Source: an uncultured Gammaproteobacteria bacterium (GTDB lineage Bacteria; Patescibacteriota; Microgenomatia; UBA8517; JACQJR01). From it: a stretch of DNA of 64,000 bases. Positions 1 through 64,000 of the stretch are shown one piece after another. The position numbers were made by a program, and so were the translations under genes. The first letter of the stretch is position 1. Each line of letters starts with the position of its first letter. The stretch is taken from assembly GCA_964442455.1 (NCBI GenBank), contig CAYTZB010000001.1, positions 85,910-149,909 of the forward strand, in the 5' to 3' direction. The notes beneath the pieces are model-generated. The model was not told the DNA's origin. It did no database searches and was given only the letters and a program-made list of their open reading frames with translations.

Positions 1-2
1 CG

Positions 3-302
3 ATTAAAGCTGATTTTCAGTGGGTAGATGTTGGTGACTGGGATGTGGTATGGCAATTAACACACAAGGATAATACTGGTAATGCCATAATCCACTTAAA
101 TAGAAAGGGCGACTGGATTGGTATTGAAACAAGCGAGACGCTCGTACAAACAGAAAAGCTTCTTATTGCAACAATTGGTGTTAAGGACTTGATAATTATT
201 GAAACACACGATGCACTTTTAGTAGCCGATAAAAACAAATCCCAATTAGTGAAAGAATTAGTGAATACCTTAAAAGATGAAAGAAAAGATAAATTTCTGT
301 GA
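3..302 (+). CDS. C-terminal fragment of a ManC/CpsB-like sugar nucleotidyltransferase (5' end outside window)
   Basis: The frame is open from the window edge to the stop at 300-302. FQWVDVGDWDVV and IIIETHDALLVADKN resemble the C-terminal part of mannose-1-phosphate guanylyltransferases. A sugar transferase gene is adjacent. Confidence 0.4.
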   Translation: MKADFQWVDVGDWDVVWQLTHKDNTGNAIIHLNRKGDWIGIETSETLVQTEKLLIATIGVKDLIIIETHDALLVADKNKSQLVKELVNTLKDERKDKFL

Positions 303-329
303 CTAAAAAATAGTGAAAGGTTGGGTATT

Positions 330-974
330 ATGAAAGATGATTACGATACCATTAAACGAGCTATGGATATTTTTTTTGCCATTTTTCTAGGCATCATCTT
401 TTTGCCGGTTATGGCTGTGGTAGCCGTTGCAATAAAACTTACGTCCCTTGGTCCAATTTTAGCTCAAACACCAATGAGGATGGGTAAAGATGGGAAACTT
501 TTTCGTTTGTATAAGTTTCGTTCAATGGTTGCAAATGCACACGAGTTGTTGACGAATGACCCAAAATTTAGGAAACTGTATGAAGAGTACAAAAAGTCGG
601 GGTATAAATTGAGGGAAGATCCGAGAGTTACGTCGGTTGGTCGCATTATCCGCCGCCATTCTCTTGATGAGTTGCCGCAACTTTTTAATGTATTGAGGGG
701 CGAGATGAGTATTGTGGGTCCGAGACCTTATTACCTTGATGAATTGCGCGAGCAACAAAAGCGCTATTCAGGAACGCACGAGTTAGTTCGCGAGGTACTG
801 TCCGTTCGACCGGGTATCACAGGGCTCTGGCAAGTATCTGGTCGTTCAGAGATTAATTTTGAGAAACGGATTACACTGGATGCGGAGTACGCTCGCCGTA
901 AATCGCTGTTACTTGACTTGAGTATCTTAATTAAAAGCCCGTGGGTGATGATAACCGGAAAAGGAGCGGTATAA
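330..974 (+). CDS. Polyprenyl-phosphate sugar-1-phosphate transferase (bacterial sugar transferase family)
   Basis: An N-terminal TM helix is followed by the family hallmark LYKFRSM...DPRVTSVGRIIRRHSLDELPQLFNVLRGEMSIVGPRP. ATG 330 is preferred over TTG 321. Confidence 0.85.
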   Translation: MKDDYDTIKRAMDIFFAIFLGIIFLPVMAVVAVAIKLTSLGPILAQTPMRMGKDGKLFRLYKFRSMVANAHELLTNDPKFRKLYEEYKKSGYKLREDPRVTSVGRIIRRHSLDELPQLFNVLRGEMSIVGPRPYYLDELREQQKRYSGTHELVREVLSVRPGITGLWQVSGRSEINFEKRITLDAEYARRKSLLLDLSILIKSPWVMITGKGAV

Positions 975-980
975 TGAAGT

Positions 981-3002
981 ATGAAAAAACAAGAAGAAAT
1001 AATCGGTGAAAATTTGTTAGCAAAGGAAGAGGTCAACCAACCACAGAATTCTACGGGAGAAAGTTCCAAACCCGTTTTGCAACAACTTCCAACCATTGGA
1101 AAGAAACTGTCCATCAGCGCTCTTGCCGGAACTCTAGGGGTTGGCCAAAACAAAAAGGTATGGATAATAACAAGTGCAATAGTTCTTATCCTGCTCTTCT
1201 TTGCTATGCTCCCATTGTTTGGTGTGGTACGCGCGGTGGGTAAACTCTCGCGAACAGTCAAACAAGTTCAGGATGGTTTCCGTGCACAAGATTTAGGGTT
1301 AGTGAAGCAGGGTTTAACACAGCTTGACAGTGATCTTACTGGGTTTGAGAGAAGTTTAACGCCACTGGTGTGGGTGAGAGTTCTCCCTTGGGTTGGTCTC
1401 TATTGGCGTGATGCAAAACAAGCTACTGTCGCAGCAAGAGAGGGCATTGAGGCTGCACAGATTCTTATTCCCGCAGTTGAGCCATTTGCTGATATTTTAG
1501 GATTTGGAGGAGCTGCTCCGCCATCTGGTGAAGCGGACGGTGCAAAAACAGCGGAGGAACGTATTGACTTTATTGTTGCTTCTTTGCCCTCAGTTTTGCC
1601 AAAAATTGACGAGGTAAAAGGAAAACTTATTACTGCGCGAGATGCCATTAATACTATTGATGCTTCCCGCTACCCCGCTACATTCCGTGGGAAACAGATA
1701 CGTTCAACAGTGCTCACCTTACAAACGTTTATTAGTCAAGCGAGCTCGCTTTTGGTGGATGGTAAGCCACTCTTGGAACGTCTTCCTTACCTTCTCGGTA
1801 TGGAGGCGGAGCGCACCTACTTAGTGATATTTCAAAATGACAAAGAATTGCGTCCGACAGGCGGTTTTATGACTGCATACTCCTTAATGAAAGTCAAAAG
1901 CGGCAAAATTCAGCCGGTAAACTCAGATGATATTTACAACCTCGACAAGCGATACCGTGCCCATATCACCGCACCCAAACCCTTCCTTACCCATATTAAG
2001 CAGCCCTACGGTGCCAATCCTAATTGGCGGCTGCGGGATATGAACTGGTCGCCTGATTTTAAGACGGCAATAAGCTTATTTATTGAGGAAGCAAAGACAG
2101 CTGGGCTCAAGGAAGTAGATGGAGTTATTGCGGTTGATACTAATATACTCGTGTCACTCCTTGAGGTGACGGGCCGAATTGGTGTGCCAGAACAAGGGAA
2201 TTTCTCAGCAGAAAAAGACCCTCGCTGTGATTGCCCTCTGGTGATTTATGAGCTTGAGTCATATGCTGATGTTGAGAAACCGATTGTGTGGGATCCAAAC
2301 ACCGGTAAAATTGTGTATGGAGAAATTGTTGATAACAGAAAAGCGATACTTGGACCACTGGTTAATTCCGTTATCGCCAATTCCCTCGCGCAACCAAAAG
2401 AAAAAGTTCCTGTCCTTGCCCAAGCAGTTCTTTCGAATTTAATGGACAAGCACGTACTGTTCTACATGTTTGATGAGGATACGCAGAAAGCAATAGAGAC
2501 ATTTAACGTGGGAGGAAGAGTGAAAGATACGAAGGGAGATTATCTTCAAATTGTTGATGCAAATATTGGTGGTCGCAAAGCCAACTTGTATGTTCAGCAA
2601 GAGGTGGTAGATAAAGTTACGAAAAAGGGTGATAAAGTCGTACATGAGCTTGAAATTACCTATAAAAATCCACAAAAACATGACGGATGGCTCAATTCGG
2701 TGCTTCCTAACTTTATGCGTGTGTATGTCACACCTGGAGCAAAACTCATTTCTTCCTCTGGTGCTGGAGATATAGAGACTTCAGAGGAATTTGGTAAAAC
2801 CGTATTTAATGGATTCTTTGAACTTCGACCCGAAGGAGTAGTAAAAGTGATGCTTGAGTACGAAGTGCCCAAGGTGGGAGAGCCTTATACATATCTTGTT
2901 CAACAACAACCGGGTAAACCTGTATCACGCTATACCATTACTGTCGGAAAGGACAGCGAGGAGTTTGAACTGAAGAATGACCGGCAACTTCGTTTTCATT
3001 GA
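981..3002 (+). CDS. DUF4012-family membrane-anchored envelope protein
   Basis: 673-aa ORF with an N-terminal TM segment (IITSAIVLILLFFAMLPLFGVV). The central motif LVIFQNDKELRPTGGFMTAYSLMKV is typical of DUF4012. Confidence 0.65.
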   Translation: MKKQEEIIGENLLAKEEVNQPQNSTGESSKPVLQQLPTIGKKLSISALAGTLGVGQNKKVWIITSAIVLILLFFAMLPLFGVVRAVGKLSRTVKQVQDGFRAQDLGLVKQGLTQLDSDLTGFERSLTPLVWVRVLPWVGLYWRDAKQATVAAREGIEAAQILIPAVEPFADILGFGGAAPPSGEADGAKTAEERIDFIVASLPSVLPKIDEVKGKLITARDAINTIDASRYPATFRGKQIRSTVLTLQTFISQASSLLVDGKPLLERLPYLLGMEAERTYLVIFQNDKELRPTGGFMTAYSLMKVKSGKIQPVNSDDIYNLDKRYRAHITAPKPFLTHIKQPYGANPNWRLRDMNWSPDFKTAISLFIEEAKTAGLKEVDGVIAVDTNILVSLLEVTGRIGVPEQGNFSAEKDPRCDCPLVIYELESYADVEKPIVWDPNTGKIVYGEIVDNRKAILGPLVNSVIANSLAQPKEKVPVLAQAVLSNLMDKHVLFYMFDEDTQKAIETFNVGGRVKDTKGDYLQIVDANIGGRKANLYVQQEVVDKVTKKGDKVVHELEITYKNPQKHDGWLNSVLPNFMRVYVTPGAKLISSSGAGDIETSEEFGKTVFNGFFELRPEGVVKVMLEYEVPKVGEPYTYLVQQQPGKPVSRYTITVGKDSEEFELKNDRQLRFH

Positions 3003-3046
3003 GGCGAATAGTTTTCATCTTCCTTGGGTTTTAATTGTCCATAACG

Positions 3047-3595
3047 ATGAGAGAGAAAACATACAAGGCTGAGGCGATTATCTTGGCCCGTCGTAATATA
3101 GGGGAGGCGGACAGGCTTCTTACGGTCTTTTCGAAGCATAATGGAAAGTTACGGATCATTGCAAAAGGAGTAAGGCGACCGACGAGTAGAAAACGAGGGT
3201 CTTTAGAGCTCTTTGCCTGCGTGCGACTTTTTCTGGTAAAAGGAAAAACGTTTGATATTGTGACCGAAGTAGAATTAAAAGAGAATTTTAATTCGTGGAG
3301 GGAGAGTTTGGTGCGTGTGGGTGTTGCCTACCATCTTGCAGAGGTGGTTAGTAAATTGACCAGAGAAGATCAAGAAAATAAAGTTGTTTATGGTATCCTC
3401 TTTAACGCTTTCTCACGATTGCACATAATAAATTATTGGCAATTGCATCATTTTATTTCGGAATTTAAGCGCCAGATTTTAGTCGAGCTTGGGTTTTTAG
3501 GAAGAAGTAAGGAGGAGAAAGAGCTTGATGACTATATCGAAGAGCTAACTCAGAGTAAACTCCGCACAAAGAGATTTTTACGCTCCCTTTCCTAA
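3047..3595 (+). CDS. recO: DNA repair protein RecO
   Basis: The N-terminal OB-fold signature AIILARRNIGEADRLLTVFSKHNGKLRIIAKGVRRPTSRKRGSLELF matches RecO. ATG 3047 is preferred over TTG 3035. Confidence 0.7.
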   Translation: MREKTYKAEAIILARRNIGEADRLLTVFSKHNGKLRIIAKGVRRPTSRKRGSLELFACVRLFLVKGKTFDIVTEVELKENFNSWRESLVRVGVAYHLAEVVSKLTREDQENKVVYGILFNAFSRLHIINYWQLHHFISEFKRQILVELGFLGRSKEEKELDDYIEELTQSKLRTKRFLRSLS

Positions 3596-3676
3596 GTTTG
3601 TCTAACTTCTATATGAGAACAGAATTTGTCATCCTTCTATTTTTTTAATTTCTTTTCTGATATCATAAACTCAGGT

Positions 3677-4978
3677 ATGGTTACCATGGAAAAAATTGTG
3701 GCTCTTTGTAAGCGGCGAGGATTTGTATATCCGGGGAGTGAAATTTATGGAGGAGTGGGAGGATTTTGGGACTTTGGGCCGTTAGGTGTAGTCCTCAAAA
3801 ACAATATTAAAAAAGCATGGTGGAAGGCAATTGTAAAACAGCGAGAAGATGTCTATGGACTTGATTCTTCAATTATTCATAATCCTAAGGTATGGGAAGC
3901 CTCGGGGCATACACTTTCATTTACTGACCCTCTTGTCGAGTGTAAATCATGCCATCAAAGGTTTAGAGCTGACAAGATTAAAACAAACCCCGAAGGGGTG
4001 CCTTCGGCATGTCCAGAGTGTGGTGGAAAATTAACAGAAGTAAAGCAGTTTAACCTCATGCTTCAAACGCATGTTGGACCGGTTGAGGATTCGTCGACGT
4101 TGACCTATCTTCGTCCTGAGACAGCCCAAGGAATCTTTATCAATTTTGCGAATGTGGTAGACAGCATGCATCCCAAAATTCCATTTGGTATTGCTCAAGT
4201 GGGAAAAGGGTTCAGAAACGAGATTACCCACGGTGATTTTATTTTTAGAGATAGAGAATTTGAAATGATGGAGCTTGAGTATTTTGTAAGACCAGGAGAA
4301 GACAGCGACTGGCATGACAAATGGATTGAGAATAGAATGGCATGGCACAAAAGTATGGGTCTATCCGAAAAACATCTAAGGCTTTATGAACATCCTAAAC
4401 AGAGTTTATCTCATTATTCAAAACGTACAGTCGATATTGAATATGAATTTCCCTTTGGATGGGCAGAACTTGAGGGGATTGCAAACAGGGCGGATTTTGA
4501 TTTAAAAAATCACGAGTTACACTCGGGTCGTGATTTGTCATTTACAGATGAAGAAGGAAGTAAATTCTACCCCTTTGTTATTGAGCCATCGTTGGGTGTT
4601 GAACGCATGATGCTTGCACTGTTGTCTGAGGCGTATACCGAGGAGAAGGACCGCGTGGTATTACAACTTACCCCAAAACTCGCACCACATAAAGTTGCAG
4701 TATTTCCGTTAGTTGCCAATAAACCTGATTTAGTAAATAAAGCGCATTCTGTCTACTCACAACTTAGAACTCATAACTCATTACCAATTATTTGGGATGA
4801 TCGCGGGAACATTGGAAAGAGATATTACGCCCAAGACGAGATTGGAACACCGTGGTGCGTAACAATTGATTATCAAACTTTGGAAGATGATACCGTAACG
4901 GTGCGCGACAGGGATACAACTAAGCAGGAAAGGGTAAAGTTGGAGCAGTTGAAATCAGTTATTGACAAGAGATTATAA
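3677..4978 (+). CDS. glyQS: Glycine--tRNA ligase (homodimeric class II, GlyQS type)
   Basis: MEKIVALCKRRGFVYPGSEIYGGVGGFWDFGPLG, FRNEITHGDFIFRDREFEMMELEYF and a C-terminal anticodon-binding region are present. The start is ATG 3677 or 3686; the ORF-track TTG 3626 is unlikely. Confidence 0.9.
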   Translation: MVTMEKIVALCKRRGFVYPGSEIYGGVGGFWDFGPLGVVLKNNIKKAWWKAIVKQREDVYGLDSSIIHNPKVWEASGHTLSFTDPLVECKSCHQRFRADKIKTNPEGVPSACPECGGKLTEVKQFNLMLQTHVGPVEDSSTLTYLRPETAQGIFINFANVVDSMHPKIPFGIAQVGKGFRNEITHGDFIFRDREFEMMELEYFVRPGEDSDWHDKWIENRMAWHKSMGLSEKHLRLYEHPKQSLSHYSKRTVDIEYEFPFGWAELEGIANRADFDLKNHELHSGRDLSFTDEEGSKFYPFVIEPSLGVERMMLALLSEAYTEEKDRVVLQLTPKLAPHKVAVFPLVANKPDLVNKAHSVYSQLRTHNSLPIIWDDRGNIGKRYYAQDEIGTPWCVTIDYQTLEDDTVTVRDRDTTKQERVKLEQLKSVIDKRL

Positions 4979-5006
4979 ATAGTAAATAGTAAATGATACA
5001 TACCTC

Positions 5007-5735
5007 ATGAAATCGTATCTGCCCATTTTTTTATTGGTTGGAGGGTTGCTTGTTATTTCGTTGGTAGGGTTTGCAGTATTTAACCTTCGCTCCAAAGAAA
5101 CTCCAGTTGAGAATGAGGAAGAAATTGTTCCTTCTGTTCCCGCCCCCTTTATAATACTAACTCCTGATAGTGCTGGTCGTGAGCTAACACTCAATGTTTC
5201 AAAGATTGACCAAACTGCTGCGAGCCTTGAATATGAGCTTGTCTATAATACTCAAGCAAATGTCCTCCAAGGGGTGCCAGGAACGGTTGATGTAACCGGA
5301 CAAGCGAGTATTTCTCGTCAATTGACGTTAGGAACCTGCTCATCTGGTGTGTGTCGATATGATAAGGGAGTAAAAGACATCACGCTCACCATTCGTCTTC
5401 GCAATAAAAGTGGAAAACTGCTTAATAAGTTTAGTAGTGGAGTTTCCCTTTCAACGAAAGAAAAGAAGCTTTCAGCAACCGACGGAAAGTTTACGCTTAC
5501 ACTAGATAAAACACCTACGGGATATTATGTCGTTACTCAAACAGGTAGCGCTCCAAGTGGCGCTCCTGGAGAGTTGACCAGCGGTCCTTATGGAGTCTTT
5601 GCCAGCGGAGGCACGTTGCAAAGCGGCACAGTTACACTTACGGGAGTAAAAATTTATCTGTGGGATGGAAAGGCATGGCAAGAACTCAGTTCTGGGAAGA
5701 CAAAGACGTTAGGAGTGTTTATTGCTACACAATAG
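5007..5735 (+). CDS. Hypothetical membrane-anchored/secreted protein
   Basis: 242-aa ORF with an N-terminal hydrophobic helix (LPIFLLVGGLLVISLVGFAVF). No recognisable catalytic motif. Confidence 0.5.
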   Translation: MKSYLPIFLLVGGLLVISLVGFAVFNLRSKETPVENEEEIVPSVPAPFIILTPDSAGRELTLNVSKIDQTAASLEYELVYNTQANVLQGVPGTVDVTGQASISRQLTLGTCSSGVCRYDKGVKDITLTIRLRNKSGKLLNKFSSGVSLSTKEKKLSATDGKFTLTLDKTPTGYYVVTQTGSAPSGAPGELTSGPYGVFASGGTLQSGTVTLTGVKIYLWDGKAWQELSSGKTKTLGVFIATQ

Positions 5736-6546
5736 GTCTTGGTGCTGGTGGTCTTGCGACGGCTTCAAATCCTTTTACCCAACAACCTTGTGGGTCTTCT
5801 TGTTTTCCGCAGTAACTATAGAGAGTAAGTAATTCCTGTATAAATTTATCAAGTTTAAGACCCTTAGTTAAGAGACCTGTCTTATTATCGTAGATAATTA
5901 CTTTTTCTATTGTTTCCCTCCATGCTTGTGCCTCAGTGAGGGCAAATATATCTTTTCCATCCATAGAGAGATAGTCTCCAAATGAAATTCCCTGAGCGCG
6001 AGCGTTTTCCGCTTCGCGTTCCAAAAGTTGCCATTGCCGATACGAAGCAAAAAGATGTAGTCCCAGAGCTTCTGGTGATCTCGAACTTATCAGATTTTCA
6101 TTGGTAGTTAAGGAATATTCCCATGACTCCTCTGTCGGGAACTGCACGCCACCCCACAGTGGGCGAGGAAGTGGGGGGTCAAATGTCTGGCCGTTAAATG
6201 CGTTTTCCGTAAAATAAAGATTGAGTTTCCAGCCAAGGGTGGGTATAGTATTTCCTGCTTCTTGTAGTTTTGGGTGCGGCGACTCCATGAGTGTAAGGAT
6301 TGCGATACCCAATTGGGTATTAATTTCTCGCACTGCACTATCTATCCGCCATTCAGCGGGAGCAGGAGAGAAAAATTGAGGAAGTTTTTCTGCAAGGGTA
6401 TACAGTGTGCGAGTGTCTTGAAACTCGTGTTGTGCTGAAAATTTTTCAAATACGGCTCTTATTCCAATAGTCCCCGCAAGGAACGTTAGTCCTGCAAAGA
6501 GAACACGCCATCTTGTGTCAATTTGCCCAAGCCGTTCTCTATTCAT
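5725..6546 (-). CDS. Hypothetical protein with N-terminal TM anchor
   Basis: 273-aa ORF, convergent with the previous gene and overlapping it by 11 nt. It has an N-terminal hydrophobic segment. No family recognised. Confidence 0.45.
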   Translation of the reverse strand: MNRERLGQIDTRWRVLFAGLTFLAGTIGIRAVFEKFSAQHEFQDTRTLYTLAEKLPQFFSPAPAEWRIDSAVREINTQLGIAILTLMESPHPKLQEAGNTIPTLGWKLNLYFTENAFNGQTFDPPLPRPLWGGVQFPTEESWEYSLTTNENLISSRSPEALGLHLFASYRQWQLLEREAENARAQGISFGDYLSMDGKDIFALTEAQAWRETIEKVIIYDNKTGLLTKGLKLDKFIQELLTLYSYCGKQEDPQGCWVKGFEAVARPPAPRPIV

Positions 6547-6672
6547 GAAAGTGTGAGATACTCACAAAAAAAACCTGGCTGATGCCAGACTTTTACAAAC
6601 CCAAAGTACCTTTTTATATTTATACCACATTTTGTACTAAAAGTCAACACCCCGATAGTGGAATTTCCCCTC

Positions 6673-6701
6673 TTGACAAGTGCGTGAAAACCCTTCAAAA
6701 T
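6673..6701 (+). promoter_or_regulatory. Candidate dcw (Pmra-like) promoter
   Basis: TTGACA (6673-6678), a 17-nt spacer, then CAAAAT (6696-6701), directly upstream of mraZ. Confidence 0.55.
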
Positions 6702-6723
6702 GGAGAAAAGTGGGGAAAAGTGG
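6697..6723 (+). promoter_or_regulatory. Three MraZ-box-like direct repeats (AAAATGG / AAAGTGG / AAAGTGG) at exact 10-bp spacing
   Basis: The repeats lie at 6697-6703, 6707-6713 and 6717-6723. Published MraZ operators are triple direct repeats containing GTGG/TGGG with about 10-bp phasing, located at the mraZ promoter. Confidence 0.55.
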
Positions 6724-6762
6724 AGGACGTCAAACGTCCTAAAGGAAATCTGCCCGTATGAA

Positions 6763-7209
6763 GTGCTCATTGGATATTACCTTACCAAACTGGATGAGAA
6801 AGGACGGCTGGCAGTTCCCAAGCGGTTCAGGGGAGAGCTTGGGGAAAAGCTTGTCGCTGCCCGCTGGTATGAGGGCTGTATCCTTTTGGTGGATAGGAAA
6901 GTATGGCAAAGTTTGGTCGCTCGTCTTACCGGGGGTGAACTTGCCACCCTCTCTGCTCGGGATACTGACAGGTTTTTGCTTGCTGGCTCTTTTGAAATTG
7001 ACTTGGACAAACAAGGCAGGTTTGTAGTGCCTGAGTCATTACGAGGGTATGCACAACTCGCCCAAGAGGTTGTATGTGCAGCATTAGGAGATAGGGTAGA
7101 ACTATGGAGCAAGAGTGCATGGGAAGAACGGGAGAAAGTGTTGTTGAAAGAATCAGGTGAGAAGATAGAAAAGTTGTATAGGGAGAGAAAGGGAAATGCG
7201 CGAACATGA
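6763..7209 (+). CDS. mraZ: Transcriptional regulator MraZ
   Basis: Both duplicated SpoVT/AbrB-like halves are present: LDEKGRLAVPKRFR and LDKQGRFVVPESLR. A GTG start at 6763 gives the canonical N-terminus (M)LIGYYLTKLDEKGRL. The ORF-track ATG 6700 lies inside the operator/-10 region. Confidence 0.85.
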   Translation: MLIGYYLTKLDEKGRLAVPKRFRGELGEKLVAARWYEGCILLVDRKVWQSLVARLTGGELATLSARDTDRFLLAGSFEIDLDKQGRFVVPESLRGYAQLAQEVVCAALGDRVELWSKSAWEEREKVLLKESGEKIEKLYRERKGNART

Positions 7210-8101
7210 ACCGGTTTTACTTAATGAAGTTCTAGAGTTTTTGAACGTTAAAAATGGTGGTCGCTACATTGATGCGACAGTCGGTGCTGGAGGACATGCA
7301 GGAGAGATTTGTCGTAGAGGTGGTAAAGTTTTGGGAATGGATTGGGACAAGGAGTCATTGGCTATAGCGAAACGACATCTTAAGGACGTCTGCCCTGATG
7401 TCGTTTTAGTACATGCAAATTTCGGCAAGATTGCCGATGTTGCCAAAGTTCATGGGTTTGTCCCGGTAGACGGAGTGCTCTTTGATCTCGGTATTTCGAG
7501 TATGCAATTGAAAGACGAGCGGCGTGGCTTTTCTTTTCAAACTGATGCACCGCTTGACATGCGGATGAATAAAAAAGAGCAAGGTGTAACAGCCGCTGAT
7601 CTGCTAAACGGTTTGCGAGAGGACCAGTTGTATGAATTATTTATTCAAACGACTCAAAAAAACGTTGCTCGGGCAGTTGCTCGTGCTGTTGTTCGCTCCC
7701 GTAGAAATAAGAGAGTTGAGCGGACGAGCGAATTAGTTAATTTAGTGAGTCAAGTTTATTCCGCCAGGAACAAGCTTGCTTACAGAGGGAGAGCAAGAAA
7801 GATTAGCCCGGCAACGACAATTTTTCTGGCACTCCGGATGGCAGTTAATTCGGAGCTTGAAAATTTAGAAAAAGGACTTGAGGGAGCTCTCAATGTACTG
7901 GGTTTTGGGGGAAAACTTGTTGTTATCAGTTTTCATTCCGGAGAGGATAGAATTGTTAAAAATTTCTTAAGAGAAAAACAAAAAAGTGGCATGTTACACA
8001 TTTTGACCAAAAAGCCGCTAACGCCGCAAGACGCGGAAATACAAAAGAATCCAAGAGCCCGGAGCGCAAAACTGCGCACAGGAGAAAAATTAAGAATATG
8101 A
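7196..8101 (+). CDS. rsmH: 16S rRNA (cytosine1402-N4)-methyltransferase RsmH
   Basis: HEPVLLNEVLEFL, YIDATVGAGGHA, DLGISSMQL and ISFHSGEDRIVK motifs are present, in the conserved position after mraZ. Confidence 0.9.
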   Translation: MREHEPVLLNEVLEFLNVKNGGRYIDATVGAGGHAGEICRRGGKVLGMDWDKESLAIAKRHLKDVCPDVVLVHANFGKIADVAKVHGFVPVDGVLFDLGISSMQLKDERRGFSFQTDAPLDMRMNKKEQGVTAADLLNGLREDQLYELFIQTTQKNVARAVARAVVRSRRNKRVERTSELVNLVSQVYSARNKLAYRGRARKISPATTIFLALRMAVNSELENLEKGLEGALNVLGFGGKLVVISFHSGEDRIVKNFLREKQKSGMLHILTKKPLTPQDAEIQKNPRARSAKLRTGEKLRI

Positions 8102-8394
8102 TGAAATTGCCTACCATTACTCAATATTCAGCCTTGCTTGTTGTTGTTCTTTTAGTCGTACAAATTCTGGTCAGCGTGATCTTTTCAAGTGCAGGTGTGA
8201 CATTAGGCGAGCTTGAAACAAAGGTCTCACAGTTGTCATTTGAAAATCAATTACTGGAAGAGAGGGTGGCGGCATCTGGGTCACTCCAAGAGATTGCGAA
8301 GCGAGCAACTGAGCTTGGATTTATATCTTCAGCCACCGCGTATCTGCCCCCAGAGACACCTCACGCACAGATACTTACCACGCAGAGCCGTTAA
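8098..8394 (+). CDS. ftsL: FtsL-like cell division protein
   Basis: 98 aa with one TM helix followed by a coiled-coil-like segment (LGELETKVSQLSFENQLLEERV). It occupies the conserved slot between rsmH and ftsI and overlaps both neighbours (ATGA-type junctions). Confidence 0.5.
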   Translation: MMKLPTITQYSALLVVVLLVVQILVSVIFSSAGVTLGELETKVSQLSFENQLLEERVAASGSLQEIAKRATELGFISSATAYLPPETPHAQILTTQSR

Positions 8395-8395
8395 T

Positions 8396-10126
8396 ATGGA
8401 TAATAGAGCTCGTTTTGTGGGAATACTGCTTGGCGCAGGCACACTTTTACTGATAGGACGACTTTTCTTTTGGCAAGTTGTGAAGGGAGCACAACTTGCT
8501 CAATATGCACGTTCTCAATACCTTCGCGCTGAAGAAATTGCAACACAGCGAGGTTCAATACTTGCCAACGATGGGGGGGTACTCGCGACCTCTCAAATTA
8601 CATGGCAAGTGTGGGCAGATCCGACAAAACTCACCAAAACGCCCGTTGATATTGCCCGTCTTTTGGCGCCTATTTTTTCCCGAGAACTACTCCCGGAAGA
8701 TGCTTCGGGAGAAGCTGAGCTTTCTTTTATTGAGAGAAAAGAGGAGCAACTGGAGAAAGCACTTGCCAAGCGTGATATACGGTGGGTGCTTCTTGCCGAT
8801 AAGTTGTCAAATGAGGGAAAACGCGTAGTTGAGAATTTGTCACTTCCCGGAGTGGGATGGACACTGGGGGAAAAACGGTTTTATCCCGAGGGAAGCGCGG
8901 CCGCGCACTTATTGGGATTTGTGGGAAAAGATGAGAGCGGAGAGCGGGGATATTTTGGACTAGAAGGGTTTTATGATATAACGCTTAAAGGTGTGAAAGG
9001 GATACAGAGAGCGGAGCGTGATGTGCGGGGAAATCCTATCCCTTTTGGGTTGTTTAATGAGATTGCCCCAACACAGGGACTTGATATCGTGACGTTTATT
9101 GACCGAACGGTACAGTATATTATAGAGAGGCATTTAGCTTCTGGTATTGAAAAATATGGGGCAAAGGGAGGCAGTGTGGTAGTGATGAAGCCGACAGGAG
9201 AGATACTTGCAAGTGCAACTTTTCCCTCATATGACCACACGCGGTACAGCGAAGCCGACTCATCTCTGTTTAAAAATCCGGCGGTTGCCGACTCATTTGA
9301 GCCGGGGTCTGTATTTAAGATTCTTGTGATGGCAGCGGCACTGGATAGCGGAGCGGTCAAGCCGGATATGCGATGTGACGCATGCAGCGGGCCAGTGACG
9401 ATTGGAAAATATCAAATTCATACGTGGGATGACAAGTATTACCCCGAGACAAGTATGACAGATATAATCAAACATTCAGATAACATTGGGATGGTTTTTG
9501 TAGGTGGGAAATTGGGGGGAGATAAAATGTGGGATTATTTGAATAGGTTTGGGATTGGGCGATTAACCGGTATCGATCTTCAAGAAGAATCAACGTCAGA
9601 GCTTAGGCCAAAGGGTAGGTGGGGTGATATTGATGTGGCAACCGCGTCATTCGGGCAGGGGGTTGCGGTGACCCCCGCTCAGTTACTCCGAGCGGTTGCG
9701 GCGATTGCCAATCATGGTGTTCTTCCGGTACCCCGGGTTGTAGATAAGATGAGAGAAGGTACATGGGAAGAGGAGACTGAGGTAAAAGACGAAGGAAGAG
9801 TAATTAGCGAGGATGCAGCGGTGAAAATTACAGAGATGATGATTGAAGCTGTACGCGCAGGTGAGGCAAAATGGGCAGCACCAAAGGGATTTTTGATTGC
9901 GGGAAAAACCGGAACCGCACAAATTCCTATTGCCGGACACTACGATCCTGAAAAAACAATTGCATCATTTATTGGTTTTGCGCCTGCGGACTCGCCAGAA
10001 TTTGTCATGCTCGTCTCGCTTAGAGAGCCAACATCGTCTCCTTTTGGTTCCGAAACAGCCGCGCCTCTTTGGTTTTCTATTGCCCGTGACCTCTTTCCAT
10101 ATTTCGGCATTGGTCCATCTCAATAA
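8396..10126 (+). CDS. ftsI: Peptidoglycan D,D-transpeptidase (class B PBP, FtsI)
   Basis: TM anchor present. PBP dimerisation region, then the transpeptidase motifs SVFK (SxxK), HSDN (SxN-like) and KTGTA (KTG). ATG 8396 is preferred; the ORF-track start 8213 overlaps ftsL. Confidence 0.85.
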   Translation: MDNRARFVGILLGAGTLLLIGRLFFWQVVKGAQLAQYARSQYLRAEEIATQRGSILANDGGVLATSQITWQVWADPTKLTKTPVDIARLLAPIFSRELLPEDASGEAELSFIERKEEQLEKALAKRDIRWVLLADKLSNEGKRVVENLSLPGVGWTLGEKRFYPEGSAAAHLLGFVGKDESGERGYFGLEGFYDITLKGVKGIQRAERDVRGNPIPFGLFNEIAPTQGLDIVTFIDRTVQYIIERHLASGIEKYGAKGGSVVVMKPTGEILASATFPSYDHTRYSEADSSLFKNPAVADSFEPGSVFKILVMAAALDSGAVKPDMRCDACSGPVTIGKYQIHTWDDKYYPETSMTDIIKHSDNIGMVFVGGKLGGDKMWDYLNRFGIGRLTGIDLQEESTSELRPKGRWGDIDVATASFGQGVAVTPAQLLRAVAAIANHGVLPVPRVVDKMREGTWEEETEVKDEGRVISEDAAVKITEMMIEAVRAGEAKWAAPKGFLIAGKTGTAQIPIAGHYDPEKTIASFIGFAPADSPEFVMLVSLREPTSSPFGSETAAPLWFSIARDLFPYFGIGPSQ

Positions 10127-10268
10127 ATATCTTGACAACAGCCGAAAATATGTAATACCCTTTACGTAGGACATAAAACCTGTTTCAAAACTTGCGCATC
10201 AGCTTTACTGGTTTGCTTAAGGTAGGTTTTGTGAAGCCGTTTTGAAACGACTTCATAGTAATTAATTT

Positions 10269-10646
10269 ATGTCAGCAGAACTGCCCCGCTGGACGTTTGA
10301 TGCTGCTGGGAGACCCCAAGACTTAATTCATAATGGAAAAATTGTGCTTCAAGACGGAAGACCAGTATTTGCGGAGAATAATTGTATTACTTTCGAGGAA
10401 GGCAAAAGTGGTGCACTTTTAGTAATCCGTGAACCAGAGAGTTCCGTATCATCATCTCTTTACATATTACGGCCAGAAGTAGGTAACTTTAGACTTATTC
10501 AAAATAGTATTGAGAGGAGGTTAAGTCTCGTGCCTTTGAGCGGGCAAATCGATGGAAACGGAAGGTCATTCACAATTCCCGACATGAGTTCAGTTTTGAG
10601 ACAAATAAGACTTCGTTTAGAAAAGCTTCCAAGAACCTCGCAATAA
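10269..10646 (+). CDS. Hypothetical protein (orphan, 125 aa)
   Basis: ATG-initiated ORF in an AT-rich insert between ftsI and murE. No recognisable motif. Confidence 0.45.
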   Translation: MSAELPRWTFDAAGRPQDLIHNGKIVLQDGRPVFAENNCITFEEGKSGALLVIREPESSVSSSLYILRPEVGNFRLIQNSIERRLSLVPLSGQIDGNGRSFTIPDMSSVLRQIRLRLEKLPRTSQ

Positions 10647-10733
10647 CTTCTTTTGAACTTAATTGTGGTATAATTCTTTGTTAAATCGTATGAATTGTTA
10701 AACAATTCTTAGCCTTGAATTTTTGAAACTTAG

Positions 10734-10818
10734 ATGTGTAGGCACCTTCGAGGTGTACGCAGGTATGGTACTATTACCACACTACAGAATATGGCAGTTG
10801 TTTAGTAATCTAATGATT
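10734..10818 (+). repeat. Copy A of a duplicated intergenic module (41-nt identical core 10743-10783, two hairpins, 23-codon micro-ORF)
   Basis: CACCTTCGAGGTGTACGCAGGTATGGTACTATTACCACACT is identical to 11741-11781. TATGG(C/T)AGTTGT and CTAATGAT are also shared downstream. Confidence 0.8.
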
Positions 10819-10842
10819 TAAATCACTGGATCAGTATGTTGG

Positions 10843-10870
10843 TTGACAAACGGATTACATTTGCTATAGT
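10843..10870 (+). promoter_or_regulatory. Promoter of the 272-aa orphan ORF
   Basis: TTGACA (10843-10848), a 16-nt spacer, then TG-n-TATAGT (10865-10870), followed by TAAGCTAAATTTATG. The architecture matches 11844-11871. Confidence 0.6.
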
Positions 10871-10882
10871 TAAGCTAAATTT

Positions 10883-11701
10883 ATGGCAGCTTCAATTGCT
10901 GAACGATTGGGGGTGACTTTAGAGCGTTTAGGTAAGGGGTTACAAGAAAGAGCAAGACCAAAAGAATCAACTTCTCCGGAACTTCTTCGTGATAAAGCAT
11001 TAGAATTATGGAGATTGACTGCTCCTGGACGCAAAGCTGATCCAAGCACCTCTGCTATTTCTTATTTCGTTTTCTCCTCTTCAGAAGGAGTTACTGCAGA
11101 CACTCAGGAAAAACAACTATTTGATGATTTATTAAAACCATATTGGCATGTCCATGATTATGATGGTTTTATGGTTATACTTTCAGTAAATCCGGATAAA
11201 CTTCCTAGTGTTTCATTTAAACTCTCCATTTTAGCTCCAGCTCCACCACAATTACCCTTTGAAGGTAAGTCTGCTGTTTTAGCATTTAGAGAATTTCCTC
11301 CAGATAGGAGTCGAAGGAGAGACTATCCTTATAATTTGCTTATTCAAGGAGAAAATAGAAATTTTTATTCTGATATATTGGATCAAGAAGTTACCGGTTT
11401 TGATCCTACTCAAGGATTACAATGGCAACAATTAGAAAAATACTCTGTTGATTATCAACCAAGAGGTGATATTGAATGGAGAAAAAAATTCACAAGCGAT
11501 GTTCTTGATCTCTTAATCGATATTATTAAAAAAATAGGATACGATGAAGTTGCTCAGGCTAGGATGGATCAATTTTGGAGGAGAAGTAGCATGATTCGGG
11601 GACGGTGGCTTGGTGAAGTTGAAAGTGAAAATCGGGAAGTAGATTATCGCCGACATTTTAATAATACTTCCTTGTCCCGCCGTAACAGGTTTAGTGTTTA
11701 A
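10883..11701 (+). CDS. Hypothetical protein (orphan, 272 aa)
   Basis: ATG-initiated ORF with its own promoter. A spot-counted 60-nt line (11161-11220) is about 30% G+C. No family recognised. Confidence 0.55.
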   Translation: MAASIAERLGVTLERLGKGLQERARPKESTSPELLRDKALELWRLTAPGRKADPSTSAISYFVFSSSEGVTADTQEKQLFDDLLKPYWHVHDYDGFMVILSVNPDKLPSVSFKLSILAPAPPQLPFEGKSAVLAFREFPPDRSRRRDYPYNLLIQGENRNFYSDILDQEVTGFDPTQGLQWQQLEKYSVDYQPRGDIEWRKKFTSDVLDLLIDIIKKIGYDEVAQARMDQFWRRSSMIRGRWLGEVESENREVDYRRHFNNTSLSRRNRFSV

Positions 11702-11728
11702 CTGTAATCGGTATTTTGAGGCTAATTA

Positions 11729-11816
11729 ATGGTGCAGACACACCTTCGAGGTGTACGCAGGTATGGTACTATTACCACACTCGGTGTATGGTAGTTGTAC
11801 AACGACTCTAATGATA
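11729..11816 (+). repeat. Copy B of the duplicated intergenic module (core 11741-11781, 21-codon micro-ORF preceded by GAGG)
   Basis: Same 41-nt core as copy A and the same downstream conserved blocks. Confidence 0.8.
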
Positions 11817-11843
11817 TGTATTATTAGAGCGATACCTTTTTTA

Positions 11844-11871
11844 TTGACAATTGAATCCTCTCTGATATAGT
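11844..11871 (+). promoter_or_regulatory. Promoter of the 183-aa orphan ORF
   Basis: TTGACA (11844-11849), a 16-nt spacer, then TG-n-TATAGT (11866-11871), followed by TAAGCTGAATTTAT. Confidence 0.6.
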
Positions 11872-11893
11872 TAAGCTGAATTTATAAGCTATT

Positions 11894-12445
11894 ATGACTG
11901 AATTAAGTCGCACCGACGGATTAGGAGAACCAGGTGAGCATGAAGCGTTTGAAGAATTAGATCCTCACAGAATTGCCCAACTTTTTGGAACAACAGCGAA
12001 ATTAACTTATTATGAAATTCGTTATGAGCTTGAAACAAATAAAGAAATTAAGAGAATTCCTGTGTGGGTGATTGATATTATAGAAAGGTCAAAATTAAGA
12101 CTTGTACAGCTATTCGTTGCACCAGAGATAAGACAAGTAGGTGTGGTTTCTAGTTTGCTTTTCAGCTCAAATTTACCACCCAACGTTGAGCCTGATCGGT
12201 ACGGTGAGACAAACCATACAGCCCGACTTGAGGGTGTGCAACAAGTTGAAGTTCGAAGATATCCTTTTTCCTCCCCATATACCAACGTAAGTTTTATTAT
12301 AGAAGACGAAAAAACAAAGTCAGTGCTACAAGTTGACTCTCGAGCAACATTCAGATTTGACTTTATGCAGAAAGAAGAATTAGGTAAGTATGCAATAGGT
12401 TTAGAAGAGATAAGGAACTTTTTCCGACGCGTTTCTCATTTTTGA
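11894..12445 (+). CDS. Hypothetical protein (orphan, 183 aa)
   Basis: ATG-initiated ORF. No recognisable motif. Confidence 0.55.
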   Translation: MTELSRTDGLGEPGEHEAFEELDPHRIAQLFGTTAKLTYYEIRYELETNKEIKRIPVWVIDIIERSKLRLVQLFVAPEIRQVGVVSSLLFSSNLPPNVEPDRYGETNHTARLEGVQQVEVRRYPFSSPYTNVSFIIEDEKTKSVLQVDSRATFRFDFMQKEELGKYAIGLEEIRNFFRRVSHF

Positions 12446-12455
12446 ACCTAAATCG

Positions 12456-12464
12456 TGGTATAAT
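12456..12464 (+). promoter_or_regulatory. Extended -10 promoter (TGgTATAAT) 7 nt upstream of the murE ATG (leaderless-type)
   Basis: TG at 12456-12457, TATAAT at 12459-12464, ATG at 12472. Confidence 0.5.
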
Positions 12465-12471
12465 TTACATA

Positions 12472-13818
12472 ATGGATGTGGTGAAGACGGTATTTGGGAA
12501 GAGTCGTTGGTATGGGCCGATCAGAAACTTCCAACACTTCGTAGAAGCAGTCTTCGCAGTTATTAAAAATGGATATCCTGCGCGAGATTTAACGGTTATT
12601 GGTGTGACAGGAACAGACGGAAAGACAACAACGTCGCACATTATCTCATCAATTCTTCAAGAAGCAGGAATTAAAACTGCGCTTATCTCAAGCGTCGGTG
12701 CATTTATTGGTGATGAGGAGGTCGATACAGGCTTCCATGTAACGACTCCTGATCCAAAATTACTTCAACCACTTCTCGTAAAGATTAAAGAGAAAGGAAT
12801 AACCCATGTTGTTATAGAAGCAACATCTCATGGACTTGACCAACACAGACTTCTTGGATGTAATTTTAAAGTGGGAGTTTTGACAAATATTACTCATGAA
12901 CATTTAGATTACCATCAGACGTTTGAAAGATATAGAGACGCTAAAGTAAAGTTGTTTCGCGGTGTTAAAACTGCTGTTTTAAATAGAGACGATGACTCAT
13001 TTTCCTACATAAAATCAAAAACAAATCCTGGTACTCGTGTCATTGCTTACAGCGTAAAACAAAATGCTACGTTATGGGCAGATAAAGTTTCATTTAATTG
13101 GAAGGGTATGGAATTTCGTGTGAGAGAAGGAAGATCAAGTATTACGCTTACAACAAAACTTATTGGTGAATATAATGTTTCAAATATACTCGCTGCTGTT
13201 GGAGTCGCGCGCGGAATTGGAATTTCATGGGAAGCGATTAAGGAAGGGGTCGAAAGGTTTGGAGGAATTCCAGGAAGGATGGAAAGAGTTGATGAAGGAC
13301 AAACGTTTGCCACCTTTATTGATTTTGCACATACACCAGCGGCTCTTGAGAGCGTATTGACACTTCTTAAGAAATTAAAAACTCGAGATAGTAAACTCAT
13401 CGTTGTATTTGGAGCAGCAGGAGAACGGGATGTTAGCAAGAGGGCTTTGATGGGTGAAATTGCCGCCCGTTTGGCTGATTTTACCGTGTTGACTGCCGAG
13501 GATCCGCGTACCGAGAATCTTAACAGGATTATTGATGATATTACACGGGGGATAAGGCAAAATGCTAAAGTGTGGGATGGTGTTGTGGATTGGAGAAAAG
13601 AAGGAAGCTGGTGTATTCGAGTTCCTGAGCGGGGTGAAGCGATTGCATTTGCCGCTCAAAAGTTGGCGAAAGGTGGGGATATTTTGGTGATTTGCGGAAA
13701 AGGCCATGAGAAATCAATGGCATTTGATCACACCGAATACCCATGGTCAGACCAGGAAGCAGCTAGGGTAGCGCTCAAAGGGAAAATTAAAAGAGTAAAA
13801 AGAGGACAATTAACCTAA
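12472..13818 (+). CDS. murE: UDP-N-acetylmuramoyl-L-alanyl-D-glutamate--2,6-diaminopimelate (or L-lysine) ligase MurE
   Basis: Mur ligase P-loop VIGVTGTDGKTTT, central domain TNITHEHLDYH, and the C-terminal motif DFAHTP. Confidence 0.9.
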   Translation: MDVVKTVFGKSRWYGPIRNFQHFVEAVFAVIKNGYPARDLTVIGVTGTDGKTTTSHIISSILQEAGIKTALISSVGAFIGDEEVDTGFHVTTPDPKLLQPLLVKIKEKGITHVVIEATSHGLDQHRLLGCNFKVGVLTNITHEHLDYHQTFERYRDAKVKLFRGVKTAVLNRDDDSFSYIKSKTNPGTRVIAYSVKQNATLWADKVSFNWKGMEFRVREGRSSITLTTKLIGEYNVSNILAAVGVARGIGISWEAIKEGVERFGGIPGRMERVDEGQTFATFIDFAHTPAALESVLTLLKKLKTRDSKLIVVFGAAGERDVSKRALMGEIAARLADFTVLTAEDPRTENLNRIIDDITRGIRQNAKVWDGVVDWRKEGSWCIRVPERGEAIAFAAQKLAKGGDILVICGKGHEKSMAFDHTEYPWSDQEAARVALKGKIKRVKRGQLT

Positions 13819-13922
13819 TTGACCTAATTATTCTAATTTCTAAAGAATGTCTAATGACAATTTTAAGAATTTCATATTTGGGATTTCTTTAGGTTAATTA
13901 GAAATTAGTAATTAGAAATTTA
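13809..13922. repeat. Imperfect long palindrome built from phased CTAATT / AATTAG units (element E1)
   Basis: Left arm: TAACCTAATTGACCTAATTATTCTAATTTCTAAAGAA. Right arm: TTCTTTAGGTTAATTAGAAATTAGTAATTAGAAATT. It fills the murE-murC spacer and is homologous to 36451-36590. Confidence 0.7.
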
Positions 13923-13929
13923 AGTTTTT

Positions 13930-15354
13930 ATGGATATAAAAACTTTGAAACATATCCATTTCACCGGCATTAAGGGTGTCGGTATGACAGCGCTTGTCTT
14001 ATGTGCACAGGATTTGGGGATAAAGGTAACCGGTTCTGATGTTGCCGAGGTATTTGTGACGGATGAGACACTAGAAAAGCGTGGGATAAGATGGAATGTG
14101 GGATTTGGTGAAAAGAATTTAGACCCGAGGCCTGATTTAGTTATTACCACCGGTGCTCATGGTGGATTACGCAATCCTGAGGTAGTGGCAGCACAAAAAA
14201 TGGGTATCCGAGTGTTAACACACGCCCAGGCGCTGTATGAATTTACGAAGGGGAAAGAAGTTATCGCGGTATGCGGAGTAGGTGGTAAATCAACGACCTG
14301 CGCAATGATTGCAACGATTTTTGATGAAGCAGGACTTCATCCGTCGTTTGCTATAGGCGTGGGGGACATTCCATCACTTGGTGCTCCGGGAAGATACGAT
14401 AAGAAGGGGAACGTGTTTATTGTTGAGGCGGACGAATATGCAATTTCTCCGGGGGTTGATAACCGGCCGCGGTTTAGTCTACTTTCTCCGCGAGTCATTG
14501 TTGTTACTAATATTGAGCATGACCATCCTGACATTTATAAAACTTTAGAGGATACGAAAAGAGCGTTTCGAGAATTTTTTGAAAAATTACCCAGCGATGG
14601 TTTGCTTGTTGCAAATGGAAACAGTGAGAATGTCCGCACGATAACTAAAAATCTCAAAGTAAGAGTTATAATGTACGATATTGAAAATTTAGAACTTTCT
14701 ATTCCTGGTAAGTTTAATCAGGCAAATGCGACTGCAGCTTCTGCAGTTGCAAAATTTTATAACAGCATTCAAGAATACTCCGCAATTTATTGCGGAGATG
14801 AATTGAACGCTGATATGTCATCCTCCTTTAGAGGGAAACCCAGCTCGTTAGAGCGGGGAGGATGTCATAAAATCCCAGAAGAAATAATTAAAAGAGGACT
14901 CCAAAATTTTAAAGGTGTTAGACGTCGGTTTGAAAAAATGGGTGAAATAAATGGAGTATTGTTTTATGATGATTACGCTCATACCCCAAATGAAATAAGG
15001 GCTACACTAGGAGCCGCTCGTGAATGGTTTAATAACCAACGCATAGTTGCAGTTTTTCAACCTCATACCTATTCTCGAACAAAAGCGTTACTTAGCGAAT
15101 TCGCGAAGAGTTTTAGTGATTCGGACATAGTTGGAGTTATGGATATTTATGCTTCCGCTCGGGAGAATGATACTTTAGGTATGTCGGGAGAGCTACTTGC
15201 AAAAGAAATTTCTCGATACCACAAAAATGTTGCCTATACGGGTAATCATGAACGAACTATTGAGTGGATTAAAAAAAATAGTAAAAGCGGTGATATAGTT
15301 TTGACTTTAGGGGCAGGCGATATTTTTTTATTGCACAGGATAATTAATTCATAA
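13930..15354 (+). CDS. murC: UDP-N-acetylmuramate--L-alanine ligase MurC (carries an in-frame ~38-codon repeat-element insertion)
   Basis: HFTGIKGVGMTAL, GVGGKSTT, NIEHDHPD, FKGVRRRFE and YDDYAHTP motifs are present. The segment NSIQEYSAIYCGDELNADMSSSFRGKPSSLERGGCHK is encoded by the repeat at 14757-14870. Confidence 0.9.
   Translation: MDIKTLKHIHFTGIKGVGMTALVLCAQDLGIKVTGSDVAEVFVTDETLEKRGIRWNVGFGEKNLDPRPDLVITTGAHGGLRNPEVVAAQKMGIRVLTHAQALYEFTKGKEVIAVCGVGGKSTTCAMIATIFDEAGLHPSFAIGVGDIPSLGAPGRYDKKGNVFIVEADEYAISPGVDNRPRFSLLSPRVIVVTNIEHDHPDIYKTLEDTKRAFREFFEKLPSDGLLVANGNSENVRTITKNLKVRVIMYDIENLELSIPGKFNQANATAASAVAKFYNSIQEYSAIYCGDELNADMSSSFRGKPSSLERGGCHKIPEEIIKRGLQNFKGVRRRFEKMGEINGVLFYDDYAHTPNEIRATLGAAREWFNNQRIVAVFQPHTYSRTKALLSEFAKSFSDSDIVGVMDIYASARENDTLGMSGELLAKEISRYHKNVAYTGNHERTIEWIKKNSKSGDIVLTLGAGDIFLLHRIINS
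14757..14870 (+). mobile_element. MITE-like hairpin element, long form, copy 1 (inside murC, in frame)
   Basis: 114 bp, homologous to 58021-58133 and to 25471-25538. Termini TTATAACA...TGTCATAA form inverted repeats. There are two internal 8-bp hairpins. Confidence 0.7.
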
Positions 15355-15361
15355 TATCGAT

Positions 15362-15379
15362 ATATTCATATATGAATAT
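15362..15379. promoter_or_regulatory. 18-bp perfect palindrome ATATTCATATATGAATAT overlapping the murB start codon
   Basis: The 16-bp core TATTCATATATGAATA recurs identically at 52856-52871. Confidence 0.4.
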
Positions 15380-16313
15380 CCGCATCACAGAAAACATTTT
15401 ATTCTCTTCCCTTACGACTCTCAGAATTGGTGGGCCCATAAAGTATTTTGCACCTGCAACTACAGAAGAGGAACTATTTCATTTAATTGAAATGGCAAAA
15501 GGGAAGAGCTTGCATTACTTGATTATAGGTGGCGGAAGTAATCTACTCGTATCAGGCGATGGATTTGATGGATTAGTTATTCAAAATCTTATTCAATCAA
15601 TTGAAAAGAAAGACGATGTTTTGGAGGTTGGTGCTGGTACAGATTTGCAAGCCCTTGTATGGTATGCAAATAAAAGTGGAATTTCTGGTTTTGAAAAACT
15701 GGCGGGTATTCCGGGAAGCGTGGGGGGGGCGGTGTATGGGAATGCAGGAGCATATGGACAGGCTATTTCTGACAATGTTTTGTGGATTGAAGTAGGAGAA
15801 CCAAAAGATGGAACAACGAAAAAACTAAAAAGTGAAGAATGTGGATTTGGTTATAGAAAGAGCAAGTTTAAAGAAACAAAAGATTTGATACTACGGATGG
15901 GATTTTCAATTACACCTGGTGACAGTAAGGAGCTTCTCAAAACTTCTCAAGAAATTGTGAAGATGCGAATGCAAAAATATCCTCCGGGTATTGCCTGTCC
16001 GGGAAGCTTTTTTAAGAATGTAGAAGTAGATAAACTTGATAAAGGCATTCTTTCCCGCATTCCAAAAGATAAAATTATGTTTGGGAAAATTCCCGCAGGT
16101 TGGTTGCTTGAAGAAGTTGGGGCAAAGGGAGCAAGAAAAAATGGTGTAGAGATTGCACCGTGGCATGGAAATTTATTTGTGAACCAAGGTGGGGGAAGAG
16201 CAGAAGACTTTTTATATTTAGCAAAAGAATATAGGCAAAAGGTTAAAGAACGGTTTGGTATCGAACTTGAGCCAGAAGTACAGTTGGTTGGATTTAAAGA
16301 GAATATGTTTTAA
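15372..16313 (+). CDS. murB: UDP-N-acetylenolpyruvoylglucosamine reductase MurB
   Basis: FAD-binding pattern LTTLRIGGP...LIIGGGSNLLV and a C-terminal MurB domain. Confidence 0.9.
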   Translation: MNIRITENILFSSLTTLRIGGPIKYFAPATTEEELFHLIEMAKGKSLHYLIIGGGSNLLVSGDGFDGLVIQNLIQSIEKKDDVLEVGAGTDLQALVWYANKSGISGFEKLAGIPGSVGGAVYGNAGAYGQAISDNVLWIEVGEPKDGTTKKLKSEECGFGYRKSKFKETKDLILRMGFSITPGDSKELLKTSQEIVKMRMQKYPPGIACPGSFFKNVEVDKLDKGILSRIPKDKIMFGKIPAGWLLEEVGAKGARKNGVEIAPWHGNLFVNQGGGRAEDFLYLAKEYRQKVKERFGIELEPEVQLVGFKENMF

Positions 16314-16340
16314 TTCGCTTCATGCTACAATTAACACATC

Positions 16341-16991
16341 GTGGAGGCGGCGTATTTTGAACTTAACCCAAAAGGAAGAAATAAGAACGAACTCAAACAC
16401 ATGCTACTTCTTCACGGATGGGGTGTAACGAAGGAAATGTTGCGGCCCTTAGGAAAGCGGTTAGCGCGGTCAGGATGGCATGTGGTGGGGCTTGATTTGC
16501 CTGGATTTGGGAAGACCCCTACCCTAACCTCTGTATGGAATCCTTCTGATTATGTAAAATTTGTGCGAGTATTTGCAAAAAGAGTGTTTGATACTGCTCC
16601 CTTTATTGTGTTTGGTCATTCTTTCGGAGGTAGAATTGCCATACAGTTGGCTGCTACTCGCCGAAAAGATATTCTAGGAGTGGTTTTGTGCGCTCCTGCC
16701 GGCATTTACCGACCTATGGATGTACGACATCTTATTCGCAGGGTAATGCGCCGCACCCGCTGGGAAGATATGAAGCCGCTTTTACCAAAAATTACCGTCC
16801 CCTCTCTTATTCTGTGGGGTAAACAGGACAAGATAACCCCGGTCAGAGGGGCGTATAGTGCGAAAAACTTATTACCCCGCGCACTTCTTAAAATTTTCCC
16901 TTCTATTGGTCATTCACTTCCGTATCGGCGGCCTGCGGCAATCGCGCGCGAAATCACTTTGTGGAGTAAAACGTTCCATGACCACACATAA
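16341..16991 (+). CDS. Alpha/beta-fold hydrolase (short, 216 aa)
   Basis: HGWG oxyanion region, nucleophile elbow GHSFGG, and a C-terminal IGHSLPY histidine. The start is uncertain (GTG 16341 or ATG 16401). Confidence 0.65.
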   Translation: MEAAYFELNPKGRNKNELKHMLLLHGWGVTKEMLRPLGKRLARSGWHVVGLDLPGFGKTPTLTSVWNPSDYVKFVRVFAKRVFDTAPFIVFGHSFGGRIAIQLAATRRKDILGVVLCAPAGIYRPMDVRHLIRRVMRRTRWEDMKPLLPKITVPSLILWGKQDKITPVRGAYSAKNLLPRALLKIFPSIGHSLPYRRPAAIAREITLWSKTFHDHT

Positions 16992-18246
16992 CCAACCTCT
17001 TCCAAGACTGTTACAGTGGTGGGTTACGCCACAGTTACCCTCCCACTACTTTTTTTCGCTTCCTCGCCCTAAGACTGTTGTGAGTATTGCCCGCCATTAT
17101 TTAGTACAACTCCTCGTTCATCCCATTAAAAGAAGGATTGCGAAATATCATGTGAAGTTTTTGCAAACGGTAGGGAGAACACAAGTCATAGGGATTACGG
17201 GAAGCGTGGGTAAAACAACCACAAAAGAGATGATTGCTTCGGTTCTTTCTCAAAAATACAGAACTGTCTCATCTTTGGGAAACATTGATCCGGTGTATAA
17301 CATTCCTACTACAATTCTTACCGCGACGCTACGTACTCAAATGCTTGTCCTTGAAATGGGTGTTGAGTATCCGGGAGATTTAGATTTCTACCTTTGGATA
17401 GTCCAACCTTCGGTTGGAGTGCTCACTAACATTTATTGGACGCATACAGAGTTTTTAGGAGGGATTGAAGGTGTAGCAGCAGAAAAGAGCAAACTCATTC
17501 TCTCTTTGCCAAAAAACGGGTGGGCGGTACTCTGTGGTGATGATAGAAGGGTCGCTGTGTTAAAAAGCGAAACCCGCGCGCGAGTCATAATGATGTATGG
17601 CCGGGGAGCCAAAGAAGAGATACGTGCGGAAGACGTGCGGATTACTAAAGAGCTGCACACAGAGTTTACATTGCATATAGGGGATGATTCAGAGAAAGTT
17701 CAGATGCCCGTCCTCGGCGAGCATTTTGTCTATAGTGCACTTGCTGCAGCCGCAGTAGGGCATACCCAACAGGTACCCATTACCGCTATTAAGCGGGGGC
17801 TTGAAACGTTTACACCACAACCACATCGCATGGTGCCAGTAAAAACTAAAAGCGGTGCACTTCTTTTGGACGATACCTATAACAGCAATCCGCTGGGGGC
17901 AAAGGCAGCGCTTGAAACACTGGTGCAAGTAGGAAAAGATAAAAAGAAAATTGCAGTTTTGGGGGATATGTTGGAGTTAGGCGCCTACACAGAAAAAGGA
18001 CATAAAGAGGTAGGAAGGTGGGCAGCACAAAAGGGCGTCGATATGCTCTTCTGCGTGGGAGAATATGCAAATTTTTTGGCCGAGGGTGCGCTGGAAGGAG
18101 GGATAAAAAAAGAAAATATTGTGTTGTTTTCCAATGGTCGTAGTGTGCTCAAAACACTCAAATCTCTTTTGTCAAAAAACAGCGTAGTGCTGCTTAAAGC
18201 TTCCCGGAAACTCGGCTTTGAACACCTGGTCGAAATCCTCCTTTAA
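16978..18246 (+). CDS. murF: UDP-N-acetylmuramoyl-tripeptide--D-alanyl-D-alanine ligase MurF
   Basis: VIGITGSVGKTTTKEM P-loop, TNIYWTHTEFLG, and DDTYNSNP. ATG 16978 is preferred; the ORF-track start 16858 overlaps the hydrolase. Confidence 0.85.
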   Translation: MTTHNQPLPRLLQWWVTPQLPSHYFFSLPRPKTVVSIARHYLVQLLVHPIKRRIAKYHVKFLQTVGRTQVIGITGSVGKTTTKEMIASVLSQKYRTVSSLGNIDPVYNIPTTILTATLRTQMLVLEMGVEYPGDLDFYLWIVQPSVGVLTNIYWTHTEFLGGIEGVAAEKSKLILSLPKNGWAVLCGDDRRVAVLKSETRARVIMMYGRGAKEEIRAEDVRITKELHTEFTLHIGDDSEKVQMPVLGEHFVYSALAAAAVGHTQQVPITAIKRGLETFTPQPHRMVPVKTKSGALLLDDTYNSNPLGAKAALETLVQVGKDKKKIAVLGDMLELGAYTEKGHKEVGRWAAQKGVDMLFCVGEYANFLAEGALEGGIKKENIVLFSNGRSVLKTLKSLLSKNSVVLLKASRKLGFEHLVEILL

Positions 18247-18266
18247 TAGTGTGGTATAATACCATA

Positions 18267-18455
18267 ATGGCTCTTGCAATGGACAAAGTTTCAATAAATG
18301 AGCTAATTGCTTTATTCACCCAAAAAGGCGGTCGCATCCATAAGTATTATCTTCAAAACCCACAAAAAAGCAGGCAAACCCTGGTTCATTTAAACGGGTG
18401 GTTTAGTGGACACAATATCCGCGAAGCAATTTTAAGAGCCCTCGCAGGTCAGTAA
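18267..18455 (+). CDS. Small hypothetical protein (62 aa), apparently leaderless
   Basis: TGgTATAAT (TATAAT 18255-18260) lies 6 nt before ATG 18267. No motif recognised. Confidence 0.35.
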   Translation: MALAMDKVSINELIALFTQKGGRIHKYYLQNPQKSRQTLVHLNGWFSGHNIREAILRALAGQ

Positions 18456-18534
18456 AAAAAGTTTCCAATTTTTGCTTCTTGGTAGGCATTTCGTGTACAA
18501 TAAAAATGTACACTTGTAGTGAGCGTGTCGAACT

Positions 18535-19791
18535 ATGGCTCAGCTGAGAATTACCGGTGGAAAACCCCTCAAAGGGAAAATTCAGGTTGCAGGAAACAAG
18601 AATTCAGTCTTGCCTCTTATGGCTGCCTCTTTGGTTGTTAACGGGCCGGTTACCTTAACCAATGTTCCTCATCTTAGAGATGTTGTGTTGATGGCAGAAA
18701 TAATCAAGGGTTTGGGTGGGGAAGTGAGAGGGGTTGGAACAAGTAAACTTGTGATTGATCCAGCTGGTCTTTCTTCCTGGGAGCCTAACCCAGAACTTGT
18801 ATGTAAATTTAGAGGGTCAGTGCTCCTTATTGCGCCACTCCTTGCTCGCTTTGGAAAAGTGCGTATTGCTACTCCTGGTGGCGATTCAATTGGTGAACGG
18901 CTTCTTGATACTCATTTTGAATTACTCTCTGCATTTGGTGTATCAGTGAAAGAGATAAACGGAAACTATGATTTGAAAGGCAGGGCCAAACAGGCGTCGC
19001 TTTTTTTGGATGAAGCCTCCGTTACCACAACGGAATTGGGGCTTATGATTGCAGCGACATTGCCTGGTAAAACGGTTATAGAGGATGCAGCTGCTGAGCC
19101 CCACGTTCAAGATTTAGCTTTATTTCTCACAAAAGCTGGTGCGACAATTGCCGGTAGCGGGACAAACACGCTTAGTATTCAAGGAAAGAAAAATCTTTCA
19201 AGTGTCACTCACCGTGTGCGTGATGATCACATTGAGGCAGGCACATTTGCAATTGCGACAGCAATTACTGGCGGACACGTGCAGATTGTTGGAGCACACG
19301 AGGAGGATCTTAAAATGACACTTGCTTACCTTTCCCATATGGGGGTGGAGTGGAAAATTAAGGATAACTCGCTTGAAATACTTCCCAGTGAACTTGTTGC
19401 AACTCGCAAAACGTTTCAAACCCGCCCATGGCCTGGTTTTCCTACAGATTTAATGAGCCATTTTATAGTATTAGCAACACAAACAAAAGGAACAGTTCTG
19501 TGCCATGATTGGATGTTTGAATGGCGTATATTTTTCGTTGATCATTTAATTAGGATGGGAGCAAATATTACTATTGCCGATCCCCACAGAATAATTGTGA
19601 CCGGTCCGACCAAACTTCACGCAGAAGTGATTCCTACCACTGACATTAGGGCTGGGGCAGCTCTGGTTTTAGCGGCGCTGGCGGCACGTGGCGAATCAAC
19701 GATTGAACATGCGGAGATTATCGAGCGGGGATATGAGGATTTGGATGGAAGGTTGGCAAAACTAGGAGCGGAAATTAAAAAAGTAGAATAG
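18535..19791 (+). CDS. murA: UDP-N-acetylglucosamine 1-carboxyvinyltransferase MurA
   Basis: LRITGGKPLKGKIQVAGNKNSVLPLMAASL at the N-terminus and an EPSP-synthase-like fold over the full length. Its location inside the dcw cluster is unusual. Confidence 0.9.
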   Translation: MAQLRITGGKPLKGKIQVAGNKNSVLPLMAASLVVNGPVTLTNVPHLRDVVLMAEIIKGLGGEVRGVGTSKLVIDPAGLSSWEPNPELVCKFRGSVLLIAPLLARFGKVRIATPGGDSIGERLLDTHFELLSAFGVSVKEINGNYDLKGRAKQASLFLDEASVTTTELGLMIAATLPGKTVIEDAAAEPHVQDLALFLTKAGATIAGSGTNTLSIQGKKNLSSVTHRVRDDHIEAGTFAIATAITGGHVQIVGAHEEDLKMTLAYLSHMGVEWKIKDNSLEILPSELVATRKTFQTRPWPGFPTDLMSHFIVLATQTKGTVLCHDWMFEWRIFFVDHLIRMGANITIADPHRIIVTGPTKLHAEVIPTTDIRAGAALVLAALAARGESTIEHAEIIERGYEDLDGRLAKLGAEIKKVE

Positions 19792-19793
19792 CT

Positions 19794-19848
19794 AAATGGC
19801 TGGATGGTCAAATGGTTAACAATTAGCCATGTAACCATTTTAACCATT
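19794..19848. repeat. Imperfect palindrome of AATGG / CCATT units followed by a T-run (element E2; possible murA terminator)
   Basis: AAATGGTTA (19810-19818) pairs with TAACCATTT (19832-19840). Outer AATGG/CCATT units are also present, and T8 follows at about 19852-19859. Confidence 0.5.
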
Positions 19849-19859
19849 AAATTTTTTTT

Positions 19860-20900
19860 ATGGCTTTATCTCTAGGACTACTTATTTTTTCATTCATTAT
19901 CACCGGGATTCTAATTATCCCGTTTATTAATCTCCTTTATCGGTTGAAATTTACCCGCAAAGTTGAGGCACCGAAAGGAAAAAAGAAAGTCTCCCTTTTC
20001 GACGTGATGCATGATTGGAAGGCGGGAACACCGGTTGGAGGAGGAATTCTCATTATTGGAGTCGTGTCTCTCCTTTTTCTTTTTATTTTTCCTTTCGTTG
20101 TCTACTTTGGCCTTCGGGTAAACAGCGCGTATCCCTTGCCAGACGAATTGCGTATTATTTTTCTCACCTTTGTTGCGTTTGGGATGCTGGGATTTTATGA
20201 TGATTTGATTAAGTTTTTCGGCAAACCAAAAGCAGGGCAACTGGGGCATATTTTTGGTCTTCCCCGACGATGGAAATTTTTTCTTCAATGGATTATCGCC
20301 CTCACTATTGGATTTTTACTCTGGGGTCGGTTGGGGATTGATATCGTATATATCCCCATCGTTGATTTTGTGATACATCTTTCGTGGTGGTATGTTGTAT
20401 TTGCAGCGTTCATAGTTGTGGCATTTACCAACGCGGTGAATATCACAGATGGGTTAGATGGTTTGGTGGGTGGACTTCTTGTTATATGCCTTTTTGCATT
20501 TTGGATTATTGCCTCATCAGTGATTGACACTCCGCTTTCAGTATTTATTCCTCTTTGGATTGGTGCACTTTTTGCGTTTTTGTATTTTAATGTCTGGCCC
20601 GCACGTATTTGGATGGGAGATGCGGGAGCGCTTGCATTTGGTGCAACGCTTGCGGTAATTGGACTTTTAACCGGAAAGATTTTTACACTTCTTGTTATTG
20701 GGGCGATATTTGTGGCTGAAGTTGTCTCAAGTTCGATACAGATTTTTGGATGGAAGGTGTTCAAACGTCCTATTTTTCGAATTGCACCCTTTCATTTATT
20801 ACTCCAGTCAATCGGGTGGGAAGAGCCGAAAATTGTGATGCGGGCGTGGCTTGCTGGAGCAATGCTTGCAATATTTGGATTATGGTTGGCGTTTATATGA
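19860..20900 (+). CDS. mraY: Phospho-N-acetylmuramoyl-pentapeptide transferase MraY
   Basis: Polytopic membrane protein with NAVNITDGLDGL and the W/GDAGALAFG motif. Confidence 0.9.
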   Translation: MALSLGLLIFSFIITGILIIPFINLLYRLKFTRKVEAPKGKKKVSLFDVMHDWKAGTPVGGGILIIGVVSLLFLFIFPFVVYFGLRVNSAYPLPDELRIIFLTFVAFGMLGFYDDLIKFFGKPKAGQLGHIFGLPRRWKFFLQWIIALTIGFLLWGRLGIDIVYIPIVDFVIHLSWWYVVFAAFIVVAFTNAVNITDGLDGLVGGLLVICLFAFWIIASSVIDTPLSVFIPLWIGALFAFLYFNVWPARIWMGDAGALAFGATLAVIGLLTGKIFTLLVIGAIFVAEVVSSSIQIFGWKVFKRPIFRIAPFHLLLQSIGWEEPKIVMRAWLAGAMLAIFGLWLAFI

Positions 20901-21087
20901 TTAATTGGGAAGCTTCGGCAACACTTTTTTCGAAACCGCTCGGCGTACGTGTGGGTGGAATAGTTCGTATGCTCCGAGCGCCTCGCTTGGATCCGCTCAA
21001 GACACCGTACTTACAAGAAAGTGATTGCCTTCTTCATCTGTCTTTCGCTCTACATTTCTCAAAAAGGTTGCCTTCGCTTTCTTAAAC

Positions 21088-22455
21088 ATGGATTTTTCAA
21101 ACAAAAATGTCGCCATCATTGGGGCAGGTTTAGAGGGTAAAGATGTCCTGCGATTTTTGAGTAAGAAGGGCGCAAAAATTACGGTTTTTGATCAAAAAGA
21201 AAAAGAAGAACTGGACTTATCTGACGTAGAAAAAATTCCCGCTCAATTTATAACCGGCCCTGGCTATCTTGATAGAGGACTACGCAACTTCGACTATATT
21301 GTTCGTTCTCCAGGAGTAAGACCTGATTTACCCCAAATAGTAGATGCGGAAAAGGGTGGTACAGAAATAACAAGCGCCATCAACATATTCTTTTCTTTTA
21401 GTCCTGCTTCTGCTATTGGTGTGACCGGAACAAAAGGAAAGGGGACAACGGCAACGCTCGTGGCAAAGTGTCTAGAATCAAACCTGCCTGCGCAGACAGG
21501 TGGCAAGACCGTGTACTTGGCTGGTAATATTGGAACTCCTTATCTTGAACTTTTAGAAAAATTAAAATCTAGCGATACTGTTGTTCTTGAACTTTCTTCT
21601 TTTCAACTCCTCGATATTAAAAAATCTCCTCATATTGCAGTGGTATTAAACATTACGACCGATCACCTTGATTGGCACAAAGACAGAGAGGAGTACGTCC
21701 GAGCAAAAGAGAATATTGTGAGGTTTCAAACGCAAAAAGATTACGCGGTGTTAATCAAAGATTACGAAACGCCTGCCAGTTTTGCTCAAAAAACAAAAGC
21801 TCAAGTTTGCTGGGCGAGTGCAAAAGAGCAGGTGAGGGGAGTGTATGTATTGCATGGAAAAATTGTCGTGAATATTGATAAGAAAGAAGAGGTAGGTTCT
21901 GTAGATAAACTGTTGCTTCGGGGGCGACATAATTGGGAAAATGTGACAGCGGCTGCATGTGCTTCGTACTTGGCTGGGGCAACAGTGGAAGGGATAAGAA
22001 AAGGAGTCTTTTCATTTAAAGGACTCCCCCATCGTCTGGAGTTGGTTGGAACCTATAATGGAATTACTTTCTATAACGACTCGTTTGCTACAAGTCCTGC
22101 TCCAGTTTTAGCAGCTGTTGCCAGCTTTACCGAGCCGGTAATTTTAATTTTGGGTGGCTCAAGTAAAGGGCTCTCATACGACGAATTTGGGAAAGAATTG
22201 GCGAATAAAAAACAAGTAAAAGCGGTTCTTATTATTGGAGAAGTAGGCCCAGAAATACAAAAAGCGCTGGAGGTTGGTGGATTTACTGGAAAAATAGTGG
22301 TCGGTGGAAAGAATATGGTTGAGATTGTACAGAATGCGATTACCCTTGCCCAGACTGGTGACGTGGTACTCCTCTCCCCAGCTGCTGCGTCGTTTGATAT
22401 GTTCCGAGATTACAAAGACAGAGGGGAACAGTTTAAGGAAGTCGTAACCCAATAA
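21088..22455 (+). CDS. murD: UDP-N-acetylmuramoylalanine--D-glutamate ligase MurD
   Basis: N-terminal Rossmann NVAIIGAGLEGK, P-loop GVTGTKGKGTT, and NITTDHLDWH. ATG 21088 is preferred over the ORF-track start 21025. Confidence 0.9.
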   Translation: MDFSNKNVAIIGAGLEGKDVLRFLSKKGAKITVFDQKEKEELDLSDVEKIPAQFITGPGYLDRGLRNFDYIVRSPGVRPDLPQIVDAEKGGTEITSAINIFFSFSPASAIGVTGTKGKGTTATLVAKCLESNLPAQTGGKTVYLAGNIGTPYLELLEKLKSSDTVVLELSSFQLLDIKKSPHIAVVLNITTDHLDWHKDREEYVRAKENIVRFQTQKDYAVLIKDYETPASFAQKTKAQVCWASAKEQVRGVYVLHGKIVVNIDKKEEVGSVDKLLLRGRHNWENVTAAACASYLAGATVEGIRKGVFSFKGLPHRLELVGTYNGITFYNDSFATSPAPVLAAVASFTEPVILILGGSSKGLSYDEFGKELANKKQVKAVLIIGEVGPEIQKALEVGGFTGKIVVGGKNMVEIVQNAITLAQTGDVVLLSPAAASFDMFRDYKDRGEQFKEVVTQ

Positions 22456-22469
22456 CTTAAAGCAGATCA

Positions 22470-23585
22470 ATGAAAAAAAATATTGTTTTGAAAACACAGC
22501 AGAGTAAAGTAGATAAAGTACTTTTAATTTTACCTATAGTCTTGACAATAGTTGGTCTTGTCATGATGACCAACGCGTCAGTTGCCCAAGCGCAAAATTT
22601 ATTCGGTGATAAGTTTTTTTTCGCAAAGCAACAGCTTATGTGGGCGGCCCTTGGCCTCGTAGGTTTTTTTATTGCCGCACGAATTCCCTTTTCTCTCTGG
22701 GAAAAAATTGCAACCCCTCTTTTCTGGCTTACTGTTGTTGCGCTAGCGCTCGTTCTTGTGCCAGCAGTTGGTACCATGGCGCTTGGTGCACGACGCTGGA
22801 TAACACTTGGACAGTTTAGCCTCCAGCCGGCAGAGATTGCAAAACTTACCTCTATTCTTTACTTTTCTCGCTTATTCACGAAACAGCAGGTTTTAGGTTG
22901 GACTCATGTGTTTACTTTTCTTTTCGCAGTAACCCTCGCTGGTGGTCTGATAGTTGTAGAACCTGATTTGGGTACCAGTGTTGTCATTGGTGTGACTTCG
23001 TTTGTACTGTTCTTTGTAAGTGGAGTACCGCTAACCCTTTTTATTGCACTTATCCCTCTCCTTGTGGGAGTTACGTTGCTGCTCTCCCTTTCTTCTTCTT
23101 ATCGAAAACAGCGTCTCCTTTCTTTTCTTTCCGGTGTGTTTGATCCGTTCCAGGCTTCCTATCATGTAAAGCAGGTCCTGCTTGCTGTTGCGTCTGGGGG
23201 CTTATTTGGAGTAGGATTAGGGGAGAGCAGACAAAAGTTTCTCTTCTTGCCAGAGGCAGCAACTGATTCAATTTTTGCAGTTATTGCTGAAGAAACAGGG
23301 TTTGTTGGATCGCTCTTTGTTATCTTCCTGTTCGTTGTTCTTGTCGCACGTATATTTGTTGTTGCACAGGGAGTGGGGGTTGACTTTGCGAAGTTGGTAG
23401 CGGTAGGCATTGGGACATGGATTGGAGTGCAGGCACTGGTTAATATTGCGGCAATGACTGCCACCCTTCCCTTAACCGGTATTCCACTCCCCTTTTTCTC
23501 GTATGGTGGGTCGTCTCTTTTTGTAACCCTTTTCGCACTGGGGATTGTGGTAAATATTTCAAAAATGAGGATGCTCAAGCGATGA
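22470..23585 (+). CDS. ftsW: SEDS-family peptidoglycan glycosyltransferase FtsW
   Basis: Roughly 10 TM helices. SEDS motifs QPAEIAKL, EPDLGT, LPEAATDSIFAVIAEETGF and PLPFFSYGGSS are present. Conserved dcw position. Confidence 0.85.
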   Translation: MKKNIVLKTQQSKVDKVLLILPIVLTIVGLVMMTNASVAQAQNLFGDKFFFAKQQLMWAALGLVGFFIAARIPFSLWEKIATPLFWLTVVALALVLVPAVGTMALGARRWITLGQFSLQPAEIAKLTSILYFSRLFTKQQVLGWTHVFTFLFAVTLAGGLIVVEPDLGTSVVIGVTSFVLFFVSGVPLTLFIALIPLLVGVTLLLSLSSSYRKQRLLSFLSGVFDPFQASYHVKQVLLAVASGGLFGVGLGESRQKFLFLPEAATDSIFAVIAEETGFVGSLFVIFLFVVLVARIFVVAQGVGVDFAKLVAVGIGTWIGVQALVNIAAMTATLPLTGIPLPFFSYGGSSLFVTLFALGIVVNISKMRMLKR

Positions 23586-24661
23586 GAAAGAAAACGTTAC
23601 TCGTTGTCGGAGGACATCTTACACCCGCACTGGCAGTTATTGAGCAAATACGTCGTACCACAGACTGGAATATTTCGTGGGTTGGCCGGAAATTTGCAAT
23701 GGAGGGAATGGAAGTTCATTCTTTGGAATATGAAATCATACCAAAGCTTGGTATTCCCTTTTACACGCTTCACACCGGGCGCCTCCAGAGAAGATGGACC
23801 CGTTGGACTGTCCCCTCATTCGCCCGCATTCCTCTTGGATTTCTTCAAGCTTTCTTTCTTCTTATTAAAGTCAAACCTCGTGTTATCCTTTCATTTGGTG
23901 GATACCTTTCTCCCCCTGTGGTAATTGCGGGATGGGTACTCTCTATTCCTTCGGTGGTGCATGAACAGACGGCAGCTTCAGGTTTAAGTAATCGAATTGT
24001 ATCCCCTTTTGCCCGTGTGATTGCACTCTCCTACCATACTAGTGCTCCCGAGTTTCCCCATGAGAAAACAGTATTGACAGGCAATCCGGTAAGGCGCGAA
24101 ATTCTTGAGATAAAAAGAAGGCGTACCCGCCCCCAGCTTATTTTTATTACCGGAGGAAATCAGGGTTCGCAAACGATTAATCGAGCAGTTGAGCGAATAC
24201 TCCCTAAGCTTGCTGCTCGCTACCGTGTCATTCATCAAACAGGGACACTTGATTACAAAAAATTTGTAACCAAACAGCGGCGCTACTCATCTCGCTACCG
24301 AGTTTATGCAAATTTGGCACCTTCTGAGATTCCTAACATATTGGCTCGTGCATCGCTTGTTGTGGGTAGAGCGGGAGCAAATACGGTCGCTGAGGTTGCA
24401 GCGGTTGGGGTGCCCACAATTTTTATTCCTATTCCGTGGAGTGAGCGAGGGGAACAGGTGAAAAACGCGCAGCTTCTCTCCTCAGCAGGTCTTGCACGCG
24501 TAATTCTTCAAGAACAACTAACACCCGAGCTTTTACTTTCGACCATTGAGGAGATTTTGCACGCTCCTGTCTCACGGAGCGCTGTGCGTGCTGCAAAAAA
24601 ACTGGTCCAAAAAGATGCAGCCGAAAAGCTAGTGGATCTGGTCAAGAAATATATGGAATGA
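23582..24661 (+). CDS. murG: UDP-N-acetylglucosamine--N-acetylmuramyl-(pentapeptide) pyrophosphoryl-undecaprenol GlcNAc transferase MurG
   Basis: GGHLTPALAV N-terminal glycine-rich motif, HEQTAASGLSNR, and C-terminal GRAGANTVAE. There is a 4-nt overlap with ftsW. Confidence 0.9.
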   Translation: MRKKTLLVVGGHLTPALAVIEQIRRTTDWNISWVGRKFAMEGMEVHSLEYEIIPKLGIPFYTLHTGRLQRRWTRWTVPSFARIPLGFLQAFFLLIKVKPRVILSFGGYLSPPVVIAGWVLSIPSVVHEQTAASGLSNRIVSPFARVIALSYHTSAPEFPHEKTVLTGNPVRREILEIKRRRTRPQLIFITGGNQGSQTINRAVERILPKLAARYRVIHQTGTLDYKKFVTKQRRYSSRYRVYANLAPSEIPNILARASLVVGRAGANTVAEVAAVGVPTIFIPIPWSERGEQVKNAQLLSSAGLARVILQEQLTPELLLSTIEEILHAPVSRSAVRAAKKLVQKDAAEKLVDLVKKYME

Positions 24662-24662
24662 G

Positions 24663-25346
24663 ATGACAAATTTCAAATTCCCCTTAATACTTTTGATGCT
24701 TTTGGTACTTTTGGTACCCTTTTCAGGTTCTATCAAAGTAAAAAAAATTACCTGTAAAACTCAATATGGTCCGTGTACAGCAAGCCTTGAGGAGCAGTTA
24801 TCGCGGCTCATGGGAGCACGTCTTTTGACAGTCTCAACGCACGCGATAGAGGATATTGCATTATCATTACCCTCAGTGCGTGAAGTCCATGTTTATAAGT
24901 ACTTTTACGGGAAATTAGAGGTTGTGCTTAACATCACCAAACCTTATGGTGCCATTCAACTTCGTCTTCCGAATGGCGAACTCTCTCAACAATTATTTCT
25001 TGTTGACCAGGGGGGGCGCAGAGTGGGGACAACAGATGTCACTTCTTTACCAACTCTCGTTATTCCTTCTTCCCTTATGAGTATTTCCGACTACAATCCT
25101 AATTTATCACCTTACCTTGGGGTTGCCGACCTTATGAACAGGGCTCGAGGTATAAAAACAGTTGAGTTGACGGCTGACGCACTCATTTTTCGAGTTGAGA
25201 ACGTCGTCGTGTGGTTCCCGCAAGAAACTATAGACCCTCGTCTTTTAGTCGGCTCTTTACAATTTATCCTTGCCCGTTCTACAATTGAGGGCAAACAACC
25301 TGTGAAAATAGATATGAGATTTAAAAATCCAGTTGTTGTATTTTAA
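24663..25346 (+). CDS. ftsQ: FtsQ-like cell division protein (TM + POTRA-like)
   Basis: 227 aa with a single N-terminal TM helix, in the position between murG and ftsA. Sequence similarity is weak, so the call relies mostly on context. Confidence 0.5.
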   Translation: MTNFKFPLILLMLLVLLVPFSGSIKVKKITCKTQYGPCTASLEEQLSRLMGARLLTVSTHAIEDIALSLPSVREVHVYKYFYGKLEVVLNITKPYGAIQLRLPNGELSQQLFLVDQGGRRVGTTDVTSLPTLVIPSSLMSISDYNPNLSPYLGVADLMNRARGIKTVELTADALIFRVENVVVWFPQETIDPRLLVGSLQFILARSTIEGKQPVKIDMRFKNPVVVF

Positions 25347-25470
25347 ATTCGAAGCACGAAGCTCGAAACAATATCTAAATTCAAATACCCAATGTTCAAA
25401 AAGGTTTAGAATTTTGAATTTTACTTATTTGAAATTTGTTTAGGATTTCGAATTTAGAATTTCGGATTTA
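25347..25470. repeat. Imperfect long palindrome of TTCGAA / TCTAAATT-type phased units (element E3)
   Basis: Left arm: AAATTCGAAGCACGAAGCTCGAAA...TCTAAATTCAAATA. Right arm: TATTTGAAATTTGTTTAGGATTTCGAATTTAGAATTTCGGATTT. Confidence 0.6.
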
Positions 25471-25538
25471 TTATAACAGCATTCAAGAAAACTCCCGACT
25501 TTTAGTCGGGTGATGAATTGAACGCTGATATGTCATAA
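25471..25538 (+). mobile_element. MITE-like hairpin element, short form, copy 2 (abuts the ftsA start codon)
   Basis: 68 bp, TTATAACAGC...GATATGTCATAA. It equals the long form minus the segment between two ATGTCAT direct repeats. Confidence 0.7.
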
Positions 25539-25541
25539 GTT

Positions 25542-26810
25542 ATGGCTAAAGGAAAAGTTATTGCCGGAATAGATATTGGTTCTTCCAAAGTTGCGACCGT
25601 CATAGGCAGTGCAAATCCAGAGGAAGAAGTACTACAAGTTTTGGGAGTGGCGTCTGTTCCTGCTCCGCCTGATGGAATTAAGAAGGGGCAAATTGTTGAT
25701 ATTGAGAAAGCCTCTGGGGCGGTTGTAGCTTCGGTTGAGAAAGCAGAACGGATGGCGGGGTTTGCACTCGATAACGTCGTCGTTGTTATTAATGGTGGAC
25801 ATATTCAGGGTCAAAACTCTCATGGGGTTGTTGCAATATCCTCCCCGGAGGGAGAGATAGAAGGAAGTGATGTTGAGCGGGTCATTGATGCCGCGCGTGC
25901 GATATCTCTTCCAGCTGGTCGCGAAGTTATTCATGTGCTCCCTTGTGAGTTTATTGTAGATGGGGAGAAAGGGATAAAGGATCCGGTGGGAATGAGTGGG
26001 GTGCGGCTTGAGGTAGAAGCGCATATTGTAACCGCGTCAACAACTGCCATTCGCAATTTAACCAAGTGTGTAAGTGAGGTGGGAGCGAGAATTTCCGGTG
26101 TGGTGTTCTCGGGGTTTGCCGCCGCCGCATCGGTGCTTTCTGATACCGAACGGGAACTAGGAGTCGTGTTAATTGACCTTGGAGCGGGGACGACCTCAAT
26201 TGCCGTTTTCACCGATGGCGCACTGGTTCACTCGCGAGTGCTTCCTATTGGTTCAAAAAATATTACCAATGATTTAGCTATAGGACTGCGCACCTCGCTT
26301 GAGAGTGCTGAGAAGATTAAAATTTCTCTCTCCGCAGCAAGTAAAAAAGACAAAGAGGAAGACGAGATAGACGTGTCGGGGTTGGGTGTTGATGGAGGGG
26401 AACGGACTGTGTCAAAAAGGACCCTTTCAGAGGGGATTATACGGCCTAGACTCAACGAAATTTGGAGTATGGTAGGGATGGAGCTCAAGGCCACGGGTCT
26501 TGGAGGGAGAACCCCGGCAGGAGTGGTGATTACCGGAGGGGGAGCGTTAACGGTAGGAGCGGTTGAGTCAGCACGGCGAATCTTAGCCCTTCCTGTTCGG
26601 GTGGGAATTCCCACCGGTATTTCGGGATTGGTTGACGATGTCTCAACGCCCGCATTTGCCGCAACGGTTGGGGCGGTTGCGTGGGCAGCACAAAACGTTG
26701 CCCCTCCTTCGGGTTTTCGTATTGGTCAGTTCACCCGTCCCTTCGAAAGCCTCCCTGTAAAAGGAGTGGTAGGCAAGGTGGTTGAGGTTATAAAAGGATT
26801 GCTGCCATAA
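25542..26810 (+). CDS. ftsA: Cell division protein FtsA
   Basis: Actin-like ATPase motifs GIDIGSSKV and LIDLGAGTTSIAVF, with the characteristic C-terminal region. Confidence 0.9.
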   Translation: MAKGKVIAGIDIGSSKVATVIGSANPEEEVLQVLGVASVPAPPDGIKKGQIVDIEKASGAVVASVEKAERMAGFALDNVVVVINGGHIQGQNSHGVVAISSPEGEIEGSDVERVIDAARAISLPAGREVIHVLPCEFIVDGEKGIKDPVGMSGVRLEVEAHIVTASTTAIRNLTKCVSEVGARISGVVFSGFAAAASVLSDTERELGVVLIDLGAGTTSIAVFTDGALVHSRVLPIGSKNITNDLAIGLRTSLESAEKIKISLSAASKKDKEEDEIDVSGLGVDGGERTVSKRTLSEGIIRPRLNEIWSMVGMELKATGLGGRTPAGVVITGGGALTVGAVESARRILALPVRVGIPTGISGLVDDVSTPAFAATVGAVAWAAQNVAPPSGFRIGQFTRPFESLPVKGVVGKVVEVIKGLLP

Positions 26811-26823
26811 AAGTTCATGGTTG

Positions 26824-26849
26824 AAGCGCGTCAGAAAACGCCGCTTTTC
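26824..26849 (+). terminator. Weak hairpin/T-tract after ftsA
   Basis: AAGCGCGT-CAGAAA-ACGCCGCTT forms an 8-bp stem with one bulge, followed by TTCG. The T-tract is short. Confidence 0.3.
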
Positions 26850-27021
26850 GATTAGCATACGAGGAATCAAAATTTTTTACTCCGTTGTCCCCTTGAGAAC
26901 TGCTAAAAATTTATTCACCTAAAACCTGAGGATATTTCTCGACTATAGGCTCATTTTGTGCTAAAATACGCTTGAAATGGTAGAAAAAGAAATCTTTTTG
27001 GTATAATTAAGGCAAAATTTT

Positions 27022-28794
27022 ATGATCGCTGAACGTCAAGAAAATAAAGCCGTTCAATTGAACGGTCGAGATTGGTTATCCCCTGAGGTTGATGATATTG
27101 CACGTCAAGCAATTAGAGATATGGTGCCGCAGAGATCTGAGGATGGTAATGGTTTGCATTCACAGGAAGAGTTAAATAATGCATTATCAATTTCTTCCTT
27201 TCGTAGAAATGGTCTCCTTGGAATGTTACATATAAAATTTGATGGCGATATTGAGCAAGCTTTAAGATTTGCATATCCTGAGATTTTTAGAAAACCACTT
27301 TTACATCTTGATGAACCTCATTATGGTGATCCTTTTCAAGAAACATGGAGGGAAAGAGAACGCGAAATTGAAGGCAGAATAATATCGACGATGGAAAGGA
27401 GTAGGTTAGGTCATATCTATTTCTACGATAATGAAGTTATTGATAGTGATCAAAAAGCAAGGAAACTTATGAAATTGGGTAGACGGGTCGAGCGCCATGT
27501 AAACCGAAGAAATACCCGTGAACGTCATCACGAAAAAATAGACGTTGACGAATGGCAGGGAAGAGAAAATGAAGATTTTCAAAGAGCAATAGTTCGTTTT
27601 CTAAAACTTGGTGATAGCGTCGCAGGTTTTCTCGGCAGCAACGATACTGAAATTCCACGTTCTATTTTAAATCGAATTGGACAACAAGGAGTATTTTATA
27701 TGATAGGTCGCAGAAATTATCCTTATAACGAACTCGCCGGTTCATTTCCTAACGCAAATAATAGAGGAATCGAGGACGAACTTTTAGCAAGAGCTCTTGA
27801 GTTGGGAGAGTCTTTAATATTGAACAACTACGATCAAGAACAAATAAAAAAAACACTTAACGGTCATAAAATCTATCCAGTTGTCTACAGACCTCCCAAT
27901 CTTCCTGAAGAAATTTCTCGACATTCTTTAAATGCTTTCATTGTGAGCGATCGAGTAAGGGAAATTTTGGAAGAATTTAGGGAAGATTTCCTATGGGCAA
28001 TAGATTCAGCTTTAAAACAAGGTGGATATTTAATTTTTCGAGAAAACGCCAGGCAACAGACAAATATTGAGTACTATGGCCAAGATCTTTGGTCTAGCAG
28101 ATATCAAAGAGTAGGGACGGGAACGAAATCGGCCCAATTAATGATTTTTCGTAAAGTTGCTACAGGTAATTCTATGGTTAGTATTTCTCAAACAGTTTCA
28201 GAAAGTTCTCAATCGACTGAAAATGAAGAGGAATTTGGAGTGTGTACTATTGAACATAAGTGGGAATTTGAAAACGGAGAAGGGGCTGATAAGCAAATTT
28301 ACGCAGCACTTAAGCATGTTATTGAACAAAAACATAGATTAAACGGGGAAGTTACAGAAGCTCAACAGATAGACGAGTTACTAAAAGGAACGTTGAGCGT
28401 AAGTTGGTTTAGGAAAACTGGGCTTTTGCCAATCTTATTTAGTCGGTTTGGCGGAAGTGTTGAAAAAGCAGCGGAGTTTGTTATAGAACATAACCAAGCA
28501 GGAAGAACTCCTCCAACTATTATCCAAAGATCTCCTGAAGGGGCAAAATCCTCTTATAATCTCTACGATCTTGCCAAAGAATTGGGAGTTAGGATAGATG
28601 TTATTAGAAAAACTCTAAATAATGCTGGTATAAAAGGAGTACAGTCACAAAGAAATAAAGGGAATTTTCACCCCCAAACAAGTAGAATGCAATTTTCTTA
28701 TCAGGAGTTTTTAACATTAAGAGATGTATTACGGAGGGATTTAAATGTAGAAAAGGCTACCAAGGAAAGGAGCGATAATGCAGAGAGAATTTGA
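27022..28794 (+). CDS. Hypothetical 590-aa protein with two copies of a ~75-aa module shared with the SNF2-sigma protein, plus a C-terminal HTH-like segment
   Basis: Module copies lie at nt 27073-27287 and 28261-28493 (W..(F/L)..., L(S/N)xSxF(R/Q)(R/K)xGLL...FxGxxxxAxxF). The C-terminus YNLYDLAKELGVRIDVIRKTLNNAGIKG is HTH-like. There is a 17-nt overlap with the next ORF. Confidence 0.7.
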   Translation: MIAERQENKAVQLNGRDWLSPEVDDIARQAIRDMVPQRSEDGNGLHSQEELNNALSISSFRRNGLLGMLHIKFDGDIEQALRFAYPEIFRKPLLHLDEPHYGDPFQETWREREREIEGRIISTMERSRLGHIYFYDNEVIDSDQKARKLMKLGRRVERHVNRRNTRERHHEKIDVDEWQGRENEDFQRAIVRFLKLGDSVAGFLGSNDTEIPRSILNRIGQQGVFYMIGRRNYPYNELAGSFPNANNRGIEDELLARALELGESLILNNYDQEQIKKTLNGHKIYPVVYRPPNLPEEISRHSLNAFIVSDRVREILEEFREDFLWAIDSALKQGGYLIFRENARQQTNIEYYGQDLWSSRYQRVGTGTKSAQLMIFRKVATGNSMVSISQTVSESSQSTENEEEFGVCTIEHKWEFENGEGADKQIYAALKHVIEQKHRLNGEVTEAQQIDELLKGTLSVSWFRKTGLLPILFSRFGGSVEKAAEFVIEHNQAGRTPPTIIQRSPEGAKSSYNLYDLAKELGVRIDVIRKTLNNAGIKGVQSQRNKGNFHPQTSRMQFSYQEFLTLRDVLRRDLNVEKATKERSDNAERI

Positions 28795-31700
28795 ATCTCA
28801 AAGAACGATAGAAATAACACCGGGCAAATCTCCAACTAATGAAGTTATAGAAAGGGTAGGTAGAGAAATAACTCACTGTGATTTGCTCCATATGTGGAAT
28901 TTTGAGGTGGATGGGAGGAACCAGCAAGAGATAGATGAAGAACTTCAGGAAGCAATAAGGCATGTTGTAACGTATACACATACCATCAATGGTGCAGAGT
29001 ATGGAGGCTACCTACCTGATGAGACACTTGAAGAAAAATTGAATTTAGCGTGGTTTCAGAAAGTGGGACTGTTAAAACCAGTGGCGTTGCAGTTTAAGGG
29101 TGAAATTGCAGATGTTGTTCGGTTTGCGTGGCCTGAAGGATTTCACCAGGAAGAGCAAGAGAGAGTCCAGGCGTTTCGTTTGAGACCAGATACAATTGAA
29201 TTTTGGCAGGAATTAAAGAAAGATCTAGAAGGAATACAAACGCCCAAAAATATGGCACTTTCAACTTTTATGATGTATTACGATCCTCGAACAAAAAGGC
29301 AATCTTATCTTGAGGGAGGTAAATATATATACCTTTACGGCCTCTTTTTTCAGGATACATTAGCTGAAGAGTCGATTCATAACCCGGTTGATTATTTAAG
29401 CTCCCGATTCAATCCACCTCGTGATAATCAAGAATTTATTGATCTAGTCAAGGAAACACGTGAGCTTGCGGAGATAAAGCTTCGTAAACCCTATGGAAGT
29501 GTTATGGACATACAAGAAAGGCTTGCAGATCCTAGTTTTTTGGAAGAGTTTGTAATAGATTTGAACGAATATACTGAAGATTTCACTTTTGCTAACTTTA
29601 TGCAAGGCTGGTTGAATTATACAACTCCCAATGGTGACATCATACGGTGGAGTGCTAGAGGAAAGTACAGAGAGCTTCTCAATGATCTTTTAGCACGAAG
29701 GTGGATTGCACAACTGGGCGAAAATGCCGGTTCTGAATCTACACCAAAAAAACCCGCTGAAATATTTTATGAAGCTGCTCCGCAGAACCTCAAACTTTTA
29801 CTTTTGGCGAAATTTCCGAAGGATTTTTCCCATCTTACACTCGAAAGTTTGGAACAGAGTCAGGTAGTGTCAGATGAAGTTCGTGCAATACTTGAAGAGA
29901 CCAGCTTACTGGGAGTTGATAGTCAAGATCGTATTTTAGAGACGCTTGGGAATTATATCTTAGCTAAACATAAAAATAATGAAAGTCTTAATTATCTTGA
30001 TGGTCAACGAATTAAGACGATTTTACTTCAAGTTTCTCAACAAATTCTTCCCGCAGTTATTAGAAGAGCTGCTTCTTCCAAAACGGAGAGCGTTTTAACC
30101 GATAGTCGCATAGTTCCTACAGTTTTGAGCGAAGCAAACTCAGAGAATCAAGAAGTTGCTGACTCTGCCCAAGAGTTGTTGGAATCTCTTAGGGAGGCGT
30201 ACTACTTTCCCCTGCTTAAAAGTTTACTTTACAAACCAACAGCGCTTTTTTGGACTTCATATTTAACTGAGCACCCCGAAGAGGTAACAGTTCCTCCTGC
30301 CATGTTAATTAATTTCCTTGAAAAGCATTTAAAAGGAAGAGTAGAAGAAATTGCTCTTCAAGGCGATCAAAAAGAGGTTCTTGGTTATTTAAGTCAAGAG
30401 GTACTTCCTAATGTCTATCGCCACTTTGCTGAAGTTGCTACCTTTGCCCAGACAATTGCTCACTTTAGAACAAAGGATATTGAAGGGAAACCTCAACATT
30501 TACTTTTTCACCAAGTAGAAGGAATTAAGAAATTGATCGAAGATAAAGGCGGAATTGTATCAGATGAACCTGGTACTGGCAAAACACTTATACTTGCGCT
30601 TTCTGCACTTAATCTGATGGACAGAAGCGGAATTGTTGGACGAGGTACACCTGGGCGCGCTTTAGTAGTTGGGACAAAATCAGTAATAGATAATTGGGAA
30701 AGTGAACTGGATGCACATATACGAACAGACTATATAGATGTTGTAAATGTCAACTTCACCAATCAGAAAGATAGACAAGTGAGTAGAGATGAGTTACAAG
30801 CCCGGTTACGTGAGCTAGAAAGATTACTTCGAAACCCTAGACATCAGAGACAAATGGTATTGGTCAATTACGATTTGTTCAGACACCCTACATTTAAAAA
30901 GATTTTGGGATCTTATCCGTTTGATTCTGTGATAGTTGATGAGGCACATAACGTTAAATCTCGGTTTCTTGAATCAATTAATACCTATGAGAAAAGCGAT
31001 GATTTACGGAGTAGCACGAGTGTAGCTAAAAGAACAAGGGGTCTTTATAGCTACATCAGAACTAGTCCTGACCTTTCTGTATTTTTTGCCACGAGTACAC
31101 CTTATGTTAAAGAGCTTGTCGAACCTCTTATTATGGCGCATTTAGTTAACGAACAACTTGTACCTAGAGAAAGGGTACAACAACTTATGGAAGATACTGT
31201 TGGAACTCACCAAGTATTAAGACAAGTGATGATTCGCAGAAAGAAAGAGGAGATAGCTGACTTACCACCTAAAGAAACGGTAGTAGTTCCGATTGATCTT
31301 ACTTTGCTTTCCGAGGAGGAGAAGCAAGAGTTTAAAGCAATAGCACAAGAGATTATGGAGAACGAAAATTTTGCTGCACGGTTTTATTCAATGCTTTCGC
31401 TTGAAGGTTTGGCCAAATATCCCTGGTTGACAGAAAAGGTTAAAGAGCTTATTTCAGATGGTCGCAAGGTAATTATCTTCACCCCCTTTGTGGTTGGAGA
31501 AAATCGATATACTGCGCCGATTAGTACCGCACGAATAGCAGCAAAATTAATGGGTGCAGGAATTCCAATCAACTCAGTTGCTGTTTTGGACGGAAGTTTA
31601 GATGAAGGAGAACGAATTAGTGTGCAAGGACGTTTTCGTAACCAGCGAGATCCGAAAGTTTTAGTTGGTAATTACATTACCGCAGGAGAGTCAATAACAC

Positions 31701-34700
31701 TCAACTCACCCACCAATAGAGCTACGGAAGTAATTATCTTTGTGGGGCCAAATACAATTACTCGCTATATTCAAGGGGTTGACCGAAGCCACAGAATTGG
31801 GCAAACAGAAAAAGTTACCATTCACATACCATATGTTACTGGAGATTTGCTTGGACGAGGTGAGACCTACGACGAAGCAGTAATTAAACGACTTATGGAT
31901 GAACTGGTAGTTTTTGGAGCTGTCGTCGACGGGCGATTCTTTATGGAGCCAAAAGATATCTATCAATCAATTATTCAAACAGATAGAGCAAAACCGAGAG
32001 GTAGTGTTGAATTTACACGAGAGCATCGACAACGATCAAGAGAGAGGCGACGTGGTCCTTATACACCTCGGTTGCCCGGAGAACCAACTCCAAGAGTAAT
32101 GATAAGTGAAGATGAGGTTATCGATTTTGGATGGATGCAAAATATTCGTGAGGTTGTTACTCGTGAGAGCGAGTCTGAACAGGATATAGTGAGAATGTAT
32201 CTAGAGCAGATAGGACAATACCCACTATTTAATCCGGATAATCCAAATCACGAAAGATTGGCGTTCGATTATTTTAAAAGTGACAGAACCCTTGATGAAT
32301 TAAAGATAGATTCAGAATTTCTTTCAATGATTAATCCGCGAGATAGAGAAGATTTTGGACGTGTTCTGACTGATAGCCAAAGTATTCAAGATTTAATTAT
32401 TAACTGTAATCTCCGCTTGGTAGTTTCAGTAGCTCGTCAACGTCAAGGTCGCGGCTTACCCCTTTTGGATTTAATACAAGAAGGAACATTTGGCTTAATG
32501 CATGCGGTTGAACTCTTCGAACCCGAGCGAGGAAATAAATTTTCAACATACGCAACGTGGTGGATACGCCAAAGTATAAACAGAGCGATCATGAATTCTT
32601 CGCAGACAATCCGATTGCCAGTTCATATGTATGAAAGAATTGGTTTGGCTCGGAGATTTGCAAGAGAATTTGAAGCTACAAATGGTCGCACCCCAAAAGT
32701 GAGTGAGCTGCGCGAGTTAGTTTTAACTCAAACAAAGTTTTCCGAAAGTGAAGTTGACTCTGTAATCGAAACCATTGCTTCAGGAGTTATGCAAATGGGC
32801 ACTTTGGACTTTGAGATTGGGGAAGATGGAGAAGATACATTATATGATGTCGTTGCCGACAAGAGAATGGATGTTGAAGCAACTGTTTTGGAAGAAACAG
32901 AGGATGATGAGCTGAATACTGAGGTAAAGAGGGCTCTGAAAGAGAATTTGGATGAAAGAGAAAGAAGAATAATAGAGTTAAGATTCGGTTTGGGTGAAAC
33001 AAGAGAGAGAACTCTAGAAGAAGTCGGACAAGAATTTGGATTGACACGAGAACGTGTTAGACAGATTCAGGAAAGAAGTTTAGGCAAACTTAGTAGAGAC
33101 AAACAATTACGCGCTCGGTGGGAAGGCGATGCTCCGAGTTTTGTGTATCATACGAGTGCAGAGCAAGCAGCCATCAGGTTAGGATTATTCAATAAGAAGC
33201 AAAGTTATGTCGAGAAAGTTGTCGCAGAGTTACCTCCCCATCTTCAGAGTGTGCTTAATCAACGTATTCTCAAAGCAGCATCTTTGATAAATGGAGATGC
33301 ACAAAATGGGACTTCCGAAGTGGATCAAAGTTATCAATTTACACTTGCACGACTTGCAGTATGGGAGAAGTTAGGGACACTTTATCCAGACGATTTAACT
33401 GACTCACGGCAACGTCGTGAAATATATGGAAAAGATTTTGGGCCATATTTTGACCTATCGCTTATGAAACGGTTGTATGAGCGAAGGGATGGTAGAGTTA
33501 GACTGTTAGATAATCGAGTGTTATCGCACTTTTTTGGATTTGGCGATGGTCAGAAACCCCTCTTAAGTGTAGAGAAAGTTACTCAAGAGCTAGGAATTCC
33601 ACAGGATACAGTTACCGCGGGTCTTCATAAGGGGTTGCAGGTACTTGAAGCTCCACCAGAGAAGAAAACCAGAGCAGAAGAGCTCAGCAGAGAACACAGC
33701 ATTGTTGCACAGGCGTTTCGCAATCAAGAGATTTGGGATCAAATTCCTGATAGAGAAAAAAGCATATTAACACTCTATTTCATACGTGGTGGCGATCAAC
33801 AAGTATTAAAAGAGAATTTTTCGAGAATTTTCGGGATTTCTCTGCCTGAAGTAGATGCACGAATAAACGCTGCAGTAGAGTTAACTGAACGACTTTTAAC
33901 AGAAATTCAGGCTAAACCAGAACGTCAACGAAGGGTAACAAGAGGAGAACTTAGAGATATGGTTGAAGGATTATTGAAAGAGTATCCTTGGTTGAGCAAT
34001 AGCGAAGTAACAGAGCATCTTTCAACAAAACTAAAACAAGATTTAAGCAAAGCTCGTGTTGACCAAGCGAGGAAGAGCTTGGTTGCCCTTGAGAGAGTAG
34101 AGTCACGGCGTGGAAAATTAGATATACTTGACTCAAGAGTCGAAGCATTACTACTCCAAGGATTAAAACCCCAGCAAATTGCTGAGAGTTTGGTTCAATC
34201 AGAAAAAAGAGTTATTGCTTCTATAAGAAGATTGATTAGCACAGGAAATCTTGATACCCAACTTATTCAGTGGAGAAACGATGGCCTTTCAAAGGAAGAA
34301 ATTGCTGAAAGAATAGGAAGTTCAGCTGTTACCATAGGGAGAAGGCTCCGGGTACATGTTGAATCTGGTGCTCTACCTTTCCATCCTCGTGATCCTCGGA
34401 CAGTTGATGATTCTGGAGTTACCGAGCACGTCAGAAACCTAGACGGTATGGTTGAGTCATTGATTCTTCAAGATCCAAAAATAAAAACTAAAGAAATTAT
34501 TGCTGCATTGGAACCTACAGTAGGAAAATACATGGCGGAATTAACAATCCGGAGAGCAAAGAAGCGGCTGGTAGCTGCAGGGAGAATACCTTCTCATTTA
34601 TTTAATCTTACCCATGAGGAAGCAGTAGCTTTAGATCAACAAGTAGAAGAATTGGTAAAAAACGGAAATCTCTCTTATAAAGAGATAGCTGCTGCATTGA

Positions 34701-34951
34701 ATCAGCCAATCAGCAGAATTAGAAATTCTAAAGAAAGACTTGTCAAGACTCGCAGAATTGAGCCTAATCCAAAGTATGTTGACAAAGGAGCTAGTGCAGC
34801 TCTAGAGGAGTACTTATCAACACATCATGGTGATGAAATTAATTTATCAGAGTTTGCGCGCTCTATTGGTATTAGCCGCGAACGCGCAAGCCAACTCTAC
34901 AAGCGGTTAACCAATTCGCAGCTTAAGGAATTAATGACGCGGAGGAAGTAA
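28778..34951 (+). CDS. Giant fusion protein: N-terminal shared module + SNF2-family ATPase + complete primary-type sigma-70 factor + C-terminal array of ~8 HTH-like units
   Basis: SNF2 motifs: SDEPGTGKT (nt ~30563), [11 protein letters not shown] (~30938), [17 protein letters not shown] (~31781). Sigma motifs: region 1.2 [16 protein letters not shown] (~32182), region 2 [49 protein letters not shown], region 4 [13 protein letters not shown]...[17 protein letters not shown]. It is a single uninterrupted ORF. Confidence 0.88.
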   Translation: [2057 protein letters not shown]

Positions 34952-34995
34952 GAAAGTTGCTTTTACGCTTCTTGTAAGCTATACTACACACCGAT

Positions 34996-36351
34996 ATGGC
35001 AATAGAGAAACTTTTTTCAAGAATGAGGCAAGATGCCCTCGATAGCGCTTCTGGCCTTTCTGAAGAGCAAGCACATTTATTGCGTGAGGGAAAGGTAGAA
35101 GATGCTGAACAGAGAATGAACCAGGTGAAAATCGAGATAGCTAAAGCAAAAAAGGTTAATAGGATCGTTGCTGATATGTTGGATATTTTACGTGCAGCAG
35201 GTTTTGAACAACCTCCTGCTGAGTATCTTGAGCAAGTAGTAGCAAGAGAAGTATCAACTCCCGAACCCGTTTATGTAAAAGGGCAAAAATCGGGTCTTTT
35301 TAGTTTCCTCGCTCGATTATTTCCTTCAAAACAAGAACAAATATTTATTCCTGGACGACCCATTTCTCCTCTTAATCTTGTCGAAGAAGTTATGGGATCA
35401 AGACCAGTTGTAGAGGAGACAAGCGAAGAAGTGAAAGAGATTGGAGATATAGATAGAGAAGGAGAGGAAGTGGTAGCGGCAGTACCAACTCCTCCAATTG
35501 AAGCCAAAAGAGTGAGAGGTGATTTTGTGGAGCGCGAAGAAAAATTAGTATACGCAGCTCTTGCTGTTAATCCTAATAGAGATGGATTTCAATTTGAATC
35601 ATGGAGGAGTGTGTGGCGCCAGGCGTTTTCTGATGCCTTCGAGAATATTACCGATGAAAGAGAGCGTGACGATAAAGAAAAAAATTCGCAGATAGCCTCA
35701 TATTCTGCCCGCAGTGCTATTATTGTCAAACTTCAAAGAGTCAAAACTAATGCTCAGGACATTCCCCCTAAAGTAGCGAGTTTTCTTGAATGGGTTAAAA
35801 CTCAACCAGAATACGTTAATCTAAGTGTTGATGATATCTCCCTAATTATACAAAGACAAATAACCTTTGATGAAATTCGTCAAAAGGCAAGCCAAGCAGT
35901 AAATATCTTGCAAATAGAATCGCAACCCACAGAAGAGCAAGCGGTTTCTGGGGAACAAACTGAGTCAGTTCCACAACTGCCCTCGATTCAAGCATCAGAA
36001 AGCAGGGCAACAGAGCCACAAACGCTACAGTTAACAGGGCCAGAGCTTCACTTGCTTGCGCAGAAGTTACTTCAGGCAGCGCCAGCAGTATTAGAAAGAA
36101 CAGGAATAAGAATTCACACTGCAGATAGAGAAGAGATAGGTGGAATTATGGGGCGGCTCGCAAGTTCACCAGAAACTCTTCGTGCAAGCGAAACTTCTCT
36201 TGAAAGTCTCACACAGAAACTTGCTGCATATCTAAAAGACAAAGAAAAAGTATTTATGGAAAATGTCAGCAATGAGGATGCTCAGTATTTGATTACGTTT
36301 GTTGCGGGTATCAGTTCTGAAGACCTATTAAAAGAGTTTTTAAGTAGTTGA
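34996..36351 (+). CDS. Hypothetical acidic 451-aa protein (third gene of the ftsA-ftsZ insert)
   Basis: It has its own TTGCTT-17-TATACT promoter (34957-34985), an N-terminal coiled-coil-like segment and E/Q/S-rich linkers. No family recognised. Confidence 0.6.
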   Translation: MAIEKLFSRMRQDALDSASGLSEEQAHLLREGKVEDAEQRMNQVKIEIAKAKKVNRIVADMLDILRAAGFEQPPAEYLEQVVAREVSTPEPVYVKGQKSGLFSFLARLFPSKQEQIFIPGRPISPLNLVEEVMGSRPVVEETSEEVKEIGDIDREGEEVVAAVPTPPIEAKRVRGDFVEREEKLVYAALAVNPNRDGFQFESWRSVWRQAFSDAFENITDERERDDKEKNSQIASYSARSAIIVKLQRVKTNAQDIPPKVASFLEWVKTQPEYVNLSVDDISLIIQRQITFDEIRQKASQAVNILQIESQPTEEQAVSGEQTESVPQLPSIQASESRATEPQTLQLTGPELHLLAQKLLQAAPAVLERTGIRIHTADREEIGGIMGRLASSPETLRASETSLESLTQKLAAYLKDKEKVFMENVSNEDAQYLITFVAGISSEDLLKEFLSS

Positions 36352-36407
36352 CGCTTCTTTCCTCTCACCCAGAGATTCCCAGATGGCGATACGGCTCACT
36401 CGACCCC

Positions 36408-36436
36408 TTGACAACTCCTGAAAATTTATCCACAAT
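36408..36436 (+). promoter_or_regulatory. Candidate ftsZ promoter
   Basis: TTGACA (36408-36413), a 17-nt spacer, then CACAAT (36431-36436). The predicted ~150-nt 5'UTR contains element E4. Confidence 0.55.
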
Positions 36437-36450
36437 AGGCCACAAGTGAA

Positions 36451-36590
36451 ATTAACCTAATTAACCTAATTGCTCTAATTGATCTAAATTTTGAAGATTT
36501 GTAGTTTAAAAATTGGGATTTATTTAGAAATTAGAATAATTAGAAATAAGCAGAGCTTGTTTCTCGCAAGCTCGAAATTAGAAATTTTTA
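36451..36590. repeat. Imperfect long palindrome of CTAATT / AATTAG phased units (element E4, homolog of E1) plus an internal 7-bp hairpin
   Basis: Left arm: ATTAACCTAATTAACCTAATTGCTCTAATTGATCTAAATT. Right arm: TTTAGAAATTAGAATAATTAGAAAT...GAAATTAGAAATT. The hairpin is GAGCTTG-TTTCTCG-CAAGCTC. Confidence 0.65.
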
Positions 36591-36592
36591 AA

Positions 36593-37720
36593 ATGGCTCT
36601 TGTTAAACCAGATACCACGCGGTTGGCAAAAATTCGAGTAATTGGGGTTGGTGGCGGTGGGGGGAACGCAATTAACTCCATGATCTCCCAAGATAAGATT
36701 TCCGGAGTTGAGTTCATTGCCGTTAATACAGATGCACAAGTCCTTCTCTCAAACCTCGCGTCCACAAAAGTTCAAGTTGGTGAAAAATTGACGCGCGGGT
36801 TGGGTGTTGGGGGAAATCATGAGCTTGGGAAACAAGCAGCGGAGGAATCAAGAGAAAAAATTAAAGAACTGCTTCTTGACTCTGATATGGTATTTATTAC
36901 TGCAGGTATGGGTGGAGGGACTGGAACTGGGGCTGCACCGATTATTGCCGAGGTCGCGCGTGAGGTGGGGGCGTTGACGATTGCTATTGTTACCAAACCT
37001 TTTGCCTTTGAAGGTGCACGGCGCGCAGTAGTAGGAGAAGAGGGAATTGAAGCGCTTAAAGGAAAGGTTGATACGCTCATTATCATTCCCAATCAGCGGT
37101 TGATGGATGTCATTGACCGGAAGGTGACGCTACTTGATGCGTTCCGCCTGGCCGACTCGGTGCTCTCGCAAGGTGTACAAGGAATTTCTGAAATTATCAC
37201 CCAACCGGGACTTATTAACGTTGACTTTGCGGATGTAAAAGCAATTATGACCCAAGCAGGCTCAGCGCTTCTTGGCATTGGTACGGGAGTTGGTGAAGCG
37301 CGGGCACAAATGGCAGCACGGGCAGCAATTTCCTCTCCTCTTCTTGACTTATCAATCGAGGGTGCAAAGGGAGTGTTGTTTAATATCTCGGGTGGCCCGG
37401 ACTTGACTATGGCGGAGGTTGATGAGGCAGCGCGAATTATCGCCGAGCATTCCGATGCAGACGCAAACATTATTTTTGGTGCATCAATTGACCAACGGTT
37501 GTCCGATCAAGTACGTATTACAGTTATTGCGACCGGTTTTGATGAGGCGCGGGCACGACTTGCGCAAATAACCCAAACCGCAGTCAAACCTCAACCAACC
37601 CTTGAGTCGACAGAAGAGACTCGTGGGGAAAACGAGGAGGAAGAAAAGGCAGAAGAACCCAAGGATGATGAGTTTGGAGAACGCTTCGAAATACCAGCGT
37701 TTCTAAGACAGGGCCGCTAG
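36593..37720 (+). CDS. ftsZ: Cell division GTPase FtsZ
   Basis: GVGGGGGNAIN, tubulin signature GGGTGTGAAPIIA, NTDAQ, and the C-terminal conserved peptide FEIPAFLRQGR. ATG 36593 is preferred; the ORF-track TTG 36491 extension runs through the palindromic repeat. Confidence 0.92.
   Translation: MALVKPDTTRLAKIRVIGVGGGGGNAINSMISQDKISGVEFIAVNTDAQVLLSNLASTKVQVGEKLTRGLGVGGNHELGKQAAEESREKIKELLLDSDMVFITAGMGGGTGTGAAPIIAEVAREVGALTIAIVTKPFAFEGARRAVVGEEGIEALKGKVDTLIIIPNQRLMDVIDRKVTLLDAFRLADSVLSQGVQGISEIITQPGLINVDFADVKAIMTQAGSALLGIGTGVGEARAQMAARAAISSPLLDLSIEGAKGVLFNISGGPDLTMAEVDEAARIIAEHSDADANIIFGASIDQRLSDQVRITVIATGFDEARARLAQITQTAVKPQPTLESTEETRGENEEEEKAEEPKDDEFGERFEIPAFLRQGR
37669..37707 (+). repeat. Direct repeat copy 1 (last 39 nt of the ftsZ body before its final 13 nt)
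   Basis: TGAGTTTGGAGAACGCTTCGAAATACCAGCGTTTCTAAG is identical to 40512-40550. Confidence 0.9.
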
Positions 37721-37781
37721 CTTCTAGGATAAAACCTATAATATTTCTTCTACTCTTTAGTTGATATGGTATACTATCGGC

Positions 37782-40514
37782 ATGATTGCAACAACCGAAA
37801 GAGCTATACCAATAGGATTGACTGGCGATATCTCAAAGGATGGAATTCTTTCTCCAGGAACACAAATAGAGCTTGATCGTCTCCAAACTAATGCGGCTGA
37901 TGCTTGCATGGAATATCTAGATAGAATGGCACCAGATGCACCATTTCCTCTAGTTTTTATGGCAACTGGCGTCGGTAAGGGAAAAATTATTCACGAACTG
38001 ATTAAAAGGCAAAAAGCTCGAAAACAAGACTCGAAGATTTTGTTAGTTACAGGTACAAAAATTGTTTTAGTTGATCAGACTGATCAAGCTTTAACTGCTT
38101 ATCAGCAAGAACAAAATGATTTTGATATGGATGAGGATCTTGAACTGGACCAGATGGATTTTGAAAAAGAAGCGTTTGGAGAATACACATTTGATAAGTA
38201 TGGTAATCCGGATGTGGATGTTCAACTGGCAACAATTCAAAGAATTCAAAGGCAGCATAAAGAGGGGAAACTTAATGCGAATGATTTCGATCTACTAATA
38301 GTAGATGAAGTACATAATGTAGGAACCCAGAATAGGTTTAATGCAATTGATAACTTTCAAAGGGTTGTTGGTTTTACTGCTACTCCATATCGCTACACTG
38401 GCCCAATGAAAACACCACAAAGTTATGGATTTGAAATAATTACTTCGCTGTCCCTTCCCGAAGCACAAGAAAGGAAAATTCTTCCGCCTCTTTATGCACT
38501 GCAGATTAATACATCAGAATTACTAAAAGACGAACAAATACCTACCACGAGAACTGGAAAGATCGATTATTCGAAACTCGAGAAAGTTCTCAAGGCACAT
38601 CCGGAATTAAGGGAATTCATTGCGAATAGAGTTGCACCAATTATCAATTTTGAAGGGAGAAGTTATAAAACTGTTGTAACTGTTAACTTTGTGTGGGAAG
38701 CCCTGGAACTTGCCTGGTTATTTAGGGATAAAGGAATTAAGGTTGGTTTAGCAGTTAATCAATATGCCGCAAAGAATATTGATACCAAAGAAATACCAGC
38801 ATTGGACACGATTAGGAGATATAAACTGCCGGAAGGCGATCCAGAAAGCCTCCAGGTTTTAATTTCTCCTTATGTTATTTCGGAAGGTTTTGATGCTCCG
38901 GCAACAGAGATTTTAGTTTGGGCGTCTCCAACTGATTCATATCTGCGATACACGCAATATACTGGACGGCTGGCCAGAAGACATTTTGGTAAAGCTTATG
39001 GACTAGTTGTTGATTGTTTATACCAAACAAGCCAGTATGGTTGGACCTACAACTTTGCAATGTGGATGAAGGGATATGTACAAGAGTTAGAACCTGGACT
39101 TTTATATCTTGGCCCGATGTCAGAAATCAAAGATGTTGAAGTACTTAGACGCATACACGAGATTTCGGATAATATCCATATTCGTGAATTACAAAGGGAA
39201 GGAATACTACCTATTCAAGAAAACGACTTGCCGCTTTCACAAAATTGGATTCGACCTCTTTTCCAGGGAGATTGGCTTAGATTAACTTCTTTAATCGATG
39301 AGATTAAAGAAGAGTATAGAATCACTGGTGAGGAGGTATTTAATCAACTATTCACAACCAGGCTTAGTGGTAATCAACTTGTGCTCGTATGTACAAATAG
39401 AGATATTTTTATTCAACGGCTAATAGACAAAGGTGCTAAACCAAAGGTTGAAAAACCACGAGAGGGAGAGATTCCTTTGACTCAGATTAATCTACCCAAA
39501 CTCTTTGTTGGTAATTTTGAAGATACTTTGAGACCTATGCTTAATTCAATAATGGCGCGTATTAAAAATGAAGATCCAGAGGAATACCAGCGACTCTTTG
39601 CCAAACGAATGCAGGGTAGGGAAATCTATGTTTGCACAAATAAGGATAGACTTATTCAACTTATGGTTGAAGCTGGCGCAAAACTCAGGCCAGGGACTAA
39701 GGTAGCAAAAGAGAAAATGCAAACTAGCGATTTTGCTCTTACAGCAGATAATCTCGGAGAAACTTTTATTACTGGAAGAACAAAGAAGATAAGAGAAGTA
39801 ATAAGGAAAATAAAAGAAAGTTTGCCAGAAGGGGACTCTTTATTTACTTTTAGAGAATACAAGTATGCCGATGTTGAGGTAGTAACTGATTTCGATAGAT
39901 TTGTGCAATTAATGCTACAAACTGGAGTCAAACTCAGACCAAAAAATTTTATTCCAATTCAACCAAATGATATACAATTAAGTAGGGATTTATTAAAAAC
40001 ATTTTTAGGGCAATGGCGTGAAATTTCTACAACAGCGCAGCGAGCTAAAGAAAGACTTGAAAGACAATTCCCCGATGACTGTGATACTCTTTTTGTAGTT
40101 AGGACAACGAGAGTCCAAAATAAACCTCTTTGGATTGATGTATGTACAGACAGGTCTAAATTTATAAAAGCAATGGTAGAGGAAGGAGCTCGATTGAGAG
40201 ATCAGGCAGATATTAACCTTCTACCTATTCAAGAAAATGATATTGTTTTGAGCTTTGAATCTTTCTATTCGATTTCTACTACAAACTGGAGTAAATTAAA
40301 AGTTGTAATTAGACGAATTAAAGATAGGATAAAAGAGGAAATGCCAGAGGAATTCGAAAAGTTATTTGTAAAAAGGAAAAACCGTCGGGGGAAAAGTGAG
40401 GTCTGTACAGATAGAGGTTTATTTATTAAGTGGCTTGAAGAAGAGGGTGTTAAGCTAAGGCAAATTCCGCTAGTTGTGCGACATAGAAGTAGTAACTCTA
40501 ATCGTAACTCTTGA
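37782..40514 (+). CDS. SF2 helicase (ResIII/DEAD-like N-terminal ATPase + helicase-C) with five tandem ~84-aa C-terminal repeats
   Basis: Motif I FMATGVGKGK, motif II LLIVDEVHNV, motif III GFTATP, motif VI QYTGRLARR. TGgTATACT lies 6 nt before ATG 37782. The repeats span nt ~39204-40465. Confidence 0.85.
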   Translation: MIATTERAIPIGLTGDISKDGILSPGTQIELDRLQTNAADACMEYLDRMAPDAPFPLVFMATGVGKGKIIHELIKRQKARKQDSKILLVTGTKIVLVDQTDQALTAYQQEQNDFDMDEDLELDQMDFEKEAFGEYTFDKYGNPDVDVQLATIQRIQRQHKEGKLNANDFDLLIVDEVHNVGTQNRFNAIDNFQRVVGFTATPYRYTGPMKTPQSYGFEIITSLSLPEAQERKILPPLYALQINTSELLKDEQIPTTRTGKIDYSKLEKVLKAHPELREFIANRVAPIINFEGRSYKTVVTVNFVWEALELAWLFRDKGIKVGLAVNQYAAKNIDTKEIPALDTIRRYKLPEGDPESLQVLISPYVISEGFDAPATEILVWASPTDSYLRYTQYTGRLARRHFGKAYGLVVDCLYQTSQYGWTYNFAMWMKGYVQELEPGLLYLGPMSEIKDVEVLRRIHEISDNIHIRELQREGILPIQENDLPLSQNWIRPLFQGDWLRLTSLIDEIKEEYRITGEEVFNQLFTTRLSGNQLVLVCTNRDIFIQRLIDKGAKPKVEKPREGEIPLTQINLPKLFVGNFEDTLRPMLNSIMARIKNEDPEEYQRLFAKRMQGREIYVCTNKDRLIQLMVEAGAKLRPGTKVAKEKMQTSDFALTADNLGETFITGRTKKIREVIRKIKESLPEGDSLFTFREYKYADVEVVTDFDRFVQLMLQTGVKLRPKNFIPIQPNDIQLSRDLLKTFLGQWREISTTAQRAKERLERQFPDDCDTLFVVRTTRVQNKPLWIDVCTDRSKFIKAMVEEGARLRDQADINLLPIQENDIVLSFESFYSISTTNWSKLKVVIRRIKDRIKEEMPEEFEKLFVKRKNRRGKSEVCTDRGLFIKWLEEEGVKLRQIPLVVRHRSSNSNRNS

Positions 40515-40563
40515 GTTTGGAGAACGCTTCGAAATACCAGCGTTTCTAAGGCAAGGAAGATGA
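40512..40563 (+). pseudogene. Orphan duplicate of the ftsZ 3' end (encodes EFGERFEIPAFLRQGR-stop)
   Basis: 39 nt are identical to 37669-37707. The next 13 nt differ from the ftsZ tail at 7 positions, yet both tails translate to RQGR-stop. It is not in frame with the helicase ORF. Confidence 0.8.
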
Positions 40564-40571
40564 GGGTAACA

Positions 40572-41147
40572 CTACCTTCTCGGGAGTATGATTGAAGTTG
40601 GCGGCTCAAGCGAAAGGTTTCCCATCTTCAAAAACATACACGCAAGTGCAAACCCATAATCATCTTTTAATGACTCGGGTACTGTTAATGCTTCTCTGAA
40701 TCTGCGTGGCCATAATACCTTTATTACTCTCTCCCCGTTTTCTCGCTTGGAACTTTCAAGACCGGCTACGACTTCTACATGAGGCAAAAGCGACAAGATA
40801 AGTTGTCGAGCCAACGGATCGCGAGTGTTAGGGAATGGTTGTCTCGGAAGTGATTCAATAATCCCATTAACCAGATTAAGTTCTTGTTTCACTTCTTCTT
40901 GTGTGGTTGCGGTGAAATCAAATTCCATAAAACGGATAGTCCCTGAAATTTCATCAAAATAGACGATATAGACACTCTGTAGATGTCTTGTCTGGTCAGG
41001 TCCTATTTGTGCTCGGGTAGGTCGGACAATTCTATGACGGAATTCTTCTGACATGTAGAGTTGTTCAAGAAGATCTGCAACACGTGCCTGATCGCTTGAT
41101 TTAAGCTGTTCTATTATTGGGGCAATACCAGTACGTTCCTGCCGCAT
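40572..41147 (-). CDS. Hypothetical protein (191 aa)
   Basis: ATG-initiated ORF divergent from 41230. No family recognised. Confidence 0.5.
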   Translation of the reverse strand: MRQERTGIAPIIEQLKSSDQARVADLLEQLYMSEEFRHRIVRPTRAQIGPDQTRHLQSVYIVYFDEISGTIRFMEFDFTATTQEEVKQELNLVNGIIESLPRQPFPNTRDPLARQLILSLLPHVEVVAGLESSKRENGERVIKVLWPRRFREALTVPESLKDDYGFALACMFLKMGNLSLEPPTSIILPRR

Positions 41148-41229
41148 ATAGGGTGTCAGTATAGCACTTGCCCGATACCTCCTTCAATTTCTGTCCGAGT
41201 TTTAGTATAATACCTCGAGAAGAACAAGT

Positions 41230-41883
41230 ATGAGACCAGAACAGGGAAGGGGTATTACTCCTTCACAAATTATTACACAAGCAGAGATGACGACGTTGCT
41301 ATCCGAGAGAAGTGGACATCCCTTTTCTCTGTTGCGAACGCGTGCACTCGCACTTAATTATGTCGGGAGGGAAGCGGTTAATTCGGTATTAGATAGGTTG
41401 GGCACAAGAGGGAATATAATTGCAGCAATTTCACCAGATACTCGTTTCTATGCACGGCGATTACAAGGAACACAACAAGAGCAGATATTTGACGAAGGAG
41501 TTGGGTGTATTATTCTTGGAACAACCATTCTTTCTCTTGAAGATGCTATTTTAGACTGGGAGTGGAAGGACAAACTGCTTGAGGATAATTTCAACCGCGT
41601 GGTTAGTGGTACTCCTCTGCCAAAACTGCCTTTAGAAGCGATTGTCCGAAAAACTCCGGCAAATAAAAGAGATATATCTCCCAAACAAGTCTTCGATCGG
41701 ATATTACGGGAGGCGGCGCGCGATACAAGTTTTCAAGGATTTTTTACGTCCGAAGGCATGGAAGTTAACCCTCCGGCGGTGGTTAGTACGTTCCTTCGTG
41801 CGAATGAACGGTCAGTCAGAGCAGCATTACTTCTCTATCGTGAAGTCGTTGCTGCGGGTTTAAAGCAGCATCTTCAATTTTGA
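41230..41883 (+). CDS. Hypothetical protein (217 aa)
   Basis: ATG-initiated ORF preceded by TAGTATAAT. No family recognised. Confidence 0.5.
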   Translation: MRPEQGRGITPSQIITQAEMTTLLSERSGHPFSLLRTRALALNYVGREAVNSVLDRLGTRGNIIAAISPDTRFYARRLQGTQQEQIFDEGVGCIILGTTILSLEDAILDWEWKDKLLEDNFNRVVSGTPLPKLPLEAIVRKTPANKRDISPKQVFDRILREAARDTSFQGFFTSEGMEVNPPAVVSTFLRANERSVRAALLLYREVVAAGLKQHLQF

Positions 41884-41907
41884 TTCCTTTTTATGTACAA
41901 TTGAGGC

Positions 41908-44877
41908 ATGGCAAAGCGAACAGAAGGACCTTTCTTTAAGCCGGTATCCTCTCACCCTGACTTTCCAAAGATGGAGAAGGAGCTGCTTTCCCATTGGTAT
42001 AGAGCGGGAATTGTCAAGAAATATCTCACAAAAAATAATAAAAGCAGAAAACTGTTTCGTTTCTTAGACGGGCCAATTACCGCCAACAATCCCATGGGAG
42101 TTCATCATGCGTGGGGACGAACGTACAAAGACCTATGGCAACGCTATAAAAATATGCAAGGGTATAGGCAGCGGTTTCAAAACGGATTTGACGCGCAAGG
42201 ATTGTGGGTTGAGGTGAATGTGGAGCGGGAGTTGAAACTTAAAAGTAAACACGATATTGAGAATTTGGTCCCAGGGGACAAATTCCGCTCTATTGCCCGC
42301 TTTGTTGAGGCGTGTAAAGAAAGAGTGAACCACTTTGTCAAAGTCCAAACCTTGCAATCAAAACGCCTGGGATATTTTATGGATTGGGATAACTCATACA
42401 TTACATACTCCCCCGAGAACAACTATATGATTTGGAACTTCTTGAAAAGGTGTCATGAGCGGGGTTTAGTTTATGAGGGGTTGGATGCGGTGCCGTGGTG
42501 TCCGAGATGTGCGACTGCCATATCAAACCACGAGATTTTGACCGAAGGGTATCGGGAACTTACCCATACCGCAGTCACGCTCAAATATCCTATTGCAGGC
42601 AGAGTTAGGGAGTATTTGCTGGTGTGGACTACCACACCATGGACCCTTCCCGCAAACGTGGCAATTGCGGTAAATCCGAAGATTATTTATAGCAGAGTGA
42701 AAGTTGGGCGAGACCTGCCTGCGCAGGCAGGTATCTACTATATTGCACGTGATAGGATAGTGCCGGTTCTTGGAAGAGATGTAGAAGTGCTCGAGGAATT
42801 AACTGGCGACCGACTGCTCAATATTTCTTATAAAGGTCCTTTTGATAACTTACCTGCAGTAGATAGTGCTCGGCGCGAAAACCCACGCACATTTCATAAA
42901 ACAATTGATGGGGGAGAGCTGGTAACAAGTGAGGAGGGGACAGGACTCGTACACATTGCGCCAGGTGCCGGTCATGAGGATTTTGTGCTCGGCCGCAAAT
43001 TCGAACTTCCCACAATTATGGTTATCGATGAGCAGGCGCATTTTATAGACGGATTTGCCTTTCTCACCGGTCGCCGAGCAGCGGACGCCCGTCCGATAAT
43101 TAACTATTTAAAGAAAGAAAAACCCGAAGGTTCAAAAATGGGGTGGTTGGTGAAGCAGGAGGAGTATTCACATCGCTACCCTGTATGCTGGAGATGCGAG
43201 ACGGAACTTGTATTTCGGGCAGTACCTGAATGGTATATTGCAATGGATCCAATTCGCGAAAAAATGGCAGAAATGGCGAAGAAGATTACTTGGATTCCTG
43301 AATTTGCTAAAGAAAGGGAGCTTGACTGGATTCGCAATATGGGTGATTGGCTGATTTCAAAGAAGCGATATTGGGGTCTTGCGTTGCCTATTTGGAGATG
43401 CAGCGCGTGTGGGTGGTTTACGGTAATAGCAGGGAAAGAGGAATTAAAAGAGAGAGCAGTTGAAGGTTGGGAAAAGTTTTCAGGACATTCCCCTCACCGA
43501 CCCTGGATTGATGAGGTAAAAGTCACTTGTGAGCGGTGTAGTGAGCGGGCTTCCCGCATTCCTGATGTCGGCAATCCATGGCTTGACGCTGGTATTGTGC
43601 CATTTTCAACCCTAATAGATCCGAGGTCTAAGAAAGTTTCATACATGACGGACAAGAAATATTGGCAAGAGTGGTTTCCGGCGGACTTTATTACTGAAAG
43701 TTTTCCGGGCCAGTTTAAAGGTTGGTTTTATAGTCTTTTGGCAATGAGCGCGGTACTGGAAAACGTTCAACCTTTTAAAACGGTGCTTGGGTTTGCGACC
43801 TTGTTTGGTGAGGATGGACGACCAATGCACAAAAGTTGGGGAAATGCCGTCGAATTCGGGGAGGGGGCAGACAAAATTGGAGTTGATGTGATGCGCTGGA
43901 TGTACGCAAAAGCCTCCCCGGCCCAAAACCTATTGTTCGGCTACACACTGGCTGATGAGACTCGCAGGAATTTCCACCTCCCACTGTGGAATGTATACAA
44001 CTTTTTTGTAACATATGCTAACTTCGACAAATGGTCTCCGAGGGGGGCACGAGTACCAAAGGTACCACGAGTATCAAGCATTTTAGATAAATGGATTCTG
44101 GCACGGCTCAAAGAGATGGCGTACAATGTTGGGCAGTCTCTTGATAAATATGATGCTCAAACAGCATCAAGTGAAATAGAAAGATTTGTTGATGATTTAT
44201 CGACGTGGTATATCAGGCGTTCTCGTTCACGAGTAGGGCCAAGCAATACCGATACAACGGATAAAGAAGAGTTTTATCCTACGACTTATTTTGTATTGGT
44301 GACGCTTTCCCAACTTCTTGCACCCTTTTTGCCGTATTTGTCCGAGTTTATCTTTACTTACCTGACCCATGAAGAATCGGTACATTTGACACAATGGCCC
44401 GACACTCCCGCACCTGATACGCGGGAGATTGAACTTATTGCTACAATGCACGAGCTGCGAGAAGCGGCCCAAGTAGGACACGCTATGAGAAAAACTGCGG
44501 GCATCAAAGTGCGCCAACCATTAAATCGTGCCACAGTCGGCGCACCGAGTAAATCTCCCACACGTCCCTTTCTAACTCTTCTGGGAGAAGAGTTGAATGT
44601 TAAAGAAGTTGTTTGGAAAAAGAAACGGGTACAAAAAGCGGTTGTAACTCTCAATACACGTATTACTCCAGTTCTGGTTGAGGAGGGAGAGGCACGAGAA
44701 TTGGTGCGCAGAATTCAAGAGGAGCGGCGACGGCTTGGTTTGGGTCTAACTGAGCGCGTGCGCGTCACTGTACCTCACATACCGACGGACAAAAAGCTTT
44801 TTAATTGGATAAAAGCGAAAACGCTGGCGCAAGATTTAAGTCAGGGAGACGAATTTATTGTTACAAAAATGGAATGA
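41908..44877 (+). CDS. ileS: Isoleucine--tRNA ligase
   Basis: Class I signature region GPITANNPMGVHHAWGRT (HIGH-variant), WTTTPWTLPANVAIAVNP (IleRS editing-domain hallmark), the KMSKS-variant PMHKSWGN, and Zn-like CxxC pairs. Confidence 0.85.
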   Translation: MAKRTEGPFFKPVSSHPDFPKMEKELLSHWYRAGIVKKYLTKNNKSRKLFRFLDGPITANNPMGVHHAWGRTYKDLWQRYKNMQGYRQRFQNGFDAQGLWVEVNVERELKLKSKHDIENLVPGDKFRSIARFVEACKERVNHFVKVQTLQSKRLGYFMDWDNSYITYSPENNYMIWNFLKRCHERGLVYEGLDAVPWCPRCATAISNHEILTEGYRELTHTAVTLKYPIAGRVREYLLVWTTTPWTLPANVAIAVNPKIIYSRVKVGRDLPAQAGIYYIARDRIVPVLGRDVEVLEELTGDRLLNISYKGPFDNLPAVDSARRENPRTFHKTIDGGELVTSEEGTGLVHIAPGAGHEDFVLGRKFELPTIMVIDEQAHFIDGFAFLTGRRAADARPIINYLKKEKPEGSKMGWLVKQEEYSHRYPVCWRCETELVFRAVPEWYIAMDPIREKMAEMAKKITWIPEFAKERELDWIRNMGDWLISKKRYWGLALPIWRCSACGWFTVIAGKEELKERAVEGWEKFSGHSPHRPWIDEVKVTCERCSERASRIPDVGNPWLDAGIVPFSTLIDPRSKKVSYMTDKKYWQEWFPADFITESFPGQFKGWFYSLLAMSAVLENVQPFKTVLGFATLFGEDGRPMHKSWGNAVEFGEGADKIGVDVMRWMYAKASPAQNLLFGYTLADETRRNFHLPLWNVYNFFVTYANFDKWSPRGARVPKVPRVSSILDKWILARLKEMAYNVGQSLDKYDAQTASSEIERFVDDLSTWYIRRSRSRVGPSNTDTTDKEEFYPTTYFVLVTLSQLLAPFLPYLSEFIFTYLTHEESVHLTQWPDTPAPDTREIELIATMHELREAAQVGHAMRKTAGIKVRQPLNRATVGAPSKSPTRPFLTLLGEELNVKEVVWKKKRVQKAVVTLNTRITPVLVEEGEARELVRRIQEERRRLGLGLTERVRVTVPHIPTDKKLFNWIKAKTLAQDLSQGDEFIVTKME

Positions 44878-44878
44878 C

Positions 44879-45901
44879 ATGCGTATTGATGGTGCATTAT
44901 TGGGTGCGGTAATACTCCTTCTTGTAGTGGGCAATACTATTCTTCTCTCTGTTGAGCCGCGGCTTTTTCCGCTCCAATTTTTGTATATCGGTGCGGCCGT
45001 AGTTGTATTTTTCCTTGTTGCTAGAGTGGACGCTGCCGTATTGCGTGCCTTTGCACCCCTTGGGTATTGGCTAGTGATAATTTTTTTGGCAGTTACGTTA
45101 GTTATTGGAGTAATAAGTCATGGAGCAGTGAGATGGTTACCAATAGGACCTGTTACGGTGCAACCGTCTGAATTTGCAAAACCCGCTATTGCTTTAATGA
45201 CTGCGTGGCTCCTATCAGGAAATATTAAAAATAGCTTTTTAGCTTCTTTGTTGGTCAGCTTTTTAGCTTCTTTGTTGGTATTTATTCAACCAGATTTCGG
45301 AACCGCTGTGATTCTGGGTGTATCATGGTTGGGAGCTGTCTTAGCAAGCGGAGTATCGTTTAAAACTGTTTTTAGGTTTTTAATTTTTTTCATTCTTTTA
45401 ATTCCTTTAGGTTGGTTTATTCTAGCACCGTACCAGCGAGAAAGAATAACTTCATTTTTAAACCCGACGAGCGACCCCGCAGGTGCTGCGTACCAAGGAC
45501 GACAAGCAATGATTGCTGCCGGTTCGGGAGGACTCCTTGGCCGAGGGTTGGGACAGGGAAGTCAAACACAGCTTGCATTTTTACCAGCGCGCTCAACTGA
45601 CTTTGCATTCGCAAGCGTGGGAGAGGAGCTTGGATTCGTGGGGATGGCGCTCGTTTTGGTAGGATTTTTTGTGGTTTTTTTGAGGATTGTAGGGGTGTTA
45701 AGGGAAGCGCGCGAGCCGTTTGTGAAAGCTGCACTTGGTGGAATTTTTCTTTTTCTTTTCGCCCAAACAACGGTGAATATTGCCATGAATCTTGGTATGC
45801 TTCCCATCGCCGGTGTGCCGCTACCCCTTATTTCTGCCGGCGGCTCGGCGCTTGTCTCAACGATGTTAAGCTTAGGGATTGTCGTGGCTCTTCGGAAGTA
45901 G
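44879..45901 (+). CDS. rodA: SEDS-family protein RodA (second FtsW/RodA paralog)
   Basis: QPSEFAKP, QPDFGT, LPARSTDFAFASVGEELGF and PLPLISAGGSA motifs are present. It contains a 24-bp in-frame tandem duplication. Confidence 0.8.
   Translation: MRIDGALLGAVILLLVVGNTILLSVEPRLFPLQFLYIGAAVVVFFLVARVDAAVLRAFAPLGYWLVIIFLAVTLVIGVISHGAVRWLPIGPVTVQPSEFAKPAIALMTAWLLSGNIKNSFLASLLVSFLASLLVFIQPDFGTAVILGVSWLGAVLASGVSFKTVFRFLIFFILLIPLGWFILAPYQRERITSFLNPTSDPAGAAYQGRQAMIAAGSGGLLGRGLGQGSQTQLAFLPARSTDFAFASVGEELGFVGMALVLVGFFVVFLRIVGVLREAREPFVKAALGGIFLFLFAQTTVNIAMNLGMLPIAGVPLPLISAGGSALVSTMLSLGIVVALRK
45233..45280 (+). repeat. 24-bp tandem duplication inside rodA (SFLASLLV x2)
   Basis: AGCTTTTTAGCTTCTTTGTTGGTC followed by AGCTTTTTAGCTTCTTTGTTGGTA (23/24 identical). 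Confidence 0.9.
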
Positions 45902-45914
45902 TATAATTGCCCCT

Positions 45915-46235
45915 ATGGAACTATTTGCAATTGTACAAATTGGCAGCAAACAGTATAAGGTTGCTGAAGGGAGTGAGCTGCTTGTAGATAAGCTCAACGC
46001 GGAGAGTGGTGAGGTTACTTTAGATAAGGTTTTACTCTTTGCTCGCGGGGGGGAAGTGAAAATTGGTACCCCCACCGTTTCGGGTGTTCAGGTTGTTGCA
46101 AAAGTATTAGGACAAGAAAAGGGTGAAAAAGTGACCGTGCTCAAGTTTAAAGCCAAATCGCGATATCGAAGAAAACTTGGTTTCCGCGCTGCGTTAACAA
46201 GAATTAAAATTGAAAAGGTACTTCAAAAGAGGTAA
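45915..46235 (+). CDS. rplU: 50S ribosomal protein L21
   Basis: MELFAIVQIGSKQYKVAEG...KVTVLKFKAKSRYRRKLGFR. TATAAT (45902-45907) lies 7 nt before the ATG. Confidence 0.9.
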   Translation: MELFAIVQIGSKQYKVAEGSELLVDKLNAESGEVTLDKVLLFARGGEVKIGTPTVSGVQVVAKVLGQEKGEKVTVLKFKAKSRYRRKLGFRAALTRIKIEKVLQKR

Positions 46236-46308
46236 AACTATATCAAACCACCCTCTTGACATTTGTGAAAATTTACCGTAAATTAAATTTTAGGGAAATA
46301 GGTTAATT

Positions 46309-46557
46309 ATGGCTCATACAAAAGCAGGCGGCGCAAAAGCTGCACAAGGAAGTGAACGGCGAGGAAAGCGCTTGGGCGTGAAGATTTTTGGTGGCCAAAA
46401 GGTTCAACCGGGAGATATTTTAGTAAGGCAGCGAGGCACGAAGTTTCACCCGGGAATAAATGTAGGGATGGGACGGGATTTTACATTGTTTGCTAAGAGA
46501 GAAGGCAAAGTTACTTATAAGGTAAGGCACGGAAAGCAAATATTAACAGTAATTTAG
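46309..46557 (+). CDS. rpmA: 50S ribosomal protein L27
   Basis: [56 protein letters not shown]-17-TAAATT promoter lies upstream at 46255-46283. Confidence 0.92.
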
Positions 46558-46581
46558 GTTGTTAGGTGGCTAAGCCCAATT

Positions 46582-47448
46582 ATGGCTGAAGAAATAGCTC
46601 AATTACCAGTAGATGAGTTGCAACCCAATCCGCTTCAACCCCGTGGTGTTATCAGCCCCGAAAGTTTGGTTGATTTAATTGACTCAATTCGAGAGCATGG
46701 AGTGCTTGAGCCGCTTGTGGTAGCCAAGACCCCTGCGGGCCACCAGATTATTGCGGGTGAGCGGCGTTGGAGGGCCGCGAAGTTATCGGGTCTTACCCAT
46801 GTACCGTGTATTATTCGCGAGACGACACCTCAAGGGATGCTTGAGATGGCATTGGTAGAGAATGTCCAGAGAATTGATTTAAATCCGATTGACCGAGCGA
46901 AAGGATTTAAACGCTTGATGGATGAATTTAGCCTCCACAACACTCAAATTGCTCAAAGAATAGGCAAAAGTAGCGCTTATGTGTCCAATACCCTTAGACT
47001 TCTTGAACTACCGGATGCACTAAAAGATGGATTGCTCCAAGGGCTCGTTACAGAAGGACACGCCAGAGCGCTCGCTGCCATTGAAGATTCCTCCCTTATG
47101 ATTGAGGCATACAAGATTGTGTTACGAGAGGCGGCGTCGGTGCGGCGTGCAGAAGACCTTGCTCGACGTATGAAAACTCGGCTTGGTCAAGCACCCAGCA
47201 CCCCCGCTACCCCCATTGTGAGCGATGAAATTGATGAAATGGAAAAAGAACTTGAGTCCTCGCTTGGAGGAAAGGTTAAGGCCCAGGTGAAACTCCGTCG
47301 CTCACGAGTACAAACACGGCTGCTTTTTATCTTGAAAGGAGATTTAAATGAGACGGACGAGTCGCTCCAGCAAATTTATAAGGGAATTGCGCAAAACAAA
47401 GAAACCAAACGAGAGAAACAAGAATCCTCTGCCGCTGCTACTGCTTAG
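46582..47448 (+). CDS. parB: ParB/Spo0J-family chromosome partitioning protein
   Basis: LQPNPLQPR box, GERRWRAAKL, and an HTH (TQIAQRIGKSSAYVSNTLRLL). No adjacent parA and no obvious parS were seen. Confidence 0.85.
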   Translation: MAEEIAQLPVDELQPNPLQPRGVISPESLVDLIDSIREHGVLEPLVVAKTPAGHQIIAGERRWRAAKLSGLTHVPCIIRETTPQGMLEMALVENVQRIDLNPIDRAKGFKRLMDEFSLHNTQIAQRIGKSSAYVSNTLRLLELPDALKDGLLQGLVTEGHARALAAIEDSSLMIEAYKIVLREAASVRRAEDLARRMKTRLGQAPSTPATPIVSDEIDEMEKELESSLGGKVKAQVKLRRSRVQTRLLFILKGDLNETDESLQQIYKGIAQNKETKREKQESSAAATA

Positions 47449-48029
47449 AAATTCGCAAAGCTTACTCGCGGGATAATTCCAATTTTGTTTGGTGGCCAAT
47501 AGACAATCCATGCTCTCCCAATGATATCCTCTTTTTTAATAGGTCCCCAAAATCGTGAATCGGAAGAATGACCGCGGTTATCTCCAAACATAAAATATTC
47601 GTCTTGACCTAATGTGAATATCTTTTCTTCGGATAGGAATGGCCCTCCAAACGTCAGTATGGTTGCAGGAAGATAATTTTCTTGGAGCTCTTTATCGTTG
47701 AGCCACACTTTCCCCGCTTTTATTGCAATAGTATCACCAGGCAATCCTACTATCCGTTTTATAAAGTCCTCATTTCTAGTTGGCGGTGCGGCAAATACTA
47801 CTACGTCCCCTCTTTTTGGTTCGCCTATCCGATACGAGAGTTTATCGGTAAGCAAATATTCTCCATCATAAAAGTTCGGATCCATAGAATGACCACGTAC
47901 CTGGTGTGGTTGAAGGAGGAACAGGTATACAATCGCAAAAATTCCAAGTGCGAGCGCAACCGTTTGGAGAACTTCGAATAGAAAACTTCGGAGTTGTGAC
48001 ATATATCTATTATCATTATAGTAAAGCAA
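47445..48029 (-). CDS. lepB: Signal peptidase I
   Basis: TM anchor present. Catalytic boxes GHSMDPNF (Ser), KRIVGLPGD (Lys) and GDNRGHSSDSR. Confidence 0.85.
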   Translation of the reverse strand: MLYYNDNRYMSQLRSFLFEVLQTVALALGIFAIVYLFLLQPHQVRGHSMDPNFYDGEYLLTDKLSYRIGEPKRGDVVVFAAPPTRNEDFIKRIVGLPGDTIAIKAGKVWLNDKELQENYLPATILTFGGPFLSEEKIFTLGQDEYFMFGDNRGHSSDSRFWGPIKKEDIIGRAWIVYWPPNKIGIIPRVSFANF

Positions 48030-48061
48030 AAAGATATTTGCTATAATAAGTTTGTCAAGAT

Positions 48062-48135
48062 GGACCCGTAGCTCAGCTGGTTAGAGCGTTCGATTCACAT
48101 TCGAGAGGTCGATGGTTCGAGTCCATCCGGGTCCA
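48062..48135 (+). tRNA. tRNA-Val (anticodon CAC)
   Basis: Manual cloverleaf: acceptor GGACCCG/CGGGTCC, D arm GCTC-AGCTGGTTA-GAGC, anticodon arm TTCGA-TTCACAT-TCGAG, T arm GATGG-TTCGAGT-CCATC. CCA is not encoded. A TGCTATAAT promoter lies upstream. Confidence 0.9.
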
Positions 48136-48139
48136 CTAA

Positions 48140-48781
48140 ATGTTCATCATTAAAGTAATCCTTGTTTCGCTTTATATCATCCTTCTTTTTATTCCCGGTT
48201 ACACCATCGCACGGAGTTCTGACGTACTTCAGGATACATTTTCGTTAAATAATCCAACAATTGTTTACTTTTTTCTGCGCTTGGCAGCATTATACGGTAT
48301 TACCTTGCTTTTCATTCAATTAATACTGGGGGCGTTTATGCAACCATTGACGAGAGTTTTCCCAGGACTTTTGCGATGGCACATTGTTGAGGGAACAATA
48401 ACTTATGGGATAATTTTAGCTCACCCAATGCTCTATACGATTTATACTTACGAAACAATTGGAATTTTCAATCCGCTACTTACACTTTGGCCCAATTTTT
48501 CGGTGCAAAACGAATTCTACATAAGTTTTGGCAGAGTTGCCCTATATCTGCTAACTATAGGTATTATTGCGGGACTTTTTCGACGGAGTACTTTCCTTTC
48601 CCGCCATTGGCGAAAATTTCATATCTTAAACTACTTTGCATTTGCGGCAGTCCTTTGGCATTCGTGGAACATTGGCTCCGACACCCACTCAACTCCATTT
48701 ATATTTCTATATCCGCTCTTTGTTGTTGGTCTCATTGTTTCTCTCTCTTATCGCCGCATCTATCGTGTCTTAAAGAGATAA
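48140..48781 (+). CDS. Polytopic membrane protein, possibly ferric-reductase-like (di-heme) TM domain
   Basis: About 6 TM helices. Two intramembrane His pairs are spaced 13-14 residues apart (WHIVEGTITYGIILAHP; FHILNYFAFAAVLWHS), as in FRD/MsrQ-type domains. The function is tentative. Confidence 0.4.
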   Translation: MFIIKVILVSLYIILLFIPGYTIARSSDVLQDTFSLNNPTIVYFFLRLAALYGITLLFIQLILGAFMQPLTRVFPGLLRWHIVEGTITYGIILAHPMLYTIYTYETIGIFNPLLTLWPNFSVQNEFYISFGRVALYLLTIGIIAGLFRRSTFLSRHWRKFHILNYFAFAAVLWHSWNIGSDTHSTPFIFLYPLFVVGLIVSLSYRRIYRVLKR

Positions 48782-48823
48782 GATTAGGACGTATCAATTA
48801 ATTGAAATAGGTGAATATGCTTT

Positions 48824-49996
48824 TTAAGCAAGACCATCTAATAAGAAATTAACCTCTTCAAGGAGAAGATTGTAGCCATTGAGATTTATGTGATTTTCTT
48901 TTTGCGCTTCAAGTTGATTAAGAAATGCGTTGAGAATATTGCGTGCAGATTTAGTTTTTCCACTGTCTGCTTGTTGTTGCGCCGCAATGAGTTTGTCGCG
49001 TAGACCCACATAGACATCCTCATCATCAATCCATCCAAGCAACCACAGAATCTGAAGGTCTTGAAGAGAAGATTCCAACGTCGGTTCATTTTCTTCAAGA
49101 GATGGAGTGTTTGAGTCCTGGTCGTAATTAATGTGCAGTGTCTCCGGCATTCCTTCTAATGCGAGACCATTAAGAGTAGAAGGAAGATTATCTATAAGGT
49201 TTCCTTGTTTGTCATAAAGATATGCATCAAGTTGAAACGGTCCATCTCCACCTTCTATTTCAACTGTATACTCGCTCTGCGGTGGTTCTTGGAAAATAAG
49301 GACACGTAATGTCTCGCCACTTGTTGTTGTTCCATCAATGTCGTCCTCCAATGGTTCCTGAAGATAAGAAATTGCGTCAATAGGACTACCAGAGGAGTCA
49401 AAAAGAGAAATATTTGTATCCCCATCAACAACTAGCATGATTGCGGAAAGATCGGTTGAGGTAATTGTATATCTACCAAACGAAGTGAATGTGTTTCCAT
49501 ACGACTCGAGGGTTGGGCGGTCAGTATACCCTGGGTCATTGATTGCAAACGTACTATCCTGCTCTCCTTTTGCGACAACAAAATGGCTGGGTTCGCCAAG
49601 GATAATCGGATGTCCGGCATCAAGTTCGCTCGCGAGAGTGGTCATATCTGCATTTTGGATTTTTCTATACTGGAGAATTGGGTAGGCACCGTTTGCGGCA
49701 TTTTGTGCTCGTGTGTATCGTGAGATAGCAAGCCAATTTGTAACACCATTACGGATATAACCGTCGGGTTGACTCTTAAGCCATGCATTTAGTCCGCCGG
49801 GATCTGTAGGATGTCCATAAAATTGTAATATCATCGCTGCAGATGTTACCGCACATCCCCACCGCGCCATTGAAGGATCAGTTGGGTACCAACGATTTGC
49901 ATCATTGTATACATCATCTCCCCAGGGTAGTGAAAATTGCTTAAGGTCTGGGACAGGGAGAAAGGTGGGTGGCGGAACGCTTTCAACTTCTGCCAC
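48824..49996 (-). CDS. Papain-like (peptidase C39-like) cysteine peptidase domain protein with C-terminal helical domain
   Basis: WGCAVTSAAMILQFYGH resembles the C39_2/BtrH-type catalytic Cys context, with a downstream His (PSHFVVAKG). There is no signal peptide on this ORF. Confidence 0.55.
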   Translation of the reverse strand: MAEVESVPPPTFLPVPDLKQFSLPWGDDVYNDANRWYPTDPSMARWGCAVTSAAMILQFYGHPTDPGGLNAWLKSQPDGYIRNGVTNWLAISRYTRAQNAANGAYPILQYRKIQNADMTTLASELDAGHPIILGEPSHFVVAKGEQDSTFAINDPGYTDRPTLESYGNTFTSFGRYTITSTDLSAIMLVVDGDTNISLFDSSGSPIDAISYLQEPLEDDIDGTTTSGETLRVLIFQEPPQSEYTVEIEGGDGPFQLDAYLYDKQGNLIDNLPSTLNGLALEGMPETLHINYDQDSNTPSLEENEPTLESSLQDLQILWLLGWIDDEDVYVGLRDKLIAAQQQADSGKTKSARNILNAFLNQLEAQKENHINLNGYNLLLEEVNFLLDGLA

Positions 49997-50006
49997 AAAT
50001 ACACTA

Positions 50007-51056
50007 CTAAAATATAAAATATCCGCCTGGAAGACCGTTATGGCCGCCGGTCAAATAAACTTTATTGCCCCATGCAACCAGAGGAGAACAACAATTTACT
50101 CTTGGTAAATTATTTGGGCTTGTTGACCATTCACTAATACTTCCGTCTGGATTAATATGTGCAGAGAAAACAAGGTTTAAATAACTACTACCGTAGATTC
50201 CACCGGCGGAAATCAAAGTATTTCCTGCTCGTGTTATGCTTGCTCGGAGTACGGGATATGGTAAGGGAGGTAACTCTGTCCAACTTCCAAGGGTTCCATC
50301 AGGATTAATTTCTGCACTTCGAACATTTGCGAAAGATCCCGAACTTAGACCTCGACCACCAATTATGACAATATGGTTATTAATTTCAACCATTCCAAAA
50401 CCTATCATTGAGTCAGGTAGCAATCCTGCTTCAGTCCAGTCTCCAATAGTCCCATCGAGATTGATGTCTGCTTTATATACCTTTTGTTTTGCGCCAGACA
50501 CTTCTTGTCCTGAAGTGCTTCCTCCAGCAAAGTAGAGTCTGTTACCTATCACCACTGCTGCTCCTAATGCCAAACTTTGTGGGAGAGGATGAGTTAATGT
50601 CTGCCAGGATCCGATATTTCCACTTTCCTCAATTATTCCCATAAATACATTGCTAGTATTTACGAGTGGAGGGTAGGTTACTCCACCCAAAATGTAAACA
50701 AAGTTATCTTTTAAAGCAGTTGCATGCCAAAATACAGGAGGAGATGGTACAGAGGATGATATCCACTCCGATAATAAACCATCAGGTTGCACTGTGGAGA
50801 ATATAGAGAGTGGAACAACAGTTGTATTTGCACCTCCTATCACATAAATTTTTCCGTTGTGAGCAAAGGAAGTATGGCTTGCAATTGAGGATGGTAAACT
50901 TGTAGTACTAGACCAACTACCTACTATATCGGAAGCAAGCAGTTTGAGTGGTATTAAAAAGAGCCCTACAAAGAGGGCTGAAGCAATTAAGCCAAAAGAA
51001 CTTAAAATTCTATTCACTACTTTTAAATATAATTTAAAGTGACTTTTAGTTGTCAA
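50007..51056 (-). CDS. Kelch-repeat beta-propeller protein, membrane-anchored/secreted
   Basis: Six blades marked by GKIYVIGG, NFVYILGG, NRLYFAGG, NHIVIIGG, NTLISAGG and NKVYLTGG, each followed by a W. N-terminal TM/signal helix present. Confidence 0.75.
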   Translation of the reverse strand: MTTKSHFKLYLKVVNRILSSFGLIASALFVGLFLIPLKLLASDIVGSWSSTTSLPSSIASHTSFAHNGKIYVIGGANTTVVPLSIFSTVQPDGLLSEWISSSVPSPPVFWHATALKDNFVYILGGVTYPPLVNTSNVFMGIIEESGNIGSWQTLTHPLPQSLALGAAVVIGNRLYFAGGSTSGQEVSGAKQKVYKADINLDGTIGDWTEAGLLPDSMIGFGMVEINNHIVIIGGRGLSSGSFANVRSAEINPDGTLGSWTELPPLPYPVLRASITRAGNTLISAGGIYGSSYLNLVFSAHINPDGSISEWSTSPNNLPRVNCCSPLVAWGNKVYLTGGHNGLPGGYFIF

Positions 51057-51069
51057 GTACCAATTTTAA

Positions 51070-51846
51070 ATGAGAAAGCAAAATGATCCATTCAAAGTTG
51101 AGAAAATAAGAGCAGAATTAGCCGCGCAACTTCGATTTTCTGAGTTATTTAAGACTTATTCTGAATCTTATCCTGAAATAAAGGATTTCAATACATCGAA
51201 ACTCTGGGATAAGCTTAATTTTCAAAAGTTAATCTCAAGAGAAAACAATCCTATGATGAGGGATAGAGTGGATACTGTGGCCAGTTTAATTAAAGGAAAT
51301 AACATAAAAGTACTAAATATTGGATTTGGATCTGCAATTTTAGAACAAATCATTTTTGAGAACTTGGGTAATTTTAAATGGTATGGCATTGACATCTCAC
51401 CACGATCTGTTAGAGACGCTTGCAAGAAGTATTCACAAGGAATATTTAAGATTGGTATTATTACCAACATTAAACACAAACCGAGTTATTTTGACTATGT
51501 TGTCATATTAGAAGTGCTAGAACATATTAGACCAAGCCAGACCTTCAAGGCCTTAAAAGAGATATATCGCGTTCTTAAGAGAGGTGGAAAAGCTATAGTT
51601 TCTGTTCCTTTAAATGAGAAACTTAAAGAAATGGTGGCAAAAGGAGAGAATCCGAATGCTCACGTTCGGACATATACCCATAATCTTATAAAAGCTGAGT
51701 TAAGAATTGCGGGATTTAAAATCTTAAAAGAAAAAACCCTTTTTGCTTTTAATAAAAATTACAAAATTAAAACAATTATTGCTAAATATATATTCCATGG
51801 AATAAGAGAACCAAATAACATTATTGTGCTTGCTCAAAAACCATGA
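51070..51846 (+). CDS. Class I SAM-dependent methyltransferase
   Basis: Motif I VLNIGFGSA, VILEVLEHI, and LKRGGKAIVSVP. Confidence 0.7.
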   Translation: MRKQNDPFKVEKIRAELAAQLRFSELFKTYSESYPEIKDFNTSKLWDKLNFQKLISRENNPMMRDRVDTVASLIKGNNIKVLNIGFGSAILEQIIFENLGNFKWYGIDISPRSVRDACKKYSQGIFKIGIITNIKHKPSYFDYVVILEVLEHIRPSQTFKALKEIYRVLKRGGKAIVSVPLNEKLKEMVAKGENPNAHVRTYTHNLIKAELRIAGFKILKEKTLFAFNKNYKIKTIIAKYIFHGIREPNNIIVLAQKP

Positions 51847-52850
51847 ATATTCTTTTCTTAACTCGTTTATATTATCCTCATATTGGGGGAGTGGAGAAGC
51901 ATGTTGGGGAAGTGGGAAAAAGATTAATTAAGAAAGGGTATAAAGTTACCATAGTTACTGAGTTGCTAGGTGAAACAAAGAGAGAAGAAATAAGAGATGG
52001 AATAAAAATAATAAGATTTGCTTATCCGAAAGTAAAGTTTTTGGGACTGATTTTTATCTGGCTACAGCTTTTAAGAAGATTTCAATTAATTAAAACGTCT
52101 GATATTTTACATGTACATGATGTATTTGTGTGGTATTTACCTTTTAAATTTTTATTTCCTCAAAAATCAGTGTATGTGACGTTTCATGGATGGGAGGGAA
52201 AGTACCCGGTACCTTGGAGTAATAAATTTTTGCGAAAAGTTGCAGAAAAGCTCTCTTGGGGGAATATCTGTGTTGGTGATTACCTTAAGAAATGGTATGG
52301 AACAAATCCTACCTTTGTTACTTATGGCGGAATTAATATAATTCAAAATTTAAAAGTCCTAGCAAAATTCAAAATTGTTTTTATTGGGAGGTTAACTGGG
52401 GAATCTGGGCTAGTTACGTATTTAAAAACCCTAAAACTTTTAAAATTCCCTCATGACCAAATTGTTTTTTTAGGGGACGGGCCACTTAGAGATGAGGCTA
52501 ATAAATTCGGGCAAGTTTGTGGGTTTATTGAAAATATAAATCCATACCTATCAAATTCTCGATTTGTGATAGCCTTAGGCTTTCTTTCCATTCTTGAAGG
52601 AATGGCGGCCAGAAAACTTATTTTCTCAGTTTATAATAATCCACTTAGGCAGGATTATTTAAAAATGGCACCATTTGCGAGGTGGATTGTCGCTGAAAGT
52701 TCGCCGAAAAAATTAGCCGAGAAAGTAGAGTATTATTTAAAACACCCTGAAGAAGAAAAAAAACTAGTGGAAGAGGGGTATAACTGGATACAACAACAAA
52801 CATGGGATAAAGTTGTGGAAATATATCTAAGACTTTGGAGGTTTCAATAA
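51843..52850 (+). CDS. Glycosyltransferase family 4-like (GT-B)
   Basis: MNILFLTRLYYPHIGGVEKHV N-terminal GT4 signature. The C-terminal half is short/atypical. Confidence 0.65.
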   Translation: MNILFLTRLYYPHIGGVEKHVGEVGKRLIKKGYKVTIVTELLGETKREEIRDGIKIIRFAYPKVKFLGLIFIWLQLLRRFQLIKTSDILHVHDVFVWYLPFKFLFPQKSVYVTFHGWEGKYPVPWSNKFLRKVAEKLSWGNICVGDYLKKWYGTNPTFVTYGGINIIQNLKVLAKFKIVFIGRLTGESGLVTYLKTLKLLKFPHDQIVFLGDGPLRDEANKFGQVCGFIENINPYLSNSRFVIALGFLSILEGMAARKLIFSVYNNPLRQDYLKMAPFARWIVAESSPKKLAEKVEYYLKHPEEEKKLVEEGYNWIQQQTWDKVVEIYLRLWRFQ

Positions 52851-52855
52851 TCATA

Positions 52856-52871
52856 TATTCATATATGAATA
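52856..52871. promoter_or_regulatory. Second copy of the 16-bp perfect palindrome TATTCATATATGAATA
   Basis: Identical to 15363-15378. It lies in the GT4-GT2 spacer, 13 nt before ATG 52884. Confidence 0.4.
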
Positions 52872-52883
52872 GCAGATTGTGAT

Positions 52884-53795
52884 ATGAAGACTTCGATTGT
52901 AATTACAGTATTAAATGAAGAAAAGACGATTAGAAAACTTATTACATCACTTTTTAATCAAACGAAAAGTCCGGATGAGGTAATTATTGTGGATGGAGGA
53001 TCAACCGATGCTACTACATCGATAGTTTCCAATGAAAATTTAAAACTTAGATTGCTGGTTAAACTTGGGAATAGGGCTATTGGTAGAAATTATGGGATTG
53101 AACAGGCAAAAAATGAGATTATTGTGATAACGGATGCTGGTGGATATCCTAAAAATGATTGGTTGGAAAAGATTGTCTCTCCGTTTAAAAATCCTCGTGT
53201 TAAAGTAGTAAGCGGATATTATGTTTCTCTTGCAAAGACTTCTTTCGAAAAGTGCGTAGCCCCCTATTTTTTGGTTATGCCGGACGCGCTCCCCAAAGAT
53301 GGGGAATTTCTACCTTCTTCCCGCTCCGTTGCATTTCGGAAAAGTGTATGGAAGAAAGCGGGTGGATATCCTGAGAAATTTTCTCATAATGAGGATTTAG
53401 TATTCGATTATAATTTGAAAAAAATGGGAATTTCATTTTTCTTTAATCAAAAAGCAGTGGTGTATTGGTATCCACCCCAGAATCTTTTTTTTGCTGCCAA
53501 GAAATTTTTTAGATTTGCTTATGGCGATGCACAAGCGGGAATAAAACGTCCTAGGGTGCCTTTTATTTTTATGCGGTATGGAGTAGCATTACTGCTTTTG
53601 GCAGCAGGCGCATATCCTCTTCTTTTTTTACTCATTTTTCTTTATGGATTTTGGGTAATAGGGAAACACTTTAAATATGTGAAGCAACCCAGTGCACTTT
53701 TTTGGTTGCCGATTATTCAAGTTACAGCTGATTTTGCTATTATGAGTGGAACTCTTATTGGTAAGATGCGAAAAGTGAGGGTACAAGATAAATGA
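52884..53795 (+). CDS. Glycosyltransferase family 2 with C-terminal TM helices
   Basis: SIVITVLNEEKTI, VIIVDGGSTDAT, and ITDAG (DxD-like). Confidence 0.8.
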   Translation: MKTSIVITVLNEEKTIRKLITSLFNQTKSPDEVIIVDGGSTDATTSIVSNENLKLRLLVKLGNRAIGRNYGIEQAKNEIIVITDAGGYPKNDWLEKIVSPFKNPRVKVVSGYYVSLAKTSFEKCVAPYFLVMPDALPKDGEFLPSSRSVAFRKSVWKKAGGYPEKFSHNEDLVFDYNLKKMGISFFFNQKAVVYWYPPQNLFFAAKKFFRFAYGDAQAGIKRPRVPFIFMRYGVALLLLAAGAYPLLFLLIFLYGFWVIGKHFKYVKQPSALFWLPIIQVTADFAIMSGTLIGKMRKVRVQDK

Positions 53796-54535
53796 AAATT
53801 TCTGTTATAGTTTTGGCCAAAAATGAAGAAAAAAATATTAAGGAGTGTTTAGAAAGCCTTAAATTCTGTGAAGAGATGATTGTTATTGATGACAATTCAG
53901 ATGATAAAACGCGAGAGATTGCAAAAGAGATGGGGGCAAAAGTGTTTATACGCGCACTTGAAGGGAATTTTGCAGCACAAAGAAACTTTGGATTGGAACA
54001 GGTGAGGGGAGAGTGGGTCTTGTTTGTGGATGCGGATGAGATTATTTCACCCACGTTGCGGGATGAAATAAAATCCGAAGTCCGAAGCACGAAATTCGAA
54101 ATTAATGGATATCTCTTTAAAAGAGAAGACATGTTATGGGGAAGAAAATTGAGGTACGGAGAGGTGGGAAACATTCAATTGCTTAGATTGGCACGAAAGG
54201 GCAGTGGTATATGGAAACGGCGGGTGCATGAGTATTGGGATGTGAGAGGAAAAGTTGGTGAGTTAAAAAATCCTTTGCTTCATTTTCCCCATCAAACATT
54301 AAATGAGTTTGTCAAAGATATTGAATTTTATTCTACTCTTCATGCGCAACAAAAAAAGGATGATAATGAGCGCTCAAGTATAGTTAAAATCGTGCTATGG
54401 CCATTGGCTAAATTCACAAAAGATTGGATACTTAAAGGCGGATTCTTGGATGGGGTACCAGGCTTAATACATGCATTACTGATGAGCCTTCATTCGTTTC
54501 TTGCGTGGAGTAAATTATGGTTACTCAAGCATTGA
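53792..54535 (+). CDS. Glycosyltransferase family 2
   Basis: ISVIVLAKNEEKNI, IVIDDNSDDKT, and FVDADE (DxD). Confidence 0.8.
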   Translation: MKISVIVLAKNEEKNIKECLESLKFCEEMIVIDDNSDDKTREIAKEMGAKVFIRALEGNFAAQRNFGLEQVRGEWVLFVDADEIISPTLRDEIKSEVRSTKFEINGYLFKREDMLWGRKLRYGEVGNIQLLRLARKGSGIWKRRVHEYWDVRGKVGELKNPLLHFPHQTLNEFVKDIEFYSTLHAQQKKDDNERSSIVKIVLWPLAKFTKDWILKGGFLDGVPGLIHALLMSLHSFLAWSKLWLLKH

Positions 54536-55812
54536 GAAAAATTCTTTGGTTTTTAGTTTTTTTATACCTTGTTTCATTTCCCTTTGGGCAATTAACAAAA
54601 CTACCGTTATCTCTTCCCTTTCCAGAAATACGAATTTACGCAACAGACGTACTTGTCGGAGTCGTGGGATGTTTGTGGGCAGTAGGGTGGGTGGTGATAA
54701 GGAAGAAACGAAATACACCGCCATTTACTAAAGAGTTATTGGTATTTCTAGCAGTTGCTCTTTTTTCACTCATCCTGAATAGTCCCCTCTTTGAGGGTAG
54801 GGAAGTACTGGTGTCCTCCTTATATCTTATTCGTGTTATTACGTATGTGCTTTTCTATTTTGCGGTAGGGAGCGTTCTAGAAACAGCACAAGAAAAAAAA
54901 TTATTGCTTTCGTCTCTCATTGCAGTTGGGTCCATGCTCGCGGTGTTTGGGTGGGTTCAATATTTTCTGTTTCCGGACATTCGCCCATTCATTGAGTTTG
55001 GCTGGGATGAACATTTGAGCAGGATTGTCGGTACATTTCTCGACCCTAATTTTAGCGCCCTTATTCTTGTTTTGACATTGGTACCACTAACGTTTTCCGC
55101 CTTCGCCAAAGGCTACGGTGGATCCTCCATAGCCTTCAGCGACGGAGGACAATTAATTAAAAAGAAAAGTTTATCGATTTCTCTTTTATGGATTTTTGTA
55201 TTCGTAACGCTTTTATTTACCTATTCCCGCAGCGGCTATCTTACATTTTTAGTTTCAATGGCGGCTATATCATTTTTAATGAAGAAACCGCAACTTTTAC
55301 TCATTTCAGTACTTCTTTTAGTAGTTGGTATCGCGTTGTTGCCGCGGCCCGGTGGTGAAGGCGTACAGCTTGCCCGCACTGCGAGTAACATCGCTCGATT
55401 AGAGAATTGGAGTGAGGCACTTTCGTTTACATCCGACTCTCCCCTTTTTGGAGTAGGATTTAACAATTTACGGTATGTGAGAGAGCGCAAAGGATTACTC
55501 GAAGAACCATATGGGCCCTCTCACGCGGCGGCTGGAATTGATAATAGTTTTTTGTTTGTGCTGGCAACTACAGGAATTGCTGGATTATTAGTGTTTGCAG
55601 CACTGGTTACACAGCTTTTCAAAGCGGCATGGCAGGTCTACCTGCCCCGCCTGCGCGAGCAGGGCAGGCAGGCACGCACGGACGAAGGAAATGCGCTTTT
55701 CGTATCTTTAGTAGCGGTTGTTGCCCATTCTCTATTTTTAAATAGTATGTTTTATCCGTGGGTTATGGGATGGATGGCCGTTCTTTTGGCTCTAACTACA
55801 AGGAGAAAGTAA
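54517..55812 (+). CDS. O-antigen ligase/polymerase-like (Wzy_C) polytopic membrane protein
   Basis: At least 10 TM helices. YSRSGYL motif and a large periplasmic-type loop. Confidence 0.65.
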   Translation: MVTQALRKILWFLVFLYLVSFPFGQLTKLPLSLPFPEIRIYATDVLVGVVGCLWAVGWVVIRKKRNTPPFTKELLVFLAVALFSLILNSPLFEGREVLVSSLYLIRVITYVLFYFAVGSVLETAQEKKLLLSSLIAVGSMLAVFGWVQYFLFPDIRPFIEFGWDEHLSRIVGTFLDPNFSALILVLTLVPLTFSAFAKGYGGSSIAFSDGGQLIKKKSLSISLLWIFVFVTLLFTYSRSGYLTFLVSMAAISFLMKKPQLLLISVLLLVVGIALLPRPGGEGVQLARTASNIARLENWSEALSFTSDSPLFGVGFNNLRYVRERKGLLEEPYGPSHAAAGIDNSFLFVLATTGIAGLLVFAALVTQLFKAAWQVYLPRLREQGRQARTDEGNALFVSLVAVVAHSLFLNSMFYPWVMGWMAVLLALTTRRK

Positions 55813-56509
55813 GAATAAGCTCTTTTTCCGTACTATTTCCCGCCTCATCCATAGCTTTAATAATAAATTTGTTTTCTCCGGGAGAAAGTTTTATTTGGGT
55901 TGAAAAATTGTTTTCCGCATCTTGGGTAACGAGACGGTCATTGACCGATATTTGTGCTTCTTCATTCACCCAACCACGGATAGTAACGGTTTCTTGGCTC
56001 TTGCCTGAAAAATTTGTTGTTTGGGGCTCGGTAATAGCAATCTCAGGTGGCGTGGTATCTAGAGTTACGCTGAGAGGTTCTGAATTTTGACTTTCATTTC
56101 CTGCCTCGTCTTTTGCGCGTGCAACAAAAGTATTTTCCCCCTCAAGAAGGGTTATTCCCTTTTGAAAGAGTGCGCTCTCGTCAGCGGTGACTTTTCCTAG
56201 TTCGCCCCCATTTCGGAAAAGTGTAACTTCCGAGTTTGCCTCGCTTGTACCGGAGATAATGAGGGTTGCGCTATTCGTGGCAAGTTCCAACGTTGAGAAG
56301 CGAGGTATGGGTGGAGGTGTGGTGTCGTTCTTGTTTGCTTGAGAGGTGCTATTGCGCAGATCAGAAATAAATGCGCCTAAGCGGGCAACGGTAGGGATAC
56401 CAAAAAAAATAAGGAGAACGAAGAGAGCGATGGTAAGAAATGTGTAGAGCGCTGCTCGCCTACGATGTTTTCGCTCTTCAACGGTAAGTAGTCGTGAGTA
56501 TCTTCGCAT
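55796..56509 (-). CDS. Membrane-anchored protein with tandem bacterial Ig-like domains
   Basis: N-terminal TM helix present. Two Ig-like units end in NTFVARAKDEAGNESQNSEP...TTPPEI and NKFIIKAMDEAGNSTEKELI. Confidence 0.55.
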   Translation of the reverse strand: MRRYSRLLTVEERKHRRRAALYTFLTIALFVLLIFFGIPTVARLGAFISDLRNSTSQANKNDTTPPPIPRFSTLELATNSATLIISGTSEANSEVTLFRNGGELGKVTADESALFQKGITLLEGENTFVARAKDEAGNESQNSEPLSVTLDTTPPEIAITEPQTTNFSGKSQETVTIRGWVNEEAQISVNDRLVTQDAENNFSTQIKLSPGENKFIIKAMDEAGNSTEKELILTFSL

Positions 56510-56525
56510 TTTTAAAAGCCAAATG

Positions 56526-56597
56526 AGCCGGAGGTGGGATTTGAACCCACGACTTGCTCTTTACGAAAGAGCTACTCTACCGCTGAGTTACTCCGGC
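56526..56597 (-). tRNA. tRNA-Thr (anticodon CGT)
   Basis: Manual cloverleaf: GCCGGAG/CTCCGGC acceptor, ACTC-AGCGGTA-GAGT, GCTCT-TTCGTAA-AGAGC, GTGGG-TTCAAAT-CCCAC. CCA is not encoded. Confidence 0.9.
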
Positions 56598-56649
56598 ATT
56601 ACTATCTCATTATACCAAAATAATGTGGTACAATAAATTTTTAAACGGC

Positions 56650-57189
56650 ATGTTGCACGAAAGACGACAAGAGATTGAAGACACTGGCAAAAAGCCGGAT
56701 ATTTTTTTAATGGAGCCTGATGAGTACTTAGAACTCATGGGAGATGGCTTATTGAATGGTCACCATGCGTTTGATTTGCTCGATTTAACAAAGTTTAGCG
56801 AGTATTCTCATTTGCGTGTACCTGATTACGTATTAGTTCATAATGCACCAAAAATTCATATTCCTCCTCTACGACATCACGAATCGTCGTCTTTGTATTT
56901 GATAAACGAGTGGTATGAAGGGAATGATAGAATTTTACTCTCAATTTTACCGCCTTATTCTAAAAGTTCAACACACCATCATCCGCAACCGGTGAGAGAG
57001 TTTTATTGGTGTTTATGGGGAGAATTTAGTGTGAATGGGGTATTACTTAGGCGTGGGGATAGACACTTAATACTTCCCGGAGAAGTACATCAGGCAGCGA
57101 CTGAAGGAGAGTTAGCGATAATACTTATTCGGATGGAAAATGCAAAAGGCGTCCCAGAAAGCCAATTGCATACCCGTTCTATTACTTAA
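56650..57189 (+). CDS. Cupin-domain protein
   Basis: HHHPQPVREFYWCLWGEF...GDRHLILPGEVHQA matches the two-motif cupin metal-site pattern. ATG 56650 is preferred; GTG 56623 lies in a TGTGGTACAAT -10 element. Confidence 0.5.
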   Translation: MLHERRQEIEDTGKKPDIFLMEPDEYLELMGDGLLNGHHAFDLLDLTKFSEYSHLRVPDYVLVHNAPKIHIPPLRHHESSSLYLINEWYEGNDRILLSILPPYSKSSTHHHPQPVREFYWCLWGEFSVNGVLLRRGDRHLILPGEVHQAATEGELAIILIRMENAKGVPESQLHTRSIT

Positions 57190-57739
57190 AAGGAGCTTCA
57201 AGCACCTCTTTTGCCCCCGAGATAGCCGTCTTAAGGGAATTCTTGACAGCTTCAGCGGTTTCTGTGCTTATGCTTTCTGCTGCTTCAACAGCTGCTAATA
57301 CCGCCTTTTTTGTTGTTCCGCCTACATCCCCGCCAACTTCTGTCGTAGCATCAATCGCACCTTGCACGGCCCCTACTGCGACTTGTGCAACGTCTCCGCC
57401 GACATCCGCTGTTTGTTTGATAGTTCCTTTTACCGCATTTCCCGTTGCTTCTACAATATCCCCGCCGACATCAGATACTCCTTGGACAATTGCCTTTACG
57501 CCTGTCCGTGCTGCTGAGACCAAAGACACGCCAGTCGTACTTGCCCCTAAAATTACCCCTTGGGCAACGTCAGTTGCAACCTGAACTGTAGTTGTAGCTA
57601 TGTCTCCGCTAGCGCGCAATGAATTAACTACTGTATCACGAACGAGCTTTGTCGCTTCTGCCGTTATTTCGTTTGTTCCTCTGATGGCTGCAACAATGCC
57701 GTCTTTCACCTCGTTTACAATGTTTGCCAATATTGCCAT
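57182..57739 (-). CDS. Ala/Gly/Val-rich repeat protein (VGGD(I/V) ~22-aa periodic repeats)
   Basis: DVGGDIVEATGNAVKGTIKQTADVGGDVAQVAVGAVQGAIDATTEVGGDVGGTTKKAV. Strong SD (AGGAGGAGGTGAG) and a TTGACA-17-TACAGT promoter are present. Confidence 0.5.
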   Translation of the reverse strand: MAILANIVNEVKDGIVAAIRGTNEITAEATKLVRDTVVNSLRASGDIATTTVQVATDVAQGVILGASTTGVSLVSAARTGVKAIVQGVSDVGGDIVEATGNAVKGTIKQTADVGGDVAQVAVGAVQGAIDATTEVGGDVGGTTKKAVLAAVEAAESISTETAEAVKNSLKTAISGAKEVLEAPFK

Positions 57740-57821
57740 AATTTCTCACCTCCTCCTGTTTAACTGTATGAGGTATAAAGGCACTTGTCAAGAATTGAAA
57801 GAATTTACATTGACACCTATT

Positions 57822-58007
57822 TCAAGTGAAGAAATAAATATAGACTACTAAGGAATCGATTATCAAACCACCAATGCCTATGATAAGCAAGGCTATTGTT
57901 GCCCATTGAGGGATAAAATGACCAGTTTTCAGGGACCACGCTGATAACACAGTAATGAAACCGAAGACACCTACTCCTAGGATATCAAAAACCTCTGGTC
58001 TGAACAT
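57822..58007 (-). CDS. Small two-TM membrane protein (61 aa)
   Basis: Two hydrophobic helices. No family recognised. Confidence 0.35.
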   Translation of the reverse strand: MFRPEVFDILGVGVFGFITVLSAWSLKTGHFIPQWATIALLIIGIGGLIIDSLVVYIYFFT

Positions 58008-58020
58008 AGCAGTGAGTTTA

Positions 58021-58133
58021 TTATAACAGCATTCAAGAAAACTCCCGACTTTCAGTCGGGAGATGAATTGAACGCTGATATGTCATCCTCCTTTAGAGGA
58101 AACCCCGCTTTTCAAAGCGGGGAGGATGTCATA
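58021..58133 (+). mobile_element. MITE-like hairpin element, long form, copy 3 (intergenic)
   Basis: TTATAACAGC...GGATGTCATA, with hairpins CTCCCGAC-TTTCA-GTCGGGAG and CCCCGCTT-TTCA-AAGCGGGG. Confidence 0.75.
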
Positions 58134-58149
58134 GTATAATTCTTTTGAC

Positions 58150-58239
58150 ATGAAATTTGCGGTTGGGAGCGATGAGAAGACTAAGATAACGGACTTTGTG
58201 GTCGATTATCTTAAAACACGTACAAAAACTCTATATTGA
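58150..58239 (+). pseudogene. Possible N-terminal remnant of an RpiB/LacAB-family sugar-phosphate isomerase (29 codons, then stop)
   Basis: MKFAVGSDEKTKITDFVVDYLKTR resembles the RpiB N-terminus (MK.A.GSDh.g..lk..i..yL). It is truncated by TGA at 58237-58239, where the next promoter begins. Confidence 0.35.
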
Positions 58240-58286
58240 CGTTTATTAAAAACTAATTTCATAATAAAAGATAGAAAGGGGGTAAG

Positions 58287-58436
58287 ATGACTGCAACAGG
58301 TGAAAAACATTGGCACGCAAGCTATTACTTTCCTGCATTTATTTTATGGACACGTCATGATGAAGAAGGGAATGTAACTTTGGAGATTCTTGCCGCACTT
58401 GGTATAATTCCAATTGCGGTTAAGTTAAACTTCTAA
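58287..58436 (+). CDS. Small hypothetical protein (49 aa)
   Basis: A TTGACG-17-CATAAT promoter (58236-58264) and strong SD GAAAGGGGG precede ATG 58287. The hydrophobic C-terminus is LEILAALGIIPIAV. Confidence 0.4.
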   Translation: MTATGEKHWHASYYFPAFILWTRHDEEGNVTLEILAALGIIPIAVKLNF

Positions 58437-58675
58437 AGGTATAAAGTACACGTACGGGTCCTATCTAATGGTCAATTCTTTTCTTTCGCGCTCGACCCGC
58501 ACCCGAGCGCGCAACGCGGATTCTTCTTGTGAGCTCTTGAACGTATTTTACAGCTTAAAGCACTGAAAGACCACTTTCTCCAATCTTCTGGAATTAAGTT
58601 CTATCATTCTCTGTTAATTCCTGTTATACTATGGAGTAGACCGCTAACGTCTGACCAAAGGCGGTTTTTTGTTTT

Positions 58676-60514
58676 ATGAATATACGAAACGTTGCCATTA
58701 TTGCTCATGTTGACCACGGAAAAACCACTCTCGTGGATGCTTTGCTGCGCCAAAGCCACACCCAATTAAATAAAGAACAATCTGAGGAAAACCAAATAAT
58801 GGACAGTAATGAGCTTGAACGTGAGCGCGGCATAACGATTTTCTCCAAAAACGCTTCTGTTGAATACAAAGGCACAAAAATTAATATTATCGATACTCCA
58901 GGACATGCCGATTTTGGCGGAGAGGTCGAACGTGTTCTTTCCATGGCTGATGGAGCTTTGCTTCTAGTTGATGCAACAGAGGGGCCCATGCCCCAAACGA
59001 GATTTGTCCTTAAGCAGGCCTTAAAAATGGGCCTTAAAGTTATTGTCATTATAAATAAAATTGACGCTAAAAATGCTAAGCCCGAACATGCTCTTGGTAA
59101 AACATTTGATTTATTTGTAGAGCTGGGGGCAGACGAAGAAACCGCATTTTTCCCAACTGTTTATGCTTCAGGACGCGACGGTAAAGCAGGAATAGGGACC
59201 GATTTAGGAAAAATGACAGACATTATTCCCATTTTTGATGCAATTTTGAAATATGTACCGGAACCGCGTGTTCATGGCCTAAAACCACTTCAGATGAGAG
59301 TTTCGACTATCGGCAAGGATAACTATAAAGGCAGAATTGCCATTGGGAAGATTTATTCGGGAATAATTAAAAACGGCCAAGATGTTGCACACATTAACCG
59401 CGAAGGAATAATTTCTAAATATAAAATTACGTCTCTTTCTACATTTAAGGGACTCGGGAAAACTGATGTGGAAGAAGCCCAAGCAGGAGATATTGTTGCC
59501 GTTGCAGGAATTGCCGATGTAAATATTGGGGAAACCATTGCAGATCCGGTTACACCGGTTGCCTTACCGCTTTTATCAATTGAAGAACCAACCGTAAAAA
59601 TGATTTTTATGGTTAATAATTCTCCGTTTGGAGGACATGAGGGAGAATTTAAAACCTCACGTCAAATAAGCGCCAGGCTTCATAAAGAGCTTGAAACTGA
59701 CGTTGCCTTGAGGGTTGAAGACAATTCGGACGGTACCTGGACAGTTTCGGGGCGTGGTGAACTTCACTTGGCAATCTTAATTGAGAGAATGAGAAGGGAA
59801 GGATACGAGTTTCAGGTAAGCCGTCCCCACGTTATTAACAAAACTATTAATGGAGTGAAGATGACGCCTTTCGAAAAAGTGTATATAGAAGTCCCTCAAG
59901 AGTATTCCGGAACTGTTATTCAAAAAATGGGCCAGAGACACGCCAAAATGGACACTATGGAAACCCGTGAGGGAGTAATTTACTTGGTGTTTACGGTTGC
60001 AACGAAGGAGCTCATCGGATTTAGAAGCGAGTTTATTACGGATACAAAAGGACTTGGAGTTATTAACGCTGCATTTTTTGAATTTCAACCGGACGACAGT
60101 TTTCAAAGGGAAAGGGAAAGAGGGTCCTTGGTTGCGTATGAAAGTGGAGAGACAAGACTTTACGGCTTAACCGGAGTCCAGGACAGAGGTGGGCTTTTTG
60201 TCGGCCCGGGGATATTAGTTTATAAAGGCCAGATTATTGGCCAAAATTCACGATCGGGGGATATGAGAGTTAACGTTTGTAAAGAAAAGAAACTCAGTAA
60301 CATGCGCTCAAAAGGTGACGGAACAAGGGAGCATTTTAATGCCCCAAAAATAATGGGTCTTGAGGATGCGCTTGAATATATCGACGACACGGAACTAGTT
60401 GAAGTTACTCCCAAAAGCATTAGGATTCGCAAAATGATTTTGGATGAAGTGGAAGAGCGCAAAAACCAAAAACTTCGTCAGGTTTCAGACGAATCACCTG
60501 TCTTGAGCGGGTGA
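58676..60514 (+). CDS. typA: Translational GTPase TypA/BipA
   Basis: AHVDHGKTTL, DTPGHADFGGE and NKID G-motifs, with EF-G-like domains over 612 aa. Confidence 0.92.
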   Translation: MNIRNVAIIAHVDHGKTTLVDALLRQSHTQLNKEQSEENQIMDSNELERERGITIFSKNASVEYKGTKINIIDTPGHADFGGEVERVLSMADGALLLVDATEGPMPQTRFVLKQALKMGLKVIVIINKIDAKNAKPEHALGKTFDLFVELGADEETAFFPTVYASGRDGKAGIGTDLGKMTDIIPIFDAILKYVPEPRVHGLKPLQMRVSTIGKDNYKGRIAIGKIYSGIIKNGQDVAHINREGIISKYKITSLSTFKGLGKTDVEEAQAGDIVAVAGIADVNIGETIADPVTPVALPLLSIEEPTVKMIFMVNNSPFGGHEGEFKTSRQISARLHKELETDVALRVEDNSDGTWTVSGRGELHLAILIERMRREGYEFQVSRPHVINKTINGVKMTPFEKVYIEVPQEYSGTVIQKMGQRHAKMDTMETREGVIYLVFTVATKELIGFRSEFITDTKGLGVINAAFFEFQPDDSFQRERERGSLVAYESGETRLYGLTGVQDRGGLFVGPGILVYKGQIIGQNSRSGDMRVNVCKEKKLSNMRSKGDGTREHFNAPKIMGLEDALEYIDDTELVEVTPKSIRIRKMILDEVEERKNQKLRQVSDESPVLSG

Positions 60515-60518
60515 AACG

Positions 60519-61280
60519 CTATCGATCCTCCCTTAAGGATGGGGTTGCTCTTTTTATGAAGTCAGCTTTTGTTTGATAAACCAAGACTTGGTTTTTGTAT
60601 GCCTCCAATGATTCCCGCATTTGCGCATCCATACGATTTATTGGATCGCTTAATCCCAAATCAAACAGTCTATAAAGTTCAGAGGGAAATGGATGTCCTT
60701 CTATATTAAATCCCCATCTTCGAGCGGCAATAGTTCCCATGCGGGGATGGGTCAACCCAACAACAAAATCTCCTCTCATACTGTTCAATATAATTGAATC
60801 AGCCACGAGTTCAAACGATCTTGTTAGCATCGCTGGTGTTACGACCGTACCAGCAGGACTGTCTTCGAAATTAACTTTGGGAATTTGGAGATCAATGGTC
60901 TGGGTTCCTCGAGGAATGATAGTTTCACCGTTCTCATTAACGAAATCCCAATCAGTAGTATCTTCTCTGAAATAAAGGATACCTAATCGTTTGTACTGAC
61001 GAGGGTCATACTCATGCGGTTTTTCTATGAAACGGTGAATAGTGCTAAAAGGAACAGTGAGTATTCCTCCTCCTTTAAGACTATTACGTAAATGATTAAA
61101 TAAACCCGTGATATTTTCTTCTGCTCCCCTCGTTTTTTCTTCTTCACTAAGAGTTTCTTTAACTGTATCCTCAATTGTATCCACATAATCTAATGCGTCG
61201 GCTATGTCAAGATCATCTATATAGTAATCTCTACCGACTTTTTTATTAGATTCGGCTCCTGTGAATTCGGCTTTACTCAT
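60519..61280 (-). CDS. Hypothetical protein (253 aa)
   Basis: ATG-initiated ORF convergent with typA. No family recognised. Confidence 0.5.
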   Translation of the reverse strand: MSKAEFTGAESNKKVGRDYYIDDLDIADALDYVDTIEDTVKETLSEEEKTRGAEENITGLFNHLRNSLKGGGILTVPFSTIHRFIEKPHEYDPRQYKRLGILYFREDTTDWDFVNENGETIIPRGTQTIDLQIPKVNFEDSPAGTVVTPAMLTRSFELVADSIILNSMRGDFVVGLTHPRMGTIAARRWGFNIEGHPFPSELYRLFDLGLSDPINRMDAQMRESLEAYKNQVLVYQTKADFIKRATPSLREDR

Positions 61281-61398
61281 ACTAGGTGAAATTACTTTTG
61301 TGAGCGGGTGACCGTACTTTGCTCGAACCTGTACGATTCAATCACCCCTGACTTGATGTTACAACTTAATATATTGAAAAGCCATTTAGGACACGAGT

Positions 61399-61761
61399 TT
61401 AGTTATTGAATTCAGTAACTGGTTTTGATTCAACGACTCCATTCTTAAAACAAGTTTGGACAAGGTAGTAAGAAAAGTCAGCGTATGGCCATAATTTACC
61501 ATCTGTTGAATATCTCCAACAAATGTAATTAGGATTATTACTTCCATAGTTATGCTTATCAAGTGGTTTACCCAGTATAGCCTCTACTTGTTCTTGAGTC
61601 ATTCCAAGTTCAACTCTGTTAAATTTTTCCCACGCAAAATCTTTAGCAAAAATGGTATCGACATAAGGATTAAATGGAAAATGCATTTCTAAAGAAGAAT
61701 ATAGTTTTAAACCTAGAAGTAAAACGAGGATAGCAAGGACAATCTTAACTTTTTTGTTCAT
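61399..61761 (-). CDS. Small membrane-anchored protein with SmpA/OmlA(BamE)-like fold motif
   Basis: N-terminal TM helix present. GMTQEQVEAILGKP is typical of the SmpA_OmlA/DUF3862-type domain. Confidence 0.4.
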   Translation of the reverse strand: MNKKVKIVLAILVLLLGLKLYSSLEMHFPFNPYVDTIFAKDFAWEKFNRVELGMTQEQVEAILGKPLDKHNYGSNNPNYICWRYSTDGKLWPYADFSYYLVQTCFKNGVVESKPVTEFNN

Positions 61762-61801
61762 AAATCTAACTTTCTGTGTATTTTTGTAGATAACTGTTGA
61801 T

Positions 61802-61844
61802 TGGAGCGGGTGATGGGATTTGAACCCACGGCCTCTTCCTTGGC
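61802..61844 (-). pseudogene. 3' partial tRNA-Gly(GCC)-like fragment (anticodon to CCA)
   Basis: GCCAAGGAAGAGGCCGTGGGTTCAAATCCCATCACCCGCTCCA has a T arm (GTGGG-TTCAAAT-CCCAT), a Gly-type acceptor 3' strand and U73-CCA. No matching 5' half (GCGGGTG...) is present. Confidence 0.6.
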
Positions 61845-61855
61845 CCTGCCATTTC

Positions 61856-61929
61856 TGGAGCGGGATACGGGAGTCGAACCCGTCTTTCTACCATGGGAAG
61901 GTAGTGTTGAGCCGCTCAACTAATCCCGC
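61856..61929 (-). tRNA. tRNA-Gly (anticodon CCC), CCA encoded
   Basis: GCGGGAT/ATCCCGC acceptor, GTTG-AGCGGCT-CAAC, CTACC-TTCCCAT-GGTAG, ACGGG-TTCGACT-CCCGT, and U73-CCA. Confidence 0.9.
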
Positions 61930-61945
61930 ATAGGATATGGCGGGG

Positions 61946-61965
61946 TACCGCTGAACTACGTCCGC
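61946..61965 (-). pseudogene. 5' partial tRNA fragment (acceptor 5' strand + D-arm 5' half)
   Basis: GCGGACGTAGTTCAGCGGTA matches positions 1-21 of Gly-type tRNAs and then diverges (no GAAC D-stem return). It is preceded by a TGTGGTAAAAT -10 element (plus-strand 61983-61993). Confidence 0.55.
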
Positions 61966-62035
61966 ACTTCATCTTTCTTTTCATTTTACCACAACCACAA
62001 AGACAGGCTTTTAATTAAATGAAACCTATGCGAAA

Positions 62036-62593
62036 TTAGCGGGGTAGGTTCAAAATGTTCCCTGCGTGAATAAGGTCGGGATTTGCTAATTCATTCGCTT
62101 GGGCTATTTTTACCCACTGATACCCATCTCCATACGCTCGAACCGCAATATTCCAGAGATTATCATCTCGCACAACAGTATAAGAGTCACCAGTGATAGC
62201 ATTACCTGATATATCAGCAGAAACAGTGGGAGATGTCGCTGCCTGTACTACTTTCGGTTCAACTTTAGGAATTATTAATGTTTGTCCTACTGCGAGTAAA
62301 TTTGCATTCAAAAGATTATTTTCACGCGCTATATCCACCCAGTTGTAACCTGAATTGTAATATTTTTCGGCAATTCCCCACAGGTTTTCACCAGCGCTTA
62401 CCGTATGTTCTGTAGGCAAGGTGGGTGTTAGTCTTTCCTCTGTTGTTATAGATCCGGGAGTTGTAGTGGTTCGTAGTCCTCGGAAATAGTTGATAACTAG
62501 GATACCGACGACTACCACCACAATTGCACCAAGTAGCATGCTTATTGTTCCTTCATTAAGCTTAACTGCCTTGAGTATATTTTTAAGGTCCAT
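62036..62593 (-). CDS. LysM-repeat protein (two LysM domains, N-terminal TM anchor)
   Basis: HTVSAGENLWGIAEKYYNSGYNWVDIARENNL...GQTLIIP and YTVVRDDNLWNIAVRAYGDGYQWVKIAQANEL...GNILNLP. ATG 62593 with SD GGAAGGAGGTG is preferred over the ORF-track start 62665. Confidence 0.8.
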   Translation of the reverse strand: MDLKNILKAVKLNEGTISMLLGAIVVVVVGILVINYFRGLRTTTTPGSITTEERLTPTLPTEHTVSAGENLWGIAEKYYNSGYNWVDIARENNLLNANLLAVGQTLIIPKVEPKVVQAATSPTVSADISGNAITGDSYTVVRDDNLWNIAVRAYGDGYQWVKIAQANELANPDLIHAGNILNLPR

Positions 62594-62684
62594 TATGTGA
62601 CTTTTCACCTCCTTCCTTGATATAGGCAGGCCTGCCTGCGCAGACAGGAGTTTGTGAGCAGTCAATAAAAGTTTAGCTGTTCTG

Positions 62685-62757
62685 CGGACCCGACCGGAAT
62701 CGAACCGGCGATCTTCCGCGTGACAGGCGGATGTGTTAACCGCTACACCACGGGTCC
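62685..62757 (-). tRNA. tRNA-Asp (anticodon GTC)
   Basis: GGACCCG/CGGGTCC acceptor, GTGT-AGCGGTTA-ACAC, TCCGC-CTGTCAC-GCGGA, GCCGG-TTCGATT-CCGGT, and G73. CCA is not encoded. Confidence 0.9.
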
Positions 62758-62833
62758 ATTTTGCTTACTATATCATAAGCTTCTTGGTCTCGTCAACAAG
62801 AGGTGATATTATTAAAGTGCCAACCTTTGTAGG

Positions 62834-64000
62834 ATGAAAATGCATCGTAACATGACTAATCAGGAGGTTGCTCAGCTTCTTCAAGCTGTTGCTGCGGCAC
62901 ACCAGTTAAAACCTGGCGGGGCAAATACCCGTTTCCGAGTAGTAGCCTATGAGCGAGCTGCAGATGCCGCTGAACACGCAACAAGTGAACTCAAAGACGT
63001 TTGGGAAGAAGGGAAGCTTGATACCATTCCTGGTTTTGGTTCAAATATTACTGGGTACTTAGACGAGCTTTTTAAAACCGGCAAAGTTTCGCACTTTAAA
63101 ACAATCTTTGCCGGGCTGCCTCCTGCTCTTTTTGAACTTATCCGGGTTCCGGGAGTAGGAGTGAAAACAGCATTCAAATTGACTAAAAAACTTGGAATCA
63201 AAGATGAAAGCCGTGCTATTGAGTTACTCGAGCGTGCCGCTAGGGAGGGGAAAATCCGCACAATTCCAGGTTTTGGGGAAGATTCCGAGGCTGATATCAT
63301 ACGCAGTATTGAGGAAATTAAAGGACGGACGGGAAGAATGCTTCTGCCCTATGCAACCCAAATTGCTGAGGATGTGGTCGGTTGGTTGCGGAAACACCCA
63401 GCAGTAGTGCGTGCTGACCCTCTAGGAAGCCTCAGGCGTCAAGTTGCGACCGTAGGTGATGTTGACGTTGCTGTTGCCTCTAAAAAGCCCCGAGAAGTCA
63501 TTGAACACTTCACAAAGTATCCTAAAAAGGCACGGGTACTTGAGGCAGGAGAACGCACGTCTTCTATTGTTCTACCTGGGGGTTCACAGGTTGATCTGAT
63601 GGTTCAGCCTCCAGAGTCTTACGGCTCACTTCTTCAACATTTCACAGGCTCAAAACATCATAATATTGCTCTTCGTGAGTTTGCTCTGAAACACGGGATG
63701 AGCCTATCGGAGTATGGGATTAAGATTCATGGGAAACTTCGTAACTTTAAGACTGAAGAAGAGTTTTATAAGGCACTAGGCCTTGACTGGATTCCACCAG
63801 AATTACGGGAAGATACAGGAGAGATTGAGGCTGCCCTTGAGGGAAAATTACCAAAATTAATTGATATAGATGACATTAAAGGCGACCTCCATTTACATTC
63901 AAGTTTTCCAATAAAGACCAGCCATGACGAGGGGACTGCAAATTTTGAGGAAATGATTAGAAGAGGAGAAGAGCTTGGATATCAGTATCTTGGTTTTAGC
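62834..64000 (+). CDS. polX: Family X DNA polymerase with PHP domain (3' end outside window)
   Basis: The frame is open to the window end. HhH motifs (IPGFGSNITGYL, VPGVGVKTAFKL), the Pol-beta-like GSLRRQVATVGDVDVAV, HFTGSKHHNIALR, and then the PHP start GDLHLHSSF. Confidence 0.85.
   Translation, partial: MKMHRNMTNQEVAQLLQAVAAAHQLKPGGANTRFRVVAYERAADAAEHATSELKDVWEEGKLDTIPGFGSNITGYLDELFKTGKVSHFKTIFAGLPPALFELIRVPGVGVKTAFKLTKKLGIKDESRAIELLERAAREGKIRTIPGFGEDSEADIIRSIEEIKGRTGRMLLPYATQIAEDVVGWLRKHPAVVRADPLGSLRRQVATVGDVDVAVASKKPREVIEHFTKYPKKARVLEAGERTSSIVLPGGSQVDLMVQPPESYGSLLQHFTGSKHHNIALREFALKHGMSLSEYGIKIHGKLRNFKTEEEFYKALGLDWIPPELREDTGEIEAALEGKLPKLIDIDDIKGDLHLHSSFPIKTSHDEGTANFEEMIRRGEELGYQYLGFS

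What the first reader, a model, noticed from the sequence alone, without database searches (positions are those of the whole stretch)
10127..12471. AT-rich three-ORF orphan island splits ftsI from murE and is bracketed by near-duplicate copies of the murE promoter region
ftsI and murE are normally adjacent. Here 2.3 kb lies between them and holds three ORFs (125, 272 and 183 aa) with no recognisable motifs, each with its own promoter. My spot count of one 60-nt line (11161-11220) gives about 30% G+C, against about 48% for lines in ftsA and ftsZ. The sequence TTTTGAACTTAATTGTGGTATAATT (10651-10675) recurs as TTTTGAACCTAAATCGTGGTATAATT (12440-12465), the leaderless murE promoter. So about 1.8 kb (both repeat modules plus ORF272 and ORF183) is flanked by an imperfect direct repeat of about 26 bp, as expected if a cassette was inserted at, or duplicated, the murE promoter. 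The function of the three proteins is unknown. Placement inside the most conserved operon of the cell suggests hitch-hiking on dcw transcription or a role in division or the envelope.
Basis: partly seen in the sequence, partly recalled or inferred. Interest (0 to 1): 0.55.

Follow-up and report, generated by a model that had tools for sequence, protein, structure and literature searches.

The report
Variable gene islet between ftsI and murE
In this small groundwater-type CPR (Microgenomates) bacterium, the gap between the cell-division genes ftsI and murE holds a small strain-variable set of three lineage-specific genes of unknown function, which is an ordinary kind of genome variation in an unusual place.

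Summary
2,345 bp lie between ftsI and murE and hold three ORFs. ORF272 and ORF183 each sit behind a copy of a ~145-nt promoter module that contains a 41-nt exact repeat. Public contigs from separate sequencing runs confirm every junction.

The interpretation needs correction:
- AT-richness is mild: 37.5% against 42.1% G+C, the 5.5th percentile. Codon usage is native.
The rest is only weakly beyond chance.
- The copy at murE is the ancestral, leaderless murE promoter, which relatives also have.
- The 1.8 kb is not one recent insertion. The sister species (FtsI 89%, MurE 85%) has ORF125 (86%, dN/dS 0.29) and, behind the same promoter module, a 25%-identical homologue of ORF272. It lacks ORF183 and carries other genes there.

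More distant relatives have ftsI and murE adjacent in 9 cases. In 5 cases unrelated genes interrupt them.

Best reading: a recombination-prone accessory islet in a permissive gap of the dcw cluster. Function is unknown and interest is modest.

The parts
8396..10126 (+). ftsI (class B PBP), upstream border of the islet
   Evidence: Pfam PBP_dimer and Transpeptidase. 100% match to P0006; 89-90% to the sister species.
10132..10158 (+). Promoter-like site for ORF125 (TTGACA, 15 nt, TG-TAATAC), conserved in the sister species
   Evidence: Read from the sequence. The same stretch is 91% identical in L011 and L019. Not listed by the consensus scan, so it is weak.
10177..10253 (+). About 78-nt insertion in the ORF125 leader, bounded by the 10-bp inverted repeat GTTTCAAAAC / GTTTTGAAAC and absent from the sister species
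   Evidence: blastn homology to L010-L012 and L019 breaks at 10176 and resumes at 10254. Sequences compared. No other copy in the window.
10269..10646 (+). ORF125: small basic soluble protein, conserved within the species group
   Evidence: 86% identical homologues P0126-P0128 directly after ftsI in the relatives. dN/dS 0.29 and dS 0.27 against L019, like the flanking genes. No family hit. pI 9.1, no membrane segment.
10651..10675 (+). P*(1): promoter-like near-copy of the murE promoter (TTTTGAAC, 10 nt, TGGTATAAT)
   Evidence: (D5). Homology to the sister species stops at the ORF125 stop codon, so this copy is absent there.
10692..10708 (.). Perfect 8+1+8 palindrome GAATTGTT-A-AACAATTC just downstream of P*(1)
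   Evidence: Read from the sequence. It folds as a weak hairpin that is no better than shuffled sequence.
10743..10884 (+). Promoter module, copy 1: 41-nt exact repeat (10743-10783), palindrome TCTAATGAT-N4-ATCACTGGA (10809-10830), TTGACA-16-TATAGT (10843-10870), and a near-leaderless start TAAGCTAAATTTATG
   Evidence: The part from 10799 onward is 78% identical to the region upstream of ORF287 in L019.
10883..11701 (+). ORF272: soluble protein, deeply divergent allele of ORF287 in the sister species
   Evidence: Only itself found among 5.8 billion proteins by word-seeded search. 25% identity to L019 ORF287, E = 6e-14, at the same position behind the same promoter. pS 0.70, which is saturated, against 0.13-0.46 in the flanking genes. 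Lowest GC3 of 51 ORFs (0.213) but native codon preference. AlphaFold2 single-sequence model unusable, pLDDT 34.5.
11741..11885 (+). Promoter module, copy 2: 41-nt exact repeat (11741-11781), palindrome TCTAATGAT-N4-ATTATTAGA (11807-11828), TTGACA-16-TATAGT (11844-11871)
   Evidence: It folds more stably than shuffles (z = -3.8), on both strands.
11894..12445 (+). ORF183: member of a small family, predicted alpha + beta-sandwich resembling CdiI of K. pneumoniae 342
12440..12465 (+). P*(2): native murE promoter (TTTTGAACC, TGGTATAAT) overlapping the ORF183 stop codon. The murE ATG lies 7 nt after the -10, so the mRNA is leaderless.
   Evidence: TTGAACCTAAA..TGGTATAATTTA is conserved upstream of murE in L019. 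An extended -10 directly before the ATG is also seen in L015 and L016.
12472..13818 (+). murE, downstream border of the islet
   Evidence: Pfam Mur_ligase_M and Mur_ligase_C. 85% identical in L019 and L002.

Best explanation
The 2.3 kb is a lineage-specific, recombination-prone accessory-gene islet in a permissive gap of the dcw cluster of a Microgenomates (CPR) bacterium.

Why the gap is permissive (inferred): in this clade murE carries its own extended -10 promoter and a leaderless start directly before its ATG. Genes can therefore be added between ftsI and murE without cutting off murE and the downstream mur genes.

The islet has two layers:
1. ORF125 is an older, vertically inherited gene of the species group and is under purifying selection.
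2. ORF272 and ORF183 are cassette genes, each behind a copy of a ~145-nt promoter module. The module holds a 41-nt element, a 22-bp palindrome about 12 nt upstream of the -35 (probably a binding site for a dimeric regulator), TTGACA-16-TATAGT, and a near-leaderless start. The two genes are therefore probably co-regulated.

ORF272 and the sister species' ORF287 share the module but are only 25% identical, and their synonymous sites are saturated, while the flanking genes are 85-90% identical. This means the coding part was exchanged for a distant family member by recombination, not diverged in place. ORF183 is an additional cassette, present only in this lineage, placed behind a duplicated module.

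The promoter-like copy after ORF125 is most simply a by-product of such a rearrangement at the murE promoter.

Shown: the anatomy, the synteny, the selection on ORF125 and the divergence pattern.
Inferred: promoter activity, the regulator site, recombination as the mechanism, and any function.
For: - Structure and repeats.
- Independent contigs confirm all junctions.
- Sister species L019 has ftsI, ORF124, a HAD hydrolase (-), ORF216 (-), the module, ORF287 and murE, with a 3,128-nt gap. Module homology is 78-89%. ORF272 against ORF287 gives E = 6e-14 at 25% identity.
- dN/dS: ORF125 0.29, ftsI 0.21, murE 0.14. pS is 0.70 for ORF272/287 against 0.13-0.46 in the flanks.
- The murE promoter is conserved in L015, L016 and L019.
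- Survey of relatives with FtsI identity of 43% or more: adjacent (under 100 nt) in 9. Interrupted by unrelated genes in L016, L019, L030, L035 and L038, for example YecM, DUF192 plus an extra Mur ligase, and orphans.
- Contigs of three assemblies of the sister species end exactly at the ORF125 stop or begin inside murE. This is what strain heterogeneity at this spot would produce.
- Native codon usage.
- Other duplicated intergenic modules occur elsewhere in the window, so module duplication is a habit of this genome.
Against: - Only one sister lineage gives a full-length comparison, so the order of gains, losses and replacements cannot be reconstructed.
- No recombinase or mobility gene is nearby, and no recombination junction was shown directly.
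- Identity between the two module copies is uneven: 41/41, then about 60-65%, then 76%. This needs either selection on the 41-mer or gene conversion, and neither was tested.
- The dS estimate at 27% amino-acid identity is crude.
- Promoter and operator function rest on consensus matches only. No transcription data were available.
- The function of all three proteins remains unknown.
Confidence: 0.6

Rival explanations
1. A single 1.8-kb cassette (both modules, ORF272 and ORF183) was inserted at the murE promoter, or arose by duplicating it. It is flanked by a ~26-bp imperfect direct repeat that acts as a target duplication or attachment-site pair.
For: - The repeat exists, and its non-generic part (13 of 20 nt) is reached by only 0.2% of random 20-mers.
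- The copy after ORF125 also resembles the L019 murE promoter (CTTCTT..GAAC.TAA..TGGTATAATT).
- ORF183 and module copy 2 are absent from L019.
- GC3 of ORF272 is the lowest in the window.
Against: - L019 has the module and an ORF272 homologue directly upstream of murE but no promoter copy after ORF125. The 1.8 kb therefore did not arrive as one unit in this lineage.
- 9-11 of the 25 nt are generic extended -10 sequence. After correction the significance is about 0.02.
- There is no integrase or transposase and no match in phage or viral collections.
- Codon usage is native.
Confidence: 0.15
2. ORF272 and ORF183 form a conflict module, either toxin/effector plus immunity or an orphan immunity gene. 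ORF183 would neutralise a toxin, as CdiI neutralises the CdiA-CT tRNase. The fast turnover of ORF272 would reflect an arms race.
For: - That CdiI is described as one helix followed by nine strands (PMC9086364), like the model.
- The gene order, larger variable gene then small gene, fits a toxin-immunity pair, and both share one regulatory module.
- Presence is strain-specific.
Against: - Sequence identity is 7%, with no HMM link.
- The model rests on 8 sequences and has pLDDT 76. Beta-sandwiches are common folds.
- ORF272 matches no toxin family and could not be modelled.
- The two genes do not travel together. L019 has the ORF272 homologue without ORF183. ORF183 homologues in L020-L022 lie next to a Mur ligase, a response regulator, and an XerD-like and a SurA-like gene, never next to an ORF272 relative.
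- Each gene has its own promoter, where a toxin-immunity pair is normally co-transcribed.
- No PADLOC hit.
Confidence: 0.13
3. The three proteins are lineage-specific accessory factors of cell division or peptidoglycan synthesis, and their position in the dcw cluster reflects function.
For: - All three lie on the same strand inside the dcw cluster.
- ORF125 is conserved directly after ftsI in the sister species under purifying selection.
- One ORF183 homologue (P0130) lies next to a Mur-ligase paralogue.
Against: - Nine of the relatives have ftsI and murE adjacent with nothing in between.
- ORF272 and ORF183 vary even between sister species.
- There are no membrane segments, and no secretion signal is apparent from the N-terminal sequences (read by eye; no predictor was run).
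- The other ORF183 homologues are not near dcw genes.
- Other lineages carry unrelated genes at the same junction.
Confidence: 0.1
4. Assembly artefact: the order of segments around the 41-nt repeats is chimeric.
For: Short-read k-mer assemblies break at the 41-nt repeat. L001, L003 and L004 end inside it.
Against: L006 spans 10259-11222 and L009 spans 11297-12501, so each crosses one module copy at 100% identity. They come from different sequencing runs. L008 links ORF183 to murE.
Confidence: 0.02

Closest known systems
Hypervariable accessory-gene islets ('flexible genomic islets') flanked by conserved core genes and exchanged by homologous recombination. The comparison rests on general knowledge of bacterial population genomics.
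   Same: - Conserved flanks (ftsI with ORF125 on one side, murE on the other).
- Content differs between close relatives.
- Allelic cassettes are far more divergent than the flanks.
- No mobility genes, and native composition.
   Different: - Very small, at 2-3 kb.
- It lies inside the dcw cluster, which is normally among the most stable gene orders.
- The cassettes carry a shared, duplicated promoter module.
- Only two lineages are available, so population-level exchange is inferred and not observed.
CdiI immunity protein of Klebsiella pneumoniae 342 (PDB 6CP9; Gucinski et al. 2019, as cited in PMC9086364)
   Different: - 7% identity and no sequence-profile link.
- ORF183 is 183 aa against 115, with an N-terminal extension and a disordered loop.
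- No CdiA/CdiB or any recognisable toxin is adjacent.
- The host is a CPR bacterium, not a proteobacterium. CDI is described for Gram-negative bacteria (PMC9086364, abstract).
Integron gene-cassette arrays
   Same: Tandem, unrelated small ORFs separated by a repeated ~150-nt element.
   Different: - The repeated element lies upstream of each ORF and is a promoter.
- Integron cassettes are typically promoterless and end in an attC site.
- No integron integrase is present.
- No attC-like imperfect inverted repeat with the conserved core sites was seen.

Membership tests
Mobile genomic island / integrative cassette | Encodes or is next to a mobility gene (integrase, transposase, recombinase) | tested here: not met
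   The three ORFs have no Pfam, NCBIfam or PHROGs hits. The neighbours are ftsI and murE.
Mobile genomic island / integrative cassette | Flanking direct repeats beyond chance (target duplication or att core) | tested here: inconclusive
   The 25/26-nt repeat is 80% identical. Nine nt are the generic TGGTATAAT. The remainder matches 13/20, p about 0.002 uncorrected and about 0.02 corrected.
Mobile genomic island / integrative cassette | Foreign base composition or codon usage | tested here: not met
   G+C is at the 5.5th percentile of same-size windows. The codon-preference score is as high as or higher than that of native genes.
Mobile genomic island / integrative cassette | Whole unit absent from close relatives (empty site) | tested here: not met
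   The sister species has ORF125, the promoter module and an ORF272 homologue. Only ORF183 and module copy 2 are missing.
Integron cassette array | Promoterless cassettes ending in attC sites, with an intI integrase nearby | tested here: not met
   Each ORF is preceded by an 11/12 sigma-70 consensus promoter. No tyrosine recombinase lies in or next to the islet. No dedicated attC model was run.
CdiI (Kp342-type) immunity protein | Same fold | tested here: met
CdiI (Kp342-type) immunity protein | Detectable sequence homology | tested here: not met
   7% identity in the structural alignment. A profile of the family finds nothing in PDB sequences or Pfam.
CdiI (Kp342-type) immunity protein | Encoded immediately downstream of its cognate toxin domain | tested here: not met
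   ORF272 has no toxin-family hit. ORF183 homologues have unrelated upstream neighbours. The ORF272 homologue in L019 has no ORF183 partner.
CdiI (Kp342-type) immunity protein | Binds and neutralises a toxin | not testable with these tools
   Needs co-expression and binding assays.
Core dcw-cluster gene | Conserved at this position across the clade | tested here: not met
   ftsI and murE are adjacent in 9 relatives. Other lineages hold unrelated genes at the junction. ORF125 is conserved only in the sister species.
Known structured RNA (Rfam) for the 41-nt element or module | Match to a curated covariance model | tested here: not met
   No match at gathering score in the window, and none at E <= 5 in 10100-12500.

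The most novel reading that the evidence does not exclude
ORF272 and ORF183, under their shared palindrome-controlled promoter module, could be a previously undescribed effector/immunity-type conflict system of CPR bacteria. ORF183 would found a CdiI-like immunity family outside the Proteobacteria. The islet would be a swap site where such cassettes are exchanged between strains, possibly regulated by the conserved small basic protein ORF125.
Probability: 0.1. Interest if true: 0.6.

Novelty: new member of a known kind. Interest (0 to 1): 0.3.

Why it matters
It shows that the dcw cluster, usually treated as a fixed gene order, has a tolerated insertion point in Microgenomates. The likely reason is that murE has its own leaderless promoter. 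Strain-level gene turnover happens there.

For CPR biology it supplies three things:
- two small uncharacterised protein families, of which the ORF183 family has a usable structural lead;
- a conserved promoter/operator module that could be tested;
- a concrete example of cassette replacement between sister species.

It does not reveal a new kind of system. If the immunity-like fold of ORF183 proved functional, it would point to inter-bacterial conflict genes in episymbiotic CPR bacteria, which are poorly known.

Tried and rejected
1. Family searches. Pfam, PHROGs, PADLOC, NCBIfam and PDB sequence searches gave nothing for the three ORFs or for profiles of the ORF183 and ORF272 families.
2. 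The three ORFs are not related to each other.
3. The unrelated 185-aa ORF at the same junction in L016 is not a homologue of any of them.
4. The 41-nt element was not found in JGI metagenome contigs, nor in IMG/VR with a relaxed pattern. There is no Rfam match.
5. I considered that the module travels with ORF183-family genes. By eye, the upstream regions of the homologues in L020 and L021 looked similar to the 41-mer. Local alignment scores were no better than shuffles, p 0.13-0.35, so I dropped the idea.
6. I considered the third hairpin of the module as an intrinsic terminator. Only copy 2 has a T-run, and the scan lists no terminator there. The half-sites are conserved in sequence in all three copies, which fits a protein-binding palindrome better.
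7. Phage or viral origin. No tblastn hit in 50,697 phage genomes for ORF272 or ORF183. No IMG/VR relative for the ORF272 family. No BFVD fold match for ORF183. ORF125 was not searched against phages.
8. The AlphaFold2 single-sequence model of ORF272 was useless at pLDDT 34.5.
9. The genome-contig scan with MurE returned only a 2.7-kb contig that starts inside murE.
10. The afdb50 fold library was unavailable.
11. A diversity-generating retroelement was considered because a bAvd-like gene sits in the dcw cluster of L015. I rejected it. The repeat copies are upstream promoters, not a template/variable pair in a coding 3' end, and there is no reverse transcriptase in the islet.
Full report
**What is there.** The window comes from a CPR bacterium of the Microgenomates/Woesebacteria type. 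The FtsI homologues that carry a source name are called Candidatus Microgenomates or Woesebacteria. The dcw cluster reads as follows:

| Feature | Coordinates |
|---|---|
| mraZ | 6700-7209 |
| rsmH | 7196-8101 |
| ftsL-like ORF | 8098-8394 |
| ftsI | 8396-10126 |
| ORF125 | 10269-10646 |
| ORF272 | 10883-11701 |
| ORF183 | 11894-12445 |
| murE | 12472-13818 |
| murC | 13930-15354 |
| murB | 15372-16313 |

The three ORFs are on the cluster's strand. They have no membrane segments and are unrelated to one another. They hit nothing in Pfam, PHROGs, PADLOC, NCBIfam or PDB sequences. At 37.5% G+C, open frames of 272 and 183 codons are far too long to occur by chance. This last point is my own estimate from base composition, not a tool result.

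**Repeats.** A larger repeat is more striking. A module of about 145 nt precedes both ORF272 and ORF183. It contains four parts:
- a 41-nt exact repeat (10743-10783 = 11741-11781), found nowhere else in the window against 0 expected;
- a 22-bp palindrome of the form TCTAATGAT-N4-ATCATTAGA (10809-10830 and 11807-11828), with 2 matches against 0.04 expected;
- an 11/12 consensus promoter, TTGACA-16-TATAGT, with a TG extension;
- the leader TAAGCTNAATTTAT, which puts the start codon 5-16 nt from the expected transcript start.

Identity along the module is uneven: 41/41, then about 60-65%, then 76%.

**Not an artefact.** Eight contigs assembled independently from five sequencing runs match the window at 100%. 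L006 crosses module copy 1. L009 crosses copy 2 and the murE promoter. L008 links ORF183 to murE. L003, L004, L005 and L007 link ftsI to ORF125.

**Composition.** The islet is 37.5% G+C against 42.1% for the window. That is the 5.5th percentile of same-size windows, and two other regions are lower. murE, murC and murB are 38.6-41.5%. ORF272 has the lowest GC3 of 51 ORFs (0.213). Its codon choice nonetheless follows the genome's own preference more strongly than average. Composition therefore does not mark the islet as foreign.

**The flanking repeat.** TGGTATAAT occurs six times in the window against 0.49 expected. In at least one other case (18252) it sits about 6 nt before an ATG, so it is this organism's generic extended -10 for leaderless genes. 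The 20 nt upstream of it in the two copies match 13/20. 0.2% of random window 20-mers do as well, and the other extended -10 sites score 7-10. The similarity is thus more than consensus, but only marginally so after correction.

The copy at murE is ancestral. L019 has TTGAACCTAAA..TGGTATAATTTA before murE, and L015 and L016 have an extended -10 directly before the murE ATG.

**Relatives.**
- More distant relatives L013 (GCA_016204995.1) and L015, at 60-62% FtsI identity, have murE 12-37 nt after ftsI.
- L016, at 65%, has one unrelated 185-aa ORF in between.
- The sister species (FtsI 89-90%, MurE 85%) has a homologue of ORF125 at 86% directly after ftsI. DNA homology to the window stops exactly at its stop codon.
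- The 36-kb contig L019 shows the whole sister region: ftsI, ORF124, a HAD hydrolase (-), ORF216 (-), ORF287 and murE, with a gap of 3,128 nt.
- ORF287 is a homologue of ORF272, at 25% identity and E = 6e-14. It is preceded by the same palindrome, promoter and leader, at 78-89% identity.
- L019 gives no tblastn hit to ORF183 at E <= 10, no second module copy turned up in the repeat and blastn comparisons, and homology ends at the ORF125 stop, so there is no promoter copy after ORF125.

A survey of 80 JGI metagenome loci with FtsI relatives adds to this. Counting all relatives with FtsI identity of 43% or more:

| State of the ftsI-murE junction | Loci |
|---|---|
| Adjacent (under 100 nt), 9 relatives | L013, L015, L024, L025, L026, L027, L031, L033, L036 |
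| Interrupted, 5 relatives | L016, L019, L030, L035, L038 |
| ftsI followed by other dcw genes, 3 relatives | L023, L028, L029 |

The interrupting genes are unrelated to each other: a YecM-like gene, a Mur-ligase paralogue plus DUF192, and orphans.

**Selection and divergence** (window against L019).

| Gene | dN/dS | dS | pS |
|---|---|---|---|
| ORF125 | 0.29 | 0.27 | 0.22 |
| ftsI | 0.21 | 0.30 | 0.25 |
| murE | 0.14 | 0.71 | 0.46 |
| ORF272 / ORF287 | (0.39, unreliable) | about 2.1 (saturated) | 0.70 |

ORF125 behaves like the neighbouring housekeeping genes, so it is a real, vertically inherited gene. For ORF272/ORF287, pN is 0.50 and synonymous sites are saturated. Faster protein evolution alone would not saturate synonymous sites. 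I infer that the coding region was replaced by a distant member of the same family while the promoter module and flanks stayed. Contigs of the sister species in three assemblies end at the ORF125 stop or begin inside murE. That is what strain heterogeneity at this spot would produce, but this reading is an inference.

**ORF183.** An exhaustive HMMER search of 1.84 billion representatives finds seven relatives: one at 76% and the others at 30-36%. Three could be placed on contigs. One lies divergent from a Mur-ligase paralogue. One lies next to a response regulator. One lies between an XerD-like and a SurA-like gene. There is no conserved partner.

**ORF272** could not be modelled; the pLDDT was 34.5.

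**Explanation.** I read the region as a small accessory islet at a permissive junction. murE has its own promoter, so insertions between ftsI and murE do not silence the mur genes. ORF125 is the old resident. ORF272-type and ORF183-type genes are cassettes behind a shared, probably regulated, promoter module, and they are exchanged or added by recombination. The promoter copy after ORF125 is best seen as a by-product of a rearrangement at the murE promoter.

Function is open. A conflict (immunity-like) role is a lead at about 0.1-0.15. A division or envelope role has no specific support.

**Verdict.** This is a real but ordinary kind of feature, a variable islet of lineage-specific genes, in a somewhat unexpected place. 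Interest 0.3. Novelty: new member of a known kind.

Noticed in passing
window 14752-14869 (inside murC), 25467-25536, 58017-58133: A repeat element of about 118 nt is present in three copies. One copy sits in frame inside murC and adds 36 residues (NSIQEYSAIYCGDELNADMSSSFRGKPSSLERGGCHK). These are absent from MurC of four relatives, including the 87%-identical sister species. The hairpin in the murC copy differs from the others by paired changes (CTCCGCAA..TTGCGGAG against CTCCCGAC..GTCGGGAG). On the minus strand the element carries TTGAATGCTGTTATAAT. It recalls the Rickettsia palindromic elements, which insert in frame into genes; that comparison is from memory.
   Followed up: partly
window 37669-37713 and 40512-40556: A 45-nt direct repeat (96% identical) brackets the low-G+C (37.4%) 917-aa ORF at 37761-40514. 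It is a cleaner case of a gene flanked by a direct repeat than the finding itself.
   Followed up: no
window 10177-10253: An insertion of about 78 nt in the ORF125 leader is bounded by the 10-bp inverted repeat GTTTCAAAAC / GTTTTGAAAC and is absent from the sister species. The word TTTTGAAMC occurs 8 times in the window, 4 of them inside the islet.
   Followed up: partly
window 13808-13846 and 36450-36497: Short CTAATT-type repeats with a 9-nt period lie right after the murE stop and again upstream of the gene at 36491.
   Followed up: no
L019 14514-16808: In the sister species murC and murB are called as one 764-aa fusion protein. In the window they are separate genes.
   Followed up: no
L002 and L017 (assembly CAYIKF01, GCA_964363945.1): The record title of this MAG says 'uncultured Gammaproteobacteria bacterium', yet its contigs carry the Microgenomates-type dcw cluster (FtsI 90%, MurE 85% to the window). 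NCBI names its protein as from a 'Patescibacteria group bacterium'. The taxonomic label looks wrong.
   Followed up: no
window 5725-6546 (minus strand): Another 273-aa ORF without any family hit lies just upstream of mraZ. It is conserved at 87% in one assembly of the sister species (L010/L017). It gave no tblastn hit in L019, which has a 281-aa ORF at that position, and it is absent from the more distant L013.
   Followed up: no
L015 5047-5418: A relative carries a gene of the bAvd / 23S-rRNA-intervening-sequence protein family between murE and murC. This is another example of small insertions inside the dcw cluster of this clade.
   Followed up: no

What the first reader, a model, noticed from the sequence alone, without database searches (positions are those of the whole stretch)
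10734..10882. Duplicated intergenic module: 41-nt identical core with two hairpins, then a matched promoter and 5' leader (copy A)
Two spacers, upstream of ORF272 and upstream of ORF183, share the same ordered blocks.
- A 41-nt perfectly identical core, CACCTTCGAGGTGTACGCAGGTATGGTACTATTACCACACT (10743-10783 = 11741-11781).
- TATGG(C/T)AGTTGT.
- CTAATGAT.
- TTGACA, a 16-nt spacer, then TG-n-TATAGT.
- TAAGCT(A/G)AATTTAT.
The core folds into two adjacent hairpins: (A)CACCT-TCG-AGGTG(T), and GTATGGTA-CTAT-TACCACAC (7 of 8 pairs). The downstream ORFs are unrelated to each other, so the unit that was duplicated is the non-coding element plus promoter, not a gene. It could be a cis-regulatory RNA, a small RNA driven by the TGgTATAAT at 10666-10674, a recombination site, or the end of a cassette-type mobile unit.
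Basis: seen in the sequence. Interest (0 to 1): 0.6.

Follow-up and report, generated by a model that had tools for sequence, protein, structure and literature searches.

The report
Repeated promoter module flanking inserted gene
A ~145-base non-coding stretch, made of a 41-base double palindrome and a strong promoter, occurs twice, on either side of a gene inserted into the cell-wall gene cluster of an uncultured CPR bacterium; it looks like the duplicated control region left by gene insertion, not a new RNA gene.

Summary
A 41-nt exact repeat (10743-10783 = 11741-11781) is followed in both copies by the same ordered blocks and a near-consensus promoter, TTGACA-16-TGnTATAGT. There are only two copies in 64 kb, and independent assemblies confirm them. 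No Rfam family matches, and the hairpins are no more stable than shuffled sequence.

The organism is a Microgenomates (CPR) bacterium. In relatives, ftsI is followed by murE directly or after one small gene, so ORF272 and ORF183 are lineage-specific insertions. The module brackets ORF272. The whole 1.8-kb insert is bracketed by a second direct repeat, a duplicated murE promoter (10651-10675 = 12440-12465).

The first palindrome of the core, CACCT-TCG-AGGTG, is a clade motif. It flanks a Y1 (IS200/REP-type) transposase gene next to an ORF272 homologue in another genome, and it forms an inverted doublet in a third.

Best reading (confidence 0.45): an insertion-generated duplication of a promoter region. 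The promoter half drives near-leaderless mRNAs, and the core is a protein-recognised DNA site. Rival readings are an att-like crossover site, an independently inserted REP-like element, an RNA element and neutral gene conversion. Interest is moderate.

The parts
10269..10646 (+). ORF125, a conserved small gene that follows ftsI in this subclade and forms the left border of the insertion hotspot
   Evidence: 38.5% identical (E = 2e-15) to the 98-aa ORF at the same position in L013. No Pfam or NCBIfam match.
10651..10675 (+). Outer direct repeat, left copy: an orphaned duplicate of the murE promoter (TTTTGAACTTAATTGTGGTATAATT).
   Evidence: 23 of 26 positions match 12440-12465, and 0 of 5000 shuffles reach the score. 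It is the only match above the null when the murE promoter is scanned across the whole window: score 35 against a null maximum of 24.
10743..10783 (+). Core A, the 41-nt exact repeat. Palindrome 1 is (G)CACCT-TCG-AGGTG(T) at 10742-10756. Palindrome 2 is GTATGGTA-CTAT-TACCACAC at 10763-10782.
   Evidence: The 13-nt palindrome 1 is the reverse complement of the centre of the 21-nt palindromes that flank a Y1_Tnp gene in L017-L020. It also resembles the inverted doublet in L014.
10790..10817 (+). Conserved post-core blocks of copy A: TATGGCAGTTGT (10790-10801) and CTAATGAT (10810-10817). The first repeats the TATGGYA half-site of palindrome 2.
   Evidence: Alignment A1 and the sequence itself.
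10843..10870 (+). Promoter A: TTGACA, a 16-nt spacer, then TGc-TATAGT
   Evidence: 11 of 12 consensus matches with the TG extension. It is one of the two best sites in 10-14 kb. The TTGACAA is shared with the promoters of ORF272 homologues in L021 and L017.
10871..10882 (+). Conserved initial transcribed region of copy A (TAAGCTAAATTT). The inferred start is near 10877, which gives a 5' UTR of about 6 nt.
   Evidence: The start site is inferred from the usual spacing after the -10 and is not measured.
10883..11701 (+). ORF272, the gene bracketed by the two module copies. It belongs to an uncharacterised CPR protein family.
   Evidence: 22 other cluster representatives are found by exhaustive phmmer, at 28-43% identity. 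Two members carry an added C-terminal Trans_reg_C domain. The AlphaFold model has pLDDT 82.9 but no convincing structural relative. The gene is absent from the ftsI-murE junction of relatives.
11741..11781 (+). Core B, identical to core A, beginning 39 nt after the ORF272 stop codon
11787..11845 (+). Post-core blocks of copy B: TATGGTAGTTGT (11787-11798) and CTAATGAT (11808-11815). In this copy the CTAATGAT block is the 5' arm of a terminator-like hairpin, CTCTAATGAT-ATGT-ATTATTAGAG (11806-11829), followed by a T-run (11835-11845).
   Evidence: plus the predicted structure (148-nt fold, z = -2.07). The terminator scan did not flag it because the stem has few G-C pairs.
11844..11871 (+). Promoter B: TTGACA, a 16-nt spacer, then TGa-TATAGT
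   Evidence: 11 of 12 matches with TG.
11872..11893 (+). Initial transcribed region of copy B (TAAGCTGAATTTATAAGCTATT). The ATG of copy A is ATA here, and the ORF starts 11 nt later.
   Evidence: The -10 and leader probably have a counterpart upstream of the ORF183 homologue in the 85% relative (local alignment, shuffle p = 0.02).
11894..12445 (+). ORF183, the second lineage-specific gene. Its stop codon lies inside the right copy of the outer repeat.
   Evidence: Its only homologue is P0126 (75% identity), directly upstream of murE in the 85% relative. DNA similarity begins only at window position 12044, so the first 50 codons and the module are not alignable.
12440..12465 (+). Outer direct repeat, right copy: the working murE promoter (TTTTGAACCTAAATCGTGGTATAATT), 6 nt before the murE ATG at 12472
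   Evidence: It is orthologous to the murE promoters of L011/L016, L012 and L014.

Best explanation
The module is a duplicated promoter region created when genes were inserted at the ftsI-murE junction of the dcw cluster.

Shown:
- The ancestral arrangement was ftsI, a small ORF125-like gene, the murE promoter, then murE.
- In this lineage about 1.8 kb carrying ORF272 and ORF183 lies between two copies of the murE promoter (the outer direct repeat).
- Inside that segment, ORF272 lies between two copies of the ~145-nt module (the inner direct repeat).
- Each module copy ends in a near-consensus sigma-70-type promoter placed 12 or 23 nt before the next start codon.
- Genes in this clade normally start 5-8 nt after a TGnTATAAT box with no Shine-Dalgarno sequence.

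Inferred:
- The promoter half drives near-leaderless mRNAs for ORF272 and ORF183.
- The pattern of conserved blocks separated by diverged spacers reflects selection on working cis elements after an old duplication.
- The 41-nt core, at about -135 to -95 from the inferred start sites, is a DNA site read by a sequence-specific protein. It consists of two adjacent palindromes plus a third TATGGYA half-site.
- The most likely reader is a clade-conserved factor that recognises CACCT-YCG-AGGTG, the same palindrome that flanks a Y1 (HUH) transposase gene beside the ORF272 homologue in another Microgenomates genome.
- It is open whether that protein regulates the promoters or once recombined the segment.
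For: - Repeat and blocks.
- Promoters: both score 11 of 12 with the TG extension and are the two best sites in the 4 kb scanned. Leaderless gene starts are the norm in the window and in four relatives.
- Insertion hotspot: L014/L015 have ftsI followed directly by murE, L013 has one 98-aa ORF (a homologue of ORF125) and L012 has an unrelated 185-aa ORF. ORF272 has no counterpart at this junction in any relative. ORF183 has one only in the 85% relative.
- Outer repeat: 10651-10675 against 12440-12465, 23 of 26 positions, 0 of 5000 shuffles, and the only match above the null in a whole-window scan.
- Parallel case: in L021 the ORF272 homologue (39% identical) is bracketed by a 46-nt direct repeat of 76% identity. 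One copy lies upstream of its TTGACAAA promoter and the other upstream of the next gene's promoter. The spacing is 1051 nt, against 998 nt here.
- Clade motif: CACCT-N3-AGGTG occurs twice here, twice around Y1_Tnp in L017-L020 and twice inverted in L014. My arithmetic expects about 0.17 occurrences in the 176 kb held.
- Against an RNA reading: no Rfam hit and no excess fold stability.
Against: - A 41-nt run with no change at all, including the loops and the 6-nt linker, is more than a typical operator needs. It would fit a recombination core or recent gene conversion better.
- A site centred about 115 nt upstream of an already consensus promoter is an unusual place for a regulator.
- No candidate binding protein, transposase or recombinase is encoded in the 64 kb.
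- The ORF272 model shows no DNA-binding fold.
- Only the 13-nt palindrome is shared with the Y1-flanking hairpins. The flanks are not similar.
- With two identical copies, per-base constraint cannot be measured.
- The rest of the genome could not be searched, so the true copy number is unknown.
Confidence: 0.45

Rival explanations
1. The core is an att-like crossover site of a promoter-carrying gene cassette. A circular unit made of core, promoter A, ORF272 and a 39-nt tail recombined with a resident core upstream of promoter B and ORF183. This left identical cores on both sides of the incoming gene, as attL and attR or neighbouring integron attC sites do.
For: - The identity has sharp edges: 41/41, against 15/40 on the left and an immediate drop on the right.
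- The left flanks are unrelated, as expected for attL and attR.
- ORF272 is lineage-specific and belongs to a family with homologues elsewhere.
- The L021 homologue is also bracketed by a direct repeat.
- Palindrome 2 has the inverted half-sites with a short central spacer that are typical of recombinase sites.
Against: - The right flanks share about 66% identity over roughly 100 nt, including the promoter. A simple att model does not predict this and needs the extra assumption that all cassettes share a 5' module.
- There are two cores for two genes, not n+1.
- No integrase, recombinase or Y1 gene is present in 64 kb.
- The core is absent from viral contigs, genome representatives and JGI metagenomes.
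- No attC-type single long imperfect hairpin is present.
Confidence: 0.2
2. The core is a REP-like or IS200/IS605-end-like hairpin element, a substrate of a Y1 HUH transposase acting on single-stranded DNA. It was copied into both spacers independently of the older promoter duplication.
For: - The 13-nt palindrome 1 is identical, as a reverse complement, to the centre of the two identical 21-nt palindromes that flank a 223-aa Y1_Tnp gene in L017-L020. Both have the same strand orientation, as IS200 left- and right-end hairpins do. The first begins 26 nt after the stop of the ORF272 homologue.
- L014 carries an inverted REPIN-like doublet (ssDNA fold z = -4.7).
- Copy A has GTAG 1 nt from the hairpin foot.
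- The window is about five-fold enriched in perfect palindromes, some of them inside genes.
- The 41-nt size lies within the 21-65 nt range given for REPs (PMC6006769).
Against: - There are only two copies in 64 kb. Both are at homologous positions of an already duplicated module, which independent insertion does not explain.
- Copy B lacks the GT[AG]G tag.
- The window has no Y1 gene.
- Flanks of the hairpin are unrelated between the genomes.
- The core's own ssDNA fold is only marginally better than shuffles.
- By its motifs (NHFH, YIHLNP) the L017 protein resembles TnpAY1 subclass 2.1. That subclass is reported to lack REPs, and its published terminal-repeat consensus, GGGG[AT][CG]A[CG], does not match.
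Confidence: 0.1
3. The core acts as RNA. It would be a processing, stability or protein-binding element in the 3' UTRs of ORF125 and ORF272 and in read-through leaders of ORF272 and ORF183, or part of a small RNA started at the orphaned promoter at 10666-10674.
For: - Both cores lie downstream of a gene on the same strand, 96 and 39 nt after the stop codons. Core A lies about 60 nt downstream of an intact TGGTATAAT box.
- Two hairpins can form.
- Perfect conservation of loops and linker would suit an RNA recognised along its whole length.
Against: - No Rfam match even at E <= 10.
- Folding is no better than shuffled sequence (z = -0.47 and -0.15).
- No terminator follows core A.
- Copy B has no promoter of its own upstream.
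- The same palindrome occurs in the opposite orientation relative to the genes in L017, and in both orientations in L014. That argues for recognition as DNA.
Confidence: 0.1
4. The core has no function of its own. It is a patch of an old duplicated spacer that was recently homogenised by gene conversion, or it simply has not yet mutated.
For: - Identity is all-or-none, with no graded conservation.
- A 41-bp stretch of perfect identity is near the minimal length for homologous exchange (general knowledge).
Against: - Conversion tracts normally need and include flanking homology, yet the left flank is unrelated and identity drops at once on the right.
- The chance of a 41-nt perfect run at the surrounding identity is about 3e-8.
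- The patch coincides exactly with two palindromes, one of which is a clade-wide motif.
Confidence: 0.08
5. The core encodes a short peptide. ATG-initiated ORFs cover it in the same frame in both copies: 10734-10805 (MCRHLRGVRRYGTITTLQNMAVV) and 11729-11794 (MVQTHLRGVRRYGTITTLGVW).
For: - Both copies have an in-frame ATG 9 or 12 nt upstream of the core.
- Copy B has a GAGG 7 nt before its ATG.
Against: - The core lacks stop codons in all three forward frames, so short ORFs are expected anyway.
- There is no synonymous change across 13 codons while the flanks have diverged.
- The conserved TATGGYAGTTGT block is read in different frames in the two copies.
- Copy A has no ribosome-binding signal.
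Confidence: 0.03

Closest known systems
REP/REPIN elements with their RAYT (TnpA-REP), and the subterminal hairpins of IS200/IS605 elements (Y1 HUH transposase substrates)
   Same: - It is a short extragenic palindrome of the right size.
- The identical 13-nt palindrome flanks a Y1_Tnp gene, in the same strand orientation at both ends, in another Microgenomates genome, and it forms an inverted doublet in a third.
- The two copies here are in direct orientation around a gene, as left- and right-end hairpins are.
   Different: - There are only two copies in 64 kb.
- No Y1 gene is nearby.
- The GT[AG]G tag is present in one copy only.
- About 100 nt of shared promoter sequence follows both copies, which transposon ends do not have.
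- The second palindrome and the rest of the core are not shared with the Y1-linked hairpins.
Shared operator-plus-promoter regions of co-regulated neighbouring genes (local regulon sites created by duplication of a control region)
   Same: - There are conserved blocks (-35, extended -10, start region, upstream dyads) separated by diverged spacers.
- The dyad-symmetric sequences are of operator size.
- Both copies sit upstream of promoters.
   Different: - The dyads lie unusually far upstream (about -135 to -95) of promoters that are already near consensus.
- All 41 nt are invariant.
- No cognate regulator has been identified.
Integron gene cassettes and attC arrays (including arrays without a nearby integrase)
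   Same: - Unrelated genes of unknown function lie in tandem, separated by a repeated structured non-coding element, at a fixed chromosomal spot.
- The layout is what recombination between a circular cassette and a resident site would give.
   Different: - Each unit carries its own strong promoter.
- The repeat sits 5' of the genes.
- There is no single long imperfect attC hairpin, and no integron integrase in the window.
- There are only two units.
Phage 'morons' (a promoter, ORF and terminator unit inserted between two genes of an operon)
   Same: - Single genes with their own strong promoter are inserted between the genes of a conserved cluster.
- Copy B has a terminator-like hairpin just before the next promoter.
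   Different: - The context is chromosomal housekeeping genes, not a prophage.
- There are no PHROG or viral-contig matches.
- The flanking direct repeats are not a feature of morons.

Membership tests
REP / REPIN-RAYT | A short (21-65 nt) extragenic palindrome able to form a hairpin | tested here: met
   The 41-nt intergenic core has two stem-loops. The size range is taken from PMC6006769.
REP / REPIN-RAYT | A conserved GT[AG]G guide tetranucleotide at the 5' foot of the hairpin | tested here: not met
   Copy A has GTAG at 10738-10741, 1 nt from the foot. Copy B has GCAGACA instead. The L017 left-end copy also lacks it.
REP / REPIN-RAYT | Many copies dispersed through the genome, often as inverted pairs | tested here: inconclusive
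   There are only 2 copies in 64 kb, in direct orientation and in one locus. The rest of the genome could not be reached: the source genome is absent from the genome, metagenome and viral collections. An inverted pair of the 13-nt palindrome exists in L014.
REP / REPIN-RAYT | A RAYT/Y1 gene in the same genome, itself flanked by the repeat | not testable with these tools
   The window has no Y1_Tnp by tblastn or Pfam. In a different genome (L017-L020) a Y1_Tnp gene is flanked by the same 13-nt palindrome.
IS200/IS605 element or derived PATE | Similar subterminal hairpins of about 20-25 nt at both ends, on the same strand | tested here: met
   Two identical cores lie in direct orientation 998 nt apart around ORF272. 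The criterion is taken from PMC6006769.
IS200/IS605 element or derived PATE | The ends share little beyond the hairpin; the element carries tnpA, or is short and non-coding | tested here: not met
   Both cores are followed by about 100 nt of shared sequence that includes a promoter. The cargo is an 819-nt gene of an unrelated family.
Integron cassette / attC | An integron integrase nearby, or an array of attC sites each forming one long imperfect hairpin with R''/L'' and L'/R' boxes | tested here: not met
   No integrase or recombinase domain is found in about 45 ORFs of the window. The core folds as two short separate hairpins, not one long one. No attC model was available to run.
Sigma-70-type promoter with extended -10 | TTGACA and TATAAT-like hexamers 16-18 nt apart, with TG one base upstream of the -10 | tested here: met
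   Both copies score 11 of 12 with TG and a 16-nt spacer.
Sigma-70-type promoter with extended -10 | A mapped transcription start | not testable with these tools
   No transcript data are available. The starts near 10877 and 11878 are inferred from spacing.
Known structured RNA family (Rfam) | A match to a covariance model at or near its gathering score | tested here: not met
   There are no matches in the region at gathering threshold. At E <= 10 there are only two chance-level hits.
Transcription-factor operator | Dyad symmetry of operator size upstream of the regulated promoters, and a cognate DNA-binding protein | tested here: inconclusive
   Dyads of 6-3-6 and 8-4-8 are present in both copies. 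No regulator has been identified. ORF272 has no DNA-binding fold, although two family members carry a fused Trans_reg_C domain.

The most novel reading that the evidence does not exclude
Microgenomates (CPR) bacteria possess a previously undescribed gene-cassette insertion system. In it, promoter-carrying single-gene units are placed at the promoters of housekeeping genes through a double-hairpin site that contains CACCT-YCG-AGGTG. The site is recognised by a Y1 (HUH) enzyme of the TnpAY1 subclass 2.1 type, and each insertion duplicates the local promoter so that the displaced leaderless gene stays expressed.
Probability: 0.1. Interest if true: 0.8.

Novelty: new variant of a known kind. Interest (0 to 1): 0.4.

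Why it matters
CPR bacteria have small genomes full of lineage-specific genes, and how these genes arrive and become expressed is poorly understood. This locus gives a concrete picture. Genes were inserted into the most conserved gene cluster of the cell, and each insertion is bracketed by a duplicated promoter segment. That makes sense in an organism whose genes are leaderless, because such a gene loses expression if it is separated from its promoter. If the 41-nt double palindrome proves to be the site at which a Y1-type enzyme or another factor acts, it would connect the poorly understood 'domesticated' Y1 transposases to gene insertion or promoter control in CPR genomes. If not, the locus is still a clean natural example of promoter duplication by insertion. 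It also supplies candidate strong promoters for an uncultured lineage.

Tried and rejected
- Known RNA family: Rfam at gathering threshold over the whole window and at E <= 10 over the locus found nothing.
- Unusually stable structure: RNA and DNA folds are within the range of shuffles.
- Whole-unit tandem duplication: blastn and tblastx of ORF272 against ORF183 plus the 5' part of murE, and of the two upstream flanks, found nothing. BLASTP between the ORFs also found nothing.
- Dispersed repeat: no further copy in the window. The core is absent from genome representatives, viral contigs and JGI metagenomes.
- Extended homology between the core and the Y1-linked hairpin flanks: not significant in either orientation.
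- A 'TTTTGA..CT.A' word 5' of each core as further murE-promoter copies: the pattern gave 3 hits, all in the locus, but I had derived it from those same sequences. An unbiased scan with the murE promoter did not recover them, so I dropped the idea.
- ORF272 as an orphan: a word-index search found only the protein itself, but exhaustive HMMER found a family.
- Phage or defence origin: no PHROGs or PADLOC hits and no homologues in viral contigs.
- Loci related to the ORF272 family in JGI metagenomes: none.
- DGR template/variable repeat: considered and rejected by reading the sequence. The differences between copies are not adenine-specific, and the window has no reverse transcriptase.
- MraZ boxes: no resemblance to the sequence upstream of mraZ (by eye only).
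- Small peptide: ORFs exist but are explained by the absence of stop codons in all three frames.
- The AFDB library was not available for the fold search.
Full report
**1. The observation**

The 41-mer CACCTTCGAGGTGTACGCAGGTATGGTACTATTACCACACT is present exactly at 10743-10783 and 11741-11781. With up to three mismatches it has no other match on either strand of the window, and none of 100 shuffles gives any match.

- TATGGYAGTTGT
- (C)TCTAATGAT
- TTGACAA
- TGnTATAGTTAAGCTRAATTTAT

Identity is 41/41 in the core, 69/105 from the core to the end of the leader, and 15/40 just upstream. At 66% identity a perfect 41-nt run has a probability of about 3e-8. A profile of the two copies and short-word BLAST of each block find no third copy in 64 kb.

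The repeat is not an assembly artefact. Nine Logan contigs from several sequencing runs are 100% identical to the window. They end or begin at 10772, 10754, 11770 and 11752, exactly where a k=31 graph breaks at a 41-nt repeat. Two contigs run through one core each, with that core's own flanks.

**2. What the pieces are**

- *Promoters.* Both copies contain TTGACA, a 16-nt spacer and TGnTATAGT. That is 11 of 12 consensus positions plus the TG extension, and these are the two best promoter-like sites in 10-14 kb.
- *Palindromes.* The core holds two adjacent palindromes, (G/A)CACCT-TCG-AGGTGT and GTATGGTA-CTAT-TACCACAC. The block after the core repeats the TATGGYA half-site.
- *Folding.* Folding is unremarkable. 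As RNA, z = -0.47 and -0.15 for 66-nt segments. As single-stranded DNA, z = -1.5 and -2.3.
- *RNA families.* Rfam gives only four tRNAs in the window at gathering threshold. At E <= 10 the locus gives two chance-level hits.

**3. The setting**

The window is core chromosome. It carries mraZ, mraW, an ftsL-like gene, ftsI, three ORFs without Pfam or NCBIfam matches (125, 272 and 183 aa), then murE, murC and murB. Further on lie FtsZ, IleRS, FtsW, ParB and glycosyltransferases. There is no transposase, integrase or recombinase.

MurE homologues place the organism in the Candidatus Microgenomates / Patescibacteria group.

The ftsI-murE junction varies among relatives:
- L014/L015 (65% MurE identity): ftsI is followed by murE after 37 nt.
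- L013 (68%): one 98-aa ORF, homologous to ORF125 (38.5% identity, E = 2e-15).
- L012 (69%): an unrelated 185-aa ORF.

ORF272 has no counterpart at this junction in any relative. ORF183 has one homologue (75% identity), directly upstream of murE in the 85% relative. There, DNA similarity begins only at window position 12044, so the first 50 codons and the module are not alignable. The contig ends 101 nt upstream of that gene. A short stretch there does resemble the -10 and leader of module B (shuffle p = 0.02).

**4. Leaderless genes**

In the window and in four relatives, genes start 5-8 nt after a TGnTATAAT box with no Shine-Dalgarno sequence. Examples are murE in every genome and the DUF4012 gene.

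The module promoters differ from this pattern in two ways. They have a perfect -35, and they lie 12 nt (A) or 23 nt (B) from the ATG. The 'leader' is therefore about 6 or 16 nt, which I infer from the usual spacing.

**5. A second, outer repeat**

The 25 nt just after the ORF125 stop (10651-10675, TTTTGAACTTAATTGTGGTATAATT) match the working murE promoter (12440-12465) at 23 of 26 positions, and 0 of 5000 shuffles reach that score. When the murE promoter is scanned across the whole window, this is the only match above the null: score 35 against a null maximum of 24.

The murE promoter is orthologous across relatives. In L013 the ORF125 homologue is followed directly by it.

The architecture is nested:

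ORF125 | murE-promoter copy | core A + promoter A | ORF272 | core B + promoter B | ORF183 | murE promoter | murE

**6. ORF272 is a real gene of an uncharacterised family**

- A word-index search found only the protein itself. Exhaustive phmmer found 22 other cluster representatives at 28-43% identity.
- Two longer members add a C-terminal OmpR-type winged helix.
- One distant homologue (P0135) lies in an ordinary, tightly packed context without repeats. The family is not inherently mobile.

**7. Two informative homologue loci**

- *L021.* The P0128 gene (39% identical to ORF272) is bracketed by a 46-nt direct repeat of 76% identity. One copy lies upstream of its TTGACAAA promoter and the other upstream of the next gene's TGTTGTATAAT box. 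The spacing is 1051 nt, against 998 nt here. The repeat sequence is unrelated to the core, and its differences look codon-like.
- *L017-L020.* The P0127 gene (43% identical) is followed after 26 nt by the palindrome ATTCCACCTCGAAGGTGGAAT, then a TTGACA promoter, a 223-aa Y1_Tnp gene and an identical second palindrome.

The reverse complement of the L017 palindrome's centre is CACCTTCGAGGTG, which is palindrome 1 of the core. The same motif occurs as an inverted pair 34 nt apart inside the 5' coding part of the DUF4012 gene of L014. By my arithmetic about 0.17 occurrences of CACCT-N3-AGGTG are expected in the 176 kb held, and much of that sequence is redundant. Six unique occurrences are seen, always in pairs.

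Only the 13 nt are shared. The flanks show no significant similarity.

The L017 protein has NHFH and YIHLNP. These are the motifs listed for TnpAY1 subclass 2.1, a group reported to lack REPs and to have terminal repeats of a different consensus (PMC6006769).

**8. Interpretation**

The simplest account has three parts:
- Insertion of genes at this junction duplicated the local promoter region each time. The outer repeat shows this for murE, and the inner repeat shows it for the module.
- Both copies of the module then stayed under selection for their working parts. That gives conserved blocks in diverged spacers.
- The 41-nt double palindrome is the most constrained block, a DNA site read by a sequence-specific protein.

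The link of palindrome 1 to a Y1 transposase gene makes an enzyme or factor of that system the best candidate. A transcription factor is equally possible.

I give this reading a confidence of 0.45. The rivals are:

| Rival reading | Confidence | Main problem |
|---|---|---|
| True att-like crossover site of a cassette | 0.2 | The shared right flanks and the lack of any recombinase argue against it |
| Independently inserted REP-like element | 0.1 | Two copies at homologous positions argue against it |
| RNA element | 0.1 | No family match, no excess stability, and mixed orientations of the palindrome elsewhere |
| Neutral patch kept identical by gene conversion | 0.08 | The sharp edges and the coincidence with the palindromes argue against it |
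| Short peptide | 0.03 | |

**9. Limits**

- Only 64 kb of the genome could be read.
- The source genome and the core are absent from every collection searched.
- The closest relative's contig stops just short of the informative region.
- With two identical copies, neither covariation nor per-base constraint can be assessed.
- Promoter activity and start sites are inferred from consensus only.

Noticed in passing
window 14752-14869; also 58017-58133 and 25467-25536 (partial copy): A repeat of about 118 nt is inserted in frame inside murC. It adds 36 residues (NSIQEYSAIYCGDELNADMSSSFRGKPSSLERGGCHK) that three orthologues lack. Two full copies fold into two long hairpins with 4 compensatory pair changes. 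The intergenic copy gives a sub-threshold Rfam hit to HgcC (36 bits against a gathering score of 50, E = 5.7e-7). This resembles the in-frame palindromic elements of Rickettsia.
   Followed up: partly
window 21482-21501, 42713-42732, 62630-62649; also 42620-42639: The 20-nt palindrome ACCTGCCTGCGCAGRCAGGT occurs three times, each inside a different ORF (a Mur ligase, IleRS and a LysM protein). A further perfect palindrome, TGGTGTGGACTACCACACCA, lies in IleRS. The window has 15 perfect GC-containing hairpins with stems of at least 7 bp, against a mean of 3.0 in shuffles.
   Followed up: partly
window 37669-37713 and 40512-40556: A 45-nt direct repeat of 96% identity, with an internal imperfect hairpin, brackets the 917-aa ResIII/DEAD helicase-like ORF at 37761-40514, just after ftsZ. 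This is the same 'repeat on both sides of a gene' layout as at ORF272.
   Followed up: no
L014 606-652: An inverted pair, CACCTCCGAGGTG ... CACCTCGGAGGTG, lies inside the variable N-terminal coding part of the DUF4012 gene of the 65% relative. It reads in frame as ...STSEVGQAAVDVHLGGV.... Its ssDNA fold has z = -4.7.
   Followed up: partly
L016 1-20: The contig of the 85% relative begins with CCCCAAAACCCCAAAACCCC. This is the C4A4 repeat known from spirotrich ciliate telomeres, and it sits 80 nt upstream of a bacterial gene. It could be an assembly chimera or a low-complexity genomic stretch; it is unexplained.
   Followed up: no
window 981, 12472 and others; L011-L014 murE starts: Gene starts in this clade lie 5-8 nt after TGnTATAAT with no Shine-Dalgarno sequence. 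Leaderless mRNAs therefore appear to be the rule. Some genes internal to operons (mraW, the ftsL-like gene) do have GGAG-like motifs.
   Followed up: partly
L014 11339-11710 (and L015 5047-5418): In the 65% relative, a 123-aa bAvd / 23S_rRNA_IVP-type gene, a family linked to diversity-generating retroelements, is inserted between murE and murC. This is another sign that the dcw cluster of these organisms tolerates insertions.
   Followed up: no
window 10691-10707: The perfect palindrome GAATTGTT-A-AACAATTC lies between the orphaned murE promoter copy and core A. It has no counterpart in copy B.
   Followed up: no
window 10904-10951 (ORF272 residues 8-23) and L013 2487-2534: The N-terminus of ORF272 (RLGVTLERLGKGLQER) resembles the C-terminal part of the ORF125-family protein of L013 (RLRVTLEGISRGLEER): 62% identity over 16 residues, E = 0.016 in a very small search. 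It may be chance.
   Followed up: no
window 13808-13846 and 36450-36497: AT-rich tandem words (AATTAACCTAATT...) recur in the spacers upstream of murC and of ftsZ (family D3).
   Followed up: no

Follow-up and report, generated by a model that had tools for sequence, protein, structure and literature searches.

What occupies the spacer between murE and murC in this genome, and does it serve the genes that it separates? In the window, by which we mean the whole stretch of 64,000 nucleotides that was analysed, the sequence-only reading had described this spacer as an imperfect palindrome of phased CTAATT/AATTAG units and had named three possible functions for it, namely an RNA stabiliser or processing site of the REP/BIME kind, an array for nucleoid proteins or bent DNA, and a miniature mobile element. 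A re-read of 13808-13921 bore out the palindrome, and of the three functions the last is the best supported one, as evidenced by an ORF-bearing form of the element, the variable occupancy of the same spacer in relatives, and the unrelated genes next to which the copies lie. We put the probability at roughly 0.6 that both elements of the window are ORF-less miniatures of a family of palindromic selfish elements found throughout the CPR/Patescibacteria.

The ORF upstream of the spacer (12442-13818) encodes a Mur ligase without an N-terminal catalytic domain and can thus be classified as MurE-like, and the ORF downstream (13930-15354) displays all three MurC-type domains, including the MurC-type N-terminal domain. 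The element between them extends from 13808 to 13921 and is composed as follows:

13808-13847, + strand: left arm with an outer AATT, three CTAATT, the spacers AAC, GAC and ATT, and the inner CTAAAGAA.
13847-13877, + strand: centre; ATGTCTAATGACAA (13847-13860) matches the start of a four-helix-bundle ORF (e.g., that of locus L019, MSND...) and is followed by 17 unmatched nt.
13878-13921, + strand: right arm with the inner TTGGGATTTCTTTAG (13878-13892), three AATTAG and an outer AAATTT (13916-13921).

On the + strand, CTAATT is found at 13815, 13824 and 13833, in a phase of 9 nt, and AATTAG at 13896, 13903 and 13910, in a phase of 7 nt; the unit spacing of 9-11 bp, originally given for both arms, therefore holds for the left arm and not for the right one. 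An inner pair is formed by CTAAAGAA (13840-13847) and TTCTTTAG (13885-13892), outer half-units AATT are located at 13808-13811 and 13917-13920, and the centre (13847-13877) is without an intact ORF. As had also been read, the murE stop codon TAA (13816-13818) lies within the first CTAATT unit. The murC ATG at 13930 follows 14 nt past the last AATTAG and 9 nt past the terminal AAATTT; as the window genome seldom uses Shine-Dalgarno sequences, it is unremarkable that none follows the element. Folded as RNA, the region 13800-13932 reaches -26.7 kcal/mol (z = -2.5 versus shuffles).

Such a spacer might be suspected of being AT-rich drift or low complexity without any identity as an element, and plain CTAATT is indeed not over-represented in the window (41 found versus 55 expected). 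The phased pattern CTAATTN3CTAATTN3CTAATT, however, with at most one mismatch, has three matches in the window versus 0.01 expected from shuffles, i.e., about 300 times chance, and a profile HMM built from 64 arms revealed the murE-murC and the ftsZ-upstream elements as its only matches in the 64 kb. Together with the relatives in other genomes described below, which display an orientation of the arms at 52:1 and arm identities of 93-97%, these triples refute drift, an explanation to which we give practically no credence, in line with the first statement that the spacer is not local low complexity.

The kinship with an element upstream of ftsZ, likewise claimed before, was confirmed by the layout of the units and by a common centre, TTGGGATTTmTTTAG. 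This second copy extends from 36450 to 36586, with the same layout as the first:

36408-36436, + strand: promoter-like TTGACA-17-CACAAT with 10 of 12 consensus matches, a consensus match only.
36450-36489, + strand: left arm with AATT, three CTAATT and an inner CTAAAT; 31 of 32 positions are identical to positions 2950-2981 of locus L009.
36513-36586, + strand: right arm with TTGGGATTTATTTAG (36513-36527), AATTAG at 36529 and 36538, a G+C hairpin, AATTAG at 36576 and AATT at 36583-36586.

Its CTAATT units lie at 36457, 36466 and 36475, and its AATTAG units at 36529, 36538 and 36576, the last being set apart by the inserted hairpin (stem 36553-36559/36567-36573); the ftsZ ATG is located at 36593. 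The RNA fold of this copy reaches -34.2 kcal/mol (z = -2.8). If the promoter-like sequence is used, the copy would sit in the ftsZ 5' UTR. It is the only promoter-like match that stands out; matches inside the elements occur at chance level, and a promoter within the element was thus rejected. A perfect DnaA box is present at 36426-36434. An origin of replication near this copy was rejected despite that box, as the cumulative GC skew climbs monotonically across the window. Comparison with Rfam revealed only tRNAs in the window, and permissive scans of both elements gave sub-threshold chance matches or nothing, so that neither belongs to a known RNA family at the gathering score.

The dispersal as a family proved to be far wider than could be seen from the window, reaching across the CPR. 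The proposed search for more CTAATT/AATTAG palindromes in other genomes was carried out on GTDB, using one genome per species and the query CTAATTN3CTAATTN3CTAATT, and yielded many of them among at least 120 loci. About half of the loci listed belong to CPR lineages of many classes, including Roizman-, Shapiro-, Levyi-, Curtiss-, Doudna-, Staskawicz-, Yanofsky-, Uhr-, Magasanik-, Moranii-, Sungii- and Kuenenbacteria, Saccharibacteria, and Microgenomates. The element is present in many MAGs of Saccharibacteria. Among these at least 120 loci, a CTAATT array followed by an AATTAG array within 500 nt was found in 52 elements, versus one in the reverse order, while viral contigs showed no array pair of either order among the 120 matches listed in the same scan; arrays that are inverted and polar in this way hence constitute a real entity. 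They were seen only in genome loci, mostly labelled as CPR, and in none of the viral matches. The arm consensus reads aAAATT, followed by three (RNY)CTAATT and by CTAAAnAA..cccAAt (also written CTAAAyAA..CCCAAT), with about five units per arm in a 9-nt phase and 7-nt steps as a frequent variant. The distance between the arms ranges from 0 to about 470 nt, and the centre often carries small G+C hairpins.

For the genomic context, we analysed 54 elements, i.e., the 52 from the GTDB loci and the two of the window. In most of them, the arms end 0-16 nt from the flanking ORFs; because the spacers are that short, one arm provides the stop codon of the host gene, and only a few nt separate the other arm from the start of the next gene. 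Of 51 gene contexts, 43 are co-directional, six convergent and two divergent. The genes downstream of 48 elements are unrelated housekeeping genes (miaA, atpC, gatA/B, secY, lon, recF, gltX, rplC, rpsG, dinB and murC, among others), so that a regulon of MraZ or of another dcw regulator could be rejected. Signatures of rRNA, including universal rRNA motifs, were absent from the 120 + 80 loci scanned, and a location in rRNA was rejected as well.

The small excess of convergent over divergent contexts would suit a bidirectional intrinsic terminator or attenuator, in which an A-tract, an AU-rich hairpin and a U-tract act at gene ends, and so would the outer ends AAAATT ... AATTTT(T) and the U-rich sequence after the hairpin (AAATTTAAGTTTTT; AAATTTTTAAAA). 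The split of six versus two is not significant, though, the stems are AU-rich and interrupted, and a terminator scan called none at either element of the window. Furthermore, the murE-murC copy is part of an essential operon in which murC has no promoter-like site, and the other copy stands right before the ftsZ start codon, where termination would do harm. We regard termination as a very improbable function of these elements.

A comparison with related genomes lacking the insert had been suggested as well, and the murE-murC spacer turned out to be filled, empty or otherwise occupied. The MurC homologues put the window in the Microgenomates, and three relatives were informative:

L122: MurC 64% identical to that of the window; the murE-murC spacer is a CTAATT element.
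L124: MurC 66% identical to that of the window; just 2 nt separate murE and murC.
L121: MurC 81% identical to that of the window; the spacer is a 114-nt palindrome with a different unit, CAAAGT/ACTTTG.

In the window and in L122, MurE enters the element and ends at the TAA of the arm, being 3-5 residues longer than the C-terminus in L124 and L121. A similar turnover was observed in the murA-mraY spacer, which displays AAATGG/CCATT units in the window, CCATT/AATGG units in L121 and CTAATT units in L122.

These spacers also bear on the role as RNA stabiliser or processing site that had been suggested first and for which we found no positive evidence. It would make the element a host-beneficial hairpin of the REP/BIME or ERIC kind, kept by selection, which guards the 3' end of the upstream mRNA or offers an RNase III site that uncouples murE from murC. 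The many co-directional contexts (43 of 51) would fit it, as would the folds, which are steadier than shuffles at both window copies and reach -40 to -58 kcal/mol in many relatives, so that the predicted stems are substantial though imperfect; the units are moreover kept in old copies, and the stems of rRNA intervening sequences are known RNase III substrates (PMC4990558). However, compensatory covariation between the arms was not found. At each of the three positions, the 3-nt spacers of one arm are Watson-Crick complements of those of the other arm less frequently than in shuffled pairs, and among the 14 elements whose two arms are both strict, the element's own arms pair worse than chimeras (-23.2 versus -26.2 kcal/mol, p = 0.013). 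Sense and antisense strands fold equally stably (24 versus 17, p = 0.23), showing no bias for the transcribed strand, and a structured RNA with covariation was rejected on these grounds. In addition, the orthologous spacer is empty in L124 and occupied by another unit type in L121, and a plain hairpin needs neither the CTAATT sequence nor a fixed polarity. A beneficial hairpin thus appears rather unlikely to us. Without covariation and without strand bias, it is the 9-mer units and the way they are oriented that selection maintains, and not base pairing. The idea that the arms are built to stop translation in all three frames was also discarded, since the respective share (36% versus 30% in shuffles) is nothing special.

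The copies within one genome reveal how old the elements may be. Two copies are present in the 64-kb window and two to four in several MAGs, with identities of 0.50-0.80 within a genome (mean 0.67) versus 0.625 between genomes. Near-identical copies within one genome, as expected from recent intragenomic bursts, were not seen in this comparison, and certain arm variants are almost identical across genomes; judged from these identities, recent local bursts fit the pattern less well than old lineages of the element that were shared horizontally. Even in old, diverged ORF-less copies, CTAATT is perfectly conserved, which suggests that selection is still at work; a selfish remnant in mere decay would not display this. 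Both window copies have TTAA at their flanks (13809-13812/13920-13923 and 36451-36454/near 36588), though neither L122 nor most of the others do, so that these flanks are not general, and L124 is the sole empty site at hand for a comparison with regard to a TTAA target duplication. No clear target-site duplication was found at the element ends, and no transposase in the elements. Recent mobility is therefore conjectural.

The strongest argument for a selfish element comes from three loci, L009, L019 and L033, in which the arms are separated by about 360 nt, each encoding a protein of 119-129 aa that matches TIGR02436 (E = 2e-16 to 7e-19). Among themselves, the three proteins share 66% identity. 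TIGR02436 is the 23S-rRNA-IVS protein, an Avd-like four-helix bundle, which measures about 120 aa in the full-length elements; the only match of the ORF profile to a solved structure was PDB 2RLD, an entry that holds five chains of that sequence. The ATG of the ORF lies inside the inner left arm (CTAAAyAATG), and the inner right arm follows directly after its stop codon. With respect to the neighbouring genes, the ORF is co-directional in 26 cases and antisense in seven. The reverse test, a metagenome scan by protein similarity alone, yielded at least 582 relatives, the best 72 of which with enough flanking sequence were assessed. At least two CTAATT upstream and at least two AATTAG downstream, each within 110 nt, were found in 53 of these best 72, and nearly all the others among them have one arm. 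A large protein subfamily is, in other words, tied almost one-to-one to the phased motif array.

No ORF of this kind exists in the 64-kb window, and it is the arms that connect the window copies to the ORF-bearing form. In the murE-murC element, the left arm is identical to positions 2951-2994 of L009 at 41 of 44 positions (and to L191, 1452-1488, at 36 of 37), and the right arm to L009 3350-3392 at 41 of 43, including the odd 7-nt phase (and to L152 at 44 of 46). Both arms are hence 93-95% identical to those of the L009 element, and 93-97% identical across the matched elements of other genomes. As the ORF of L009 spans 2990-3349 and the segment 3350-3392 begins right past its stop codon, the two matches bracket this ORF, and the window element therefore corresponds to the L009 element minus its ORF. 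The centre of the window element begins with ATGTCTAATGACAA, the same sequence as the ORF start of L019, which could alternatively originate from arm sequence. Among the ORF-less copies, the arm that resembles the ORF start is located upstream in the sense direction in 17 cases versus five, both window copies being among the 17; the ORF-less form thus retains the orientation of the full-length one.

The tight linkage also weakens the proposal of a nucleoid-protein or bent-DNA array. One part of it may well stand, since the units look like binding sites from their sequence; the part that assigns them to a host protein does not, as they would most plausibly serve the element's own protein. An array for a global DNA-binding protein of the host (a nucleoid-associated protein or transcription factor), or a piece of curved DNA, governing many operons including dcw, would be expected to look much like these arms do, with a strictly conserved 6-bp motif, variable 3-bp spacers and a 9-bp phase, free of covariation and preceding many genes. 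The distance between the arrays, however, varies from 0 to about 470 bp, the occupied genes form no common regulon, orthologous spacers differ in whether they are occupied, promoter-like sequences are matched no more often than by chance, and the element is tightly linked to an ORF of its own. We therefore hold a host regulatory array to be improbable.

An earlier description of a CTAATT/AATTAG element was not found in the searchable literature, which does not exclude that one exists. The nearest known counterparts of the family are the S23p-encoding intervening sequences (IVSs) of rRNA and the palindromes of the MITE and ERIC kind, and the elements differ from the former in their location and from the latter in having no transposase. 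The rRNA IVSs of Leptospira and Coxiella burnetii likewise have inverted-repeat termini that can form a stem around an ORF of TIGR02436/PF05635, occur in shorter ORF-less versions, lie within a host transcript, and are regarded as selfish and horizontally spread (PMC4990558, PMC11270868). Their inverted-repeat stems are cut by RNase III (PMC4990558), and 23S_rRNA_IVP ORFs are present in insertions of both 16S and 23S rRNA of the CPR (PMC11270868). CTAATT elements share with them the terminal repeats able to form a stem, albeit an imperfect one, and, in the large form, the TIGR02436 ORF. In contrast, they lie between protein-coding genes and not in helices 9, 25 or 45 of rRNA, their arms are phased 9-mer arrays instead of simple complementary ends, and there are several copies per genome.

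With MITEs, REP, BIME, ERIC, Correia/CREE, RUP and BOX sequences, the elements have in common that they are imperfect palindromes of about 70-200 bp, present in multiple copies in transcribed intergenic spacers. As in the MITE type, short copies devoid of the ORF occur alongside a longer relative that has the ORF and the same ends, and the presence of the copies is polymorphic among relatives. The partner ORF, however, encodes only a four-helix bundle of 119-129 aa and not a transposase or RAYT; the copies of one genome are 50-80% identical instead of nearly identical, no target-site duplication was seen, and the motif spans lineages at the phylum level. The hairpins of 20-40 nt with a GTAG-type tetranucleotide and a RAYT, typical of REP/BIME, are replaced by RNYCTAATT arrays, with no RAYT-like ORF. 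Multiple subterminal protein-binding repeats, inverted at the other end and with a free distance in between, characterise the ends of Mu, Tn7 and the plant elements Ac/Ds and CACTA. The resemblance is one of layout only, as CTAATT elements have no DDE or other transposase and their units measure just 9 bp.

Two further systems have to be mentioned. The protein family of the element ORF has been described as Avd-like (PMC10053308), i.e., it is the family of the accessory protein of diversity-generating retroelements, with the difference that in CTAATT elements the gene stands alone within the palindrome. The TIGR-Tas arrays of CPR and phages are similar in their very short conserved repeats with short variable stretches between them and in their occurrence in parasitic bacteria. 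Their units, though, have a period of 36 nt and consist of two alternating repeats of 8-12 nt with 9-nt spacers, running in one direction over 5-15 units next to a Tas gene with a Nop domain (PMC12045711), whereas the CTAATT element displays a period of 9 nt, 3-nt spacers and two inverted arrays of three to five units, and no Tas gene. Given the wrong period, the inverted arms and the Mur/FtsZ neighbours, a TIGR array was rejected (PMC12045711).

What we have uncovered is a family of elements with fixed polarity, tight linkage to an ORF, short and long forms with common ends, and variable occupancy of tight operon spacers. Since the full-length form carries a four-helix-bundle gene of the IVS type, the element is probably a mobile selfish element rather than a dcw regulator, and we found nothing that ties it specifically to dcw regulation or to the control of murC or ftsZ. 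The ORF-less short form could have arisen by internal deletion, as in MITEs, giving a non-autonomous derivative, although the derivation may also have been the opposite one, with a palindrome acquiring the ORF. The short copies would then depend in trans on the protein of full-length copies, for which the conserved 9-mers are putative binding sites, probably of a multimer, and not pairing partners. Being presumably co-transcribed with the dcw genes, the element would form an imperfect stem that the host tolerates and that RNase III may cut, by analogy with the rRNA IVSs, without any specific regulation of murC or ftsZ.

A more far-reaching proposal, drawn from the sequences and offered tentatively, as it may well turn out to be wrong, is that the Avd-like protein binds the RNYCTAATT 9-mers, about five per arm, as a multimer and in a sequence-specific manner, and that with the arms it would make up a transposase-less mobile or self-maintaining element of a previously unrecognised kind, which colonises operon spacers CPR-wide as a free-living counterpart of the rRNA IVSs. 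If this is true, the S23p/IVS protein family would gain a concrete nucleic-acid target, and sister elements with the units CAAAGT, CCATT and TCGAA would have co-evolved protein partners.

To our knowledge, what the S23p/23S-rRNA-IVS/Avd-like family does outside diversity-generating retroelements has been an unanswered question since the 1990s, and we know of no explanation for how rRNA intervening sequences arose and spread. The RNYCTAATT arrays provide a testable candidate target for the four-helix-bundle protein. Masking of the elements is advisable before CPR spacers are searched for regulatory RNAs, as they account for many unusual AT-rich spacers and changed gene termini in these genomes; in the window, MurE owes its stop codon and its final residues to the element. 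With their ORF-less miniatures lying in the operons of many CPR lineages, they offer a comparative system for the movement of such elements and their tolerance in essential operons.

The spacer between murA and mraY harbors a palindrome built in the style of the CTAATT family, but from a different unit:

Window 19792-19859: 68-nt palindrome, AAATGG three times followed by CCATT three times, at a phase of 8-9 nt, with AATTAG in the centre.

In L121, the closest relative, the orthologous spacer (15780-15920) contains CCATT/AATGG units, and in the relative L122 (15369-15494) it is occupied by a CTAATT element. A further palindromic element was found at 25347-25467, in the spacer preceding the ftsA-like gene (25542-26810); its outer units are of the TCGAA type, and its inner part (CTAAATTCAAATACCCAATG ... 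TTTGAAATTTGTTTAG) is similar to the inner arms found in CTAATT-family elements. Its addition brings the number of such elements in the cell-wall and division region from murE to ftsZ (12.4-37.7 kb) to four.

The right arm of the copy upstream of ftsZ has an inserted G+C hairpin (AAGCAGAGCTTGTTTCTCGCAAGCTCGAAAT, 36549-36573), which was found again with about 90% identity in the murA-mraY spacer of L121 (15848-15880), there within an element of a different unit type. Small G+C hairpins also lie inside many CTAATT elements of other genomes (e.g., CCTGCCTGCCGGTAGGCAGG). In MAG JAJXZR01, CTAATT elements are enclosed by another inverted repeat, which is rich in G+C (..GACCCGGGATCCAGG.. / ..CCTGGATCCCGGGTC..), resulting in palindromes within palindromes at three loci:

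L035, 540-729: nested CTAATT element.
L054, 6379-6534: nested CTAATT element.
L095, 3281-3397: nested CTAATT element.

Tandem or nested copies also adjoin the ORF-bearing elements of loci L147, L169, L188, and L199.

Other repeats were also observed in the window. One that is dispersed and roughly 70 nt long (25468-25541 and 58018-58090; two copies observed versus zero expected) shares 35 identical nucleotides (TTATTATAACAGCATTCAAGAAAACTCCCGACTTT) and includes the hairpin CTCCCGACTTTnAGTCGGGnG, followed by GATGAATTGAACGCTGATATGTCAT. A perfect 41-nt repeat (CACCTTCGAGGTGTACGCAGGTATGGTACTATTACCACACT, 10743-10783 and 11741-11781) is accompanied by a promoter-like repeat (10843-10884 and 11844-11885), both being located upstream of two adjoining genes without a Pfam match (10883-11701 and 11894-12445), for which they may represent a common leader or regulatory RNA.

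Regarding gene content, MurC (13930-15354) and MurB (15372-16313) are separate genes in the window, whereas L121 encodes a MurC-MurB fusion as one protein of 764 aa (10001-12295). Between the ftsA-like gene and ftsZ, an ORF of 2057 aa (28778-34951) is followed by one of 451 aa (34996-36351) that has no Pfam match. The promoter-like sequence preceding the ftsZ element overlaps with a perfect DnaA-box consensus (TTATCCACA, 36426-36434); as cumulative GC skew indicated no replication origin in the window, this consensus match is probably a chance occurrence or a regulatory box. Shine-Dalgarno motifs are rare at gene starts throughout the window, and many genes display a TATAAT-like box just 10-20 nt before the ATG, which suggests very short leaders. 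Examples are:

27022: gene start.
34996: gene start.
41230: gene start.
40572-41147, minus strand: gene.

An array of 11 AATTAG units in a near-perfect 9-nt phase, with one 18-nt step, was detected at locus L088 (504-608), which originates from MAG QMOL01, labelled Chlamydiae. The same MAG additionally contains a typical paired CTAATT element (L007). Either this label may be wrong, or the CTAATT element may extend past the CPR.
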